In this document: positions 1 through 32,000 of the stretch, piece after piece
Numbering within the stretch: the first letter of the stretch is position 1
Layout of the letters: each line of letters opens with the position of its first letter
NCBI GenBank assembly: GCA_045568075.1
Contig: JBJLBP010000001.1
Coordinates: 270,001-302,000, forward strand
Length of the DNA stretch: 32,000 bases
Direction of reading: 5' to 3'
From: Candidatus Thalassarchaeaceae archaeon
GTDB taxonomy: Archaea; Thermoplasmatota; Poseidoniia; Poseidoniales; Thalassarchaeaceae
Made by a program: the position numbers and the translations under genes
Notes under the pieces: generated by a model
What the model was told of the DNA's origin: nothing
Seen by the model: only the letters and a program-made list of their open reading frames with translations
Database searches by the model: none

Positions 1-348
1 CAGGGCCACTGGTCATATCCGAAGGGGCACGTTGAGGGTGATGAGGATCATCATACAACCGCTCGCCGCGAATTGTTGGAGGAGACCGGAATCAACGATA
101 TCGTAATCGACAGCGGTTGGCGCCAACGCACTGAATATTCATTCTATCACAAAGGGCGGCAAATCGACAAAGAGGTGTATTGGTACATCGCCACAACGAA
201 TCAGTTGAATGTGACTATCTCACATGAGCATACGAACTATCTTTGGTTGAATTTCGATGAGGCCGAGACTCAGCTGACCTTCGATCAAGAGAAGGCTCTA
301 CTGCGTGACGCCCGCACATATTTGGCTGCGAGCGGGGCAACTGTTTGA
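1..348 (+). CDS. Nudix hydrolase (5' end cut by window edge)
   Basis: Frame 1 is open from nt 1. The translation QGHWSYPKGHVEGDEDHHTTARRELLEETGI contains the Nudix box GX5EX7REUXEEXGU. Stop TGA at 346-348. Confidence 0.85.
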   Translation, partial: QGHWSYPKGHVEGDEDHHTTARRELLEETGINDIVIDSGWRQRTEYSFYHKGRQIDKEVYWYIATTNQLNVTISHEHTNYLWLNFDEAETQLTFDQEKALLRDARTYLAASGATV

Positions 349-375
349 GACGTAATCCGCGCGCGAGAACGGTTT

Positions 376-993
376 TCAGTCGCGCTTGCCAAGTGGGGTC
401 CAGAGGGATTCCTCATCGCCCATCTTGGCTGTAATCCATCGGCCAAGGACGAAGCAATGGTCAGAGAGTCTGTTGAGGTAACTTATGACTTCAGGTCGAA
501 CTTCATCGCGCATCGCACAGGCTTCACGTTCTGCCCTGCGAACAACCGTTCTCGCTATGTGTAAATGTGCCACTGAGGGACTGCCAGTAGGGAGAATGAA
601 TGATGATAAAGGCTCGAGATCTTCGAGCATTGAGTTCATTTCTGCCACAAGCCTCTCGCCCTCTTCGGTGCCGATTATCGACATCTGTTCCGGTATTCCT
701 CCGGGCGGGCAGGCGCACTCAGCACCGACATCGAAGAGTTCCTGCTGGATACGTAACAGCATCTCATCCGCTTGAGTGTAGATGGGGACAATTGCAGCCA
801 TGAATCCACCATCTGGAGAATGCGTCGGCGCTCTGTCGAGTTCCATTCGGACTACCCCGATCGCCGCATTCGCTTCATCGATGGCACCGTAGATTGCAAC
901 ACGGGGGTGTTCCTTACCGACACGCGTACCATCGACCAGCGATGTGTCGCCACCATCACCTCCGCCGGTGTGAACCTTGGTTATCCGGACCAT
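376..993 (-). CDS. ATP:cob(I)alamin adenosyltransferase, PduO/MMAB type
   Basis: 205-aa ORF. The N-terminus MVRITKVHTGGGDGGDTSL matches the conserved xYTxxGDxGxTSL start of PduO-type adenosyltransferases. It is followed by RVAIYGAIDEANAAIGV and a helical region. It is the last gene of a three-gene minus-strand cluster. Confidence 0.8.
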   Translation of the reverse strand: MVRITKVHTGGGDGGDTSLVDGTRVGKEHPRVAIYGAIDEANAAIGVVRMELDRAPTHSPDGGFMAAIVPIYTQADEMLLRIQQELFDVGAECACPPGGIPEQMSIIGTEEGERLVAEMNSMLEDLEPLSSFILPTGSPSVAHLHIARTVVRRAEREACAMRDEVRPEVISYLNRLSDHCFVLGRWITAKMGDEESLWTPLGKRD

Positions 994-1023
994 GTTCCTA
1001 ACTCCCGAATGGCCTCACCGTTT

Positions 1024-1779
1024 TCAATCGTCCCCGCCGGCAATAGGGCTTCTAGAAGATGCGTTAAGATTCTCTAGGGAGGTATTTATCGCATCTGTCC
1101 AAGCGCTGTCGACAGACTCCCAGCCGCCGATTGCTTTGAGTTCGGCAACATGCTCCTTGTGAGATGGTTGGTCATCGAGATGTTGGTGAATTAATGCAAG
1201 TGCGGAGTGACTCATGGCGTTCAACCACTGATCATCCATATCCCAAGATCGCTCAAAGTGGGAAATCGCTCCACGCGGTCCGCGCAGAAGTCCTCGTTCG
1301 ACTTGCCGAAGGCCAGATTTCGACCAAGTGATACCTTGCACGCCGACAACCAGTCCTCGGAATGCTAGGTAAATTTCGAGGAGGATTACTATCGAAGCGG
1401 CGCCGAACGAGATGATTTGGTATGTTGGATCCATACCAGCCCACCCTTCGGTCATCAGGCTCATTGTTCCAACGCAAAGCAGAACGCCGCCGAAGGGTGC
1501 GACCAACACATCTCGTTCGGTTTCAACCATATGCCTAACTCCGTAGACCACCGCTAGCCCTCCAAATACTGCGGCGACAACTGCCGGAGCGAGAATCGTT
1601 GTTTCCCTCGGTGCACTCCGGCTGATTAGGAAGACTAGTCCCAATCCCAAACTGAGCCAGCCGAAGCGGCTACCATACTCGGGAAATGGCTGGTGCCGTG
1701 AGTAGTAAATCGATACCGCACCAATCGCTAAAAAGAGTAAAATCCATGCATCCAGAAGTGGCATATCCGAGCTACTCAT
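1024..1779 (-). CDS. Integral membrane protein of unknown function (about 5 hydrophobic helices plus a roughly 100-aa soluble C-terminal domain)
   Basis: 251-aa ORF with repeated 20-aa hydrophobic stretches (LLDAWILLFLAIGAVSIYY, WLSLGLGLVFLI, LAPAVVAAVFGGLAVVYGV, and others). Its ATG overlaps the stop of the upstream ORF as ATGA at 1776-1779. I recognised no family. Confidence 0.6.
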   Translation of the reverse strand: MSSSDMPLLDAWILLFLAIGAVSIYYSRHQPFPEYGSRFGWLSLGLGLVFLISRSAPRETTILAPAVVAAVFGGLAVVYGVRHMVETERDVLVAPFGGVLLCVGTMSLMTEGWAGMDPTYQIISFGAASIVILLEIYLAFRGLVVGVQGITWSKSGLRQVERGLLRGPRGAISHFERSWDMDDQWLNAMSHSALALIHQHLDDQPSHKEHVAELKAIGGWESVDSAWTDAINTSLENLNASSRSPIAGGDD

Positions 1780-2105
1780 TCGACTTCACCTCGCGGCTCG
1801 TCGCGCCACCCCGGCTTCCAGAAATTATCGTCATCGAGCCACTTCAACCACTCGTCATCTGTGGCTCGTAACAGGCGTAGTGCGCGCCTGTCAAGTCCAT
1901 CACGCAGTGCATCATCGACATCTCCCTCGGAGTGTGAATCAGTCCATTCGATTTGCATCTGTCGCACGAGCCTGCGTCCTTCCTCAGGATTGTCGAAATT
2001 CATCTCACAGGCCTCTCTCAAGTCCTGTAACCACACTCGTGTTCCACGGATGTGCAGATCATCCTGCAGTGGCTTCGACTTTCGCTTGAACGGCCACCAA
2101 CTCAT
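1776..2105 (-). CDS. Hypothetical small acidic, Trp-rich protein
   Basis: 109-aa ORF translationally coupled to the downstream membrane protein through a 4-nt ATGA overlap. No recognisable motif. Confidence 0.5.
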   Translation of the reverse strand: MSWWPFKRKSKPLQDDLHIRGTRVWLQDLREACEMNFDNPEEGRRLVRQMQIEWTDSHSEGDVDDALRDGLDRRALRLLRATDDEWLKWLDDDNFWKPGWRDEPRGEVE

Positions 2106-2185
2106 GGATTCTCAAACGATTCGCGCAAGCCGTCACCCTTGATGCTTACGAATCAATCAAGTCTTGTCCCGCACAGGCCTACTTC

Positions 2186-2620
2186 ATGGGCCGCATCGTC
2201 GTTCACCTACATGGGCGTGCAAAGGACGCGGCCTTCCGCATGGCAATCTCAGATTACGCCAATCGACTCTCCGGCGATGGAGTCTCACTTTCGGAACATC
2301 GTAATCAGACAGACCCGGGTCCTTACCTCGAATCGATTGTGGCCAAGGCTGGTGTGAAAAATGTCATCGTGCTTGAAGAAAGAGGTGAGAATCTTGACTC
2401 GATGGGCTATGCTGAGAAGCTGAAACAATGGCGTTTATCGAGTGATGATATCCACCTTGTCGTAGGCCCTCCAGGGGGTTTTGGCGTGCACAGTGACGGT
2501 ATGTCTTCACTTTCTCTCGGGTTGATTACGCTACCTCATGAATTAGCCGCAGTGGTCCTTTTGGAGCAACTGTATAGGGCTTCGACAATTGTCAAGGGAT
2601 TGCCTTATCATCGAGCCTGA
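2186..2620 (+). CDS. rlmH: 23S rRNA (pseudouridine-N3)-methyltransferase RlmH-like SPOUT methyltransferase
   Basis: 144-aa ORF. The C-terminal LVVGPPGGFG...LSLGLITLPHELAAVVLLEQLYRASTIVKGLPYHRA matches the RlmH signature (IGGxxG...LSLSxxTxPHxLxRxxLxEQLYRAxxIxxGxPYHR). Confidence 0.85.
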   Translation: MGRIVVHLHGRAKDAAFRMAISDYANRLSGDGVSLSEHRNQTDPGPYLESIVAKAGVKNVIVLEERGENLDSMGYAEKLKQWRLSSDDIHLVVGPPGGFGVHSDGMSSLSLGLITLPHELAAVVLLEQLYRASTIVKGLPYHRA

Positions 2621-2763
2621 GAGTTTTACCAAAGTGGCTCGATAGATTTCCTGATTGAGCCAACTTCTCATTTGAACCATGATACTCAGAGCCCTGCTTG
2701 ATACGCTCGCGCGCGTATGAGGGGTTCCGTTGATAAGTTGGGCGAAGGTCAGGAGACACTTCG

Positions 2764-5700
2764 GTGGTCGGAATGAACAAAGAGATACAGACTTGGTATG
2801 GTCGAGAAAATAGGAAGAAGAGCACGTCAGCCCTGATGATGGTAGTGCTGATGCTACTGAGCACACAGATGTACAATTTCATCGGTGCTGAAGAGGCTGA
2901 AACCAGCCTTGAGGGGCCGGAAGAAACTCCTGCTCGGACTGCTTACCAGCAGTTCTACCAGAGTGGCGGAGCTAGTGCAGGCGAGACTCAAGGCCAGCCG
3001 GCTTCGACCGCTGACTTCCAGCACCCAGCCTTCTCTGATGCGAATTGGGTCGATCCAGCCTCATACCAAGGCAAGATCTCCGACCCCTCCATTCTCCTGA
3101 CCGACCCAGGATACGGATTCCACCTTGAGGAGACCAATACCGAAGACCACGACAATGATGGAATCAATGATCTCGATGACCTCGATGACGACAATGATGG
3201 AATCAGCGATCTCATCGAGCGCTTCGACGGATGCTATGGAACCGATCCATTCGACCACGATAACGACGGAATCGATGACGAGAGTGATTGGGATGACGAT
3301 AACGATGGAATCCTAGAGGGCCCTATTGACTACTCACAAGGCTCCGATCCTTGGAATGTCAGTGCCGACCGTTACGTCATGCCGAATGTAGTTCATCCAT
3401 GGACTGGAACTCCGGTTGGCACCGGTTACCGAATCGATCAGAATCTGATGGATCACGATAACGATGGCGTCACCGATGAAGACATCGATGGCAGTGGGCG
3501 TGGCTCCTACGATGAGGACGACGACAACGACGCTCGCATCGATCAATTCACTTGGCCATGCGATTTCGATGGTGACGGAGCTCAGGATTACTTCGACGAC
3601 GACGACGATAACGACGGCGTCGTAGATCTCTGGGACTCACACCCTTGGGATGCCTCAATTACCACTAACATCACCGCCACAGCACCTCTTTGGGATGATT
3701 GGTATCAGTGGGTGTCTGCTGAGACTCATGATATCGAAATCAGCCCAGGAAACTTGTTCTCTCCTCGAGCATTAACCATCAATGAGGGCGATACTGTTGT
3801 ATGGACCAACGCTGATTCTCAAGATCACACAGTGACATCAGATATCGGCCTCTTCGACAGCGGTACCATCGTTCCTGGCGCAAGCTTCACATTCACCTTT
3901 GACAATGCAGGGACATTCAGCTATGTTTGCAATATCCATCCGGCTATGACTGGCACAATCACAGTTCAGTCAACGAGTGGTTCCGACAATACTTACTCCG
4001 AATATATCGGCGGTGTCGACTATGTTTCGATGGAAGCAAATGTGTGGCACCCTAGAAATCAATCCTTTACCGAAGTTGTCGATGGTGATCTCGACGGTGA
4101 TGGAATCCCGAACTTCCTTGATCCTGACAACGATAACGACGGAACACCTGACTCAGCCGATACTGATGATGACAACGATGGCTTACTCGACATGTACGAT
4201 GTCGACGACGACAATGATGGAATATGGGATGAATGCATGCAACTCGATACAAACTCGGATGGCGAAGGCGATTATCCAAATTCCTTCGATATCCAAACTC
4301 CTGGGCGTGATTGTGAGATTGATTACGACAGGGACGCGGACGATGATCGATTTCGTCCAATTGATATGGATTACGATTTGGTATGGGATTGGATGGATCC
4401 AGACATGGGAGCACTTGAACTCGATGAGCTCGACAACCCGAATGGCGCTCCTCGGAACGATCCGGATGACGAGCCCTACGATCTAGACAATGATGGCGTC
4501 CTAAACGAAGCAGACCCGTACATGCTTGCTACAGAGGAGCAAGTCAGTGAGTGGGACTGCGCCACTCAGACTAACCCCAATCCACAGAATTCCGACATGA
4601 ATTGCACCGTCGCACGTAAGTCGTACACCGGAAATAATGACTGGGATGGTGACGGTCTGAATAACTGGGAGGACCGTGATGATGATAACGACGGAATCCT
4701 CGATTGGCTAGATATTGATCCGAATTGTGATTTCGACGATGACAATGATTTGCATCTACTCAATGGTTCCCGCTTCCGTGACGATGGCCCGAATGACATC
4801 GATACCGATGTTGACGGGGATGGTTTGGCGAACGACGAGGATTGGGACGACGATAACGATGGAATATCAGATTACTACGACCCCGATGACGGAAACTGTG
4901 GAGTGGTCGACCAAGACCAGACCGACCCCTTCGCGACATATTATGGATACTCACACGGTGATGGAGACATAATCGACGGTTCAGACGACAGCGACCTTTG
5001 GGCACAATTCGAGAATACGCACTGGAAGATGTGGTGGCACTTCAATCCGTTCACAGAGGAAAATGGATTCATCTATCCTCACAATGGCTACGACGATTCT
5101 ACCGTGCCTCTGACAAATGGGCAGATTCCTGAGATGTATTGGTATGTCCTCATGCATTGGAGCCCTTGGAATGGAGCTAATTATTTCGATATTGACGTAG
5201 ACGGCGATTCACTTCAGAATGGAATCGACGTCGATTCGGATGGAGATGGACTTCCCGATTGGTGGGATCAAGATGAAGGGAATGATGGAGTTCTGGATGT
5301 TAATGATCCAGGCCAAGGAGGCTCATTCGACAATAACGAGTGTGGTTACACATTTTGGTGGCTTCTAATCGCCCAACAAGCCATTGAGCAAGCATGTGGA
5401 CTGCCGTACGCCTGGCTTTACGGTTACCCTGTTATTCCGGCCAGTCGGACGAACGGAATGTCATTCACTATTCCCTATTCCAGCCGACCCGATGCAGATA
5501 TGGACCAAGGGGCTTACAATGGAACCAATTCACAAGGTCAGTGGACCTGTGAGACTCAATGTTGGCATTTCGATTTCTTAGGTCAAGGTGATGCTGGACC
5601 GAGCGCGGCTGTAAATTACAACCAGATGAAGGATAATCGGGATTTGTATACCGCTTGGGTCGGAATCACTTTCGGATTCTTCCAATGGACTGCTGACAGT

Positions 5701-8700
5701 AATGCCAATTTATTCCCCGATGAAGTCGCTGATTTATTGAATAATGATGTTGATCCCGATGACGATTGTGGCGCTCCCATTCCAGGAAATTTAAATCCTC
5801 AATGTATGGTGAATGACACAGCAGATTTGGATGATGATTTCGACGGAGTCTACGATCATTGGGATGTCGACGACGATAACGATGGAATCTGGGATTATTT
5901 CGAAATCGACAGTAATGACGATCTCGACGACGACGCCAATATCGATGCCTCGAATTTCTTTACCGGCACAAATTGTGATGACAATGACGACGATGGAACC
6001 GACACGGATCCAGACGACGACGGTTGGTACCAAGCCGTCTGGGACAAAGGTGTGTTAGGACAGGGACTCCTATTCCCTGTGTACTACGATGTCGACAATG
6101 ATAACGACGGAGTCCCTGATGGAGAAGACCCGGATGACGATAACAATGGAGTTTCCGACGCATTACAAGAAACTCTTTGCTTCGTCGGTGAAGAACAGAG
6201 TGTTTGGGATCATGATAACGACGGTATCCTTGACTGGGCTGATGACGACTGGGACGCCGATGGATTGGTCAATACTCTTGAGTTGAATACAGCCACACCG
6301 TTCATCTCTCCATGGGATCATGATAACGACGGATTGAGAGATGACATCGATCTCGACGACGATTCGGACGGTATGCTGGATAAGGACGAGATTATGCTAT
6401 GGCCATCTCGCTTCGGTCAGGAATCAACAAACCCGTGGGACCACGACGATTACGGAAATGGAACAGGTCCCGCTAACCCCTCTGATCCATTCACCGGTCC
6501 GGACGCGATTGACGAGGATGATGACAACGACGAGAGGCCCGATCGCGATTGGGACCATCTCGAAGAGGACTGGTCGAATTCCTCAGATTGGGATAGCGAT
6601 AACGACGGAATCCTTGACGAGGATGACAAGGTGCCTACGAGAATCAATCTCACGAGCGCTAACGTCCTCTGGCTCGATGCTGTAAATCCAGCCGTTTTCC
6701 GTGGTACTGTGAACTGGCTCGACCCTGATACAGGCGTCTTCGAGCCAGCTCCAGACCTGCCGGTTCAGATTTCTATCGAATGGGCTCGAAATGGCACCCT
6801 TGCCCTCGAGACCGTCGATGTTCTGACCGATGCGGCTGGAGCTTTCGTAGTCGGACAATTCCTCTTGCCAGAGGATCTCATTGTAGGTCCTAACACGACT
6901 TACAATGTCTACGCGGAAGTCACAGAAATGTTCTATCACGACGGTTCACAGACCGAACCGATACCTGTAGAAGTTCGCGCCAATACATCGATTGACTACG
7001 TCGCATGGACATACTTCCGCAGCGATGAGCAACCACTCTTCACAGATTACAAGGTGCATTATGAGGCTGATTGGGATCGAGGAATCTTCGACAATCGAAT
7101 TCCTAACGCACCAGTCTCCTTCCGCGTTCACGGCGGACCATTCGGCAACCACACCCACCCGACCATCTTCGATGGATACGGCTACGGTTACCGCGCCGAT
7201 TCAGGTGGATGGGTCTCACTAACCTTCGTCCAAACCGCCGGCGCACAGGGTCAGTGGAAGCAGGTTCAGTGGAATTCAACCATGGATAATGGCGTTGGCA
7301 AGCTACCAGGCGGCTACGAAGAAATCGTCTGGGATGACAATGCGAAAGATCACTTCGTCCTCGGACGTTATGACTACACAAACACCAGTTTGCCGATTGG
7401 TGATTATGCATTCATTGGTTTCGCCCGCCCCGACTTGGGCGATGAATGGCCATTCCCATACCTTGAGCAGTCCGAGACAGAAGCGTTTGCTATCCGCTCG
7501 ATGCACCGAATGTACATCGAAGCTGACATGTTTACGCCATCGACTCGGCCGGTTTACTTCTGGGACACCACACAGTTCACTGGATCGTCCTTCGGAGCGT
7601 GGAGGGCTCTCTTCCACCAACCAAGTCTTGACACCGCTGGCCTCGCCTACGAAGACGTAAGCCTCGGCAAGCCGTATGCGATGACTTGGGATGGAACTCC
7701 TGAGGGACTAACTGGAGAGAGTTCCCGACTACGTCCGTTCCTCTCTTCGAACGGAACTCATTGGCGTATCGGCATGCAGAACGGTGGCGACTTCAATGTG
7801 CCACCTTGCGGACCAGTCGACCCGGTTGATCCGAATAGTGACGTTCGCTGCGAGATTATCCCTGAGATGTTTACCGGAGAGACTCTGAGAGTCATCGGAA
7901 GCGTTTGGAATCGGACTTTGGTTCCATGGCCGCATGACCCGATGACGCTACAGGTCGATCTCGATCGTAATGGAATCTTCGCGGGCTCGCAAGAGACTGG
8001 ATACGCTCGAGCACCACAGATGGTGAACGGTGTCGCGACTTTCGATTACAACTGGACCTGGTATTCTCAATATGCAGCAGGTCACTACGGAATACGTGCT
8101 GACTTCACCAACTCGAACTACTACTTCACAGGAAACCAGAGTTCGGTCCTCGCTCCTACGGGCGCTTACCTCAATGTCTCAGTCATTGGAACAACCGAGT
8201 TCAAGGAATTGCTTGAACCGCGCCTATATCGTGGCCAAAATCGCACAATCGAGGTTCAGTTGCTTGATAATTCGTTGCAGCCGCTGAAGAATTCTCAGAT
8301 TAATTATGTTTGGAGTGCGGATGGCACCAATGGCATCGCTGAGACTGACGGAACGGGTTGGTTCTCGGTCAATCTAACGATTGAGAAGGATCACAATCTG
8401 GGCAACTTCACCCTCTCTTACAACTACCCAGGTGATCCTCGCCACCAAGGAACCTCTGGAACGATGGATCTCTGGGTTGTCTCACGCACTTACATCACAC
8501 TGCAAGGTACAACCCCGAACATACGCTCCAATGGAGATATCTGGGAATTCTCAGCACAGGTGACAGATGACAATCGCACAGCCATCATCAAGGATTCCGG
8601 ACAGGCTTTGGACGGATGTGGTGAGAATGGCGGAGAAGTTCTCCTGATTATGGAAGGAACCGACTTCGACGATCGAACCCATAGACAAATCGTCGAGACC

Positions 8701-10740
8701 CTATGTCCGAACGCAGGAAACATCCACCACGAGATGGTGTTGGATCCACAACTCCTGCGCGACGACCCGCAATCCTTCCTACCGGATGGATTCGGTCCAG
8801 TAAACGTCGTATTGCGCTTCGAGGAGAACCTACCTCACGAGGGCTGTGAACCACTCGACGCAGATGCGATGAGCACTTCCGGCGCATGGGACCCATGCGC
8901 CCAGATGGTGAACAGCGATCACTTCCGCAGAGTCATGCAGTTCCAAGTCGATGGGTTCAGCCTCATCGGCCGAACAGTTCTCAACGTCGACGATCAGATT
9001 GTTTACACTTCTGAAATCGATCCATCGACCGGACAGCCAATCGAGAAGCCCATGGTCGTCACCGGCCAGCTCGTTGACGAACTCGGATCTAACCTCTCTA
9101 ACCGCGCTGTGCGCGTAACATACGAGATGGTCGGCTCTGAGACGGGAATCGTGGGTTGTCTACCAGGAACCTCAAACATGGACGGATTCTTCGAGATCAC
9201 CTGCCCGCTTTCCGGCGTTCAGGCGGGACAAGCCCGAGTGAAGGTCGAGTTCAATTCATACGAGAATAACGACCGCTACCGCTACCACAATGCAAGCGTA
9301 ACACGACTGTTCCCGGTCTTCTCGAACTCGACTATGCACCTGCAAGAAATTGGTCCGTTCCGAAATGACATCGATTCGTACACCTTCCAGAATGGCTCGG
9401 TTTTCCCGGTGCTGTATCTCAAGGAGTCATTCCACCTCGATGCTAGGTTAACTCAGACGAATGGTAATCCGATTGGCGGTAAGTGCCTGAACATCTACCT
9501 CGATCCTGAGGTTAACACTCGGCCAATCGCCACTTCGATTACGCGTGACGGAACTGGTGAAATCGAGTGGTTCAGCGGTGACCCGGAAGACAATCCCAGT
9601 CGCCGAGGAGTCGAACCGACATCTGAGATGATGGAAGGATTCAGAGTAGTTAGAATCGCATACGAACCGACTAAGGAATTACCTGGCGGATGTCGTGCCG
9701 AGACAACTCCGGTTGTCAATGGTTCCTTCATCGATATCGAAGTCCTCGTCAGGAGCCGCGTTGACATCCTACTGAAGAACCACTGGTCAAATCCAGATGG
9801 ATATCAGGAAGGAGATTGGATCAACGGATCGGTCGCAATTCTGCGCGACCGACTCGACCTCGCGGTCGAGCACCAAACGGTGATCTTCACCTACCAGTAT
9901 TGGAATGCCGAGGAAGGCATGTGGCTTCCACACAACGTGGTCTACGCTACTACGAACGAATTGGGTGTGGCATCGTTTAGCTTCGAATACTCGGGTGAAA
10001 ATATACCTGGAGAACTCGAATGTAGCCAGGCCGGTTATTGTATCGACGAAGGAAGATGGCAAGTCATAATCCACTTCAAGGGCTCACACGAGTTTGAAGA
10101 GGAATATCTCAACAATACGCCTGAAATCTATCTTGGTGAATTAGTCGCGAAGGGCGATACGAGCTTCTTCACGGTGCAGGTATTGACGATTCTAGGAATC
10201 GCAATGGCCTTCGCTCTGATGGTCGGCGCAATCATGTATCGCAATTACATTGAGCGCCGACGCATCGAGATTCTGCGCGGAATACTCACCGACTCGCTAA
10301 TGTCGCTAAAGGCGTCGAACGAATACATCGACACCATCTTCAACTGCTACAAGGAATTAGTACGATTCTTCCGCAGTCGAGGCGCGATGAAGAAGGTCTA
10401 CGAGACCACGCGAGAATTCGAGGATGCTGTGAGCACAATGCTCAGCGGCATTGCGCCGCCAGAGGATCTCAATGTCTTCTTCTCACTCTTTGAAGAAGCA
10501 AGGTACTCTGACCACGAGATTGGTGCAGACCAGCGAGACCGAGCCATCGGTGCGCTGCAGTCCATCATCAACCACATCAGTGCCTCTTTGGGCGAAGGAA
10601 TGCTAAACCGAACCACTGCTAATGAGTCCGGCCTTTACGGCTCAGTCATCAAGGCTGGCTCGTTCGTTGACTCCGAGGGTCAAGAGCGCATCGCCGGAAT
10701 CGATGACGGTTCAGACGGCGACGGCGGCTTCCGAATCTGA
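2764..10740 (+). CDS. Giant secreted, C-terminally membrane-anchored surface protein with Asp-rich Ca-binding-type repeats, a cupredoxin domain, Ig-like beta modules, a TM helix and a DUF4129-like tail
   Basis: Uninterrupted 2658-codon ORF. AGGAG at 2751-2755 lies 8 nt upstream of GTG 2764, and an alternative ATG lies at 2773. The N-terminus has a Sec-type signal (RENRKK, then a hydrophobic core, then IGA/EE). About 30 DxDxDGxxD motifs follow, then many N-x-S/T sequons. A single C-terminal TM helix is followed by a positively charged stretch. Confidence 0.9.
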   Translation: MVGMNKEIQTWYGRENRKKSTSALMMVVLMLLSTQMYNFIGAEEAETSLEGPEETPARTAYQQFYQSGGASAGETQGQPASTADFQHPAFSDANWVDPASYQGKISDPSILLTDPGYGFHLEETNTEDHDNDGINDLDDLDDDNDGISDLIERFDGCYGTDPFDHDNDGIDDESDWDDDNDGILEGPIDYSQGSDPWNVSADRYVMPNVVHPWTGTPVGTGYRIDQNLMDHDNDGVTDEDIDGSGRGSYDEDDDNDARIDQFTWPCDFDGDGAQDYFDDDDDNDGVVDLWDSHPWDASITTNITATAPLWDDWYQWVSAETHDIEISPGNLFSPRALTINEGDTVVWTNADSQDHTVTSDIGLFDSGTIVPGASFTFTFDNAGTFSYVCNIHPAMTGTITVQSTSGSDNTYSEYIGGVDYVSMEANVWHPRNQSFTEVVDGDLDGDGIPNFLDPDNDNDGTPDSADTDDDNDGLLDMYDVDDDNDGIWDECMQLDTNSDGEGDYPNSFDIQTPGRDCEIDYDRDADDDRFRPIDMDYDLVWDWMDPDMGALELDELDNPNGAPRNDPDDEPYDLDNDGVLNEADPYMLATEEQVSEWDCATQTNPNPQNSDMNCTVARKSYTGNNDWDGDGLNNWEDRDDDNDGILDWLDIDPNCDFDDDNDLHLLNGSRFRDDGPNDIDTDVDGDGLANDEDWDDDNDGISDYYDPDDGNCGVVDQDQTDPFATYYGYSHGDGDIIDGSDDSDLWAQFENTHWKMWWHFNPFTEENGFIYPHNGYDDSTVPLTNGQIPEMYWYVLMHWSPWNGANYFDIDVDGDSLQNGIDVDSDGDGLPDWWDQDEGNDGVLDVNDPGQGGSFDNNECGYTFWWLLIAQQAIEQACGLPYAWLYGYPVIPASRTNGMSFTIPYSSRPDADMDQGAYNGTNSQGQWTCETQCWHFDFLGQGDAGPSAAVNYNQMKDNRDLYTAWVGITFGFFQWTADSNANLFPDEVADLLNNDVDPDDDCGAPIPGNLNPQCMVNDTADLDDDFDGVYDHWDVDDDNDGIWDYFEIDSNDDLDDDANIDASNFFTGTNCDDNDDDGTDTDPDDDGWYQAVWDKGVLGQGLLFPVYYDVDNDNDGVPDGEDPDDDNNGVSDALQETLCFVGEEQSVWDHDNDGILDWADDDWDADGLVNTLELNTATPFISPWDHDNDGLRDDIDLDDDSDGMLDKDEIMLWPSRFGQESTNPWDHDDYGNGTGPANPSDPFTGPDAIDEDDDNDERPDRDWDHLEEDWSNSSDWDSDNDGILDEDDKVPTRINLTSANVLWLDAVNPAVFRGTVNWLDPDTGVFEPAPDLPVQISIEWARNGTLALETVDVLTDAAGAFVVGQFLLPEDLIVGPNTTYNVYAEVTEMFYHDGSQTEPIPVEVRANTSIDYVAWTYFRSDEQPLFTDYKVHYEADWDRGIFDNRIPNAPVSFRVHGGPFGNHTHPTIFDGYGYGYRADSGGWVSLTFVQTAGAQGQWKQVQWNSTMDNGVGKLPGGYEEIVWDDNAKDHFVLGRYDYTNTSLPIGDYAFIGFARPDLGDEWPFPYLEQSETEAFAIRSMHRMYIEADMFTPSTRPVYFWDTTQFTGSSFGAWRALFHQPSLDTAGLAYEDVSLGKPYAMTWDGTPEGLTGESSRLRPFLSSNGTHWRIGMQNGGDFNVPPCGPVDPVDPNSDVRCEIIPEMFTGETLRVIGSVWNRTLVPWPHDPMTLQVDLDRNGIFAGSQETGYARAPQMVNGVATFDYNWTWYSQYAAGHYGIRADFTNSNYYFTGNQSSVLAPTGAYLNVSVIGTTEFKELLEPRLYRGQNRTIEVQLLDNSLQPLKNSQINYVWSADGTNGIAETDGTGWFSVNLTIEKDHNLGNFTLSYNYPGDPRHQGTSGTMDLWVVSRTYITLQGTTPNIRSNGDIWEFSAQVTDDNRTAIIKDSGQALDGCGENGGEVLLIMEGTDFDDRTHRQIVETLCPNAGNIHHEMVLDPQLLRDDPQSFLPDGFGPVNVVLRFEENLPHEGCEPLDADAMSTSGAWDPCAQMVNSDHFRRVMQFQVDGFSLIGRTVLNVDDQIVYTSEIDPSTGQPIEKPMVVTGQLVDELGSNLSNRAVRVTYEMVGSETGIVGCLPGTSNMDGFFEITCPLSGVQAGQARVKVEFNSYENNDRYRYHNASVTRLFPVFSNSTMHLQEIGPFRNDIDSYTFQNGSVFPVLYLKESFHLDARLTQTNGNPIGGKCLNIYLDPEVNTRPIATSITRDGTGEIEWFSGDPEDNPSRRGVEPTSEMMEGFRVVRIAYEPTKELPGGCRAETTPVVNGSFIDIEVLVRSRVDILLKNHWSNPDGYQEGDWINGSVAILRDRLDLAVEHQTVIFTYQYWNAEEGMWLPHNVVYATTNELGVASFSFEYSGENIPGELECSQAGYCIDEGRWQVIIHFKGSHEFEEEYLNNTPEIYLGELVAKGDTSFFTVQVLTILGIAMAFALMVGAIMYRNYIERRRIEILRGILTDSLMSLKASNEYIDTIFNCYKELVRFFRSRGAMKKVYETTREFEDAVSTMLSGIAPPEDLNVFFSLFEEARYSDHEIGADQRDRAIGALQSIINHISASLGEGMLNRTTANESGLYGSVIKAGSFVDSEGQERIAGIDDGSDGDGGFRI
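3145..6627 (+). repeat. Array of about 30 thrombospondin type-3-like / EF-hand-like Asp repeats (coding), with a recurring nucleotide core GAYGAYGAYAAYGAYGGAATC
   Basis: Recurrent peptide (W/x)D(D/H)DNDG(I/V/L)xDxxD. Examples are DDDNDGISD, DHDNDGIDD, DDDNDGILD, DDDNDGIWD, DHDNDGILD and DSDNDGILD. Near-identical DNA cores occur near 3186, 3294, 4206, 4681, 4849, 5871, 6214, 6314 and 6594. Confidence 0.85.
3727..3969 (+). other. Type-1 (blue) copper cupredoxin domain embedded in the giant protein
   Basis: HDIEISPGNLFSPRALTINEGDTVVWTNADSQDHTVTSD...GTFSYVCNIHPAMTGTITVQ. Candidate Cu ligands are His (codon 3826-3828), Cys (3928-3930), His (3937-3939) and Met (3946-3948). The spacing is C-x2-H-x2-M. 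Confidence 0.8.
10165..10737 (+). other. C-terminal TM anchor (10165-10236) plus a cytoplasmic tail of roughly 165 aa resembling DUF4129
   Basis: FFTVQVLTILGIAMAFALMVGAIM is followed by YRNYIERRRIE (positive-inside). The tail contains TTREFEDAV...FFSLFEEARYSDHEIG, which resembles the DUF4129 pattern (TxxE ... YExARYS). Confidence 0.6.
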
Positions 10741-10752
10741 TGACGTAGAGTC

Positions 10753-10787
10753 GAGGAAGAGACCCGGTTCAGACCGGTTCTCTCCTC
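10753..10787 (+). terminator. Imperfect hairpin just after the giant gene stop, followed by a pyrimidine-rich tract
   Basis: GAGGAAGAGACCCGGT-TCAG-ACCGGTTCTCTCCTC has one mismatch and one bulge by hand folding. It begins 13 nt after the TGA at 10738-10740. A second small hairpin, GCCCC-GTA-GGGGC, lies at 10811-10823. Confidence 0.35.
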
Positions 10788-10889
10788 TTCTCGATGCACT
10801 GCGTGGCCATGCCCCGTAGGGGCAACCCGTAGCATTCATAACAGGTAGTCAGGTGGGCGCGCTACCCAAGCACACGTCGAGGGAGTTAT

Positions 10890-11255
10890 ATGAGCAAGAA
10901 CATGAGAAAGACCAACCAGGCCCTAATCGCCCTAATCGGCGATCTCAAGGACCAGAGCAGGTCGACCGGTTCTGCACTGTGGCGAGACGTCGCGCTGAGG
11001 CTCGAGAAGAGCCGCAGTAACTGGGCTGAACCAAACCTGAGCCGTCTGAGCCGATACGCTGCCGAAGAGGACATAGTCCTCGTTCCAGGCAAGCTTCTCG
11101 GCAGCGGTGATGTGTCCGGTAAGCCGAGCGTCGCCGCATACAGTGTCAGTACTGGCGCCCGCTCGAAGATTGAAGCAGCAGGCGGACGTGTCCTCACGAT
11201 TCGCCAATTGATGAACGAGAACCCAGATGGCCGGGGGGTGAGGATCCTTGGCTGA
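10890..11255 (+). CDS. rpl18e: 50S ribosomal protein L18e (eL18)
   Basis: 121-aa ORF. The motifs TNQALIALIGDLK...ALWRDVALRLEKSRSN...VLVPGKLLGSG...RILG are typical of archaeal L18e. A GGGAG Shine-Dalgarno lies upstream. It is the first gene of the L18e-L13-S9-RpoN operon. Confidence 0.9.
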   Translation: MSKNMRKTNQALIALIGDLKDQSRSTGSALWRDVALRLEKSRSNWAEPNLSRLSRYAAEEDIVLVPGKLLGSGDVSGKPSVAAYSVSTGARSKIEAAGGRVLTIRQLMNENPDGRGVRILG

Positions 11256-11736
11256 TGCCAGTACCCTCGTCTTCGACGCCAAGGACAAGGTCCTCGGGCG
11301 CCTCGCTAGCCATGTCGCTAGCGAGTTGCTGACAGCGCGCAAGGCCGGCGGCCAGAAGCGCGTCATCATCGTGAACGCAGAACGGGCGATCGTTACAGGC
11401 GCGAAGACTGCAGTCTTCTCCAAGTACGATCACAAGTACAAGTTGAACCACCCTCGAAAGGGTCCGTTCTTCCCTCGCATGCCGGACATGATTCTGAAGC
11501 GCACTGTGCGCGGTATGCTGCCCTACCAGAAGAACAGCAGCGGCCGCAATGCCGTTCGAGACCTACGTGTCATGATCGGAACACCAGCAAACCTTGCTGG
11601 AGACGAATTACCAGATGGCCACGCATGGGGCGACTCAAGCTCATTTGAGCGAGATTTGCCTCAGAAATTCGTGCGACTCGGTGAGATTAGTGCCCACTTA
11701 GGTGCTGACTCTAGTAGATGGGGAGGTGACCAGTGA
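11248..11736 (+). CDS. rpl13: 50S ribosomal protein L13 (uL13)
   Basis: 162-aa [24 protein letters not shown]...[13 protein letters not shown] is the uL13 signature. A TTG start at 11248 is preceded by GGTGAGGA and overlaps the L18e stop by 8 nt. Confidence 0.9.
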
Positions 11737-12173
11737 TGGCTAAGAAGAAGAAGGCAAAGATTGTCCAAATGAGTGGAAAGCGTAAGACCGCAGTCGCACG
11801 TGCAACAGTGCGTAAGGGAGCGGGCCGAGTACGCGTCAACCACAAACCGATTCACATCATGGAACCGGCCCTCGCTCGCCGTAAGGCGCTCGAGCCGGTT
11901 CAGATCGCTGAGGCGATGAACCGCCTATCCGACGTCGACGTCGTTGTCGATGTTCAGGGCGGCGGTCAAATGGGACAAGTCGACGCAATCCGCACTGCTA
12001 TAGCACGCGGCCTCGTACACTACAATGGCGGCGCTGAGGGAATTGATGAGGAACTACGAGACGAATTCCTCCGATTTGACCGCAGCCTGCTTGTCAATGA
12101 TCCACGACGCAAGGAGCCAAAGCACCAAATGGGCCGCGGCGCTCGCAAGAAGTGGCAGAAATCGTATAGGTGA
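11736..12173 (+). CDS. rps9: 30S ribosomal protein S9 (uS9)
   Basis: [23 protein letters not shown]...[19 protein letters not shown]...[11 protein letters not shown] 11736 overlaps the L13 stop and is preceded by GGGAGGTGA. An in-frame GTG at 11733 is the alternative start. Confidence 0.92.
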
Positions 12174-12179
12174 TCCAAG

Positions 12180-12386
12180 ATGTTGATACCAGTTCGTTGT
12201 TGGAGTTGCGGTAAAGTCGTAGCTCATTTGTATGACCAGTTCAAGACCGCCGTCGATGCCGGAGAGGATCCACAAAAAGTCCTCGACGACATCGGCCTCG
12301 AGCGTTATTGCTGCCGAAGGATGTATGTCGGCCACATCGATTTGATCGATGAGGTCTCTCCTTTCAGCATCGCTCGCGAGGATTGA
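12180..12386 (+). CDS. rpoN: DNA-directed RNA polymerase subunit N (Rpo10/RpoN)
   Basis: 68-aa ORF MLIPVRCWSCGKVV...LERYCCRRM, which is the CxxC...CC zinc motif of Rpb10/RpoN. AGGTGA lies 6 nt upstream. Confidence 0.92.
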   Translation: MLIPVRCWSCGKVVAHLYDQFKTAVDAGEDPQKVLDDIGLERYCCRRMYVGHIDLIDEVSPFSIARED

Positions 12387-12440
12387 TTCCACACGCCGTC
12401 AAGGCTTTGTGAGAATCTCATCACGGTGGAACCACACACG

Positions 12441-12518
12441 GGGCCTGTAGGTTAGCTTGGCCTATACTTCGCGGCTGGGGGTCGCGCGACCCAGGTTCAA
12501 ATCCTGGCTGGCCCACCA
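12441..12518 (+). tRNA. tRNA-Pro (anticodon GGG), genomically encoded CCA
   Basis: Hand-folded. Acceptor GGGCCTG/CTGGCCC has one U-U mismatch. The anticodon arm is CGCGG-CUGGGGG-UCGCG, with a 7-nt loop reading C-U-GGG-G-G. The T arm is CCAGG-TTCAAAT-CCTGG, followed by discriminator A and CCA. The D stem is weak in my fold. Location after rpoN is typical for archaea. Confidence 0.85.
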
Positions 12519-12605
12519 TTCCTCCTCTTTCGGCGAGAGCCTTGAATCGAGGCTTAGAAGGCTCGAAATGGGCACCTTTTAGGGGGCTGGCGCTCCTCGG
12601 ATAAC

Positions 12606-14774
12606 ATGGTCCCGGAGGGCTCGGATGATTGGGCGAACAGCGCCCGGATTGAGGAGCTGGCAGGACTCCTCGCACACCATTCTAACCTCTACTACAATGA
12701 GGCCGCTCCAGAGATTCCCGACGCCGAATATGACTTACTCTTCGACGAATTGAAGCAACTATCACCCGATCACCCACAACTAACCAAGGTAGGTTCGGAC
12801 CCCGCACCAGGATCTGTGAAGGTTGACCACTTGTTCCCAATGCGCAGTCTCGATAAGGCAACTGAGGCCGAGGAAGTCATCCATTTTGTTGCAGAAACCA
12901 CTGCTCACGGCCGCCGCTTTGTCTGCCAACCCAAACTCGACGGTTCAGCCCTATCGCTGGAATACCGTCGAGGCCGTCTAGTCCGTGCGGCCACGCGCGG
13001 AAATGGTGAGCGTGGCGAAGATGTCACAGCAAACGCTCGCCGAATCTCAAACATTCCAGAACAACTTGCTTGGGATGGTGATGCCCACGTACGAGGAGAA
13101 GTGGTGATGCCACTCGATATTTTCCGCTCGAAATACGCAAACATCGCCCCAAATCCGCGCAATCTCGCATCCGGCAGCTTACGGCAGAAGAGTGCCGATG
13201 CCGGCAAAGGAGACGCAGCTGACCTCGTATTCCACGCCTATGATGTGATGTTCCCCGAACTTGCCGACCGACACCCTGACAGCCCCTCTCCACCAGATTT
13301 CACCTTCGACTCGCAAGAGATCGATTGGTTGGTTGCAAACGGTATCGAAGTGGCTGGCAACGATGTGGTCGAAGGCGATGACGATGAGGCCGTTACAAAT
13401 GGAATTCTCGATGTCACTCAGCGCTGGACTGAGCACCGAGAAAACGCCTCGTGGGAGATCGACGGAGTCGTCATCAAACTAGATGACCTTGCAAAGCGAA
13501 GTCTCCTCGGCCAGACCGCACATCATCCTCGATGGGCACTAGCGTGGAAATTCCCTCCCGAGGAGGCATCGACAGTTCTGCTAGGAGTCGATTGGCAGAC
13601 AGGTCGGACCGGCACGGTCACCCCTGTGGCGAGAGTCGCACCGGTAACAGTCTCCGGCGTAACTGTCGAAAACACGACACTGCACAACGCCGGAGAGATT
13701 GAAAGATTGGGAATCAGCATCGGCGACAGAGTCCGAATTGTCCGTAGAGGCGATGTGATTCCCAAAATAATCGAGGTTCTCGGGCCCGCAGACCAAACTG
13801 ACCTCGACAATAGATTCCGTGCGGATGGTACTGCCTTCAGCGACCCGCTACCGCTACGCCAAGCCGTCCCAATTCCTCACGAATGCCCACGATGTGGCAC
13901 ACAACTGAAGCAGGACGGTGCCTTCATCCGCTGCTTCAACCTTGATTGCCCATCGCGCCTAGAGCGTGCAATTCTCTACTGGTGTCGAGCGCTTGAGATG
14001 GACGGCATCGGAGAGAAACTCGCAGAACAACTCTGTGAGGAAGGCCTCGTCAAGAGCTTGCCCGATCTCTACGCACTGACTCACTCAGATCTCGTAGGCC
14101 TCGAGCGCATGGGTGAGAAATCAGCAGCCAATGTCGTCACTCAACTAGATTCAACCCGCTCGCTCAACCTCTCATCCTTCCTCTCAGCCCTAGGATTGCC
14201 TGGAATAGGCCCAGAATTAGCAAGTGCCTTCGCACGTGAAGTAGGAGAAGCAACCACTCTGTTTGACTTGTTAGCCGAACCGGAGGAAGCCATCCCACGA
14301 CTGGTCACAATCGATGGCGTAGGAGAAACAGTAGCACGCTCATTCCTCGAAGGCTTAGATGAACGCAAGAGCGTCGTCGAAGGATTGGTGGACGTCCTCC
14401 TAATCGAAGCAGAACAAGTGATCGAAGAGGCGGACGGCCCTCTCACTGGTCAGACATTCTGTATCACAGGCACCCTAGGCCGTCCGCGAAAAGAAATCGC
14501 TCTGATGATCAAAGCAGCAGGAGGGAAAGTTGTCTCAACAGTCTCTGGCAAGCTCGACCACCTCGTCGCCGGAAACTCGGCTGGCTCCAAGTTGGACAAG
14601 GCGAATAGGCTCTCAGTCAACGTCCTCAGCGAAATTGACCTTGAAGCCATGCTCGCCGGCGAATCAACTCTAGACGATGGAAGCGTCGACGAAGCGGAAG
14701 GAGAAATTGTCGCCGACGCCGGCCCACAGCAGATGTCCCTCGGCGACTACGGTTCGTCGGAACCAGTAGAATAG
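12606..14774 (+). CDS. ligA: NAD+-dependent DNA ligase LigA (bacterial type)
   Basis: 722-aa ORF. It has the N-terminal Ia-domain pattern LLAHHSNLYYNEAAPEIPDAEYDLLFDEL and the adenylation motif CQPKLDGSA (KxDG). It also has the Zn finger CPRCG...CFNLDCP, HhH repeats and a BRCT domain (LTGQTFCITGTL...GGKVVSTVSGKLDHLVAG). The C-terminal tail is acidic. Confidence 0.93.
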   Translation: MVPEGSDDWANSARIEELAGLLAHHSNLYYNEAAPEIPDAEYDLLFDELKQLSPDHPQLTKVGSDPAPGSVKVDHLFPMRSLDKATEAEEVIHFVAETTAHGRRFVCQPKLDGSALSLEYRRGRLVRAATRGNGERGEDVTANARRISNIPEQLAWDGDAHVRGEVVMPLDIFRSKYANIAPNPRNLASGSLRQKSADAGKGDAADLVFHAYDVMFPELADRHPDSPSPPDFTFDSQEIDWLVANGIEVAGNDVVEGDDDEAVTNGILDVTQRWTEHRENASWEIDGVVIKLDDLAKRSLLGQTAHHPRWALAWKFPPEEASTVLLGVDWQTGRTGTVTPVARVAPVTVSGVTVENTTLHNAGEIERLGISIGDRVRIVRRGDVIPKIIEVLGPADQTDLDNRFRADGTAFSDPLPLRQAVPIPHECPRCGTQLKQDGAFIRCFNLDCPSRLERAILYWCRALEMDGIGEKLAEQLCEEGLVKSLPDLYALTHSDLVGLERMGEKSAANVVTQLDSTRSLNLSSFLSALGLPGIGPELASAFAREVGEATTLFDLLAEPEEAIPRLVTIDGVGETVARSFLEGLDERKSVVEGLVDVLLIEAEQVIEEADGPLTGQTFCITGTLGRPRKEIALMIKAAGGKVVSTVSGKLDHLVAGNSAGSKLDKANRLSVNVLSEIDLEAMLAGESTLDDGSVDEAEGEIVADAGPQQMSLGDYGSSEPVE

Positions 14775-14796
14775 CCCTAAGTTACAAGGCTCTGAA

Positions 14797-15837
14797 TTAC
14801 TGTGTCAATATTCGATGGAAGTGATGAACTCCAGCCTCTTTGGTCGGAGAGTATCGGCCGCGTTCATAGGCGACTGACGAGACGCCTTTTTGGCAACCTT
14901 CGACGATAAATTGGTCCTCAGCCTCAACCTTGTCCAAGTCGCCCCCGGCACCCTTTGCAAGCATGGCTGAATCGCCGACAAACCCATGGTATACGATGCG
15001 GGTCTTGTCTACCGATTCAGGGATGACAAGATTGACCGAGAGACCCCACGGATAGAAATTCAGCATTAGACCAGGATGTAACCAAAAGTAGTATGCGGCG
15101 ATGTTCTGGCCAAAGTCAGGATGTTCTTCAGGTAAATCGAAACAAGGCTCTCCATCATTTGCAATTCCAATCTGTAGTACACCGCCATCGAAAAGCTCGG
15201 TACTGTATGCATCATAATCGAGGACGTCATGCAATCCTCCGTGGACGAATGGAATGTGAAATCCTTCCAGATAATTGTCCACATACAGCGCCCAGTTGGA
15301 TTCGATTGTATATTCTCGATGGCGATTCAAATCATGTGTGAACGCTTCGATAGATAGCCATCCGACTCGTGCCTCAACTTCGGCGATGAAGGAATCAAAA
15401 TCATCAGCTGAGACTGTGTTGAATAGCAAGCCTTTCCACTCTGCTAAAGGGAATGTTCGAAGATGATCTGCATCGGTAGGAAAATTCTCCACGGTGTCGA
15501 ATTCTGGCATACTACGAAACTGTCCATCTAAATTGAAGACGCGTCCGTGGTAGGGACATTGCAATCGCTTTGCCTCTGAGGATTCCGTACAGACAAGCAT
15601 CCCTCGATGTGTACAAACATTGGAGATGCAGTGTAATTCACCTTCACTCTGTGTAAGCAGCATCGGCTCTTTCAGAGGATTATCAATGGGTTGAGCCGTA
15701 GACAATTGGCTACGATGCGCAGCAAAGTGCCAATTCTGACCGAACGACGAGGTGACTGAATCGAAGGTCTTGGTCTCAGTGTAAAATCTGGAGGGGAGTG
15801 TCTCAGCTTTGCGGATGTCTGGGTCGATGATGGTCAT
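14797..15837 (-). CDS. Rieske [2Fe-2S] non-heme iron oxygenase, choline-monooxygenase-like alpha subunit
   Basis: 346-aa ORF. The Rieske motif is CTHRG...(16 aa)...CPYHG. The mononuclear iron region NWALYVDNYLEGFHIPFVHGGL resembles the CMO-like NWKxxxDNYLxGxHxPxxH pattern. Confidence 0.8.
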   Translation of the reverse strand: MTIIDPDIRKAETLPSRFYTETKTFDSVTSSFGQNWHFAAHRSQLSTAQPIDNPLKEPMLLTQSEGELHCISNVCTHRGMLVCTESSEAKRLQCPYHGRVFNLDGQFRSMPEFDTVENFPTDADHLRTFPLAEWKGLLFNTVSADDFDSFIAEVEARVGWLSIEAFTHDLNRHREYTIESNWALYVDNYLEGFHIPFVHGGLHDVLDYDAYSTELFDGGVLQIGIANDGEPCFDLPEEHPDFGQNIAAYYFWLHPGLMLNFYPWGLSVNLVIPESVDKTRIVYHGFVGDSAMLAKGAGGDLDKVEAEDQFIVEGCQKGVSSVAYERGRYSPTKEAGVHHFHRILTQ

Positions 15838-15863
15838 ACAGACTCCTCAGACCGAATCAGAAC

Positions 15864-16673
15864 TCAACCGTACATCGCAGAACTCTCACCGCCAGAGTTC
15901 TCATTCTGCATTTGATTCAGTTGGACAGCCATCATCTCGCGGATTTGCTCCTCAATTCGCTGAGCCTCCTTGAGTAGCGGCTCAGGATCCAATTTGATTG
16001 CCGGCAGCAAGCCATCAAGCCGCCCAATAATCCGCGCAGCTGCCCGAGCGTCTGGAATCGCTCCGTTAGCCAAGTCATCACCCGACTCAGCAAGAATTGC
16101 CATTGCATCGATACGACGACGTCGACACTCACCGAGCATGACACCAGTCATGCCCCCCACAACTCCGTGTTTCAGCATTGGAACTTCCAATTCGCCGAGT
16201 TTTTCATGAGCAGAATCAGTCGAACCGATACCAAGCATCGACTCGGTCGAATCATCATCATCAAAGATTGAGTGAGCTTGATCAGGGCCATGTGAATATG
16301 AGTCAATCATCATCATCTGACTCGCCCCATTTGCCTCTACCCAATCTAAGATTGAATCAGCAAGAGGCAAACTCAATTCCGAAGCAACTTGAATCTCCGA
16401 AGCAATCAGCACAACCTTGTCACATCTATCCATGTGGCATATCGGCTCACCCGCATAGAATCGAAGGGGAGGCAGAGGCTTGCCCTCCTGCACCAAACAA
16501 ACCGGAGGCAGGCCTGCGCCTCTGGCACCGCCTACGAAGCTTAGCCCCAAACGGTCGACAAGATAGTGAGCAACGATGCTACTAACAAATCCAGCCGACG
16601 GAAAACAGGTCACTACAAGTGCATCTTCTACGTTCAAACTCTCGTCGACCGCGACCACAGGGGCTCCACTCAT
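15864..16673 (-). CDS. PAC2-family proteasome assembly chaperone homologue (PbaA/PbaB-like) with a C-terminal HbYX motif
   Basis: The ORF is open to 16799 (311 aa). The paralogue at 22166 aligns best from Met at 16673 (MSGAPVVAV...VVTCFPSAGFVSSIVAHYLVDRLGL). The upstream extension is antisense to the neighbouring nuclease ORF. The C-terminus ends ...SSAMYG (hydrophobic-Tyr-X). Confidence 0.7.
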   Translation of the reverse strand: MSGAPVVAVDESLNVEDALVVTCFPSAGFVSSIVAHYLVDRLGLSFVGGARGAGLPPVCLVQEGKPLPPLRFYAGEPICHMDRCDKVVLIASEIQVASELSLPLADSILDWVEANGASQMMMIDSYSHGPDQAHSIFDDDDSTESMLGIGSTDSAHEKLGELEVPMLKHGVVGGMTGVMLGECRRRRIDAMAILAESGDDLANGAIPDARAAARIIGRLDGLLPAIKLDPEPLLKEAQRIEEQIREMMAVQLNQMQNENSGGESSAMYG

Positions 16674-16692
16674 GTGTACGGAACAGACCGAG

Positions 16693-18018
16693 ATGCTGTT
16701 AATCATTGGCCCCCACAGACAGCCCGTGTCTGAGGCAGAGGCAGAGGATTTGGCGGCGCAAGATACTCCATCCGAGGCAAAGCCCGAGGACGGTTTCATC
16801 GCTCATCAACTCTCACCATCTTCGTGGAACCGCTACGAAGAATGCCCCCGCAAATACTGGCTCTCGCGCCAAGGACTCCCGCGCAAGGCGAGTATGCCAG
16901 CAGCGATGGGAAATGCAGTGCATAATTCGGTTGAGGACCTCTGCAATCTAGATCTCACTGGCCGCGATGAAGATGAGTCCGGATGGCTTCCGGCCACTGC
17001 CAAGGCCGTCCTCGACCGACACTGGCAGATAGAGAAGGACAACTTCCTCGAAACCCCTCGCCATCCTCGTTGGAAGGGAGAACAGATTACCAAGGCTCAC
17101 GATGGATTGATCGGCGCTCTAAACATCCTCTTCAGTAAATCAAATATCGATGTTCAGAATCTCTCGGAAGTTACAGTTGGGACTTGGAGAGAGGTACAAT
17201 CGATTGTTTTGGCAAACGAGGGGACTCTTGTCTCCGAGTGCGGCCGGATGATGGGTCGGCTGGATCTATTAGTTGCCGATTTGGATGAAAACGGGGAATC
17301 TCGTGGCTGGATTGTCGCCGACCTCAAAACTGGCCGCCCACCATCTCCAATGTTGAATGAGAAGGTCAGTAGACAGTTGCGATTCTATCGCGACTTGCTG
17401 AAGCAGAACAACCCGAATCATCCCCCTGTGGTCGCTGAGGGTTGGTATTCGGCCAATCAGACAGTGCATCAAGCCGATGGGCCGGATGTGCTTGAGGCAG
17501 CGCTTGAGGCGTGGGAAGGAATGCGCCCCTCCACCACACCTCTGCCGGCGAATCCCGGTGAGCAGCAATGCGGCTGGTGTGAATGGAAGGCATGGTGTCC
17601 AATTTGGTGGGCTGCTCGCCGAGATGGACTTCTTTCGCCAGGGCACATGTTCCGCGATGAGGTGGTTCAGGTGGTGCGCTTCGACCGTGAGGCAGGAGCC
17701 GCGCTTTTCCAGCGTATGCCGCCTGTCGGAGAGGAGGGTGAATTGGCACCCTCGGACCACAAATTTGGTGCTGTGATTCGTGACCAAGCCCTAACCCAAT
17801 TATCCGAATTGCTCGACTCTGGTCACGAGGGTGCCATATTCATTGGTAGCGCACGGATGGATGGCCGCGTGGCTCATCTTGGGGATTGGTGCGAAGTGAT
17901 TCCTTGGAGTCCAATGAATGAGGGTCACGCGCGCGATCACTCGCGCTGGCTGCGTAGCAATTCTGACACAGTCTTCGATGGAATCGGCGAAGATGGCGAG
18001 GCAAGCCAGTCCAAGTAG
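16693..18018 (+). CDS. Cas4-like PD-(D/E)XK nuclease with a four-Cys Fe-S cluster motif and an extra C-terminal domain of about 130 aa
   Basis: The motifs are SPSSWNRYEECPRKYWL (first Cys), GRLDLLVAD ... ADLKTGR (D...D-x-K), QLRFY (QxxxY) and CGWCEWKAWC (C-x2-C-x5-C, nt 17569-17598). The ORF is open from 16576. The start is uncertain: ATG 16672, ATG 16693 or an in-frame TTG further downstream. Confidence 0.75.
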   Translation: MLLIIGPHRQPVSEAEAEDLAAQDTPSEAKPEDGFIAHQLSPSSWNRYEECPRKYWLSRQGLPRKASMPAAMGNAVHNSVEDLCNLDLTGRDEDESGWLPATAKAVLDRHWQIEKDNFLETPRHPRWKGEQITKAHDGLIGALNILFSKSNIDVQNLSEVTVGTWREVQSIVLANEGTLVSECGRMMGRLDLLVADLDENGESRGWIVADLKTGRPPSPMLNEKVSRQLRFYRDLLKQNNPNHPPVVAEGWYSANQTVHQADGPDVLEAALEAWEGMRPSTTPLPANPGEQQCGWCEWKAWCPIWWAARRDGLLSPGHMFRDEVVQVVRFDREAGAALFQRMPPVGEEGELAPSDHKFGAVIRDQALTQLSELLDSGHEGAIFIGSARMDGRVAHLGDWCEVIPWSPMNEGHARDHSRWLRSNSDTVFDGIGEDGEASQSK

Positions 18019-18830
18019 CGCTTGTCGATTCGTTCCAATTCCTCTAATGTACGCCCCTTGTGCTTGCCGAAGGCGATGACTACACCATTTTCTGAGTGGC
18101 GCAGTTTACCGTTTGTACCTTCTACAGGCTCGAGGTCGACCATTCCAGGCCCAAGGCGATCGCTGCTCCCACGGTTACCTGAGAGCATGTCTTGTAATTC
18201 GTCGAGGTCACCGCGGAAATCCTTCGGATGACTCTGCATCATCGACCAAAGCAGCAAGAGTGTCGCGCCCGCATCTGCATCAGCTGTATGGGCGCGTGTG
18301 ATGCTGATATCGTAACGCGCGCAAAGCGTCCCCAGCGCATGCCTCCCAGGAATTCGCAATTTGCGCGCTAGCGTCAGTGTGTCGATGATGGCGCGCGGGA
18401 CAGGCACTTCGAAGCCCGCGCGCATACACTCGAGTTCAAGGAATCTCCAATCGAATCGAGTGACATTGTGACCGACTATTACCGCGCCCGAAATCAATCT
18501 GCTCAACTCTGGTAGGTGCTCGGAGAATTCCTTCTCTCCTTTGACATCCGCATCCATGATGCCATGCACACGAGAAGAAGCATCAGGAATTTGTCGACGA
18601 GGATTAACTAGTGAAGTTTGATTGATGTGAGATCCATCCTCGTCGCTCCCAATCAGCGCATATTGAACAATTCTATCACTACGTGGATCGAGTCCAGTAG
18701 TCTCCAAGTCGAAGCCTAGAACGCGGTATCCAGCGAGCATCCCTCCGACCATGACGGCACGTGCAAGAGGCCCCCCATGAACTTCTGTGGTGACGGGGTT
18801 GAACCCGTCATGCCTATTTGCGCGTCTCAT
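17937..18830 (-). CDS. DEDDh 3'-5' exonuclease (DnaQ/epsilon-like) with an ExoX-C/DUF3820-like C-terminal domain
   Basis: Exo I is LGFDLETTGL, Exo II is VIVGHNVTRFDWRFL and Exo III is HTADADAGATLLL. The C-terminal FGKHKGRTLEELERIDKRYLDWLAS resembles the GKxKGxTxxEv...YLxWL domain. The ORF is open to 19145, but the first about 105 codons are antisense to the next gene. Candidate starts are ATG 18830, 18752 and 18740. Confidence 0.8.
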   Translation of the reverse strand: MRRANRHDGFNPVTTEVHGGPLARAVMVGGMLAGYRVLGFDLETTGLDPRSDRIVQYALIGSDEDGSHINQTSLVNPRRQIPDASSRVHGIMDADVKGEKEFSEHLPELSRLISGAVIVGHNVTRFDWRFLELECMRAGFEVPVPRAIIDTLTLARKLRIPGRHALGTLCARYDISITRAHTADADAGATLLLLWSMMQSHPKDFRGDLDELQDMLSGNRGSSDRLGPGMVDLEPVEGTNGKLRHSENGVVIAFGKHKGRTLEELERIDKRYLDWLASPSSPIPSKTVSELLRSQRE

Positions 18831-18843
18831 TACCAATCCTCTG

Positions 18844-20010
18844 ATGAACAGGACCGAGGCGACTGCAAAGATGCTCTCACTCCTTCTCCTCACCACCGCA
18901 CTTGCAGGTTGCACTGGGCTCGCCTCGACCACTCCGATTGCAGATATTACCGCGGATCGCACAACGGTGAATGTCGGCGAGACCGTCAATTTTGACGCTA
19001 GAGGTTCGACTACTCCTTCGCCGACAATAATCGACGAATATGTCTGGGATTTCGGCGAAGCTGAGAAGCGCACGACAACTACTGGAATTGCTTTCCACAC
19101 TTTCACAGAGGCCGGGAACCACGACGTCGAAGTCGAAGTTTTCAATGATCAGGGTGAGAGCGATCGCGCCTCGATTGCAATTTTCGTTAATTCCCCTCCA
19201 ATCGTCGTCCTCGATATGCCTGGATATGTGCGAACCAACGAGACCGCCACCATCGATGCCAGTTCCTCCTATGATCCCGAAGGCGGTGGTGTCGAATACA
19301 TCTGGGACCTTGACCTCGGCTTCGACCGCAACGGCGATGGTGACCCTCGTAACGACGCCGACGCAACCTCATCATCTGTCGAAGTGATGTACGCCGACTC
19401 GGGTAATCAGACAGGAATGCTCACTCTCATCGACGACAATGGTGCGACGACCACTCAGACCTGGAGTCTGATGGTCGTCAATCGTATGTTCAACGTCGTT
19501 TGGGAAGAACAGCACGTCAGCTTCGAATGGAACGGACACACCGAACAGGGTGAGAGCACAATCCACGAGCACACCCCTGGAGACGGGGCTCGAATCATCC
19601 AAGTTAACGCGACGCTGACTTTGGCTCGAGACCTACTGCCATTCCAATGGCCAGAGGACAATTTCACTCTGCGAGTCAATGTACCTATGACCGGTTGGAC
19701 GACGAGCACGCAGACTACTCAGGAAAATGTCACACTAAATGCGACTGCTCGCATTGACCGGGGCGGGATGAATCCGTGGCCCGAGAGTGGTTATACCGTA
19801 AGTTCGGACTCGTCCGAAAGCCTCGTTGAAAGCCTGCTCAACGAAGCGGGAGCGAGGTTTGGCCAAGGAGAATGGATTTGGACGGTAACGGCAGACGAGT
19901 GCGACCCAGATATCCCAATCGATGGAGTAGATCCTGATACTGGCAATGATTGGACTCTGACCATCGATTACATCATTCTGATCCCTAGAGTCAGTGAAGT
20001 CGGAGCCTGA
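18844..20010 (+). CDS. Secreted PKD-domain protein with a lipobox-like signal peptide
   Basis: MNRTEATAKMLSLLLLTTALAGC (L-A-G-C lipobox-like). One PKD-like module is TVNVGETVNFDARGS...YVWDFGE...HTFTEAGNHDVEVEVFNDQGESD. A second is ATIDASSSYDPEGGGVEYIWDLD...LIDDNGATT. An unassigned domain of about 190 aa follows. The ORF is open from 18787, and ATG 18871 is also possible. Confidence 0.75.
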   Translation: MNRTEATAKMLSLLLLTTALAGCTGLASTTPIADITADRTTVNVGETVNFDARGSTTPSPTIIDEYVWDFGEAEKRTTTTGIAFHTFTEAGNHDVEVEVFNDQGESDRASIAIFVNSPPIVVLDMPGYVRTNETATIDASSSYDPEGGGVEYIWDLDLGFDRNGDGDPRNDADATSSSVEVMYADSGNQTGMLTLIDDNGATTTQTWSLMVVNRMFNVVWEEQHVSFEWNGHTEQGESTIHEHTPGDGARIIQVNATLTLARDLLPFQWPEDNFTLRVNVPMTGWTTSTQTTQENVTLNATARIDRGGMNPWPESGYTVSSDSSESLVESLLNEAGARFGQGEWIWTVTADECDPDIPIDGVDPDTGNDWTLTIDYIILIPRVSEVGA

Positions 20011-20102
20011 TTCCGTCTCTATGGCCCTGCGTTTTGTTTGATTGGGTAAGTCTCCGATGGATGCGCAAAGGCCTTTCAACTCGGAGCCTGTGGAATGCTT
20101 CG

Positions 20103-20453
20103 ATGGTGCGCTCAATTGAGATCAAGAAGGCCTCTGTGCGAGACCGATTGATTGTCGATGTCGACGTTTTCATGAAAGAACCGGACGACTTCGATTTCTC
20201 ACCACGCGCGAGTATGGATGGTAACAGCCTGAGTATCACCAACGCCGGCGCTGATGCAGGAGGAAGTATCGACCTCGACGAGGATCAGATGAACGCCGCC
20301 GAGCGCGATCGCATGGTCGAGTTGCGCGTCAAATTCTCAGTTGATGGCATGCACGGCGTACTTACTCACAAGACCAAGAATGTCCAAACTGGCCCTAATG
20401 CCAAGAAGCTCGCAGAGCCTCGCTGGAAGACCGTCTTGCCGCTTACTCTCTAG
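20103..20453 (+). CDS. Hypothetical protein
   Basis: The ORF is open from 20034. ATG 20103 gives a 116-aa acidic protein (MVRSIEIKKASVRDRLIVDVDV...). I recognised no motif, and the call rests only on ORF length and its position between annotated genes. Confidence 0.4.
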   Translation: MVRSIEIKKASVRDRLIVDVDVFMKEPDDFDFSPRASMDGNSLSITNAGADAGGSIDLDEDQMNAAERDRMVELRVKFSVDGMHGVLTHKTKNVQTGPNAKKLAEPRWKTVLPLTL

Positions 20454-20505
20454 TCCCACTGAAACCGTCGGGATTAAACCGAAGTCACAGGTCGAGCGGC
20501 TCGCT

Positions 20506-20582
20506 GGACCCATAGTGTAGCCTGGATATCACTGGGGCTTGCGGAGCCTCAAACCCGTGTTCGAATCGCGGTGGGTCCGCCA
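20506..20582 (+). tRNA. tRNA-Arg (anticodon GCG), genomically encoded CCA
   Basis: Hand-folded. Acceptor GGACCCA/TGGGTCC is perfect. The anticodon arm is GGGGC-UUGCGGA-GCCUC with loop U-U-GCG-G-A. The T arm is CCGTG-TTCGAAT-CGCGG, followed by discriminator G and CCA. Confidence 0.9.
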
Positions 20583-20627
20583 ATTTCTCATCGTTGCGTT
20601 CAAGCAGAAGCGCCCCGACGGGAGGGT

Positions 20628-21044
20628 ATGGCATTCACTTCGAGTCGGCGCGTTGACTTCCCGATGGTCGATATTGCAAAGATTGTTTACTACCCTCAAT
20701 TCTGGGATTTGGCGCACCGATTTTACGAGGAGTCATGGGAATTTTCGTGCGGGATGCATTACAATGAGATATTAGTCAAGCACAATATAGGATTCCCACT
20801 TGTTCATTCAGAAGCAAATTTCCATCATCCGTTGGCTTACGGTGACACCGTTGATTGCACCATTACTGTGCCACGAATAGGAGATACCTCAATCACTTGG
20901 AGAATAGAGTTCAGAAACCAAGATGGTACCCTTTGTTGGACCGCTGACCAAGTGACTGTTTGTGTCGATATGAGTGATGTCAAACGGAAGATTTCCGTAC
21001 CAGACTGGATGCGCGAAGGCCTTTCCAAATTAATGCAGGAATAA
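20628..21044 (+). CDS. Acyl-CoA thioesterase, 4-hydroxybenzoyl-CoA thioesterase/YbgC-like hotdog fold
   Basis: MAFTSSRRVDFPMVDIAKIVYYPQFWDLAHRFYEE...GFPLVHSEANFHHPLAYGDTVDCTITV...ITWRIEF matches the 4HBT pattern (D...vyyxxY ... PlVxxxxxFxxPxxxGDxv). GGAGGG lies 2 nt upstream of ATG 20628. The longer ORF from 20571 would overlap the tRNA. Confidence 0.8.
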   Translation: MAFTSSRRVDFPMVDIAKIVYYPQFWDLAHRFYEESWEFSCGMHYNEILVKHNIGFPLVHSEANFHHPLAYGDTVDCTITVPRIGDTSITWRIEFRNQDGTLCWTADQVTVCVDMSDVKRKISVPDWMREGLSKLMQE

Positions 21045-21049
21045 TCCAA

Positions 21050-21484
21050 TTATTTCTGAGGCCATTTTTTCCCCAGAGCATTCCGCAGACTATCATCCAT
21101 GGTGGCTTCCCACCAATTAGCATCTCTCCAAATGGCATAGCGTCCACGGATTCCACGTAGGTCTGCACCATCTAGGCGACATCTTTGGAAGTTTGACAAG
21201 TTCATTCGCGCTTTCACAAAACTCGCGCCTCGCATATCGGCATCATCGAATGCCGCTTTCATTAGATTAGCTCGCTTGAAGGAGGCCTTTCGAAGATCCG
21301 CACCAGACAAATCTGCTCCTTCTAAGTCAGCCCCATCGAAAACCGCACGGCGTAGATTTGCCCCTGAAAGATCGATTCCACGCAGGTCTGCACCGACGTG
21401 AGAAGTGAAAGACCAGTCCTTCGGTCCCTCAGAATCATCCTCAGATTCGGCCTCTGTTCCGGCCGTTGCACCTTCGTCACTCAC
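21050..21484 (-). CDS. Pentapeptide-repeat protein
   Basis: 144-aa ORF with a run of A(D/N)LxG/A-type pentapeptides: GADLRGIDLSGANLRRAVFDGADLEGADLSGADLRKASFKRANLMKAAFDDADMRGASF. The N-terminus is acidic. A GTG start overlaps the upstream stop as GTGA at 21481-21484. Confidence 0.85.
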   Translation of the reverse strand: MSDEGATAGTEAESEDDSEGPKDWSFTSHVGADLRGIDLSGANLRRAVFDGADLEGADLSGADLRKASFKRANLMKAAFDDADMRGASFVKARMNLSNFQRCRLDGADLRGIRGRYAIWRDANWWEATMDDSLRNALGKKWPQK

Positions 21485-22026
21485 GAGGATAGCCTCTCGA
21501 GATGGTCGCGACCTGCGTCGGTGACAACAACGTAGCGATTCTTCTCCTTGCCCGCGGGGTATGCAAGTAATGCTGGGCGACCCCGCGATGAGGAATCATC
21601 GAGCATTCGGTTGATGTAGAGCGAGAGATTCCACTTTTCGAGTTCAGCATCGGTCCATCGACCAGAATCTCCGATTAGTCTCTTGACGGCTCGAGGAGGT
21701 GTATCGTCCTCCTTTTCGACTGAGCGCAGATAGTGAATAGCAGCGAGAATCACGTCTCCTGTTCGGTAGACGTTGCAATTCTCGAGCAAACGCCTGAATG
21801 CCGAGCCGCGCTCTGGAATTCCCGTTTCACTAATCGATTGCCGAGCCGCTTCTATCGCATCTTGGCGCGCGGTTCGAATCTTTGAGAGAGCAGAAGCCCA
21901 AGTGTCCTGTTCCTTCAATTTCAGCCAAGAATCGTTGACTTCGCGGGCTGATCCTGTCAAATCGACCTCGGTTGAACCTACACGAATCCAAATTCTTCCG
22001 ATGTTTCCGTTATCCTCTTCAGACAT
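21481..22026 (-). CDS. Hypothetical protein, translationally coupled to the pentapeptide-repeat gene
   Basis: The ORF is open to 22110. ATG 22026 gives MSEEDNGNIGRIWIRVG.... The C-terminal YINRMLDD...RPALLAYPAGKEKNRYVVVTDAGRDHLERL looks winged-helix-like by eye. I recognised no family. Confidence 0.5.
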   Translation of the reverse strand: MSEEDNGNIGRIWIRVGSTEVDLTGSAREVNDSWLKLKEQDTWASALSKIRTARQDAIEAARQSISETGIPERGSAFRRLLENCNVYRTGDVILAAIHYLRSVEKEDDTPPRAVKRLIGDSGRWTDAELEKWNLSLYINRMLDDSSSRGRPALLAYPAGKEKNRYVVVTDAGRDHLERLSS

Positions 22027-22165
22027 GCTAACGAGACGAGGACAAGCCACCTTCTGATAAAATCGACTCGTGATTTGTATCATTACATTAGGCGCGCGAG
22101 GTAAAGCCACTATGAATCTCGGGTGACCGTTTGATTCAAGACACAGCGGTGACGACCAGCATTCA

Positions 22166-22936
22166 ATGGTCGAACACGGCAGCTCAGGTTACCCTCTGGT
22201 CCTGCACTCCGCAGCGGACCCCACTAGGCTCGGTGGTACCGCCATTTGTGGATTCTCTACAGTCGGTTCTGTAGGGGTAATTGCGATGTCGCATATCATC
22301 CAAACGATGGGTCTTCACCCGATGGGAACGGTGCTCCATCCAGAGTTTCCTGCTATCGCACTCATCCACGATTCAGTCCCTAAGCACCCCGTTCGCGTCT
22401 ACCAAGGCGAAGGAATGGGCGTTTTCATCGCCGAAATTCAATTTCCGCCACAGAATGATGTGCACTTTGGAGAGACGGTTCTAGAATGGTTCACCAAAGG
22501 AGGGTTCGACCGTTTGATTGTCATCGACGGCGTCGTTAGCAATGATTTGGGAATCAAGGAGGAGAGCGACCTCTGGGGAGTCTCTTCGACTGCGATCGGT
22601 CGTGATGCGCTTGACGATTCTGGGATTCGGCGGATTCAGCAAGGAATTGTCTCAGGAATTTCTGGTTATCTGATTGCAGAAGGTGAGCGGCGCGGGCTCG
22701 ATGTCACCGCTCTTCTTGCTGAGTGTAATCCAATGTATCCAGATGCGCGTGCCGCTCTTCTCGCAATCGAAGGCGTTGCCGACTTACTCGACATGGAGAT
22801 TCCAGTTCAAGGTCTGCTAGAGGATGCTCGGGCCATCGAGGAACGTGTGCGCGAAGCTTTCGAGCGGGCTCAGGCGAATGCTCTACCAGCACCCGATGAT
22901 GATCGCGACGACGATGAAGTCAGAATGGTATACTGA
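22166..22936 (+). CDS. PAC2-family proteasome assembly chaperone homologue (second paralogue)
   Basis: 256-aa ORF. AICGFSTVGSVGVIAMSHIIQTMGL... parallels the first paralogue. The C-terminal tail is acidic and ends DDDEVRMVY, with Tyr as the last residue rather than the penultimate one. Confidence 0.7.
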   Translation: MVEHGSSGYPLVLHSAADPTRLGGTAICGFSTVGSVGVIAMSHIIQTMGLHPMGTVLHPEFPAIALIHDSVPKHPVRVYQGEGMGVFIAEIQFPPQNDVHFGETVLEWFTKGGFDRLIVIDGVVSNDLGIKEESDLWGVSSTAIGRDALDDSGIRRIQQGIVSGISGYLIAEGERRGLDVTALLAECNPMYPDARAALLAIEGVADLLDMEIPVQGLLEDARAIEERVREAFERAQANALPAPDDDRDDDEVRMVY

Positions 22937-22964
22937 GCCGTTGAATCGGCTGGATATAGCCGCC

Positions 22965-23534
22965 TCAGTAGAACGGATTTGTTCCGGCGGCGTGGTCGGT
23001 AGAATCGATGACCTCTGAGATCTCAGGAACCTTCTCCTTGATCATCACTTCAACGCCTTGCTTGAGGGTGACATCGGCCATGCCGCAACCTTGACAGCCG
23101 CCTCCAAAGGCAATAATCGCCTTGTTTTCGTCGACGCCGACAAGTTCGACAACGCCGCCGTGGCTTGCTACTGCAGGATTGACTTCATTGTTGATGATCT
23201 CAGCGACTTTCTTTGAGAGTTCGTCGACCCAGAGCGGATTTGGATTGTCAAAGGCGAAACCGCCGCCCATCAGCGTCTCCTTGAAATCGAGAGTTGAACC
23301 ATCGAGATATTGTGCGCTGCGTGCAGCAACACGGACCTTCATGCCCTCGACTTCGACGACGAGGTCATCGGTCGAACCTCCATCGGCCGTGACAAATTGT
23401 AAGTCGTATTGGAATCCCTTTGGCCCTCGGCCAATGATTTCTACACGCAGCGAAAGCTCCCCTCCATCCGCCTGCTCAGCGAAAGAATCGAGCATTTCGC
23501 GTGCCTTCGGGGTAATCGATAGCATGGCCATCAC
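22965..23534 (-). CDS. nfuA: Fe-S biogenesis protein NfuA-like (degenerate A-type carrier domain plus Nfu domain)
   Basis: 189-aa ORF. The N-terminal HesB/IscA-like fold lacks the Cys ligands (LSITPKAREMLDSF...). The C-terminal region is INPAVASHGGVVELVGVDENKAIIAFGGGCQGCGMADVTLKQGVE with the CxxC Nfu motif. Length and layout match E. coli NfuA. Confidence 0.85.
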   Translation of the reverse strand: MMAMLSITPKAREMLDSFAEQADGGELSLRVEIIGRGPKGFQYDLQFVTADGGSTDDLVVEVEGMKVRVAARSAQYLDGSTLDFKETLMGGGFAFDNPNPLWVDELSKKVAEIINNEVNPAVASHGGVVELVGVDENKAIIAFGGGCQGCGMADVTLKQGVEVMIKEKVPEISEVIDSTDHAAGTNPFY

Positions 23535-23644
23535 CCCCCTTCACAAGCCCCTCTCACTTCAATCTGTTCTCGCTCGGACCCCCCGGGACTATCGTAGTCT
23601 TGGTCTTCGGTAAACCCATTACCAATAGCAGACTAGACTCGGCA

Positions 23645-24655
23645 ATGGCGCCCGAGGAAGTCACCGACCGCCTCGGAAGACCTCTGCGTGATTTACGAAT
23701 TTCAGTCACCGACCGCTGTAACTTCCGTTGCCCTTACTGCATGCCGCGCGAGCGCTTTGGGGAGGATCACACATTTCTCCCGCGCCGCGCCTTCCTGACC
23801 TTTGATGAAATCGAAAAAGTCGTTCAGGCAAGCCTCCCTCTTGGTCTTGAAAAGGTCCGCTTAACAGGTGGCGAACCTCTTCTTCGCCCCGACCTCGCCG
23901 ATCTCGTTTCTCGTCTTTCGAACCTCGGTGTCGACCTAGCACTCACAACCAACGGCTCCCTACTCCGCCGCAACGCACCTGCACTCGCAGCAGCTGGTCT
24001 CTCGAGGGTCACTGTAAGTCTGGATGCCCTCGACGAAAACGTCCACCGAGTGATGTGTGATGCCGATGTGGGCGTCGCAGATGTCCTCGATGGAATAGAC
24101 GCGGCACTGGAGGCAGGGTTGTCACCAGTGAAGGTGAATTGTGTCATCAGGAGAGGGGTCAATGAAGAGCAGGCAGCCAAACTAGTCCACCACTTCCGCG
24201 GCACTGACGTCACCGTCCGATTCATTGAATTCATGGATGTGGGGCGGACAAATGGCTGGACTTTAGGAGAGGTTGTGCCGAGCAGGGATCTTCTCAAACA
24301 TCTACAGAAAGAATTCGATTTGATTCCGCTTGAGGCCGAGAACGCCTCCGATGTTGCTGTGCGATGGGGTCATTCGGATGGGTCTGGCGAAATCGGCCTG
24401 ATTTCTTCTGTAAGCGCGCCTTTCTGTGGAGATTGCGTGCGCGCGAGGATTTCTGCTGATGGAAGGCTATTCACTTGCTTATTCGCTTCTGGTGGCCACG
24501 ACCTTCGAGCTTTGATTCACAACGGTGCAAACGGAGGAAATCTAACTGCGGCCATCGCTGCAATCTGGACGCGTCGCGCTGATCGCTACTCTGAATTGCG
24601 TTCTGAGGAAACTTCTGCACTTCCACGAATCGAGATGTCATACATCGGCGGTTGA
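23645..24655 (+). CDS. moaA: GTP 3',8-cyclase MoaA (radical SAM, molybdenum cofactor biosynthesis)
   Basis: LRDLRISVTDRCNFRCPYCMP carries the CxxxCxxC radical-SAM motif. LTGGEPLLRPDL is present, and the C-terminal auxiliary cluster motif is FCGDCVRARISADGRLFTCLF. ATG 23645 is preferred over TTG 23600. Confidence 0.9.
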   Translation: MAPEEVTDRLGRPLRDLRISVTDRCNFRCPYCMPRERFGEDHTFLPRRAFLTFDEIEKVVQASLPLGLEKVRLTGGEPLLRPDLADLVSRLSNLGVDLALTTNGSLLRRNAPALAAAGLSRVTVSLDALDENVHRVMCDADVGVADVLDGIDAALEAGLSPVKVNCVIRRGVNEEQAAKLVHHFRGTDVTVRFIEFMDVGRTNGWTLGEVVPSRDLLKHLQKEFDLIPLEAENASDVAVRWGHSDGSGEIGLISSVSAPFCGDCVRARISADGRLFTCLFASGGHDLRALIHNGANGGNLTAAIAAIWTRRADRYSELRSEETSALPRIEMSYIGG

Positions 24656-25966
24656 GATCGTATCGATCGCTGCAAGCACCGCCGACCAAGGTGCATCAGT
24701 TCTAAACGAAGGCTCAGTATAGTGCGAAACTGATGCACTGTGACCCTGTTCTTTGAGGTAAGCAACCATCTTTGCAGGGCTCGGCGGCGAGCCTCGCTCA
24801 AGCCAACTTGCGAGTTCATCGACTGCAATTAGATGCGCTGCAGAGATTGATTCCGCTTCCTCTGCAAGATTGCGAACCGACCGCACAACTCGTCTTCGCT
24901 CTGCCTCGAAATCTGCTCCACTCCATCCGGCCGGGTCTTCGCCCGCAGCCTCTGGCCCACACATTTCGAGGGCGCGTTCAGTAGTCATGGACGACATTGC
25001 ATCTGCATTAGCAATCGGGCCAATCCACATAGGCCCTGAAACGCGTTTATCTTCACGAGCAACAGGGTGAGAAAGCGGAAGGAAACAACGTATTGGCAGG
25101 TCGCTACCGTCGTCAGCAGGGAGCAAACCTGCTGCAACCGAAGCATCGACTTCGGCTTGATTTGGAGTGTAAACTCTCCAGCCCAGTGATTCCTCGACAT
25201 CATTCGCACCAGTCATCACACGCCTCACGCTTACGGATACACGCAGATGGTGCGAATCCCAAATGGATAGCAAAGGCTCGATGCTTCGGTCATGGCGCGC
25301 TGCCGCGCGCGCGACTGTTGCCATCAGCACACGTAGTCCAGAATCGTGCTTCATTTTGTCCAGCCGAACTCTCGCCCCATAGCGCCGCATCAGTGGATTC
25401 TTCGATGATCCAGAGAGTGCGGCAGAATCGGTGGCGCTGACCTCCAATACACCGCGTCTGGCCAGCGCCTGAATCGCCGTATCGAGAAATGGTACGGGCG
25501 AGCCGAAAGGATCGATGTCAATCCAGTGCCATCCCTGAGAGAGTATGCTCGACCGTAAATCACCGAGAAGAGAATTGAATTCACCTCGACCGGCAGGAAA
25601 CTCAGATTCGGTCGCCATTGCCCAATCAAGAGCATTCTGATTCATATCACCTGCAGTTGCAATCAAACGTTCTCCAATCCCCTCTGGTAATTCATGCAAC
25701 CAACGCCTCGCGCGCAAGCCAGATGCGCTGAGCCCATCGATCGCTCGAATTGGCCCATCGCCCAAAATTCCAGACTCGATAACATGCGCCATCAGTAGCA
25801 CGCTACGTGTGCGCGAGCCGGCCATTGCTGGATTATGAAAGACCGCATCGGAGCTCTTTGCAGCAGGGCCTCTTGTTGTCGAATCGGGAGCGCTAGTAAC
25901 TCGGGTTAGCGTGCGCCCTTCCCTGTGGATGAGGCCAGGCCAGCCTGGAAGAGTCGGAGTTCCCAC
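24638..25966 (-). CDS. trm1: tRNA (guanine26-N2)-dimethyltransferase Trm1
   Basis: 442-aa ORF with a GTG start. The motifs IHREGRTL...AVFHNPAMAGSRTRSV (vFYNPxMxxNRD-like) and IDIDPFGSPVPFLDTAIQALARRGVLEVSATDSAALSG are Trm1 signatures. The 3' end overlaps the moaA 3' end by 18 nt. Confidence 0.85.
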   Translation of the reverse strand: MGTPTLPGWPGLIHREGRTLTRVTSAPDSTTRGPAAKSSDAVFHNPAMAGSRTRSVLLMAHVIESGILGDGPIRAIDGLSASGLRARRWLHELPEGIGERLIATAGDMNQNALDWAMATESEFPAGRGEFNSLLGDLRSSILSQGWHWIDIDPFGSPVPFLDTAIQALARRGVLEVSATDSAALSGSSKNPLMRRYGARVRLDKMKHDSGLRVLMATVARAAARHDRSIEPLLSIWDSHHLRVSVSVRRVMTGANDVEESLGWRVYTPNQAEVDASVAAGLLPADDGSDLPIRCFLPLSHPVAREDKRVSGPMWIGPIANADAMSSMTTERALEMCGPEAAGEDPAGWSGADFEAERRRVVRSVRNLAEEAESISAAHLIAVDELASWLERGSPPSPAKMVAYLKEQGHSASVSHYTEPSFRTDAPWSAVLAAIDTISTADV

Positions 25967-26038
25967 GACGCGACGGGCGAGCCCTCACACATTGGCTTGA
26001 CTGCTCGCAAGAGTTAGGCAAATCGATGCGATGACGGC

Positions 26039-27184
26039 TCAATAATGCTCGAATAGAACACGCGAATCGGCATGCGTCACTCGGTGCCCATCATCGGTTA
26101 CAACACCAACTTTTCGACAGCCGGGCAACCTCTCAGTAAGCCATTTTTCCACTGATTCAGCAACTTCTGTGGAGACCGCGAGACACATACCCATACCCAT
26201 GTTGAAAACACGGTGCATCTCGAGTGTTTCGACAGGTCCGACCTCGGCCATCCAAGTAAACTCGGGTGGAATTGGCAGCGGGTCTGAGATGTGCCAACCG
26301 AGGCTCTCGTGGAGTCTCAGAAGATTCGACAATCCACCTCCGGTAATGTGCGCGATGGCCTTCAGATCTTTACTAGCACACGGGCCCGATTCATCTCTAC
26401 AAGCATCGATCAAATCGATAATCGGATTTACATAGATTCGAGTAGGATTCAGTAAGACTTCACCCAAGGTAGCTCCGGATTCATCCGCACCCTCAATTTC
26501 ACGTCCGGGGTGAGTCGCATCGAACGGCGCGGGATCCGTCAATTCCAAACCCGATTTCTCAACAACAGCACGAAGCAGCGTGTAACCATTGGAATGGACT
26601 CCACTACTTGGCAAGCCGATGATTACGTCTCCCGCCGCTAATCCCTCTCCGGTAATTGCTGAGCCAGCAGGAAACCATCCAAGGGCAGTACCCGACAAGT
26701 CGAGTTCGGTGACAATTCCAGGAAGTGTCGCTGTTTCGCCACCGGCCAGTGTGATTCGAGCACGACGGCAGGCTTCGGCAAGAGATGCTCCGATGACTGC
26801 GTGAACCTCAGGGTTCGTTTCAGGAACTGCGATGTAATCGACGAAGGCGAGTGGTTCTGCACCGACGCACAAGAGGTCATTGACATTCATTGCCACACAA
26901 TCGATACCGACCCCCTCGTAGCGACTGAGTTGGTTAGCCAATTGTAACTTCGAACCTACTCCATCGGTCGCTAGAGCCAAGCGTGAATCTCCGAATTCAA
27001 TAATTCCACCGAAGCCACCGGGTAGAGGAACAGGAGCACCTCGAGTTCCGGCTTGTCTTACTGAACCACTGAGTGAACCAATTAGGCTGGCAATAGCAGC
27101 ACCTTCGGCATCGATGTCGACACCGCTGCTGGCATAGTCCATCGGGGTGTCTACCACGACTGAAACGCAAGGGCGGGACTTCAT
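26039..27184 (-). CDS. purM: Phosphoribosylformylglycinamidine cyclo-ligase (AIR synthetase) PurM
   Basis: YASSGVDIDAEGAAIASL...GGFGG...LATDGVGSKLQLA...GIDCVAMNVNDLLCVGAEPLAFVDY...GGETA. An alternative start at ATG 27142 (MDYASSGVDID) fits typical PurM N-termini better. Confidence 0.92.
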   Translation of the reverse strand: MKSRPCVSVVVDTPMDYASSGVDIDAEGAAIASLIGSLSGSVRQAGTRGAPVPLPGGFGGIIEFGDSRLALATDGVGSKLQLANQLSRYEGVGIDCVAMNVNDLLCVGAEPLAFVDYIAVPETNPEVHAVIGASLAEACRRARITLAGGETATLPGIVTELDLSGTALGWFPAGSAITGEGLAAGDVIIGLPSSGVHSNGYTLLRAVVEKSGLELTDPAPFDATHPGREIEGADESGATLGEVLLNPTRIYVNPIIDLIDACRDESGPCASKDLKAIAHITGGGLSNLLRLHESLGWHISDPLPIPPEFTWMAEVGPVETLEMHRVFNMGMGMCLAVSTEVAESVEKWLTERLPGCRKVGVVTDDGHRVTHADSRVLFEHY

Positions 27185-27505
27185 GATTCAATCGGCGGGA
27201 GGAGGTCGGATTTAGAACGAGATTTGTTTTCTTTCAAATGCTGAAAATCAATCGCATTATTCGGATTACGTTCGATGTGGTAAACTCAATATTTTTTGGT
27301 AGTTTCAGTTTAACCGAATTACAACTAAATAATTCCGAAATTCGGAGTTGTTTGTTTTAAAAATCCCCTTAATGTGTAATAAACACCCGCAGTACCCCAC
27401 TTTTTGGTATCGAAGACTTCCTGTTCCCAAACCCCTGAAAACGGTGTGTTTAGAATCAAAATAGCGAACTTCTATAACAAATACGGAATGTGGTAGGCTG
27501 CACTA
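27185..27505. promoter_or_regulatory. AT-rich divergent intergenic region (purM <-> ABC transporter) with TATA-like boxes and repeated ATTCGG half-sites
   Basis: This is visibly the most AT-rich stretch of the window. TCTATAACAAATA (27471-27483) lies about 25 nt upstream of ATG 27506, and TTTTAAAAAT lies near 27355. The palindrome TCCGAAATTCGGA is at 27334-27346. Further ATTCGG/CCGAAT half-sites lie near 27260 and 27314. TTTTTGGTA occurs twice, near 27294 and 27401. Confidence 0.5.
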
Positions 27506-30500
27506 ATGAGCGTGAGATACACCATGTTAGACAAGAAAATGATTGCAATGCTGATGACTCTCAGTATGCTTGCGGCTGCGTTCGCAGGCTGTCTGGGTGG
27601 GGAAGATGAGGACGATGACTGGACTCTGATGCCAGCTGACGATGTGTCGGCTGACTTCGTGACTTCAGACTGGGACCCAATCATCCCCAATTTGAACGAC
27701 GGCGAGATGTGCGATGCCATTATCTCGGCGATGACGAAGACGGAGGAGCGCGACCAAGTCGTCGACTTCACTCGTGGTTACTACACAAGTAGCCAGGGTG
27801 TAATCGGTGCGGCTGGATCCGCAGCTATCTCGGACGTCTCGGACCTGAATGCGGCTGGTACAACCGTCGCTGTTCAATCCGGAACGACCTCTGACCTCTA
27901 TGCCCAAGACAATCTTGCGGCCGCGACAATTGTTGCGTACGGAGATTTCCCCTCGGTCATAGCGGCAGTCGGAAACGGTGAGGCGGACTACGCCATGGGT
28001 GATTCACCTGTGCTCGCGCTGTCTGGCGACCTGATGACGACTTTCTCAGATGAGACCTTCGGACTCGCAGTCCGTGAGGACTCGGGCGAATTGCTCGATG
28101 CCCTCAATGTCGCAATCACTGCGATTGTTGACTCTGGCGAGTACGATGCCATCTTTGGCGCTTGGTTCGACGGAGCTGTCGTCCTCACGGATGACCGCAA
28201 TGACGACACCGCGACCTCGTACCCAACCCCAAGTGAGGGTTCAACCCTCTCTGCGGTTCTCGAGTCCGGTTCGCTCATGTTGTGCTCTGACACTGCTTAC
28301 CCGCCGTTCGAGAGCCTCGATGAGGACGGTAACGCTGTTGGATTCGACGTTGACGTCGCAAACGCGCTTGTCGATGAGATCGCTGCTCACTACATGGGTA
28401 ACGATAACCCAGTATTCGTAGCTCCAGTATCAGAATCAATGAAGATTGGTATGCTAAACCCAATGACTGGTCCAATCGCAGTCTATGCACCTCCGTTCAC
28501 GGTGTCTGCACAGATGGCAATTGACGACCTCAATGCAATGGGCGGAAACTTCGAGCTTGTAGAGGCTGACTCGGGCTGTGACGGTACTGTCGCAGCAACA
28601 GCAGCACAGGCTCTTGTCGACGCTGGTGTTGTAGGTGTCGCTGGTGCAGCATGTTCCGGTGCTTCAATGGGTGCTAACGCAGTACTCAGTGCAGCAGGAG
28701 TTGTACAGGTGTCATACGCAAGTACTAACCCTGGTCTTTCTGACTCTGCTGCTTACCCACACTTCTACCGTGTGGTTCCAAGCGATGCAATTCAGGGACC
28801 CGCCATGTCTGACATGGTGGGCGCTACTGGCGCGGCCAACCCGGCTCTGCTGCACATGACCAACGACTACGGTTCTGGTCTAGCAGACGCCTTCGCGGAC
28901 GCTTGGGGTGGGGAGGAATTCCTTTGCACCAAGATCGGATACGCGGATGACCAAACAGACTTCGCAGCAGAAGTACAGGCCATCGCCGACGCTGGTTGCG
29001 ACTCGGTGGTCATGGTGACTTACTCTGCAGATGGTGCTGCTATCCTTGAGACAATGGCCTACCTCGGCCTAGCTCTGCCAACTTTCGGCGCTGACGGAAT
29101 TGCAGACGGAGCCTTCTTGGAAGACTTTTCAGCCCCTGCTGCTGCTAACGGTGTCCAAGCTACTAAGCCTCGAGCAGGCTCTAGTGCTGGAGACTTCGTA
29201 GAGCGCTGTGCTGCAGATGCAGACTGTGCTGGTGGTATCTACACTGCTGAGACATACGACGCAGTAATGATGATTGGAAAGGCCGCTATGATGGAAGACG
29301 GCGCTAACATGCCCACACACATGGGAATGGTCGGCACTGACTACCAAGGAGCATCAGGAGTACACACTTTCGATGCTGCAGGCGACGTCGCAGGTGCAGG
29401 TTACGATATTTGCAGCTTCGATGCGCTATCAAGCACAGATGTCTTCTTCAGCTGCCGAGCTTACTGGACCCGTGACGGTGGAGTCGCTGCAAGCGAGTTC
29501 ACTGGCGCGACCGTCAAGGTTGGTTTCCTTAACCCAATGACAGGTCCAATTGCTGTCTACGCACCGGGCTTCGGAGTTGCGGCAAACGTCGCTCTTGGAA
29601 TGATGAACATCGCAGGCTGGGGATCCGGCCTACAGTTCGAAATGGTCATGGCCGATTCAGGCTGTGATGGAACTGCAGCAGCTGCTGCAGCCCAGACTCT
29701 AGTAGATGCTGGAGTTATTGGTGTAGTTGGAGCAGCATGTTCTGGTGCTACAATGGCCGCTAACGCTGTTCTCAGCGCAGCCGGAATCCCAATGATCTCG
29801 TACGCAAGTACTAACCCAGGTCTAAGTGATGCAACAGCATATCCACACTTCTTCCGTGTGGTTCCAAGCGATGCGATTCAGGGCCCTGCTCTAGCTGATG
29901 TAGTCACTGCAGGTGGCTCCAGCAACATCGCACTTCTGCACATGACCAACGACTACGGTTCAGGTCTTGCAGATTCGTTCGACGCTGCTTGGACGGATGC
30001 AGGTAACACACTCTGCACCAAGATAGGCTATGCTGACACCGATACCGACTTTACCTCTCAGGTTCAGTCAGTTGTCGATGGTGGCTGTGACAGTGTAATG
30101 TTGATTTCGTACGCTGCAGATGGTGCTGCAATCGTTGAGGAGTTATCTGCTCAAGGATTCGCTGGTGCAATCTACGGTGGAGATGGAGTTGCTGAAGAGG
30201 GACTTTGTGCCTCTATGGCAGACAACTCAATCTGTGACGGAATAGTTGCTACCAAGCCAGCATCTGCTACACCTAACGAGCGCTCGATGGCTTTCGCCGC
30301 AATTTGTGGCGATATTCCAGACTGTGCTGGTGGTATCTACACCGCTGAGGCATTCGATGCTATGATCATCATGGGATACGCGTACTTCGCAGGCGCATCT
30401 GCACCTGCTGGTACCTCAATGACCCAGTTGATTGCAGCAACAGGCCAAGGCTTCGTTGGTGCTAGTGGTGTCCACAGCTTCGATGCTGCTGGAGATGTAG

Positions 30501-30604
30501 CCGGTAACGGATACTGCGTCGGTACGTTCAACGTCGACGCGGGCGCTGTGTCGTTCGACTGCGACCGATTCTGGTCGCGCGACGCCGGCGTGCAAAACGC
30601 GTGA
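27506..30604 (+). CDS. Triple-domain ABC substrate-binding lipoprotein: PBP2 (polar amino-acid type) domain plus two tandem LivK-like PBP1 domains
   Basis: 1032-aa ORF. The signal plus lipobox-like sequence is MLMTLSMLAAAFAGC. The SBP_bac_3-like segment is DWDPIIPNLNDGEMCDAIISAMTKTEERDQVVDFTRGYY...AWFDG. Two LivK-like units each start K(I/V)G(M/F)LNPMTGPIAVYAP and contain ADSGCDG...GAACSGA...SYASTNPGLSD..YPHF(Y/F)RVVPSD. Confidence 0.88.
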   Translation: MSVRYTMLDKKMIAMLMTLSMLAAAFAGCLGGEDEDDDWTLMPADDVSADFVTSDWDPIIPNLNDGEMCDAIISAMTKTEERDQVVDFTRGYYTSSQGVIGAAGSAAISDVSDLNAAGTTVAVQSGTTSDLYAQDNLAAATIVAYGDFPSVIAAVGNGEADYAMGDSPVLALSGDLMTTFSDETFGLAVREDSGELLDALNVAITAIVDSGEYDAIFGAWFDGAVVLTDDRNDDTATSYPTPSEGSTLSAVLESGSLMLCSDTAYPPFESLDEDGNAVGFDVDVANALVDEIAAHYMGNDNPVFVAPVSESMKIGMLNPMTGPIAVYAPPFTVSAQMAIDDLNAMGGNFELVEADSGCDGTVAATAAQALVDAGVVGVAGAACSGASMGANAVLSAAGVVQVSYASTNPGLSDSAAYPHFYRVVPSDAIQGPAMSDMVGATGAANPALLHMTNDYGSGLADAFADAWGGEEFLCTKIGYADDQTDFAAEVQAIADAGCDSVVMVTYSADGAAILETMAYLGLALPTFGADGIADGAFLEDFSAPAAANGVQATKPRAGSSAGDFVERCAADADCAGGIYTAETYDAVMMIGKAAMMEDGANMPTHMGMVGTDYQGASGVHTFDAAGDVAGAGYDICSFDALSSTDVFFSCRAYWTRDGGVAASEFTGATVKVGFLNPMTGPIAVYAPGFGVAANVALGMMNIAGWGSGLQFEMVMADSGCDGTAAAAAAQTLVDAGVIGVVGAACSGATMAANAVLSAAGIPMISYASTNPGLSDATAYPHFFRVVPSDAIQGPALADVVTAGGSSNIALLHMTNDYGSGLADSFDAAWTDAGNTLCTKIGYADTDTDFTSQVQSVVDGGCDSVMLISYAADGAAIVEELSAQGFAGAIYGGDGVAEEGLCASMADNSICDGIVATKPASATPNERSMAFAAICGDIPDCAGGIYTAEAFDAMIIMGYAYFAGASAPAGTSMTQLIAATGQGFVGASGVHSFDAAGDVAGNGYCVGTFNVDAGAVSFDCDRFWSRDAGVQNA
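28442..30601 (+). repeat. Intragenic tandem duplication (two LivK-like units of about 1.08 kb each)
   Basis: Unit 1 starts at AAG 28442 and unit 2 at AAG 29516, an offset of 1074 nt. Later anchors are offset by 1086 nt (TACGCAAGTACTAACCC at 28715 vs 29801; CACATGACCAACGACTACGG at 28853 vs 29939), implying a 12-nt indel. The stretch CCACACTTCTxCCGTGTGGTTCCAAGCGATGCxATTCAGGG is nearly identical in both units. Confidence 0.9.
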
Positions 30605-30638
30605 ACTCGTAGAGAACACGCACTGGGAACGTAAAGCT

Positions 30639-30684
30639 CCCCAGCGGGAAATACCCGCTGGGGGGCCCCCCTAACCCCCTTTTT
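30639..30684 (+). terminator. Perfect 10-bp GC-rich hairpin followed by a C-rich tract and T5
   Basis: CCCCAGCGGG-AAATA-CCCGCTGGGG (30639-30663) lies 35 nt after the SBP stop. It is followed by GGCCCCCCTAACCCCC and TTTTT (30680-30684). It may attenuate read-through into the permease gene. Confidence 0.55.
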
Positions 30685-30731
30685 GAAACTGCAGAGTTGA
30701 AACTGAATTCTAATTCCCAACGGTGTGCCAG

Positions 30732-32000
30732 ATGATGGAATCTGCCAGATCCGCTTGGAATTCCCTCCCTCGTGGCCAGCGACGCCTGATCATCTCACTG
30801 GCAATAATGGTCGATGCCTGGGTCGGTCTTCGCTACGGTTTCGGCTCGCTTAATCTCCTTGACAAGATTCTGAGTGGCGGTATTCCGAATGACATGGTTT
30901 GGCTCCTTCAGATTGTCATCGCAATTTCGGGCGGATTTATGCTCATCAAGATCCTCTTCGACGATGTCCCCGAACATCCCATCCGCTCGATAGGAATCGC
31001 TTGTTCACCTCTCTTTCTTCTCTTCATAGTCTACTTGACTCTAGATATCCTGTTCAAAGGAATGTCTGATGATGCAATCATCACTCTCGATTTGATTTCT
31101 ATCAGTGTCGGCACACTGACATGGTCAACGACTTATCTGGCGATAGCAGTCGGCCTGACGTTGACATACAAGGTCCAGCGATACGGAAATTTCGCACAAT
31201 CTGAATTCTTCATGATTGGGATGTATCTGTCCATGGTTATGGTCTGGGTTGACCAATTCTACCCATTAGCCTCAGCACCACGTGATGGCGTTCTGGTCTG
31301 GTCATTGCTGCTATGGACTATCATCGGTGCCTTCGTTCTCACAGGAATCGCTGGAATCGTCATCGACCGTTTGGTCTACCGTGGTTTCCGCCAGAAAAAC
31401 GCCTCACCTCAAGTGATGATGATTGCCTCACTCGGTATCGCTCTAATCCTTCGCGCCTTGGTCTACTTACGATTCGGCGCGGGAAAGAAAATGTTCGAAC
31501 CAGACGCTGATTGGCGAGTCCCGTCCCTTCGTTGGGACATTCCCACTACCAAGTTGCGATTTTACCTTGGAGATCGCAGCATCGATGAGGGTTCTACGTA
31601 CACTCTGAATTCCTGCGATGCTGAGGGCGGAGAACGAATAGTCGTCGAAGGTAGCAAACCGCTCTTTGAGACATATGATTTGGCGACCAATTGTGTCGAT
31701 CAAGCGACGACCGGCTATGCTTACTACAAGGGAGCAATGCCGGCCGTGATTTTCATCTCGGTGATTCTACTTCTGATTCTCCTGAACAAGACAAGGCTCG
31801 GTCGCCGCATGCGTGCTGTGGCCGACAACCCCGACCTAGCCGCCTCTAGCGGCATTAACGTCGAGAACGTGCAGATGACTAGCGCTTTCCTTTCGGCTGG
31901 CCTCTCGGGTATGGGTGGAGCTATCTTTGCGATGACGCTGCGCTTCACACCAGAGACCGCTTTCAGTCTACTTCTCCCCTCATTCGCCGTCATTGTCCTC
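30732..32000 (+). CDS. livH: Branched-chain amino-acid (HAAT family) ABC transporter permease LivH-like, 3' end cut by window edge
   Basis: This ORF is not in the supplied track because it has no stop in the window. I translated it by hand from ATG 30732 to nt 32000 and found no stop. The motifs are AIAVGLTLTYKVQRYGNFAQSEFFMIGMY and NKTRLGRRMRAVADNPDLAASSGINVENV...LSAGLSGMGGA, which are LivH/BPD_transp_2 signatures. Confidence 0.85.
   Translation, partial: MMESARSAWNSLPRGQRRLIISLAIMVDAWVGLRYGFGSLNLLDKILSGGIPNDMVWLLQIVIAISGGFMLIKILFDDVPEHPIRSIGIACSPLFLLFIVYLTLDILFKGMSDDAIITLDLISISVGTLTWSTTYLAIAVGLTLTYKVQRYGNFAQSEFFMIGMYLSMVMVWVDQFYPLASAPRDGVLVWSLLLWTIIGAFVLTGIAGIVIDRLVYRGFRQKNASPQVMMIASLGIALILRALVYLRFGAGKKMFEPDADWRVPSLRWDIPTTKLRFYLGDRSIDEGSTYTLNSCDAEGGERIVVEGSKPLFETYDLATNCVDQATTGYAYYKGAMPAVIFISVILLLILLNKTRLGRRMRAVADNPDLAASSGINVENVQMTSAFLSAGLSGMGGAIFAMTLRFTPETAFSLLLPSFAVIVL

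Follow-up and report, generated by a model that had tools for sequence, protein, structure and literature searches.

A gene in a 32,000-nucleotide stretch of DNA from a Candidatus Thalassarchaeaceae archaeon (the window) raises the question of what so large a protein does for the cell. The preliminary description listed an open reading frame (ORF) with Asp loops, a cupredoxin domain, aromatic inserts, beta modules, one transmembrane (TM) helix and a tail, called the product chimeric, and proposed an adhesin or envelope component. That inventory of domains proved correct (Table 1). Our analysis shows that the gene is real and conserved across Marine Group II (MGII) archaea, apparently in single copy, and its product is predicted to be an acidic, Ca-binding, glycosylated, membrane-anchored surface protein. 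Most likely it is an envelope scaffold, the Poseidoniales version of a little-studied, membrane-anchored envelope family with links to MoxR ATPases, whose constant parts are a beta stalk, one TM helix and a DUF4129 domain.

Table 1. Positions in the window of the giant gene, its parts and its downstream neighbors
Feature	Position	Strand	Description
Whole gene	2764..10740	+	2658 aa, ~290 kDa before glycosylation, GTG start
N-terminal signal-like segment	2764..2892	+	Sequence features
Asp-loop block I	3145..3663	+	aa 128-300, 8 EF-hand-like DxDxDGxxD loops
Cupredoxin domain	3727..3969	+	aa 322-402; Pfam, NCBIfam
Asp-loop block II	4081..4938	+	aa 440-725, ~12 loops
Trp-rich insert	4939..5178	+	aa 726-805, predicted helical
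Asp-loop block III	5179..5313	+	aa 806-850
Cys/Trp-rich insert	5314..5799	+	aa 851-1012; not transglutaminase core
Asp-loop block IV	5800..6633	+	aa 1013-1290, ~12 loops
Stalk	6634..10158	+	aa 1291-2465, ~11 Ig/MG/transthyretin-like beta-sandwich modules
Single TM helix	10159..10239	+	aa 2466-2492, then YRNYIERRR (positive-inside)
Cytoplasmic tail	10240..10737	+	aa 2493-2658, 166 aa
Stable hairpin	10741..10798	+	-27.5 kcal/mol, z-score -2.6; directly after stop codon
L18e-L13-S9 ribosomal genes	10890..12173	+	Pfam; conserved downstream neighbor, context

A conserved gene beside ribosomal protein genes

Public data hold an identical protein (P0001), and its architecture recurs, at 50-89% identity, in over 120 cluster representatives that are 2500-2714 aa long, the closest of them (85-89%) from MGIIb 'Thalassarchaeum' O1 MAGs. 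The archaeal, Poseidoniales origin of the window was thereby confirmed. The sources were ENA, NCBI, JGI, Tara and Logan assemblies, one polished 1.96-Mb contig included. All named homologues are Poseidoniales, from both MGIIa and MGIIb, and are classified as Thalassarchaeaceae, Poseidoniaceae or Poseidoniales; about 42 species-representative genome loci carry the gene with the same architecture and length. A repeat-rich region in metagenomic data invites the suspicion of an assembly chimera or of collapsed repeats, which the preliminary description had proposed checking. Agreement in length and architecture among so many independent assemblies and loci, together with the identical public protein and with DNA repeat copies that are merely 60-75% identical, dispersed and free of tandem arrays, reduces that probability to a negligible one. 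The in-frame ATG at 2773, downstream of the GTG, is an alternative start.

Homologues are labeled 'hypothetical', 'DUF4129 domain-containing' or, automatically, 'plastocyanin', and none has an assigned function. The protein is nevertheless no orphan chimera, as a wider family exists.

The L18e-L13-S9 operon lies directly downstream of the giant gene in 33 of 34 loci, and the intervening hairpin possibly marks the transcript 3' end or acts as a stabiliser before L18e. Between MGIIa and MGIIb, the giant protein is 56% identical, L13 63% and L18e 69%; in a comparison with another locus (L002), the giant retains 79% identity and LigA 55%. Judged by these identities, the giant gene evolves slowly, almost as slowly as L13.

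Architecture of the ectodomain, anchor and tail

The protein has a secreted-type layout, with a big ectodomain containing tandem Ig-like domains, a C-terminal membrane anchor and a cytoplasmic tail, so that the extracellular, type-I anchored orientation proposed earlier for this protein of an uncultured archaeon was borne out, as was the single TM helix. At the N terminus, a basic n-region (RENRKK), a hydrophobic core (aa 23-40) and then an IGA/EE junction suggest a putative Sec-type signal and its cleavage; the segment falls below the 1.6 hydrophobicity cut-off and the C-terminal TM helix above it. The ectodomain holds 488 acidic and 106 basic residues, and 22 cysteines are invariant.

Strict DxDxD[GAN]xxD motifs number 22, whereas shuffling aa 100-1290 500 times gave a mean of 0.7 and a maximum of 5; a looser pattern finds 34 non-overlapping loops, where about 30 had been estimated. 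Conservation between MGIIa and MGIIb is highest in the Asp blocks (62-76% identity), block I reaching 76% with MGIIa orthologues; block II contains invariant cysteines at 491, 517, 599, 614, 655 and 712. Likeness to thrombospondin type-3 repeats had been suggested, and it holds at the level of the motif but not of the profile: Pfam TSP_3 gave at best E 0.63 on the protein, its 10.2 bits falling short of the cut-off of 25, and TSP_3 and TSP3_bac (PF02412, PF18884) found nothing in three isolated Asp blocks. As with those repeats, the Asp loops imply many putative Ca2+ sites.

Both aromatic-rich inserts that had been described were found. The first was modeled by AlphaFold2 with pLDDT 65-82 and is 40% identical to MGIIa orthologues, and the second has invariant C860, C878, C929 and C933 and an NRD motif at 958-960. 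The AlphaFold2 model of aa 91-1290 as a whole has a mean pLDDT of 54, with the cupredoxin alone usable, and Foldseek on it returned cupredoxins and no other folds.

The stalk is better defined. For aa 1291-2470, AlphaFold2 gave an all-beta model (mean pLDDT 86.7), Foldseek matched Ig/MG-like sandwiches, and homologues carry precomputed Big_1 and CarboxypepD_reg matches, in agreement with the roughly 1100 aa of beta-rich Ig-like modules claimed from the sequence. The stalk contains 8 invariant cysteines, and the conserved N-glycosylation sequons lie mostly within it. Over the protein, 34 NxS/T sequons occur (more than 20 had been reported), compared with about 21 expected from composition, and 21 are shared by 85% or more of the 120 homologues, a pattern from which we infer a putatively N-glycosylated ectodomain. 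An exhaustive search of the stalk against 1.84 billion representatives gave 169 matches, nearly all of them same-family fragments, and therefore no close stalk relatives outside the lineage.

A DUF4129 match (PF13559), which the preliminary description had proposed looking for, lies after the TM helix at aa 2528-2598 (nt 10345-10557), scoring 32 bits with the tail alone and 27.6 with the full protein against a cut-off of 24.8. The tail also carries the invariant motifs KKVYETTREFE and FEEARYSDH.

The cupredoxin is a lineage-specific insert

The cupredoxin domain reported earlier is well supported, with Cupredoxin_1 (PF13473) passing its cut-off of 27 at 30.3 bits and Copper-bind (PF00127) its cut-off of 21.2 at 28.1 bits. 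The model is a Greek-key beta-sandwich (pLDDT 83-94) that Foldseek places on 5fc9 with TM 0.83, rmsd 0.8 A and 35% identity; a sequence search of the PDB found 9cck at E 1e-14, and the full protein retrieved cupredoxins and nothing else. In the window protein, the type-1 copper-ligand set is complete (H355, C389, H392 and M395).

A redox copper centre had been counted among the defining parts of the protein, and this does not survive comparison. Of 120 homologues, 16 carry the domain and 104, including all MGIIa-type ones aligned, do not; the Cys/His/Met ligands are intact in 8 of the 16 carriers and lost in 8. By this distribution, the cupredoxin is a clade-specific insert, presumably late, probably functional in the window protein and apparently decaying in sister lineages. 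Since so few homologues carry it, half of them without ligands, the core function does not lie in redox chemistry, and copper redox as a family-wide function was rejected. That the giant is an extracellular blue-copper redox protein with the remainder as a tether is accordingly very improbable: the intact ligands here, the 'plastocyanin' labels assigned by JGI and Prokka, and co-upregulation with halocyanin in O1-active samples speak for it, but the domain makes up about 3% of the protein and is the sole redox domain present.

Enzyme-type functions

Other catalytic roles were also considered. The best Foldseek matches to the stalk are MG strings of the alpha-2-macroglobulin (A2M)/complement family, and distant relatives of the protein have Pfam Transglut_core and TgpA_N matches, which could indicate a protease trap of the A2M kind or an active transglutaminase-type enzyme like TgpA. 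These matches, however, have TM 0.1-0.17 at 7-12% identity, and the all-beta stalk model contains no helical thioester domain (TED). Foldseek also matches the stalk to the Nitrosopumilus maritimus S-layer protein (NmSLP; 8c8m_A, E 2e-17) within the same ranges of TM and identity, and the resemblance in fold to S-layer and to A2M proteins is generic.

For transglutaminase, Transglut_core (PF01841) matched neither the full protein at an E cut-off of 0.1 nor six sub-segments at E <=10, and hhalign gave probabilities below 8% for each MGII segment when aligned with the core of the relatives. The catalytic Cys is itself missing from the transglutaminase-like core in 9 of 9 relatives examined. A cryptic core at aa 855-1000 was tried, in which ECGYTFWW...GLPYAWLYGY...CWHFDF resembles G-x-C-x-x-F-A...GIPAR...HAW. 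In the candidate triad, C860 is invariant, H935 varies (H 85, W 19, Q 7, Y 5), and the helix length varies; the HMM comparison with the distant homologue P0205 was also empty, and the candidate was rejected. An A2M or transglutaminase function is thus highly unlikely; the preliminary description had recognised no catalytic domain apart from the copper site.

Relatives in Thermoplasmatota and the DUF4350-MoxR-DUF58 operon

Sequence similarity and gene order place the giant's stalk, TM helix and DUF4129 tail in a broader Thermoplasmatota family whose genes accompany DUF4350-MoxR-DUF58, which also argues against an orphan chimera. P0205 aligns with the giant at 33% identity over aa 1016-1433 (418 aa, E 6e-29), block IV and the first stalk module forming the best-aligned stretch, and at 21% over aa 1770-2246. 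The tail is 28% identical to that of P0346, a transglutaminase-domain protein, with EARYSDH in common.

In these distant relatives, the giant is the first gene of the operon. Four loci all read giant, DUF4350, (MoxR), DUF58 and membrane protein, and 15 further metagenomic loci have the same order, with giants that an HMM of the MGII tail detects at E values from 1e-20 to 1e-29. Operon giants of about 1300 aa combine MG2/MG4/Big/CarboxypepD_reg with DUF4129 and have no transglutaminase core; some relatives combine TSP3 repeats with a Cys-less transglutaminase-like core.

DUF4350, MoxR (AAA_3) and DUF58 are all absent from the window and, in about 45 MGII loci, from the 6-10 kb around the gene. 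Using a published supplementary table and a DUF58-based metagenome scan, we located the MGII operon: MGIIb keeps DUF4350-MoxR-DUF58 at a separate locus (L073; SIMO Bin 19-2 contig 40), with the same gene order in both, and the flanks of the L073 operon contain no DUF4129 ORF. The DUF4350 protein of L005 used as a query gave 6 matches, none from MGII. MGII has two DUF58 clusters, and the partner of the giant is therefore ambiguous. Gene neighborhood in other lineages is what suggests a link between the DUF4129 tail and MoxR/DUF58 here.

Transcription

Transcripts had been proposed as a check, and the gene is transcribed in situ in MGIIb. In the supplements of an MGIIb metatranscriptome study (PMC9723583), gene 515 of Bin 19-2, beside L18e, is listed as 'plastocyanin'. 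The 'plastocyanin' whose up-regulation in active MGIIb has been reported is this giant surface protein and not an electron carrier. Its coverage is 0.18-0.34 in the two best-covered samples of one MAG, in which L18e reaches 1.3-2.1 and typical housekeeping genes 0.03-0.3 (PMC9723583 supplements). Per base, its transcripts are ~4-30-fold below L18e (median ~9-fold) and also below the MoxR gene, the MGIIb DUF4350-MoxR-DUF58 operon being highly transcribed; the giant gene rises with the oligosaccharyltransferase gene aglB in O1-active samples (PMC9723583). Coverage this far below L18e and MoxR is modest for a main S-layer gene and counts against an S-layer reading.

A proposed role in the envelope

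Our leading interpretation, held tentatively and at somewhat under an even chance, is that the giant serves as a putative colossal scaffold of the envelope or of an S-layer-like coat and is coupled through its tail to the MoxR/DUF58 module. Once the protein is exported by Sec and N-glycosylated, the ~1180-aa stalk would stand on the membrane and carry the ~1200-aa distal region, which seawater Ca2+ (~10 mM) might lock into a rigid, highly negative canopy. Many copies could then form the outer envelope of these wall-less cells, as an S-layer-like coat or glycocalyx, and the DUF4129 tail may serve as a handle by which a module of MoxR AAA+, DUF58 (vWA-like) and DUF4350 assembles, positions or recycles the giant.

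Of the two roles in the preliminary description, an envelope component fits better than an adhesin because the gene is apparently single-copy, constant in length, fixed in position and slow to evolve. In a Ca2+-dependent adhesin, the Asp-loop rod and stalk would extend a sticky tip to particles, algae or cells. Giant bacterial adhesins typically have Asp-loop repeats and Ig-like stalks, marine Bacteroidota proteins match the Asp blocks at 28-41% identity, and thrombospondin genes are listed as Poseidoniales adhesion traits (Rinke et al., PMC6461757; PMC8821943). Adhesins, however, usually vary in length and copy number, lie in flexible regions and have a patchy distribution, whereas this gene is apparently single-copy and keeps to 2500-2714 aa beside ribosomal genes in both MGII families, with no tandem near-identical repeats and with a rate near that of L13. 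A conserved folded cytoplasmic domain is unexpected for a passive adhesin, and most MGII cells are reported to be free-living (PMC6864105). We consider an adhesin rather unlikely.

A transmembrane sensor or coupling protein of low copy number, whose ectodomain reports Ca2+, envelope stress or a ligand via DUF4129 to MoxR/DUF58, is slightly less plausible again. The invariant tail motifs, the genetic linkage of relatives to MoxR AAA+ and DUF58, and a transcript level that is moderate relative to the ribosomal and MoxR genes are consistent with it, but a 2400-aa, heavily glycosylated ectodomain with ~34 Ca loops would be extravagant, seawater Ca2+ is constant and saturating, and profile searches found no known signalling domain.

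A stronger form of the envelope scaffold reading, which we regard as speculative and improbable, makes the giant the principal S-layer-type subunit of MGII, its DUF4129 tail docking an ATP-using coat machine of MoxR AAA+, DUF58 (vWA) and DUF4350. If this were true, the widespread DUF4129-DUF4350-MoxR-DUF58 (TgpA-type) gene sets of archaea and bacteria would constitute an energy-dependent assembly system for envelope proteins, with MGII as a naturally occurring example of substrate and machine encoded apart from each other.

Among the planktonic archaea of surface waters, MGII are the most abundant (PMC6461757), and our literature search found nothing specific on an MGII S-layer, archaeal DUF4129, MGII surface glycoproteins or the MGII cell envelope. 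An order-wide conserved gene is a concrete candidate for the main envelope protein of these uncultured organisms, and a ~290-kDa surface protein tied to DUF4129/DUF4350/MoxR/DUF58 systems offers an entry into a gene set that occurs across both archaea and bacteria. With ~380 net negative charges and ~34 putative Ca2+ sites per molecule, the protein could affect cation binding, the attachment of viruses and contacts with particles.

Comparison with known systems

The nearest systems are Thermoplasmatota giant DUF4129 proteins of the P0205, P0312, P0313, P0346 and P0325 type, named 'transglutaminase domain-containing', which have a beta stalk (MG2, Big, CarboxypepD_reg), one TM helix and a tail with EARYSDH. 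They also have a signal or N-terminal TM segment, and the transglutaminase-bearing ones have Asp-rich TSP3-like repeats; shorter MG/Big and DUF4129 kin (L074, L079, L087) likewise lie upstream of DUF4350-MoxR-DUF58. Unlike these kin, the MGII protein has no transglutaminase-like core and has two private Cys/Trp-rich inserts and a cupredoxin in one clade. The TSP3_bac model matches the relatives' repeats but not its ~34 Asp loops, and its gene is detached from DUF4350-MoxR-DUF58 and sits upstream of L18e instead. To our knowledge, none of the giant DUF4129 relatives is characterised, and neither is the function of the MoxR/DUF58 system anywhere.

TgpA of Pseudomonas aeruginosa is a transglutaminase-like membrane protein of ~670 aa, with a polytopic N terminus (TgpA_N), an active-type Cys-His-Asp core and a C-terminal DUF4129, and is encoded with DUF58 and MoxR. 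It resembles the giant in running from an extracytoplasmic domain through a TM helix to a cytoplasmic DUF4129 and in its genetic tie to MoxR and DUF58, whereas the MGII protein is four times larger and has neither the polytopic N terminus nor the Cys-His-Asp core.

With the thrombospondin type-3 'wire' and bacterial TSP3, the giant shares the DxDxDGxxDxxD loop, a 13-residue period and interspersed conserved Cys, but it has no EGF or lectin domains and stays below the Pfam thresholds. Its cupredoxin has the fold of the amicyanin/plastocyanin-type N. maritimus proteins 5fc9 and 9cck (35-36% identity, H...C-x2-H-x2-M). Unlike those small blue copper proteins, it is inserted in a 2658-aa surface protein and confined to one MGIIb subclade.

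Archaeal S-layer proteins offer the closest parallel in overall design. PySLP of Pyrobaculum is 2659 aa long and combines a signal peptide with 19 Ig-like domains and a TM helix at the C terminus (bioRxiv 10.64898/2026.08.21.746120), and NmSLP consists of an Ig array that is acidic and glycosylated (PMC11153153). No sequence homology to PySLP, NmSLP or csg was detected, and abundance and a lattice, proposed for the giant, have been shown for the S-layers. Known S-layer proteins end in short basic tails or lipid anchors, not in DUF4129 or any 166-aa folded cytoplasmic domain, a difference that counts against an S-layer reading, and none has an Asp-loop half. N-glycosylation, predicted for the giant from its sequons, would be common to both, NmSLP is also strongly negative, and the giant shares with PySLP, NmSLP and csg a signal peptide (putative in the giant), a huge ectodomain, an Ig-like pillar near the membrane and a C-terminal TM anchor.

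Architecture of the giant protein

The longest ORF of the window starts with GTG and has an in-frame ATG three codons downstream. All of the features that the preliminary description had listed for its product were recovered by motif counts, Pfam, a TM scan and a sequon count. The sequence has 22 strict DxDxD[GAN]xxD motifs, whereas shuffles of the same region average 0.7 and never exceed 5; a looser pattern yields 34 non-overlapping Asp loops in four blocks. NxS/T sequons number 34 versus ~21 predicted from composition, and the ectodomain carries 488 Asp and Glu residues versus 106 Lys and Arg. Fourteen cysteines in the N-terminal half and eight in the stalk are invariant in a 14-sequence alignment; across 72 sequences, the same positions are invariant or at least 90% conserved, and they probably pair as disulfides. 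The primary structure thus points to a secreted, membrane-anchored, hyper-acidic and cysteine-stapled protein with many conserved sequons, and it has a cytoplasmic DUF4129 domain. The hairpin at the 3' end of the gene lies ~90 nt ahead of the L18e start and may mark a transcript end separating the two genes.

Coordinates of the giant gene, its parts, and other features of the window
Feature	Position	Strand	Remark
Giant gene	2764..10740	+	2658 aa
Strict Asp motifs	aa 128-1285		n = 22
Cupredoxin	aa 322-402 (window 3727-3969)		Pfam, above curated cut-off
TM helix	aa 2466-2492		Sole hydrophobic stretch above TM threshold; YRNYIERRR next
DUF4129	aa 2528-2598		Pfam, above curated cut-off
Hairpin	10741-10798		Stable, -27.5 kcal/mol, z-score -2.6; starts at stop codon of giant gene
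LigA	12606-14774	+	Bacterial-type NAD-dependent DNA ligase (BRCT, HhH)
Rieske/ring-hydroxylating oxygenase alpha subunit	14797-15837	-	Between LigA and PAC2
PAC2	15864-16799	-
PD-(D/E)XK nuclease ORF	16576-18018	+	Overlaps PAC2 by ~220 nt
Triple solute-binding protein	27506-30604	+	1032-aa fusion: SBP_bac_3 and two Peripla_BP_6/ANF_receptor ligand-binding domains

Distribution, genomic position and conservation

Among 5.8 billion protein clusters, a search retrieved an identical entry together with more than 120 representatives of full length (2500-2714 aa, 50-82% identity) from ENA, NCBI, JGI, Tara and Logan assemblies. The sources are named as Thalassarchaeaceae, Poseidoniaceae, Poseidonia or Poseidoniales, and the protein descriptions read "hypothetical", "DUF4129 domain-containing" or, at JGI, "plastocyanin". 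The DNA copies of the Asp-loop unit are dispersed and 60-75% identical, and the gene contains just one tandem repeat, of 29 bases. The diverged, dispersed repeats and the same-length homologues from independent assemblies speak against an assembly chimera, and an artefact is scarcely credible.

Scanning one genome per GTDB species gave ~42 loci, all in MGII-type MAGs, and the protein is conserved across the order; genuine bacterial loci matched in the Asp repeats only. The nearest relatives of the window are MGIIb "Thalassarchaeum" O1 MAGs (85-89% identity), and the neighboring genes (L18e, L13, S9, Trm1 and PAC2) are archaeal. Among the ~42 loci, three contigs with complete or nearly complete copies of the giant gene (L016, L026 and L032) were binned into bacterial MAGs, whose labels are Verrucomicrobiales, Gammaproteobacteria and Acidimicrobiaceae. 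L016 and L032 also carry L18e-L13(-S9), and L026 holds the N-terminal 1769 aa of the giant protein only; their bacterial binning is probably contamination.

Of the 34 related loci whose sequence extends far enough past the giant gene, 33 have L18e-L13-S9 downstream on the same strand, 0.13-3 kb away, in MGIIa and MGIIb alike. Where 6 kb of DNA follows the giant gene, only the related locus L023 is missing these genes, which could reflect a rearrangement or misassembly. The giant protein of the window shares 56% identity with that of an MGIIa genome, compared with 63% for L13, 69% for L18e and 78% for S9; against a closer MGIIb genome it reaches 79%, versus 55% for the neighboring NAD-dependent ligase. 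Conservation peaks in the Asp blocks (62-76%) and is lowest in the two aromatic inserts (40-44%). Of the sequons, 21 stay in place in at least 85% of 120 homologues. The fixed position, slow rate, and conserved sequons and cysteines indicate a constrained core component and not a fast-evolving, copy-variable adhesin. A dedicated adhesin is unlikely given this pattern.

Several other genes of the window deserve mention. The bacterial-type LigA, here in an archaeal genome, is syntenic in MGIIa and MGIIb loci and fast diverging (55% identity versus 84-94% for ribosomal proteins). The Rieske gene stretch has a GC content of 0.47 versus ~0.53-0.55 around it, and the gene looks like a recent insertion, because in a syntenic MGIIb locus (L002) PAC2 follows LigA directly. 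The nuclease ORF, which overlaps PAC2 on the opposite strand, probably has its true start further downstream; its L002 orthologue is 430 aa, versus 480 in the window listing. The triple solute-binding protein is of the aapJ/livK type, for which very high transcription in MGIIb has been reported.

The cupredoxin insert and the "plastocyanin" label

The cupredoxin is an insertion separating Asp blocks I and II, for which NCBIfam gives only partial cyanin-type matches under its cut-offs. The preliminary description had made a redox copper center part of the architecture. The domain is indeed present, but it is not general to the family: it occurs in 16 of 120 representatives, all from the window's closest relatives, and the H-C-H-M ligands are kept in 8 of these 16, with Cys, His and Met lost in the other 8. 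The copper site is therefore not central to the giant protein, and a redox function for the whole is highly improbable. The best structural and sequence relatives are two Nitrosopumilus maritimus cupredoxins (35-36% identity); the closest solved structures, the C-terminal domain of 9cck (E 1e-14) and 5fc9 (TM 0.83), are both from this organism, which hints at acquisition from marine ammonia-oxidizing archaea.

The insert has also shaped how the gene is named. In PMC9723583, a metatranscriptome study of MGIIb (supplementary files 4 and 6), two copper redox proteins are reported as up-regulated in O1-active samples, and "plastocyanin (petE)" is one of them. In its MGIIb-O1 MAG, SIMO Bin 19-2, the gene that Prokka named "Plastocyanin petE" (gene 515) is 7.9 kb long, has a Pfam Big_1 match and adjoins L18e, and its PKD and DnaQ-like neighbors agree with the window. 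This "plastocyanin" is therefore the giant surface protein, named for its small cupredoxin insert. In the literature found, the family is known solely through automatic or generic labels, this one and perhaps the "thrombospondin genes" of PMC6461757.

In the two best-covered samples, normalized coverage of gene 515 was 0.18 and 0.34, compared with 2.1 and 1.3 for L18e, 1.7 and 3.0 for MoxR, and 0.03-0.3 for most housekeeping genes. The gene was up in O1-active samples (log2FC 1.94, adjusted p 0.08), where oligosaccharyltransferase aglB, halocyanin and proteorhodopsin also rose. It is clearly transcribed, though short of the extreme level usual for S-layer genes.

Structure of the ectodomain

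An AlphaFold2 model of aa 1291-2470, built with 71 homologues (mean pLDDT 86.7, pTM 0.51), is wholly beta, with ~11 sandwich modules and no helical thioester domain. Foldseek matched it to strings of MG/Ig-like domains in the PDB, including alpha-2-macroglobulin, complement proteins, mastigonemes and the N. maritimus S-layer protein 8c8m_A (E 2e-17). With identities of 7-12% and TM values of 0.1-0.17, the likeness in fold is generic. Several modules carry a transthyretin/CarboxypepD_reg-like signature, T[DN]xxGxF, in agreement with precomputed Big_1 and CarboxypepD_reg matches on homologues. The N-terminal 1200 aa were poorly modeled (pLDDT 54), as would be expected of Ca-dependent loops, with the exception of the cupredoxin (pLDDT 83-94).

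P0175, P0177 and P0145, marine proteins of only 770-1017 aa that come in part from ~2 Mb contigs, share solely the membrane-proximal module (window aa ~2180-2450; 37-39% identity). In P0175 this module occurs alongside a WD40 propeller and a TSP3-like motif. Different MGII surface proteins thus appear to have modules in common.

The DUF4129 family and its partner genes

An exhaustive HMMER search of 1.84 billion representatives with the stalk gave 169 matches, nearly all fragments of its own family. The informative outlier, P0205 (1983 aa), combines TSP3_bac repeats, Pfam Transglut_core, CarboxypepD_reg and a C-terminal DUF4129, and is 33% identical to the window protein over aa 1016-1433 (E 6e-29) and 21% over aa 1770-2246. 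Databases label its homologues [quoted passage not shown]. One of these homologues, P0346, can be aligned over the TM helix and tail of the window protein, and the EARYSDH motif is common to both. At each of the four loci examined from these relatives, the genes after the giant gene encode DUF4350, MoxR (AAA_3; missing from one locus), DUF58 and a membrane protein of polytopic type. Scanning metagenomes from DUF58 seeds added 15 loci with this order, and the giants there match a profile HMM built from the MGII tail (E 1e-20 to 1e-29). By sequence, the giant protein is thus a homologue of products of DUF4350-MoxR-DUF58 loci.

Three operon giants of ~1300 aa have MG2/MG4/Big_3_5/CarboxypepD_reg and DUF4129 domains, and the domain scan found neither a transglutaminase core nor TSP3 repeats in them. 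It follows that the family's constant core is a beta-sandwich ectodomain, TM helix and DUF4129, with TSP3 repeats and the transglutaminase-like domain optional. The latter might suggest an enzyme, but Pfam, HMM and profile-profile comparison found none in the MGII giant protein, and all nine aligned relatives bearing it lack the catalytic cysteine, with Ser or Pro at G-x-C-x-x-F-A; an enzymatic role is very improbable. These Cys-less giants are P0205, P0312, P0313, P0314, P0325, P0327, P0330, P0346 and P0355 (e.g., L005:316-6267), and several of them also have Lys in place of His. Despite their database names, these Thermoplasmatota giants are probably not active transglutaminases or proteases.

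Neither the window nor ~45 MGII loci have DUF4350, MoxR or DUF58 genes in the vicinity of the giant gene. In Bin 19-2 (PMC9723583, supplementary file 4) they are on a different contig, in a cluster ordered as a 534-aa DUF4350/ABC_transp_aux-like protein, MoxR, a COG1721 (DUF58) protein and one of 313 aa. A second cluster of this MAG comprises Cdc48, a DUF4350-like protein, DUF58 and one further protein of 402 aa. Locus L073 of the metagenome scan has the first cluster again, likewise flanked by cutA, cutB, shikimate kinase and FtsX; Pfam confirmed its DUF4350, AAA_3 and DUF58, and no DUF4129 ORF is present there. MGII has therefore retained the machinery but split it off from the DUF4129 protein. 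MGII genomes thus have two separate DUF58 clusters. The first (L073:4125-9246) includes a protein of 309 aa besides DUF4350, MoxR and DUF58, and in Bin 19-2 it equals L18e in transcript coverage. The second (L095:2798-9507), repeated in ~55 marine loci (L092-L148), includes a protein of 413 aa and adjoins a divergent 1080-aa ORF without a Pfam match.

Proposed role and known systems

We tentatively propose, as a possibility falling somewhat short of even chances, that the giant protein is an envelope scaffold coupled to the MoxR module. Asp loops binding Ca2+ would make the distal half rigid in seawater, the stalk would lift it clear of the membrane, many copies would build the MGII envelope, and the tail would be handled by the MoxR/DUF58/DUF4350 module. 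This is a version of an S-layer reading, against which stand the moderate transcript level and the large folded cytoplasmic tail. That the protein is instead a sensor or coupling protein seems improbable.

For size and layout there is precedent in the Pyrobaculum S-layer protein PySLP (2659 aa, with a signal peptide, 19 Ig-like domains and a C-terminal TM helix), and for an acidic, glycosylated Ig array in NmSLP of N. maritimus; neither is detectably homologous to the giant protein. The family itself is uncharacterized, and its kin are the DUF4129-tailed envelope proteins of MoxR/DUF58 systems, known but unexplained. Unlike these relatives, the MGII protein has lost the transglutaminase-like domain, carries ~34 putative Ca loops missed by every TSP3 profile and has gained private inserts, and its gene has moved beside a ribosomal operon.

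Follow-up and report, generated by a model that had tools for sequence, protein, structure and literature searches.

Amicyanin of Paracoccus denitrificans and P. versutus (1aac and 1id2) is a free periplasmic blue copper protein of ~105 amino acids that serves methylamine dehydrogenase, belongs to the mau cluster, and carries its ligands on a C-x2-H-x2-M loop, the shortest known. Halocyanin-type carriers are also small and stand-alone, are tethered to the membrane, and usually have a twin-arginine signal. A further arrangement occurs in the multicopper oxidase/NirK-like protein of Nitrosopumilus maritimus (9cck, with a C-terminal cupredoxin) and in NirK of Thermus scotoductus (6hbe), where a terminal cupredoxin is covalently tethered within a larger extracytoplasmic protein and feeds a catalytic copper centre of its own polypeptide. 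The domain described here is an internal module of a 2658-amino-acid protein encoded in a 32,000-nucleotide stretch of a Thalassarchaeaceae genome (the window), and its best-scoring sequence relatives are found in yet other, multi-copy proteins.

An exhaustive search for related cupredoxins returned 38,418 cluster representatives, the best 150 of which are all multi-copy proteins of 279 to 3670 amino acids with 3 to 12 cupredoxins each. The original prediction on this DNA started from a view of cupredoxins as small and usually stand-alone carriers, which is therefore only partly right. These metagenomic poly-cupredoxins are large envelope proteins whose domains belong to the same family as that of the window, with 40 to 50% identity. 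A signal peptide is present in most of the few that were inspected, and a C-terminal membrane helix in some; one of them (P0241, 1154 amino acids) combines both with eight CxxHxxM sites. Their tandem copies are suggestive of an electron wire, whereas the protein of the window holds a single copy amid non-redox repeats. None of the poly-cupredoxins is characterised. Tethered or tandem cupredoxins in large envelope proteins are thus numerous in sequence databases, and our literature search found them to be largely unstudied, which makes the present case one instance of a wider, under-described architecture and not a singular oddity.

The cupredoxin domain lies on the forward strand at 3727 to 3969 (amino acids 322 to 402, translated as HDIEISPGNLFSPRALTINEGDTVVWTNADSQDHTVTSDIGLFDSGTIVPGASFTFTFDNAGTFSYVCNIHPAMTGTITVQ) and represents a variant that we call the type A cassette. 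Tested as an isolated segment, it scores 37.8 bits against Pfam Copper-bind (PF00127; cut-off 21.2) and 37.2 bits against Cupredoxin_1 (PF13473; cut-off 27), and the whole protein passes both cut-offs too. A sequence search of solved structures returned 9cck (E 4.5e-19), 5fc9 (6e-10), and many amicyanins (about 1e-7). His355, the N-terminal copper ligand, is encoded at 3826 to 3828 within the motif DHTVTS, and the ligand loop C389-N-I-H392-P-A-M395 occupies 3928 to 3948 (C389 at 3928 to 3930, H392 at 3937 to 3939, and M395 at 3946 to 3948). All four residues align with the ligand columns of amicyanin and of 9cck. Moreover, CNIHPAM aligns without gaps with the amicyanin loop C-x-x-H-P-F-M, and the assignment of an amicyanin-type C-x2-H-x2-M spacing is therefore correct. 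Among 63 small homologues, the first His and the Cys are invariant, with conservation of at least 90% for the other two ligands, the second His and the Met.

An AlphaFold2 model of the domain has seven strands (pLDDT 93.4, pTM 0.85), and Foldseek matched it with a probability of 1.00 to amicyanins, plastocyanins, and pseudoazurins (TM ~0.7 to 0.8, and 0.77 to 0.80 for amicyanins and plastocyanins). Judged by its sequence and by this model, the segment is a genuine cupredoxin, a Greek-key beta-sandwich with all four canonical type-1 ligands. The original prediction had proposed a blue copper domain with four ligands and an amicyanin-type loop in precisely this segment, to be checked by profile alignment and structure modelling, and profiles, solved structures, and fold comparison all agreed with it far above chance. 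It had also set the domain between two runs of Asp repeats in a chain of about 290 kDa; that location holds, with a computed mass of 297 kDa and a predicted extracellular position.

The domain shares with amicyanin its fold, its four ligands, and its short loop (TM 0.72 to 0.80; rmsd 1.2 Å over 85 columns with 2idq), although the identity is just 25 to 28% and the first His ligand is followed by Thr (HTVT) and not, as in amicyanin, by Asn. In contrast to halocyanin-type carriers, the protein is very large, and inspection of its N-terminal sequence revealed no twin-arginine motif. The best match in both sequence and structure is 9cck, at 38% identity, and the pattern HTVT...C-x2-H-P-x-M is common to 9cck, 6hbe, and the domain of the window. 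As in these two proteins, the cupredoxin is covalently tethered within a larger extracytoplasmic chain, here predicted. It differs from them in being internal, and in that no catalytic copper centre that it could feed is detectable in the protein. Nor was any other redox domain found in the protein, which lacks CxxCH motifs and matched no other redox profile in Pfam.

The host gene occupies 2764 to 10740 on the forward strand. The open reading frame begins with GTG at 2764, and comparison with an orthologue (P0004) indicates that the start codon is probably the ATG at 2773 (MNKEIQ...). A signal-peptide-like N terminus (amino acids 17 to 45; 2812 to 2898), in which RKK is followed by ALMMVVLMLLSTQMYNFIGA and then by an acidic stretch, is conserved in orthologues, and it suggests that the protein would be exported by Sec and cleaved. 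Asp-rich repeat block I follows (amino acids 121 to 300; 3124 to 3663; 29% Asp), in which the motif DxDx[DN]Gxx[DN]xx[DE] occurs five times in exact form with a period of 13 residues (39 nucleotides), and it is near-invariant across orthologues. Block II (amino acids 442 to 1330; 4087 to 6753; 23% Asp) has 17 exact motifs with non-repeat segments between them, which brings the count in the whole protein to 22, five before the cupredoxin and 17 after it. The runs of Asp-codon repeats with a 39-nucleotide period leave a gap of 486 nucleotides, and the cupredoxin sits inside this gap. Calcium binding by these repeats would be predicted from the motif; Pfam TSP_3 gave no match to the protein even at E≤1, a profile score that strong compositional bias may depress. 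The label of adhesin is likewise one that we infer from sequence motifs.

The second half of the protein is a string of predicted beta-sandwich domains (amino acids 1331 to 2465; 6754 to 10158), modelled by AlphaFold2 as almost all beta (pLDDT 82.7). It carries 22 of the 34 N-x-S/T glycosylation sequons of the protein. Foldseek matched this stalk to macroglobulin-domain chains and to the N. maritimus S-layer protein 8c8m, all with low TM, and Pfam Big_1 and CarboxypepD_reg both scored under their cut-offs; by sequence, neither the repeat block nor the stalk gave a significant PDB match. A hydropathy scan placed a single strong transmembrane helix at amino acids 2468 to 2492 (10165 to 10239). 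Beyond it, a predicted cytoplasmic tail contains DUF4129 (PF13559; amino acids 2528 to 2598; 10345 to 10557), which scores 27.6 bits in the whole protein and 32.3 bits in the tail (cut-off 24.8). The chain would therefore run from a Sec signal peptide through Asp-rich, calcium-type repeats and a stalk of about ten beta-sandwich domains to one membrane helix and the cytoplasmic DUF4129. With this topology the cupredoxin would be extracellular and would belong to the region most remote from the membrane anchor, with ~2070 residues between it and the only strong membrane helix.

A protein similarity search returned more than 250 Poseidoniales orthologues of full length. The gene order SPOUT, giant gene, L18e, L13, S9 was the same in all 24 loci checked, and sequence comparison thus describes the host as a conserved single-locus family of predicted surface proteins of Poseidoniales (Marine Group II archaea). 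No other planktonic archaea are as abundant in the surface waters of the ocean as Marine Group II (PMC6461757), and for the order Poseidoniales "thrombospondin genes" have been noted as evidence of adhesion, with nothing further (PMC6461757). Our literature search returned no paper on the giant protein or on a cupredoxin within Poseidoniales surface proteins, and the papers that it found contain no description of the Poseidoniales cell surface. An Rfam scan of the window gave no match.

The census of the domain was taken from full-length orthologues, as a word-indexed search with the domain alone returned no giant proteins. It covers the best 120 of the more than 250 matches, which are 2503 to 2714 amino acids long and 50 to 100% identical. 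The domain is absent from 104 of these 120 clusters (~87%) and detectable in 16; eight of these carriers keep all four ligands, and in the other eight the ligands are lost. In the N-terminal alignment of orthologues that lack the domain, the flanking blocks adjoin directly. This indicates that the cupredoxin is, by alignment, a clean insertion of a single module of ~90 amino acids in the linker between the two Asp-rich blocks. Among the matches listed, the insertion is restricted to one Thalassarchaeaceae subclade. The lineage of the window, which is closest to MAG UBA8684, carries type A.

Six of the eight ligand-less clusters form a separate copper-less cassette, which we named type B. In it Asp takes the place of the Cys ("YSDP"), neither the second His nor the Met is retained, and an extra linker, "PETSQxLPxAF", is present. 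The insertion point is common to both types, their flanks and beta-strand core are homologous, and locus order is identical between type A and type B genomes. Type B is kept at this position in at least 10 sampled lineages. The remaining two ligand losses (P0007 and P0014) lie within type A. In a metagenome sample of at least 22 orthologue loci, 17 could be classified, with 11 lacking the domain, 2 intact, and 4 of type B. The expectation that homologous giant proteins would conserve the four ligands consequently holds within one cassette type and fails across the family. Given that 104 of the 120 orthologues lack the domain and eight more are ligand-less, the copper centre cannot belong to the function that the giant protein conserves; on these sequence comparisons, the cupredoxin is an accessory and evolutionarily labile module, and the core function is independent of it.

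Within type A, all four ligands are present in 28 of 30 distinct sequences, down to ~50% pairwise identity. Column conservation is 100% for His355 (30 of 30) and 97%, 93%, and 93% for Cys389, His392, and Met395, whereas the domain core averages 69%; the patterns used in the type A genome scan include the first His ligand, so that the sample from that scan is unfit for estimating a rate of ligand loss. The dN/dS of the domain ranges from 0.02 to 0.32, with a median of ~0.11. Because the ligands are kept in 28 of 30 sequences and dN/dS is ~0.1, the type A site is, as far as these sequences can tell, under purifying selection.

These values bear directly on the alternative that survives best, in which the domain is a structural spacer and its copper site a vestige: the fold would serve as a beta-sandwich bead or binding surface, and the ligands would be an idle leftover of recent capture. 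Such a role would suit the retention of the copper-less type B, the two additional losses inside type A, and the absence of the whole domain from most of the orthologues in the census. It would also suit the weaker constraint on the domain, whose non-synonymous rate is 2 to 5 times that of the flanks. However, the ligands are among the most conserved columns of type A at a divergence that would erase a neutral site, dN/dS is low, and the sequence stands near the consensus of functional small cupredoxins. We therefore regard an idle copper site as unlikely. A copper-independent role of the fold itself is possible, since many lineages retain type B at this position.

A genuine type-1 cupredoxin has been inserted in a predicted surface protein, and we consider it probable, though well short of certain, that it acts there as a copper-binding redox accessory outside the core function. 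The module belongs to the widespread family of short-loop, amicyanin-like domains and entered the Asp-repeat linker of a protein of ~2650 amino acids in a single insertion. With its ligands intact and under purifying selection, the type A domain most likely binds one copper ion, and the copper-loaded domain could then carry single electrons at the cell surface. Comparable cases would be the cupredoxins tethered within copper nitrite reductases and multicopper oxidases, and the metagenomic, membrane-anchored poly-cupredoxins. The module is missing from most orthologues, has given way to the sister cassette type B in others, and has decayed twice within type A.

A more specific form of the accessory redox reading is that the blue copper centre is ecotype-specific and performs extracellular one-electron chemistry at the tip of the protein in some Thalassarchaeaceae, with the oxidation or reduction of dissolved metals or of organic substrates on particles as candidates, while the three states of the locus recombine and track ocean copper or oxygen. 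This we offer as speculation that is unlikely to be right.

Copper capture, buffering, or sensing would have the domain bind sea-water copper that is scarce or toxic, and then hand it on or signal through the membrane helix to the DUF4129 tail. Surface proteins that bind copper exist in methanotrophs (MopE/CorA), although they are not cupredoxins. In its favour, the predicted position of the domain is at the surface, signalling is conceivable for a protein that crosses the membrane once and conserves a cytoplasmic domain, and a presence/absence polymorphism would suit a niche-dependent trait. Against this, a type-1 site is buried and rigid and binds its copper tightly, and such sites are not known to serve in exchange or sensing. 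Moreover, the helix is far from the domain, every orthologue conserves the DUF4129 tail with or without the cupredoxin, and no copper-homeostasis genes were found among the neighbouring genes. The copper-sensing module suggested by the original prediction gained no evidence from the analysis, and we find this alternative doubtful.

Less probable still is an electron shuttle of the halocyanin or plastocyanin kind that serves a respiratory partner in the membrane or envelope and feeds a terminal oxidase. The fold and the canonical type-1 ligand set would be compatible with such a shuttle, and aerobic archaea often use small blue copper carriers. Yet a long ectodomain separates the domain from the only strong membrane helix, and such remoteness from the anchor speaks against coupling to a respiratory chain. 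Most Poseidoniales orthologues lack the domain or are copper-less, although Poseidoniales as a whole are aerobic. The annotated genes of the 32-kb window include no mau, dehydrogenase, oxidase, or bc-type genes, and no redox partner was found among the neighbouring genes. Of the two roles first proposed for electron transfer, a module held away from the cell accordingly fits the length of the chain, while a redox centre serving a partner on the envelope fits less well, with no such partner encoded nearby. A chance motif or annotation artefact is rejected as having virtually no likelihood, given that profile, solved-structure, and fold matches are all highly significant, that the full-length reading frame is conserved in more than 250 proteins, and that the neighbouring genes are conserved in all loci checked.

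The locus thus appears in three forms, copper-binding, copper-less, and absent, with the copper state predicted from the ligands. A conserved giant surface protein of Marine Group II, as predicted here, would tolerate module swapping at a defined linker, and one of the swapped modules is a canonical blue copper domain that appears to be selectively maintained where present. This makes the cassette type a testable marker of niche differentiation, to be set against copper, oxygen, and depth in ocean metagenomes. The domain is also small and expressible, and it is suited to spectroscopy.

The trees of the domain and of the rest of the protein, built by neighbour joining and carrying no support values, are discordant, and this incongruence is the one line of evidence that suggests an exchange of cassettes by recombination. 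Between the window and type B genes, pS is 0.7 to 1.0, which is saturated. The nearest relatives of the module are about equally close: the domain of the window is 60 to 62% identical to them, with 60% for unrelated small cupredoxins on bacterial-looking contigs and 62% for a second Poseidoniales cupredoxin. The latter kind is represented by two sequences of the same archaeal order (L027 and L028), which are 61 to 62% identical to the domain and have intact ligands. In L027 the host protein differs from that of the window, with five Bact_surface_Ig-like domains followed by a C-terminal cupredoxin. By sequence, the L027/L028 cupredoxin could be the donor of the inserted module or its sibling.

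The translation of positions 3727 to 3969 on the forward strand is identical to the sequence quoted in the original prediction and spans residues 322 to 402 of the 2658-residue protein encoded at 2764 to 10740. The isolated segment scores 37.8 bits against the Pfam profile Copper-bind (cut-off, 21.2) and 37.2 bits against Cupredoxin_1 (cut-off, 27), and the whole protein also passes both. In a sequence search of solved structures, the top match (9cck; E 4.5e-19) was the cupredoxin at the C-terminus of the multicopper oxidase from Nitrosopumilus maritimus, followed by the N. maritimus cupredoxin 5fc9 and then by many amicyanins and plastocyanins. The four proposed blue-copper ligands are present as H355 (3826 to 3828), C389 (3928 to 3930), H392 (3937 to 3939), and M395 (3946 to 3948), so that the type-1 set is complete. 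The loop CNIHPAM aligns without gaps to the C-x-x-H-P-F-M loop of amicyanins, and the assignment of amicyanin spacing is therefore correct. An alignment with 63 small homologues shows no variation at the first His or the Cys and conservation of at least 90% at the second His and the Met. An AlphaFold2 model built from the alignment with these homologues (pLDDT 93.4, pTM 0.85) matches amicyanins and plastocyanins with TM scores of 0.77 to 0.80, with an rmsd of 1.2 Å over 85 columns for amicyanin 2idq. Pfam, solved-structure sequences, the predicted fold, and the context thus bear out the observation as a whole, and there is very little doubt that the domain is a cupredoxin. It is a member of the cupredoxin family and would work in the same way; it has its loop length in common with amicyanin, but differs from amicyanin in the strict sense in having neither a free form nor a mau context.

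The placement of the cupredoxin between repeat blocks of a protein of about 290 kDa also held: the mass is 297 kDa, and exact DxDx[DN]Gxx[DN]xx[DE] motifs (n = 22) flank the domain, with 5 upstream and 17 downstream. The domain lies within a 486-nucleotide gap separating two runs of Asp-codon repeats with a 39-nucleotide period. The protein begins with a signal-like N-terminus (RKK and a hydrophobic stretch, with no twin arginine), followed by Asp-rich block I (residues 121 to 300; 29% Asp), the cupredoxin, Asp-rich block II (442 to 1330), an all-beta region (1331 to 2465) carrying 22 of the protein's 34 N-x-S/T sequons, one strong membrane helix (2468 to 2492), and a DUF4129 tail. The AlphaFold2 model of the all-beta region (window 6754 to 10158) consists almost entirely of beta-strands (pLDDT 82.7), with a low pTM of 0.42, as would be expected for beads on a string. 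Foldseek matched this model to macroglobulin-type beta-sandwich chains and to the N. maritimus S-layer protein 8c8m, with low TM scores throughout. Since the Asp-rich repeats gave no match to Pfam TSP_3 in a profile search and no sequence match among solved structures, calcium binding and adhesion are properties that we infer from the repeat sequence. A passage in one published study (PMC6461757) describes "thrombospondin genes" as widespread in the order and takes them as a sign of adhesion. The literature search found no paper on the giant protein or its cupredoxin.

Full-length relatives of the giant protein number more than 250, and some are named by their sources as Thalassarchaeaceae, Poseidoniaceae, or Poseidoniales, i.e., Marine Group II archaea. 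In every locus compared, the gene has a SPOUT methyltransferase gene on one side and the L18e-L13-S9 operon on the other, which indicates that these relatives are true orthologues of a core gene. The closest GTDB species representative, the Thalassarchaeaceae MAG UBA8684, is 89% identical in the segment and 96 to 100% identical in the neighboring genes. The giant protein may be part of the envelope or S-layer in Marine Group II archaea, a possibility raised by its core-gene status, signal peptide, glycosylation sequons, and C-terminal anchor and by the resemblance of its predicted all-beta stalk to macroglobulin-type chains and to 8c8m.

The cupredoxin itself is not part of this conserved core. 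When the best 120 clusters of orthologues were searched with the domain, 16 contained it. In orthologues lacking it, alignment over the first 700 residues shows its flanks, "...HPW-D.S....NIT...W" and "YS.Y.GGVDYV," joined directly, so that on this alignment the cupredoxin is a clean insertion of about 90 residues. In a neighbor-joining tree built from the last 2150 residues, the carriers are confined to one Thalassarchaeaceae subclade, several members of which lack the domain. The survey of ligands in homologous giant proteins, suggested as a test in the original prediction, supported it in part: the four ligands are complete in half of the carriers (8 of 16) and incomplete in the other 8. 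Three Poseidoniaceae orthologues (P0059, P0101, and P0117) carry another, lineage-specific insertion of about 100 residues ("GG.NY...L.VDI.A.AG.VT.V.I...G.GY..GD.VTI.GG") about 170 residues downstream of the cupredoxin site, equivalent to approximately window position 4270; the N-terminal region thus accepts more than one kind of module.

Alignment of the insert region revealed two forms at the same locus. Type A, which includes the window, has the C-x2-H-x2-M loop and a short linker. In type B (equivalent of window 3650 to 4080), found in orthologues P0004, P0005, P0013, P0016, P0017, and P0019 and in loci L085, L086, L091, L093, L095, and L108, "YSDP..." replaces the ligand loop, Asp stands at the Cys position, the second His and the Met are lost, and there is an additional linker, "PETSQxLPxAF." In a separate sample, metagenome contigs retrieved through the conserved upstream flank comprised 11 loci without the domain, 2 with an intact type A, and 4 with type B. 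The closest relatives of type B domains are type A domains. Type B is monophyletic on the insert tree yet dispersed when the tree is built from the rest of the protein; on the latter, for example, the window protein groups most closely with P0004 and P0005. The discrepancy suggests cassette exchange. Between orthologues P0001 and P0004, identity is 87 to 95% upstream of the insert, 32 to 52% inside it, and 78 to 82% downstream. The pattern fits exchange by recombination or an old polymorphism; rapid divergence could produce it as well, and saturation of the synonymous differences makes it inseparable from exchange. Ligands were also lost independently inside type A, in P0007 (H to Q, Met lost) and P0014. 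In L018 (10001 to 10411; MAG MGIIb-O1-LRMED-021), in-frame stops or a frameshift interrupt the coding region of the cupredoxin, reflecting either an assembly error or a pseudogenized insert. An N-I-T sequon at window 3667 to 3675 (residues 302 to 304), some 20 residues ahead of the cupredoxin, is shared by all carriers of both cassettes and may be an N-glycosylation site bordering the domain.

About 2070 residues separate the domain, which is part of the predicted ectodomain, from the sole strong membrane helix. Because most orthologues lack it and many have the copper-less version, copper cannot be required for what the giant protein does as a conserved family. This favors the reading of the cupredoxin as a lineage-specific redox accessory, a statement that, taken whole, we regard as moderately probable. 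The domain would bind one copper ion after Sec export and could pass electrons, one at a time, to or from a partner in the envelope or outside the cell. Pfam and motif scans found no redox domain or heme motif elsewhere in the protein, and the annotated neighbors include no redox gene adjacent to it.

Across 30 distinct type A sequences from protein clusters and GTDB species representatives, all four ligands are kept in 28, a count that gives no basis for a frequency of ligand loss, as the genome scan supplying many of them used patterns that included the first His. The ligand columns are conserved at 100%, 97%, 93%, and 93%, versus a domain-core mean of 69%. For close pairs (Nei-Gojobori), dN/dS is 0.02 to 0.32 in the domain (median, approximately 0.11) and 0.01 to 0.11 in the flanks, and the dN of the domain is 2 to 5 times that of the flanks. 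Both a second Poseidoniales cupredoxin and unrelated small cupredoxins share 60 to 62% identity with the window domain, a level equal to that of distant type A orthologues. Within type A, selection thus maintains the copper site. The foremost alternative, a purely structural bead with a vestigial copper site, is weakened by ligand conservation and appears unlikely. A role in copper capture or sensing is improbable, given the chemistry of a type-1 site and the presence of the DUF4129 tail whatever the cassette. A carrier for the respiratory chain is less probable still, considering the position and distribution of the domain. Returning to the redox accessory, its extension to an exchangeable ecotype module for extracellular redox chemistry is rather doubtful.

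The architecture proved less unusual than originally supposed. With a limit of E ≤ 1e-3, an exhaustive phmmer search of 1.84 billion cluster representatives returned 38,418 relatives, of which 11,026 also passed E ≤ 1e-10. The best 150 of the 38,418 (P0241 to P0390) are all proteins of 279 to 3670 residues with 3 to 12 cupredoxin copies each, a tandem class on which the literature search found nothing. Among the few inspected, P0241 (1154 residues) has a signal peptide, eight CxxHxxM sites, and a C-terminal membrane helix; in P0386 (3670 residues), the axial residue is non-Met in all 12 copies. In two Poseidoniales loci, L027 (7 to 1497, forward strand) and L028 (ending at 5759), five Bact_surface_Ig-like domains (PF16403) precede a C-terminal cupredoxin that is 61 to 62% identical to the window domain, with intact ligands (H...C-T-P-H-P-G-M); the inserted module may derive from this cupredoxin or be a sibling of it. 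Tethering is also seen in 9cck, the best solved relative. The window architecture is therefore part of a broad, mostly uncharacterized class of tethered cupredoxins. What is new in detail is the single internal cupredoxin between Asp-rich repeats of a giant archaeal surface protein, together with the presumed copper-binding, the copper-less, and the empty states at one locus.

The neighbors of the giant gene are archaeal housekeeping genes (two PAC2 paralogues, Trm1, and the L18e-L13-S9 cluster) and a bacterial-type NAD-dependent ligase. In L085 and L086, a PanD-like Asp_decarbox gene lies just upstream on the minus strand (2417 to 2821 and 2439 to 2813, respectively). At this position in the window, an open reading frame (2543 to 2866, minus strand) overlaps the giant gene's GTG start and matches no Pfam family. 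This favors a true start at ATG 2773 or farther downstream, and the open reading frame may represent a gene that has decayed or diverged. The ligase, LigA (12606 to 14774, forward strand), has adenylation, OB, HhH, and BRCT domains in an archaeal genome context and occupies the same position in L085 and L086. The PAC2-family (proteasome assembly chaperone-like) paralogues, at 15864 to 16799 (minus strand) and 22166 to 22936 (forward strand), are less than 6 kb apart. Finally, a 1032-residue open reading frame at 27506 to 30604 (forward strand) fuses SBP_bac_3 to two Peripla_BP_6/ANF_receptor solute-binding modules, an unusually large multimodule binding protein.

Follow-up and report, generated by a model that had tools for sequence, protein, structure and literature searches.

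Here we describe the gene of a three-domain binding protein and its surroundings in a 32,000-nt stretch of the genome of a Candidatus Thalassarchaeaceae archaeon (the window; contig JBJLBP010000001.1). The open reading frame is uninterrupted, encodes 1032 aa and comprises three binding domains per polypeptide (Table 1). Homologous proteins start with MLDKKM or MENKK. As the N-termini of the orthologues coincide with Met7 (MLDKKM.., nt 27524), the true start is probably ATG 27524, which would yield a protein of 1026 aa. The AT-rich box upstream is a possible archaeal promoter element. The receptor is encoded apart from the permease, with a signal peptide and a lipobox of its own; a hairpin-bearing spacer of 127 nt separates the two genes.

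Table 1. Coordinates of the features at the binding protein locus, numbered from the first nucleotide of the window.
Feature	Position (nt)	Strand	Evidence and remarks
TATA-like AT-rich box, TTCTATAACAAATA	27470..27483	+	read from the sequence; about 25–50 nt 5' of both candidate start codons
Three-domain binding protein gene	27506..30604	+	list of open reading frames; 1032 aa, coordinates include the stop codon
Signal peptide and lipobox (..LAAAFAGC, Cys29), predicted lipid anchor	27524..27592	+	sequence; conservation in homologues
Short acidic tether, aa 30–45, LGGEDEDDDWTLMPAD	27593..27640	+	column identity, comparison of orthologues
Segment A of the SBP_bac_3 module, aa 46–221	27641..28168	+	phmmer; canonical positions 48–231
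Linker, aa 222–247, DGAVVLTDDRNDDTATSYPTPSEGST	28169..28246	+	connects canonical C-terminus to canonical N-terminus; mean column identity 0.75
Segment B of the SBP_bac_3 module, aa 248–296	28247..28393	+	canonical positions 3–47: strand beta1, ligand loop, helix alpha1
Pro-rich linker before LivK-type domain 1, aa 297–311	28394..28438	+	mean column identity 0.63
LivK-type domain 1 (PBP1, Peripla_BP_6/ANF_receptor), aa 312–660	28439..29485	+	Pfam, alignment with LivK, AlphaFold2, Foldseek
LivK-type domain 2, aa 668–1032	29507..30601	+	Pfam, comparison of the copies, AlphaFold2, Foldseek
Intercistronic GC-rich hairpin and TTTTT	30636..30684	+	13-bp stem at 30636–30666; TTTTT at 30680–30684
Fused LivH-LivM permease gene, 5' part	30732..32000	+	BPD_transp_2, E = 7e-26; cut by the end of the window

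Domain structure of the binding protein

A Pfam search of the receptor yielded matches to SBP_bac_3 (93.3 bits, cut-off 26.4), Peripla_BP_6 (225.7 bits, cut-off 31.7) and ANF_receptor (207.6 bits, cut-off 25.4), each in two stretches, and a weak match to Lig_chan-Glu_bd. The Pfam, LivK, structure and permease matches are far beyond chance. A preliminary description of the sequence had proposed a single lipobox-bearing polypeptide that joins a PBP2-class module to two complete LivK-type domains, which is borne out by the Pfam search, the alignment with LivK and the lipobox; the profile search that it had proposed for the N-terminal region gave the SBP_bac_3 score above the cut-off.

The protein begins with a signal peptide and a lipobox cysteine (MLDKKMIAMLMTLSMLAAAFAGC), and the residues L-S-M-L-A-A-A-F-A-G-C-L-G-G are at least 90% conserved among 46 homologues. 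The acidic tether that follows is the least conserved stretch of the receptor (mean column identity 0.60) and, in many orthologues, contains a small spacer motif with a Cys once or twice. The PBP2 module, on this short tether, is the membrane-proximal domain.

The two LivK-type copies share 55% identity over 362 columns (E = 1e-125), and both align end to end with LivK of Escherichia coli (PDB 1usg; residues 2–330 of domain 1 against 3–338, E = 3e-23). AlphaFold2 modelled both domains with a pLDDT of about 80–95, and the target-normalised TM scores in Foldseek were 0.80–0.82 to 3td9, 4n0q and 3ip5. The residues of LivK which, from the LivJ/LivK structures, we take to bind the amino-acid backbone (W/Y18, C78-S79, T102, Y150, Y202, E226) were transferred by alignment to 1usg. 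Their equivalents are conserved in domain 1 (Y/F327, C383, S384, T407, Y455, Y506, D530) and invariant or nearly so in domain 2 (Y685, C745, S746, T769, Y817, Y869, D893), and are present in both copies in 65–67 of the 67 orthologues, except for the aromatic residue at position 18, which is Y or F. A comparison of the two pockets for differing residues, as had been suggested, found all mappable positions identical and hence no hint that the two copies differ in specificity.

The canonical order of fold elements was not found in the SBP_bac_3 module. In phmmer, aa 46–221 match positions 48–231 of a canonical-order reference and aa 248–290, beyond the linker, match positions 3–45; against PDB 5t0w, aa 47–221 match positions 62–245 and aa 245–293 match positions 13–61. 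Segment A contains the remainder of lobe 1, the whole of lobe 2 and the C-terminal helices, and the two segments are complementary on the canonical domain, without overlap. After computational de-permutation, residues 5–235 aligned with positions 13–245 of 5t0w in one unbroken stretch (108 bits, against 100.8 bits over two stretches in native order), and the two Pfam stretches became a single one that covers profile positions 2–131 of 132. The closest solved relatives are AncCDT-1, AncQR, GlnH and the LAO-binding protein. By the order of these alignments, the module is a natural circular permutant of SBP_bac_3, and the "one PBP2 domain" of the preliminary description holds for the family and fails for the chain order. 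The structure modelling that it had recommended was successful for the LivK-type domains, whereas AlphaFold2 gave the permuted module a pLDDT below 50 in the full-length run and a mean of 45 when run alone; since there is no usable model, the permuted fold rests on sequence evidence.

Ligand contacts of the LAO-binding protein are presumably D11, Y14, F52, S72, R77, T121 and D161. Their equivalents (D262, Y265, W56, T77, R82, T128 and D166) are kept in at least 62 of the 67 aligned sequences, and those that lack them have alignment gaps, or A or V at one position each. Both segments contribute: W56, T77, R82, T127, T128 and D166 of segment A are nearly invariant, and D262 and Y265 of segment B are invariant (67/67). 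The mean conservation of the module (0.78–0.79) compares with 0.73–0.76 for the LivK-type domains. C69 of segment A and C260 of segment B covary (13 C/C, 34 non-C/non-C and 1 mismatch among representatives at ≤50% identity), and the C/C state occurs in canonical-order as well as in permuted proteins. The putative amino-acid-binding site of the permuted module thus appears intact.

Close relatives of the module show at least two further permutation frames with the C-to-N linker in common, and a tandem form of SBP_bac_3 exists among them. Single-domain permuted SBP_bac_3 proteins of marine archaea comprise a type B (P0132, P0134, P0137, P0146) and a type C (P0135, P0139, P0140, P0145, P0152; named members are Heimdallarchaeota/Kariarchaeaceae). 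Both types are exported, are 44–55% identical to the module in the window and have the linker motif VVLTDD..TAT.YP in common with it. The chain ends are located at canonical positions of about 200 in type B, 105–120 in type C and 47 in the module, and unlike the protein in the window, types B and C consist of a single domain with a C-terminal membrane anchor and have no LivK fusion. Such relatives, with other breakpoints but the same linker, fit a permutation by duplication and deletion. The alignment of the module is also colinear across the SBD1-SBD2 junction of the GlnPQ tandem (PDB 6h30), as expected if the module derives from such a tandem. We infer that an SBP_bac_3 domain was first duplicated in tandem and that the outer ends were then lost. 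Together with its relatives, the module provides an unusually complete natural series for this route to circular permutation, with canonical-order proteins, a tandem form and at least three permuted frames that have one linker in common, in a fold that is much used in biosensor engineering.

Conservation, operon structure and transcription

The gene was found in 80 species-level genomes of Poseidoniales (49–96% identity); those with a family name are Thalassarchaeaceae/MGIIb, and the set includes records without a MAG label (AG-/AH- isolate names). The survey of related genomes that had been proposed showed that the 66 complete ORFs among the 80 genome loci all have their three domains in an identical order, and the permuted arrangement is retained down to 49% overall identity. 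At 90% identity, homologous proteins form more than 120 clusters that span at least 96% of the receptor query, and full-length homologues were present in independent ENA, JGI, NCBI and Logan assemblies. The domain junctions contain neither a stop codon nor a frameshift and recur in all complete orthologues. A variant with two domains occupies the equivalent place in the genome and retains the permuted module.

The receptor gene adjoins a BPD_transp_2 permease and LivG/LivF-type ATPases. Full-length orthologues of the permease are LivH-LivM fusions of 1220–1400 aa in which two BPD_transp_2 halves are accompanied by additional membrane segments and Cys-containing loops; they are followed by LivG and LivF, and one of these two ATPases bears a BCA_ABC_TP_C tail. 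The order of receptor, LivH-LivM fusion, LivG and LivF was found at the loci of the 80 genomes wherever the contig was long enough. The HAAT-type transporter expected downstream is indeed encoded there, although by a LivH-LivM fusion with subsequent LivG and LivF genes and not by a simple LivH gene. No BPD_transp_1 (HisQM/GlnP-type, PAAT) permease was encoded within ±10 kb of the receptor in two long contigs, nor was a signalling partner encoded near the receptor in the same two contigs. In the loci examined, the permuted module invariably accompanies the HAAT operon, and none of them has it beside a BPD_transp_1 gene.

The 127-nt spacer has a minimum free energy of −45.3 kcal/mol, compared to −31.7 ± 3.9 kcal/mol for mononucleotide shuffles. 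A perfect inverted repeat is located at the same place in 56 of 65 orthologous loci, with stems that differ yet stay complementary. The hairpin is likely a terminator, an attenuator or an mRNA-stabilising element.

A published MAG annotation contains an independently called version of the gene with 1038 aa (PMC9723583). In the Thalassarchaeaceae MAG SIMO Bin 19-2, a "livK" of 3117 bp is located directly 5' of a livH+livM gene of 3750 bp, livG and livF; the CPM values were about 12.5 and 9.5 for livK and about 0.5 for the permease, which amounts to a roughly 20-fold excess of receptor mRNA over permease mRNA (PMC9723583). "livK" was also among the most highly transcribed Thalassarchaeaceae genes in an MGIIb metatranscriptome (PMC9723583), and this gene is an orthologue of the three-domain gene, with the same operon arrangement. 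The conserved hairpin downstream of the receptor's stop codon is probably what raises its expression above that of the permease. The same MAG contains a complete PAAT-type locus (aapJ, two BPD_transp_1 permeases and an ATPase), of which aapJ was transcribed even more strongly (PMC9723583 supplement).

Comparison with known systems

As in the LivJ/LivK and LivHMGF system of E. coli (HAAT), the LivK-type domains align with LivK over their entire length, with the equivalents of Cys53-Cys78 and the backbone-binding Ser/Thr/Tyr/acidic residues kept, and the transporter likewise comprises BPD_transp_2 permease halves and two ATPases. LivJ and LivK are free in the periplasm of E. coli, whereas the receptor is predicted to be lipid-tethered and combines two LivK-type domains with a PBP2 module in one chain; LivH and LivM, separate in E. 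coli, are fused here in one protein with additional membrane segments and Cys-containing loops. GlnPQ of Lactococcus lactis (PAAT, PDB 6h30) also has several binding domains per polypeptide, at the surface of a cell that lacks an outer membrane. However, all domains of GlnPQ are PBP2 domains in canonical order that are fused to a BPD_transp_1 permease, whereas here the classes are mixed, the PBP2 module is permuted, and a separate lipobox receptor is paired with a BPD_transp_2 permease.

TpMglB-2 (Tp0684) of Treponema pallidum is a sugar-binding lipoprotein with a natural circular permutation ("Type Ic / Cluster Bc"); it still binds its ligand, and its topology was tied to tethering by the authors (PMC4990184). 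Like the receptor, it represents a natural permutation in a membrane-tethered ABC binding protein; in our case, the permutation was recognised by sequence only and the tether is predicted. TpMglB-2 is a single-domain glucose binder of type I (PBP1) with another breakpoint, whereas the permutant described here is of type II (SBP_bac_3) and fused to two PBP1 domains; since it does not have the type I fold of MglB, it is an analogue and not a member of "Type Ic".

Eukaryotic glutamate-receptor channels join ANF_receptor/Peripla_BP_6 with SBP_bac_3 modules; in ionotropic glutamate receptors and plant GLR, a LIVBP-like amino-terminal domain and a LAOBP-like ligand-binding domain represent the same two superfamilies (PMC9739336). 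In the channels, PBP1 comes first and PBP2 is interrupted by an ion-channel domain, whereas in the receptor PBP2 comes first, is permuted and lies in the context of an ABC importer, with no channel; there is no sign of direct descent. A cross-class ABC receptor of this kind was not found described in the searchable literature. The protein had been called unusual for its combination of two classes, which agrees with the searchable literature on ABC receptors but does not hold generally: the presence of both classes in one polypeptide is already known from the glutamate-receptor channels.

Proposed working and significance

The receptor is most likely the surface component of a LivHMGF-type (HAAT) amino-acid importer of Marine Group II (Thalassarchaeaceae). 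It would be exported and held at the membrane by its N-terminal lipobox cysteine, with three Venus-flytrap sites in series: the permuted polar-amino-acid-type PBP2 nearest to the membrane, followed by the two LivK-type PBP1 domains. In the PBP2 domain, strand beta1, the ligand loop and helix alpha1, which open the canonical chain, would come after the canonical C-terminus via the conserved 26-residue linker, a topology presumably derived from a tandem duplication of SBP_bac_3 that lost its outer ends. Family membership and operon structure suggest that amino acids are captured by the LivK-type domains, which would dock on the LivH-LivM fusion permease, with LivG and LivF energising the latter. 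The permuted domain would act as an intact amino-acid site in cis with the same importer and most likely widens the range of substrates captured there or raises their local concentration. The receptor gene would be expressed in excess of the permease, probably via the hairpin past the stop codon. We regard this working of a three-site, lipid-tethered receptor as somewhat probable when taken as a whole.

To our knowledge, PBP2-class binding proteins serve only BPD_transp_1 (HisQM/GlnP-type) permeases. There is no such permease adjacent to the receptor, so a role of the PBP2 domain at a LivHM permease is without precedent. It is possible, if unlikely, that the domain is made topologically compatible by its permutation and docks on and feeds the BPD_transp_2 (HAAT-type) permease; the additional membrane segments of LivH-LivM and its extra extracellular loops with Cys could take part in such docking. 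If true, this would break the so-far general pairing of binding-protein class with permease family and make one importer with three sites of two architectures.

The permuted module may instead feed no permease at all, and serve as a sensor or gate with a regulatory role, its ligand state modulating how the LivK-type domains dock, as a substrate trap that keeps amino acids close to the membrane, or as a structural pedestal that positions the LivK-type domains. This is rather unlikely, although it would agree with the membrane-proximal position on a short tether and with the mismatch between the PBP2 class and the adjacent permease. The occurrence of canonical and permuted SBP_bac_3 inside large non-transporter surface proteins of relatives (P0127/P0303, P0133) indicates that the fold is used outside classical delivery, and no permease gene was called near the type B and C relatives P0134 and P0283 on their contigs of only 3.2 and 5.4 kb. 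However, the near-invariant residues for the alpha-amino and alpha-carboxylate groups speak against a purely structural role (they are compatible with a sensor), and no signalling partner is encoded nearby.

Docking on a PAAT-type (Aap/GlnP-like, BPD_transp_1) permease elsewhere in the genome is a still weaker candidate. The module would then capture polar amino acids for that permease, only the LivK-type domains would use the adjacent LivHM, and one tethered protein would feed both importers. Such an arrangement would match the established pairing of PBP2 with BPD_transp_1, a complete PAAT-type locus in the MAG that also holds the three-domain gene (PMC9723583 supplement), and the intact ligand-contact equivalents. 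Nevertheless, the PAAT locus owns a binding protein, the more strongly transcribed aapJ; the module is invariably encoded with the HAAT operon and never beside a BPD_transp_1 gene; and tethering in cis to two LivK-type domains would limit its access to the other complex.

It is very unlikely that the N-terminal region represents two decayed fragments, namely a PBP2 domain without its first 47 residues and the stump of a second domain. The failure of AlphaFold2 to fold the region and the truncated SBP_bac_3 pieces at the ends of some multi-domain bacterial proteins would be in line with decay, but the two pieces are exactly complementary, with neither overlap nor gap, both are as conserved as the LivK-type domains (including D262 and Y265 in 67/67), the covarying Cys pair bridges them, and the arrangement is kept at 49% overall identity. 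No evidence was found for an artefact by frameshift, mis-assembly or a chimeric contig, which had been considered at the outset; it is ruled out for practical purposes by the clean and constant junctions, the conservation in 80 genomes, more than 120 clusters at 90% identity and independent assemblies, and the independent annotation of the 1038-aa gene in a published MAG (PMC9723583).

The three-domain receptor is a natural experiment in which tethered sites of two structural classes would share one translocator. Marine Group II archaea, which have yet to be cultured, rank among the most abundant surface-ocean heterotrophs. Because their highly transcribed "livK" belongs to the three-domain family, the substrate range of this receptor bears on the uptake of dissolved organic nitrogen.

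The receptor gene and its LivK-type domains

The single lipobox-bearing polypeptide of the preliminary description was borne out by an intact reading frame (see table) whose product begins with a signal peptide that closes in LAAAFAGC. Across 46 homologues, conservation of the F-A-G-C lipobox is 90% or higher, and the receptor is probably lipid-tethered to the membrane. Because the N-termini of homologues coincide with the equivalent of Met7 (nt 27524), the real product probably comprises 1026 aa. The protein is strongly acidic (pI 4.05). Pfam matches were obtained with SBP_bac_3 (93 bits), in agreement with the class proposed for the N-terminal module, and with Peripla_BP_6 (226 bits) and ANF_receptor (208 bits), which each matched two stretches.

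These two stretches are complete LivK-type domains, as had been claimed: the copies (aa 312-660 and 668-1032) are 55% identical (E = 1e-125), and each aligns over its full length with E. coli LivK. Both were modelled by AlphaFold2 with a pLDDT of ~80-95, and Foldseek matched the models to LivK/Leu-binding proteins (TM ~0.8). The equivalents of Cys53-Cys78 and the backbone-binding positions (C-S, T, Y, Y, acidic) are present in both copies and invariant or nearly so among 67 sequences. Both copies carry Ala at the position of LivK Leu77 and Ser at that of LivK Ala101. The proposed comparison of pocket residues revealed no differences between the copies at the ten mappable positions, and hence no sign there of different specificity; divergent pockets were rejected on these grounds.

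Features located in the window
Feature	Position (nt)	Strand	Remarks
ORF of 2658 aa	2764-10740	+	weak matches only: cupredoxin-like (aa 322-402), DUF4129 (aa 2528-2598)
NAD-dependent (LigA-type) DNA ligase	12606-14774	+	adenylation, OB, HhH and BRCT domains
Receptor ORF	27506-30604	+	single ORF without interruption, 1032 aa
Hairpin	30636-30684, within spacer 30605-30731		perfect 13-bp GC-rich stem, then TTTTT; between receptor stop and permease start
BPD_transp_2 permease gene	from 30732, truncated by window end	+	adjoins the receptor gene on its 3' side

Elsewhere in the window, the 2658-aa ORF probably encodes a giant surface protein. DNA ligases of the LigA type are typical of bacteria, and the genome is archaeal.

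Circular permutation and integrity of the PBP2 module

The preliminary description counted one PBP2 domain; the class stands, but the chain order is not canonical, and at the sequence level the module is circularly permuted. Its alignment with AncCDT-1 (5t0w, 247 residues) is split, with aa 47-221 matching 62-245 and aa 245-293 matching 13-61. On the canonical-order reference protein P0148, aa 46-221 (segment A) correspond to 48-231 and aa 248-290 (segment B) to 3-45, so that the two segments are exactly complementary with zero overlap. The relocated segment B consists of strand beta1, the ligand loop (..CSDTAYPPFE..) and helix alpha1; a conserved linker of 26 residues (DGAVVLTDDRNDDTATSYPTPSEGST) connects it to the canonical C-terminus. 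When aa 241-297 were placed ahead of aa 44-224, the de-permuted sequence gave one alignment (5-235 with 13-245 of 5t0w, 108 bits) and a single Pfam stretch covering positions 2-131 of the 132 of the SBP_bac_3 profile. The native module is colinear across the tandem-domain junction of GlnPQ (6h30), as would follow if the permutant arose from a tandem duplicate through loss of the outer ends. AlphaFold2 modelled the LivK domains of the full receptor well and aa 1-180 with a pLDDT below 50 (46-sequence family alignment); the PBP2 module alone, with an alignment of 11 sequences, reached a mean pLDDT of 45. Given such shallow alignments and a non-canonical topology, we read these low values as uninformative and not as evidence against the fold.

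Four lines of sequence evidence indicate that the permuted module is intact. First, residues W56, T77, R82, T127, T128 and D166 of segment A and D262 and Y265 of segment B, which we take to be the equivalents of the ligand contacts of the LAO-binding protein, are each kept in at least 62 of 67 aligned sequences with identities down to ~49%; the exceptions are alignment gaps or a single V at one position. Second, mean column identity is 0.78-0.79 in the permuted module, compared with 0.73-0.76 in the LivK domains and 0.75 in the linker between segments A and B. Third, the only two cysteines of the module, C69, which precedes the DAIISAMT strand in segment A, and C260, which closes beta1 in segment B, are borne on strands that are neighbours in the PBP2 fold, and the two positions vary together: among representatives at most 50% identical, 13 proteins have cysteine at both and 34 at neither (mostly F/G), with one mismatch in a multi-domain protein. 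Cysteine pairs occur among canonical-order and permuted proteins alike, and the coupling, which is as a contact or disulfide between neighbouring strands would produce, would tie segment B to segment A whatever the chain order. Fourth, the permuted module is retained in P0121, a two-domain variant of 681 aa with a single LivK domain. That domain is nearer to copy 2 than to copy 1 (58.6% vs 52.1% identity), and on three independent contigs (L085-L087) the variant occupies the same position as the three-domain gene, with purM upstream and the giant permease downstream. A decayed fragment at the receptor N-terminus was rejected because the segments are complementary and conserved and the cysteine pair covaries.

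Permuted relatives and distribution

A HMMER search with the permuted module was run exhaustively over 1.84 billion representative proteins, and the best 150 matches were mapped onto the canonical reference to place their breakpoints. Three frames were found: type A, with a break at ~47 (the window family, P0121-P0129); type B, at ~200 (P0132, P0134, P0137, P0146 and probably P0138); and type C, at ~105-120 (P0135, P0139, P0140, P0145 and P0152), of which P0130 is a tandem of two units. Proteins of canonical order (P0133, P0148, P0160 and others) were at most 52% identical. A VVLTDD..TAT.YP linker is common to types A, B and C, which points to descent from a single ancestor whose C-terminus was already linked to its N-terminus. 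The single-domain SBP_bac_3 proteins of types B and C, from marine archaea, are complete and exported: they begin with a signal peptide and finish in a hydrophobic anchor with basic residues at its end; the named members of type C belong to Heimdallarchaeota/Kariarchaeaceae. Loci L083 and L084 go with these relatives, and the two short contigs inspected (3.2 and 5.4 kb; P0134 and P0283) had no called permease gene. A break of type A would place both new chain ends in what was a loop, and these should then adjoin each other, so that the module would hang as a pendant from its tether, with the anchor on one side and the LivK domains on the other.

The search also returned other arrangements of the fold. 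Two bacterial-type lipoproteins, P0191 and P0236, have breakpoints at ~185 and ~145 and unrelated linkers, which suggests independent permutation events. Long SBP_bac_3 arrays (P0164, P0188, P0195, P0246 and P0255) open on a C-terminal half-domain (~118-231) and close on an N-terminal one (~10-110), so either the whole array may be in the type C frame or the end halves may complement each other; in P0164, hydrophobic permease-like sequence follows the array. The homologous large archaeal surface proteins P0127/P0303 (878-890 aa) and P0133 (1182 aa) have repeats with a DC.DGSDE motif and a C-terminal hydrophobic anchor. Their SBP_bac_3 domain is inserted in the type A frame in P0127/P0303 and in canonical order, at a different position, in P0133; the fold thus also serves as an inserted module outside transporters. 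A literature search that covered few subscription journals, so that absence is weak evidence, found no description of a natural SBP_bac_3 permutant; the closest precedent is TpMglB-2, a type I sugar binder (PMC4990184).

The fusion itself is genuine. More than 120 protein clusters (90% identity level), drawn from independent assemblies (ENA, JGI, NCBI and Logan), match at least 96% of the receptor's length (73-99% identity) and have the same Pfam domains. With each prokaryotic species represented by a single genome, a scan yielded 80 receptor loci at 49-96% identity, and the order PBP2 module, LivK, LivK is the same in all complete copies. An assembly or frameshift artefact, the refuting case named earlier, was rejected in view of this conservation. 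The labels of 79 loci are Poseidoniales, Thalassarchaeaceae, Thalassarchaeum, Marine Group II or broader (Euryarchaeota/Methanobacteriota/Thermoplasmatota), and one reads just 'bacterium'; none of the 80 is labelled Poseidoniaceae. Nearest of all (95-96% identity) are UBA8684, a Thalassarchaeaceae MAG, and a MAG of an uncultured member of the Poseidoniales, so that the window derives from an MGIIb archaeon.

Some MAGs carry two paralogous three-domain loci on separate contigs (L035/L040 in JAJPRD01; L023/L037 in CAXGTB01). Variant P0129 has the permuted PBP2 and LivK domains without a lipobox; its N-terminus, with a CxxC..CxxC motif, a hydrophobic segment and long Asp-rich DxDxDG-type repeats, looks like an alternative solution for anchoring and stalk. 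In orthologues P0004, P0039-P0120, P0107 and P0115, the stretch from lipobox to permuted module contains one or two insertions of a short motif with Cys (GCMDATANNYNADATSDDGSCTY) that the window protein lacks. The motif sometimes also lies between the permuted module and the first LivK domain, and appears to be a variable spacer.

Operon, expression and possible function

The gene following the receptor had been taken for LivH; it encodes a permease of the HAAT type (LivHMGF-type ABC importers), but as a LivH-LivM fusion and not as a plain LivH. On longer contigs, the receptor is followed by this fusion (1238-1323 aa; one protein with two BPD_transp_2 halves), LivG (with a BCA_ABC_TP_C tail) and LivF, with no BPD_transp_1 permease within 10 kb of the receptor. 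The order is kept in essentially all loci with sufficient sequence, where the fused permease measures 1220-1400 aa (full-length examples: L001:13218-16934 and L002:13242-17213). The fusion is conserved in ~60 loci and split in two, possibly by assembly frameshifts. It has ~3 additional N-terminal membrane segments, Cys-containing inserts in both halves, and a middle linker region of ~300 residues with hydrophobic segments and no Pfam match. A perfect inverted repeat lies at the place of the hairpin in 56 of 65 orthologous loci, with stems that differ yet remain complementary, and a T-run follows in 27 of the 65.

In the Thalassarchaeaceae MAG SIMO Bin 19-2, gene 436 (3117 bp; K01999 livK; ANF_receptor E = 4.6e-62) lies directly 5' of gene 437 (3750 bp; livH and livM KOs), then livG and livF (PMC9723583 and its supplement). 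Its length and operon order identify the 'livK' ranked there among the most highly transcribed Thalassarchaeaceae genes as a member of the three-domain receptor family. Transcript levels were ~12.5 and 9.5 CPM for the receptor and ~0.5 for the permease (PMC9723583); this ~20-fold excess would fit an attenuating or stabilising role of the hairpin. Amino-acid transporter proteins of MG-II have been detected by metaproteomics in the Atlantic (PMC5776962).

In every respect that can be judged from sequence, the LivK domains and the operon belong to the HAAT family; the N-terminal module is an SBP_bac_3 homologue that departs from the PAAT family (GlnP/Aap-type importers) in chain order and in linkage to BPD_transp_1. 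The receptor resembles GlnPQ in having multiple binding domains but differs in that these are separate from the permease and of mixed class. PBP1 and PBP2 in one chain are otherwise known from glutamate-receptor channels (PMC9739336), the sole parallel found in a literature search, with few subscription journals, for PBP2-PBP1 fusions among ABC receptors and for HAAT receptors with several domains.

The receptor unites its three-domain architecture with three conserved putative sites and operon linkage to a HAAT-type importer. Amino acids may bind at all three sites, and the LivK-type domains would dock on LivHM. By a narrow preference, we take the permuted PBP2 to serve the HAAT importer in cis, where it would make capture broader or the local concentration higher and might dock directly; true cross-class docking, taken by itself, is unlikely. 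That the module is instead a sensor, gate, trap or pedestal seems rather doubtful; the fold does occur outside transporters, and the conserved contact residues of the module speak against a purely structural role. That it feeds a separate Aap-type permease is quite improbable; SIMO Bin 19-2 does have, apart from the receptor operon, a PAAT-type locus that comprises aapJ, a pair of BPD_transp_1 permeases and one ATPase (PMC9723583), and the operon encodes a HAAT-type permease.

The receptor gene is real, conserved and ecologically prominent, and its product is unusual both as a cross-class three-site receptor and as a natural permutant within a series of several permutation frames.
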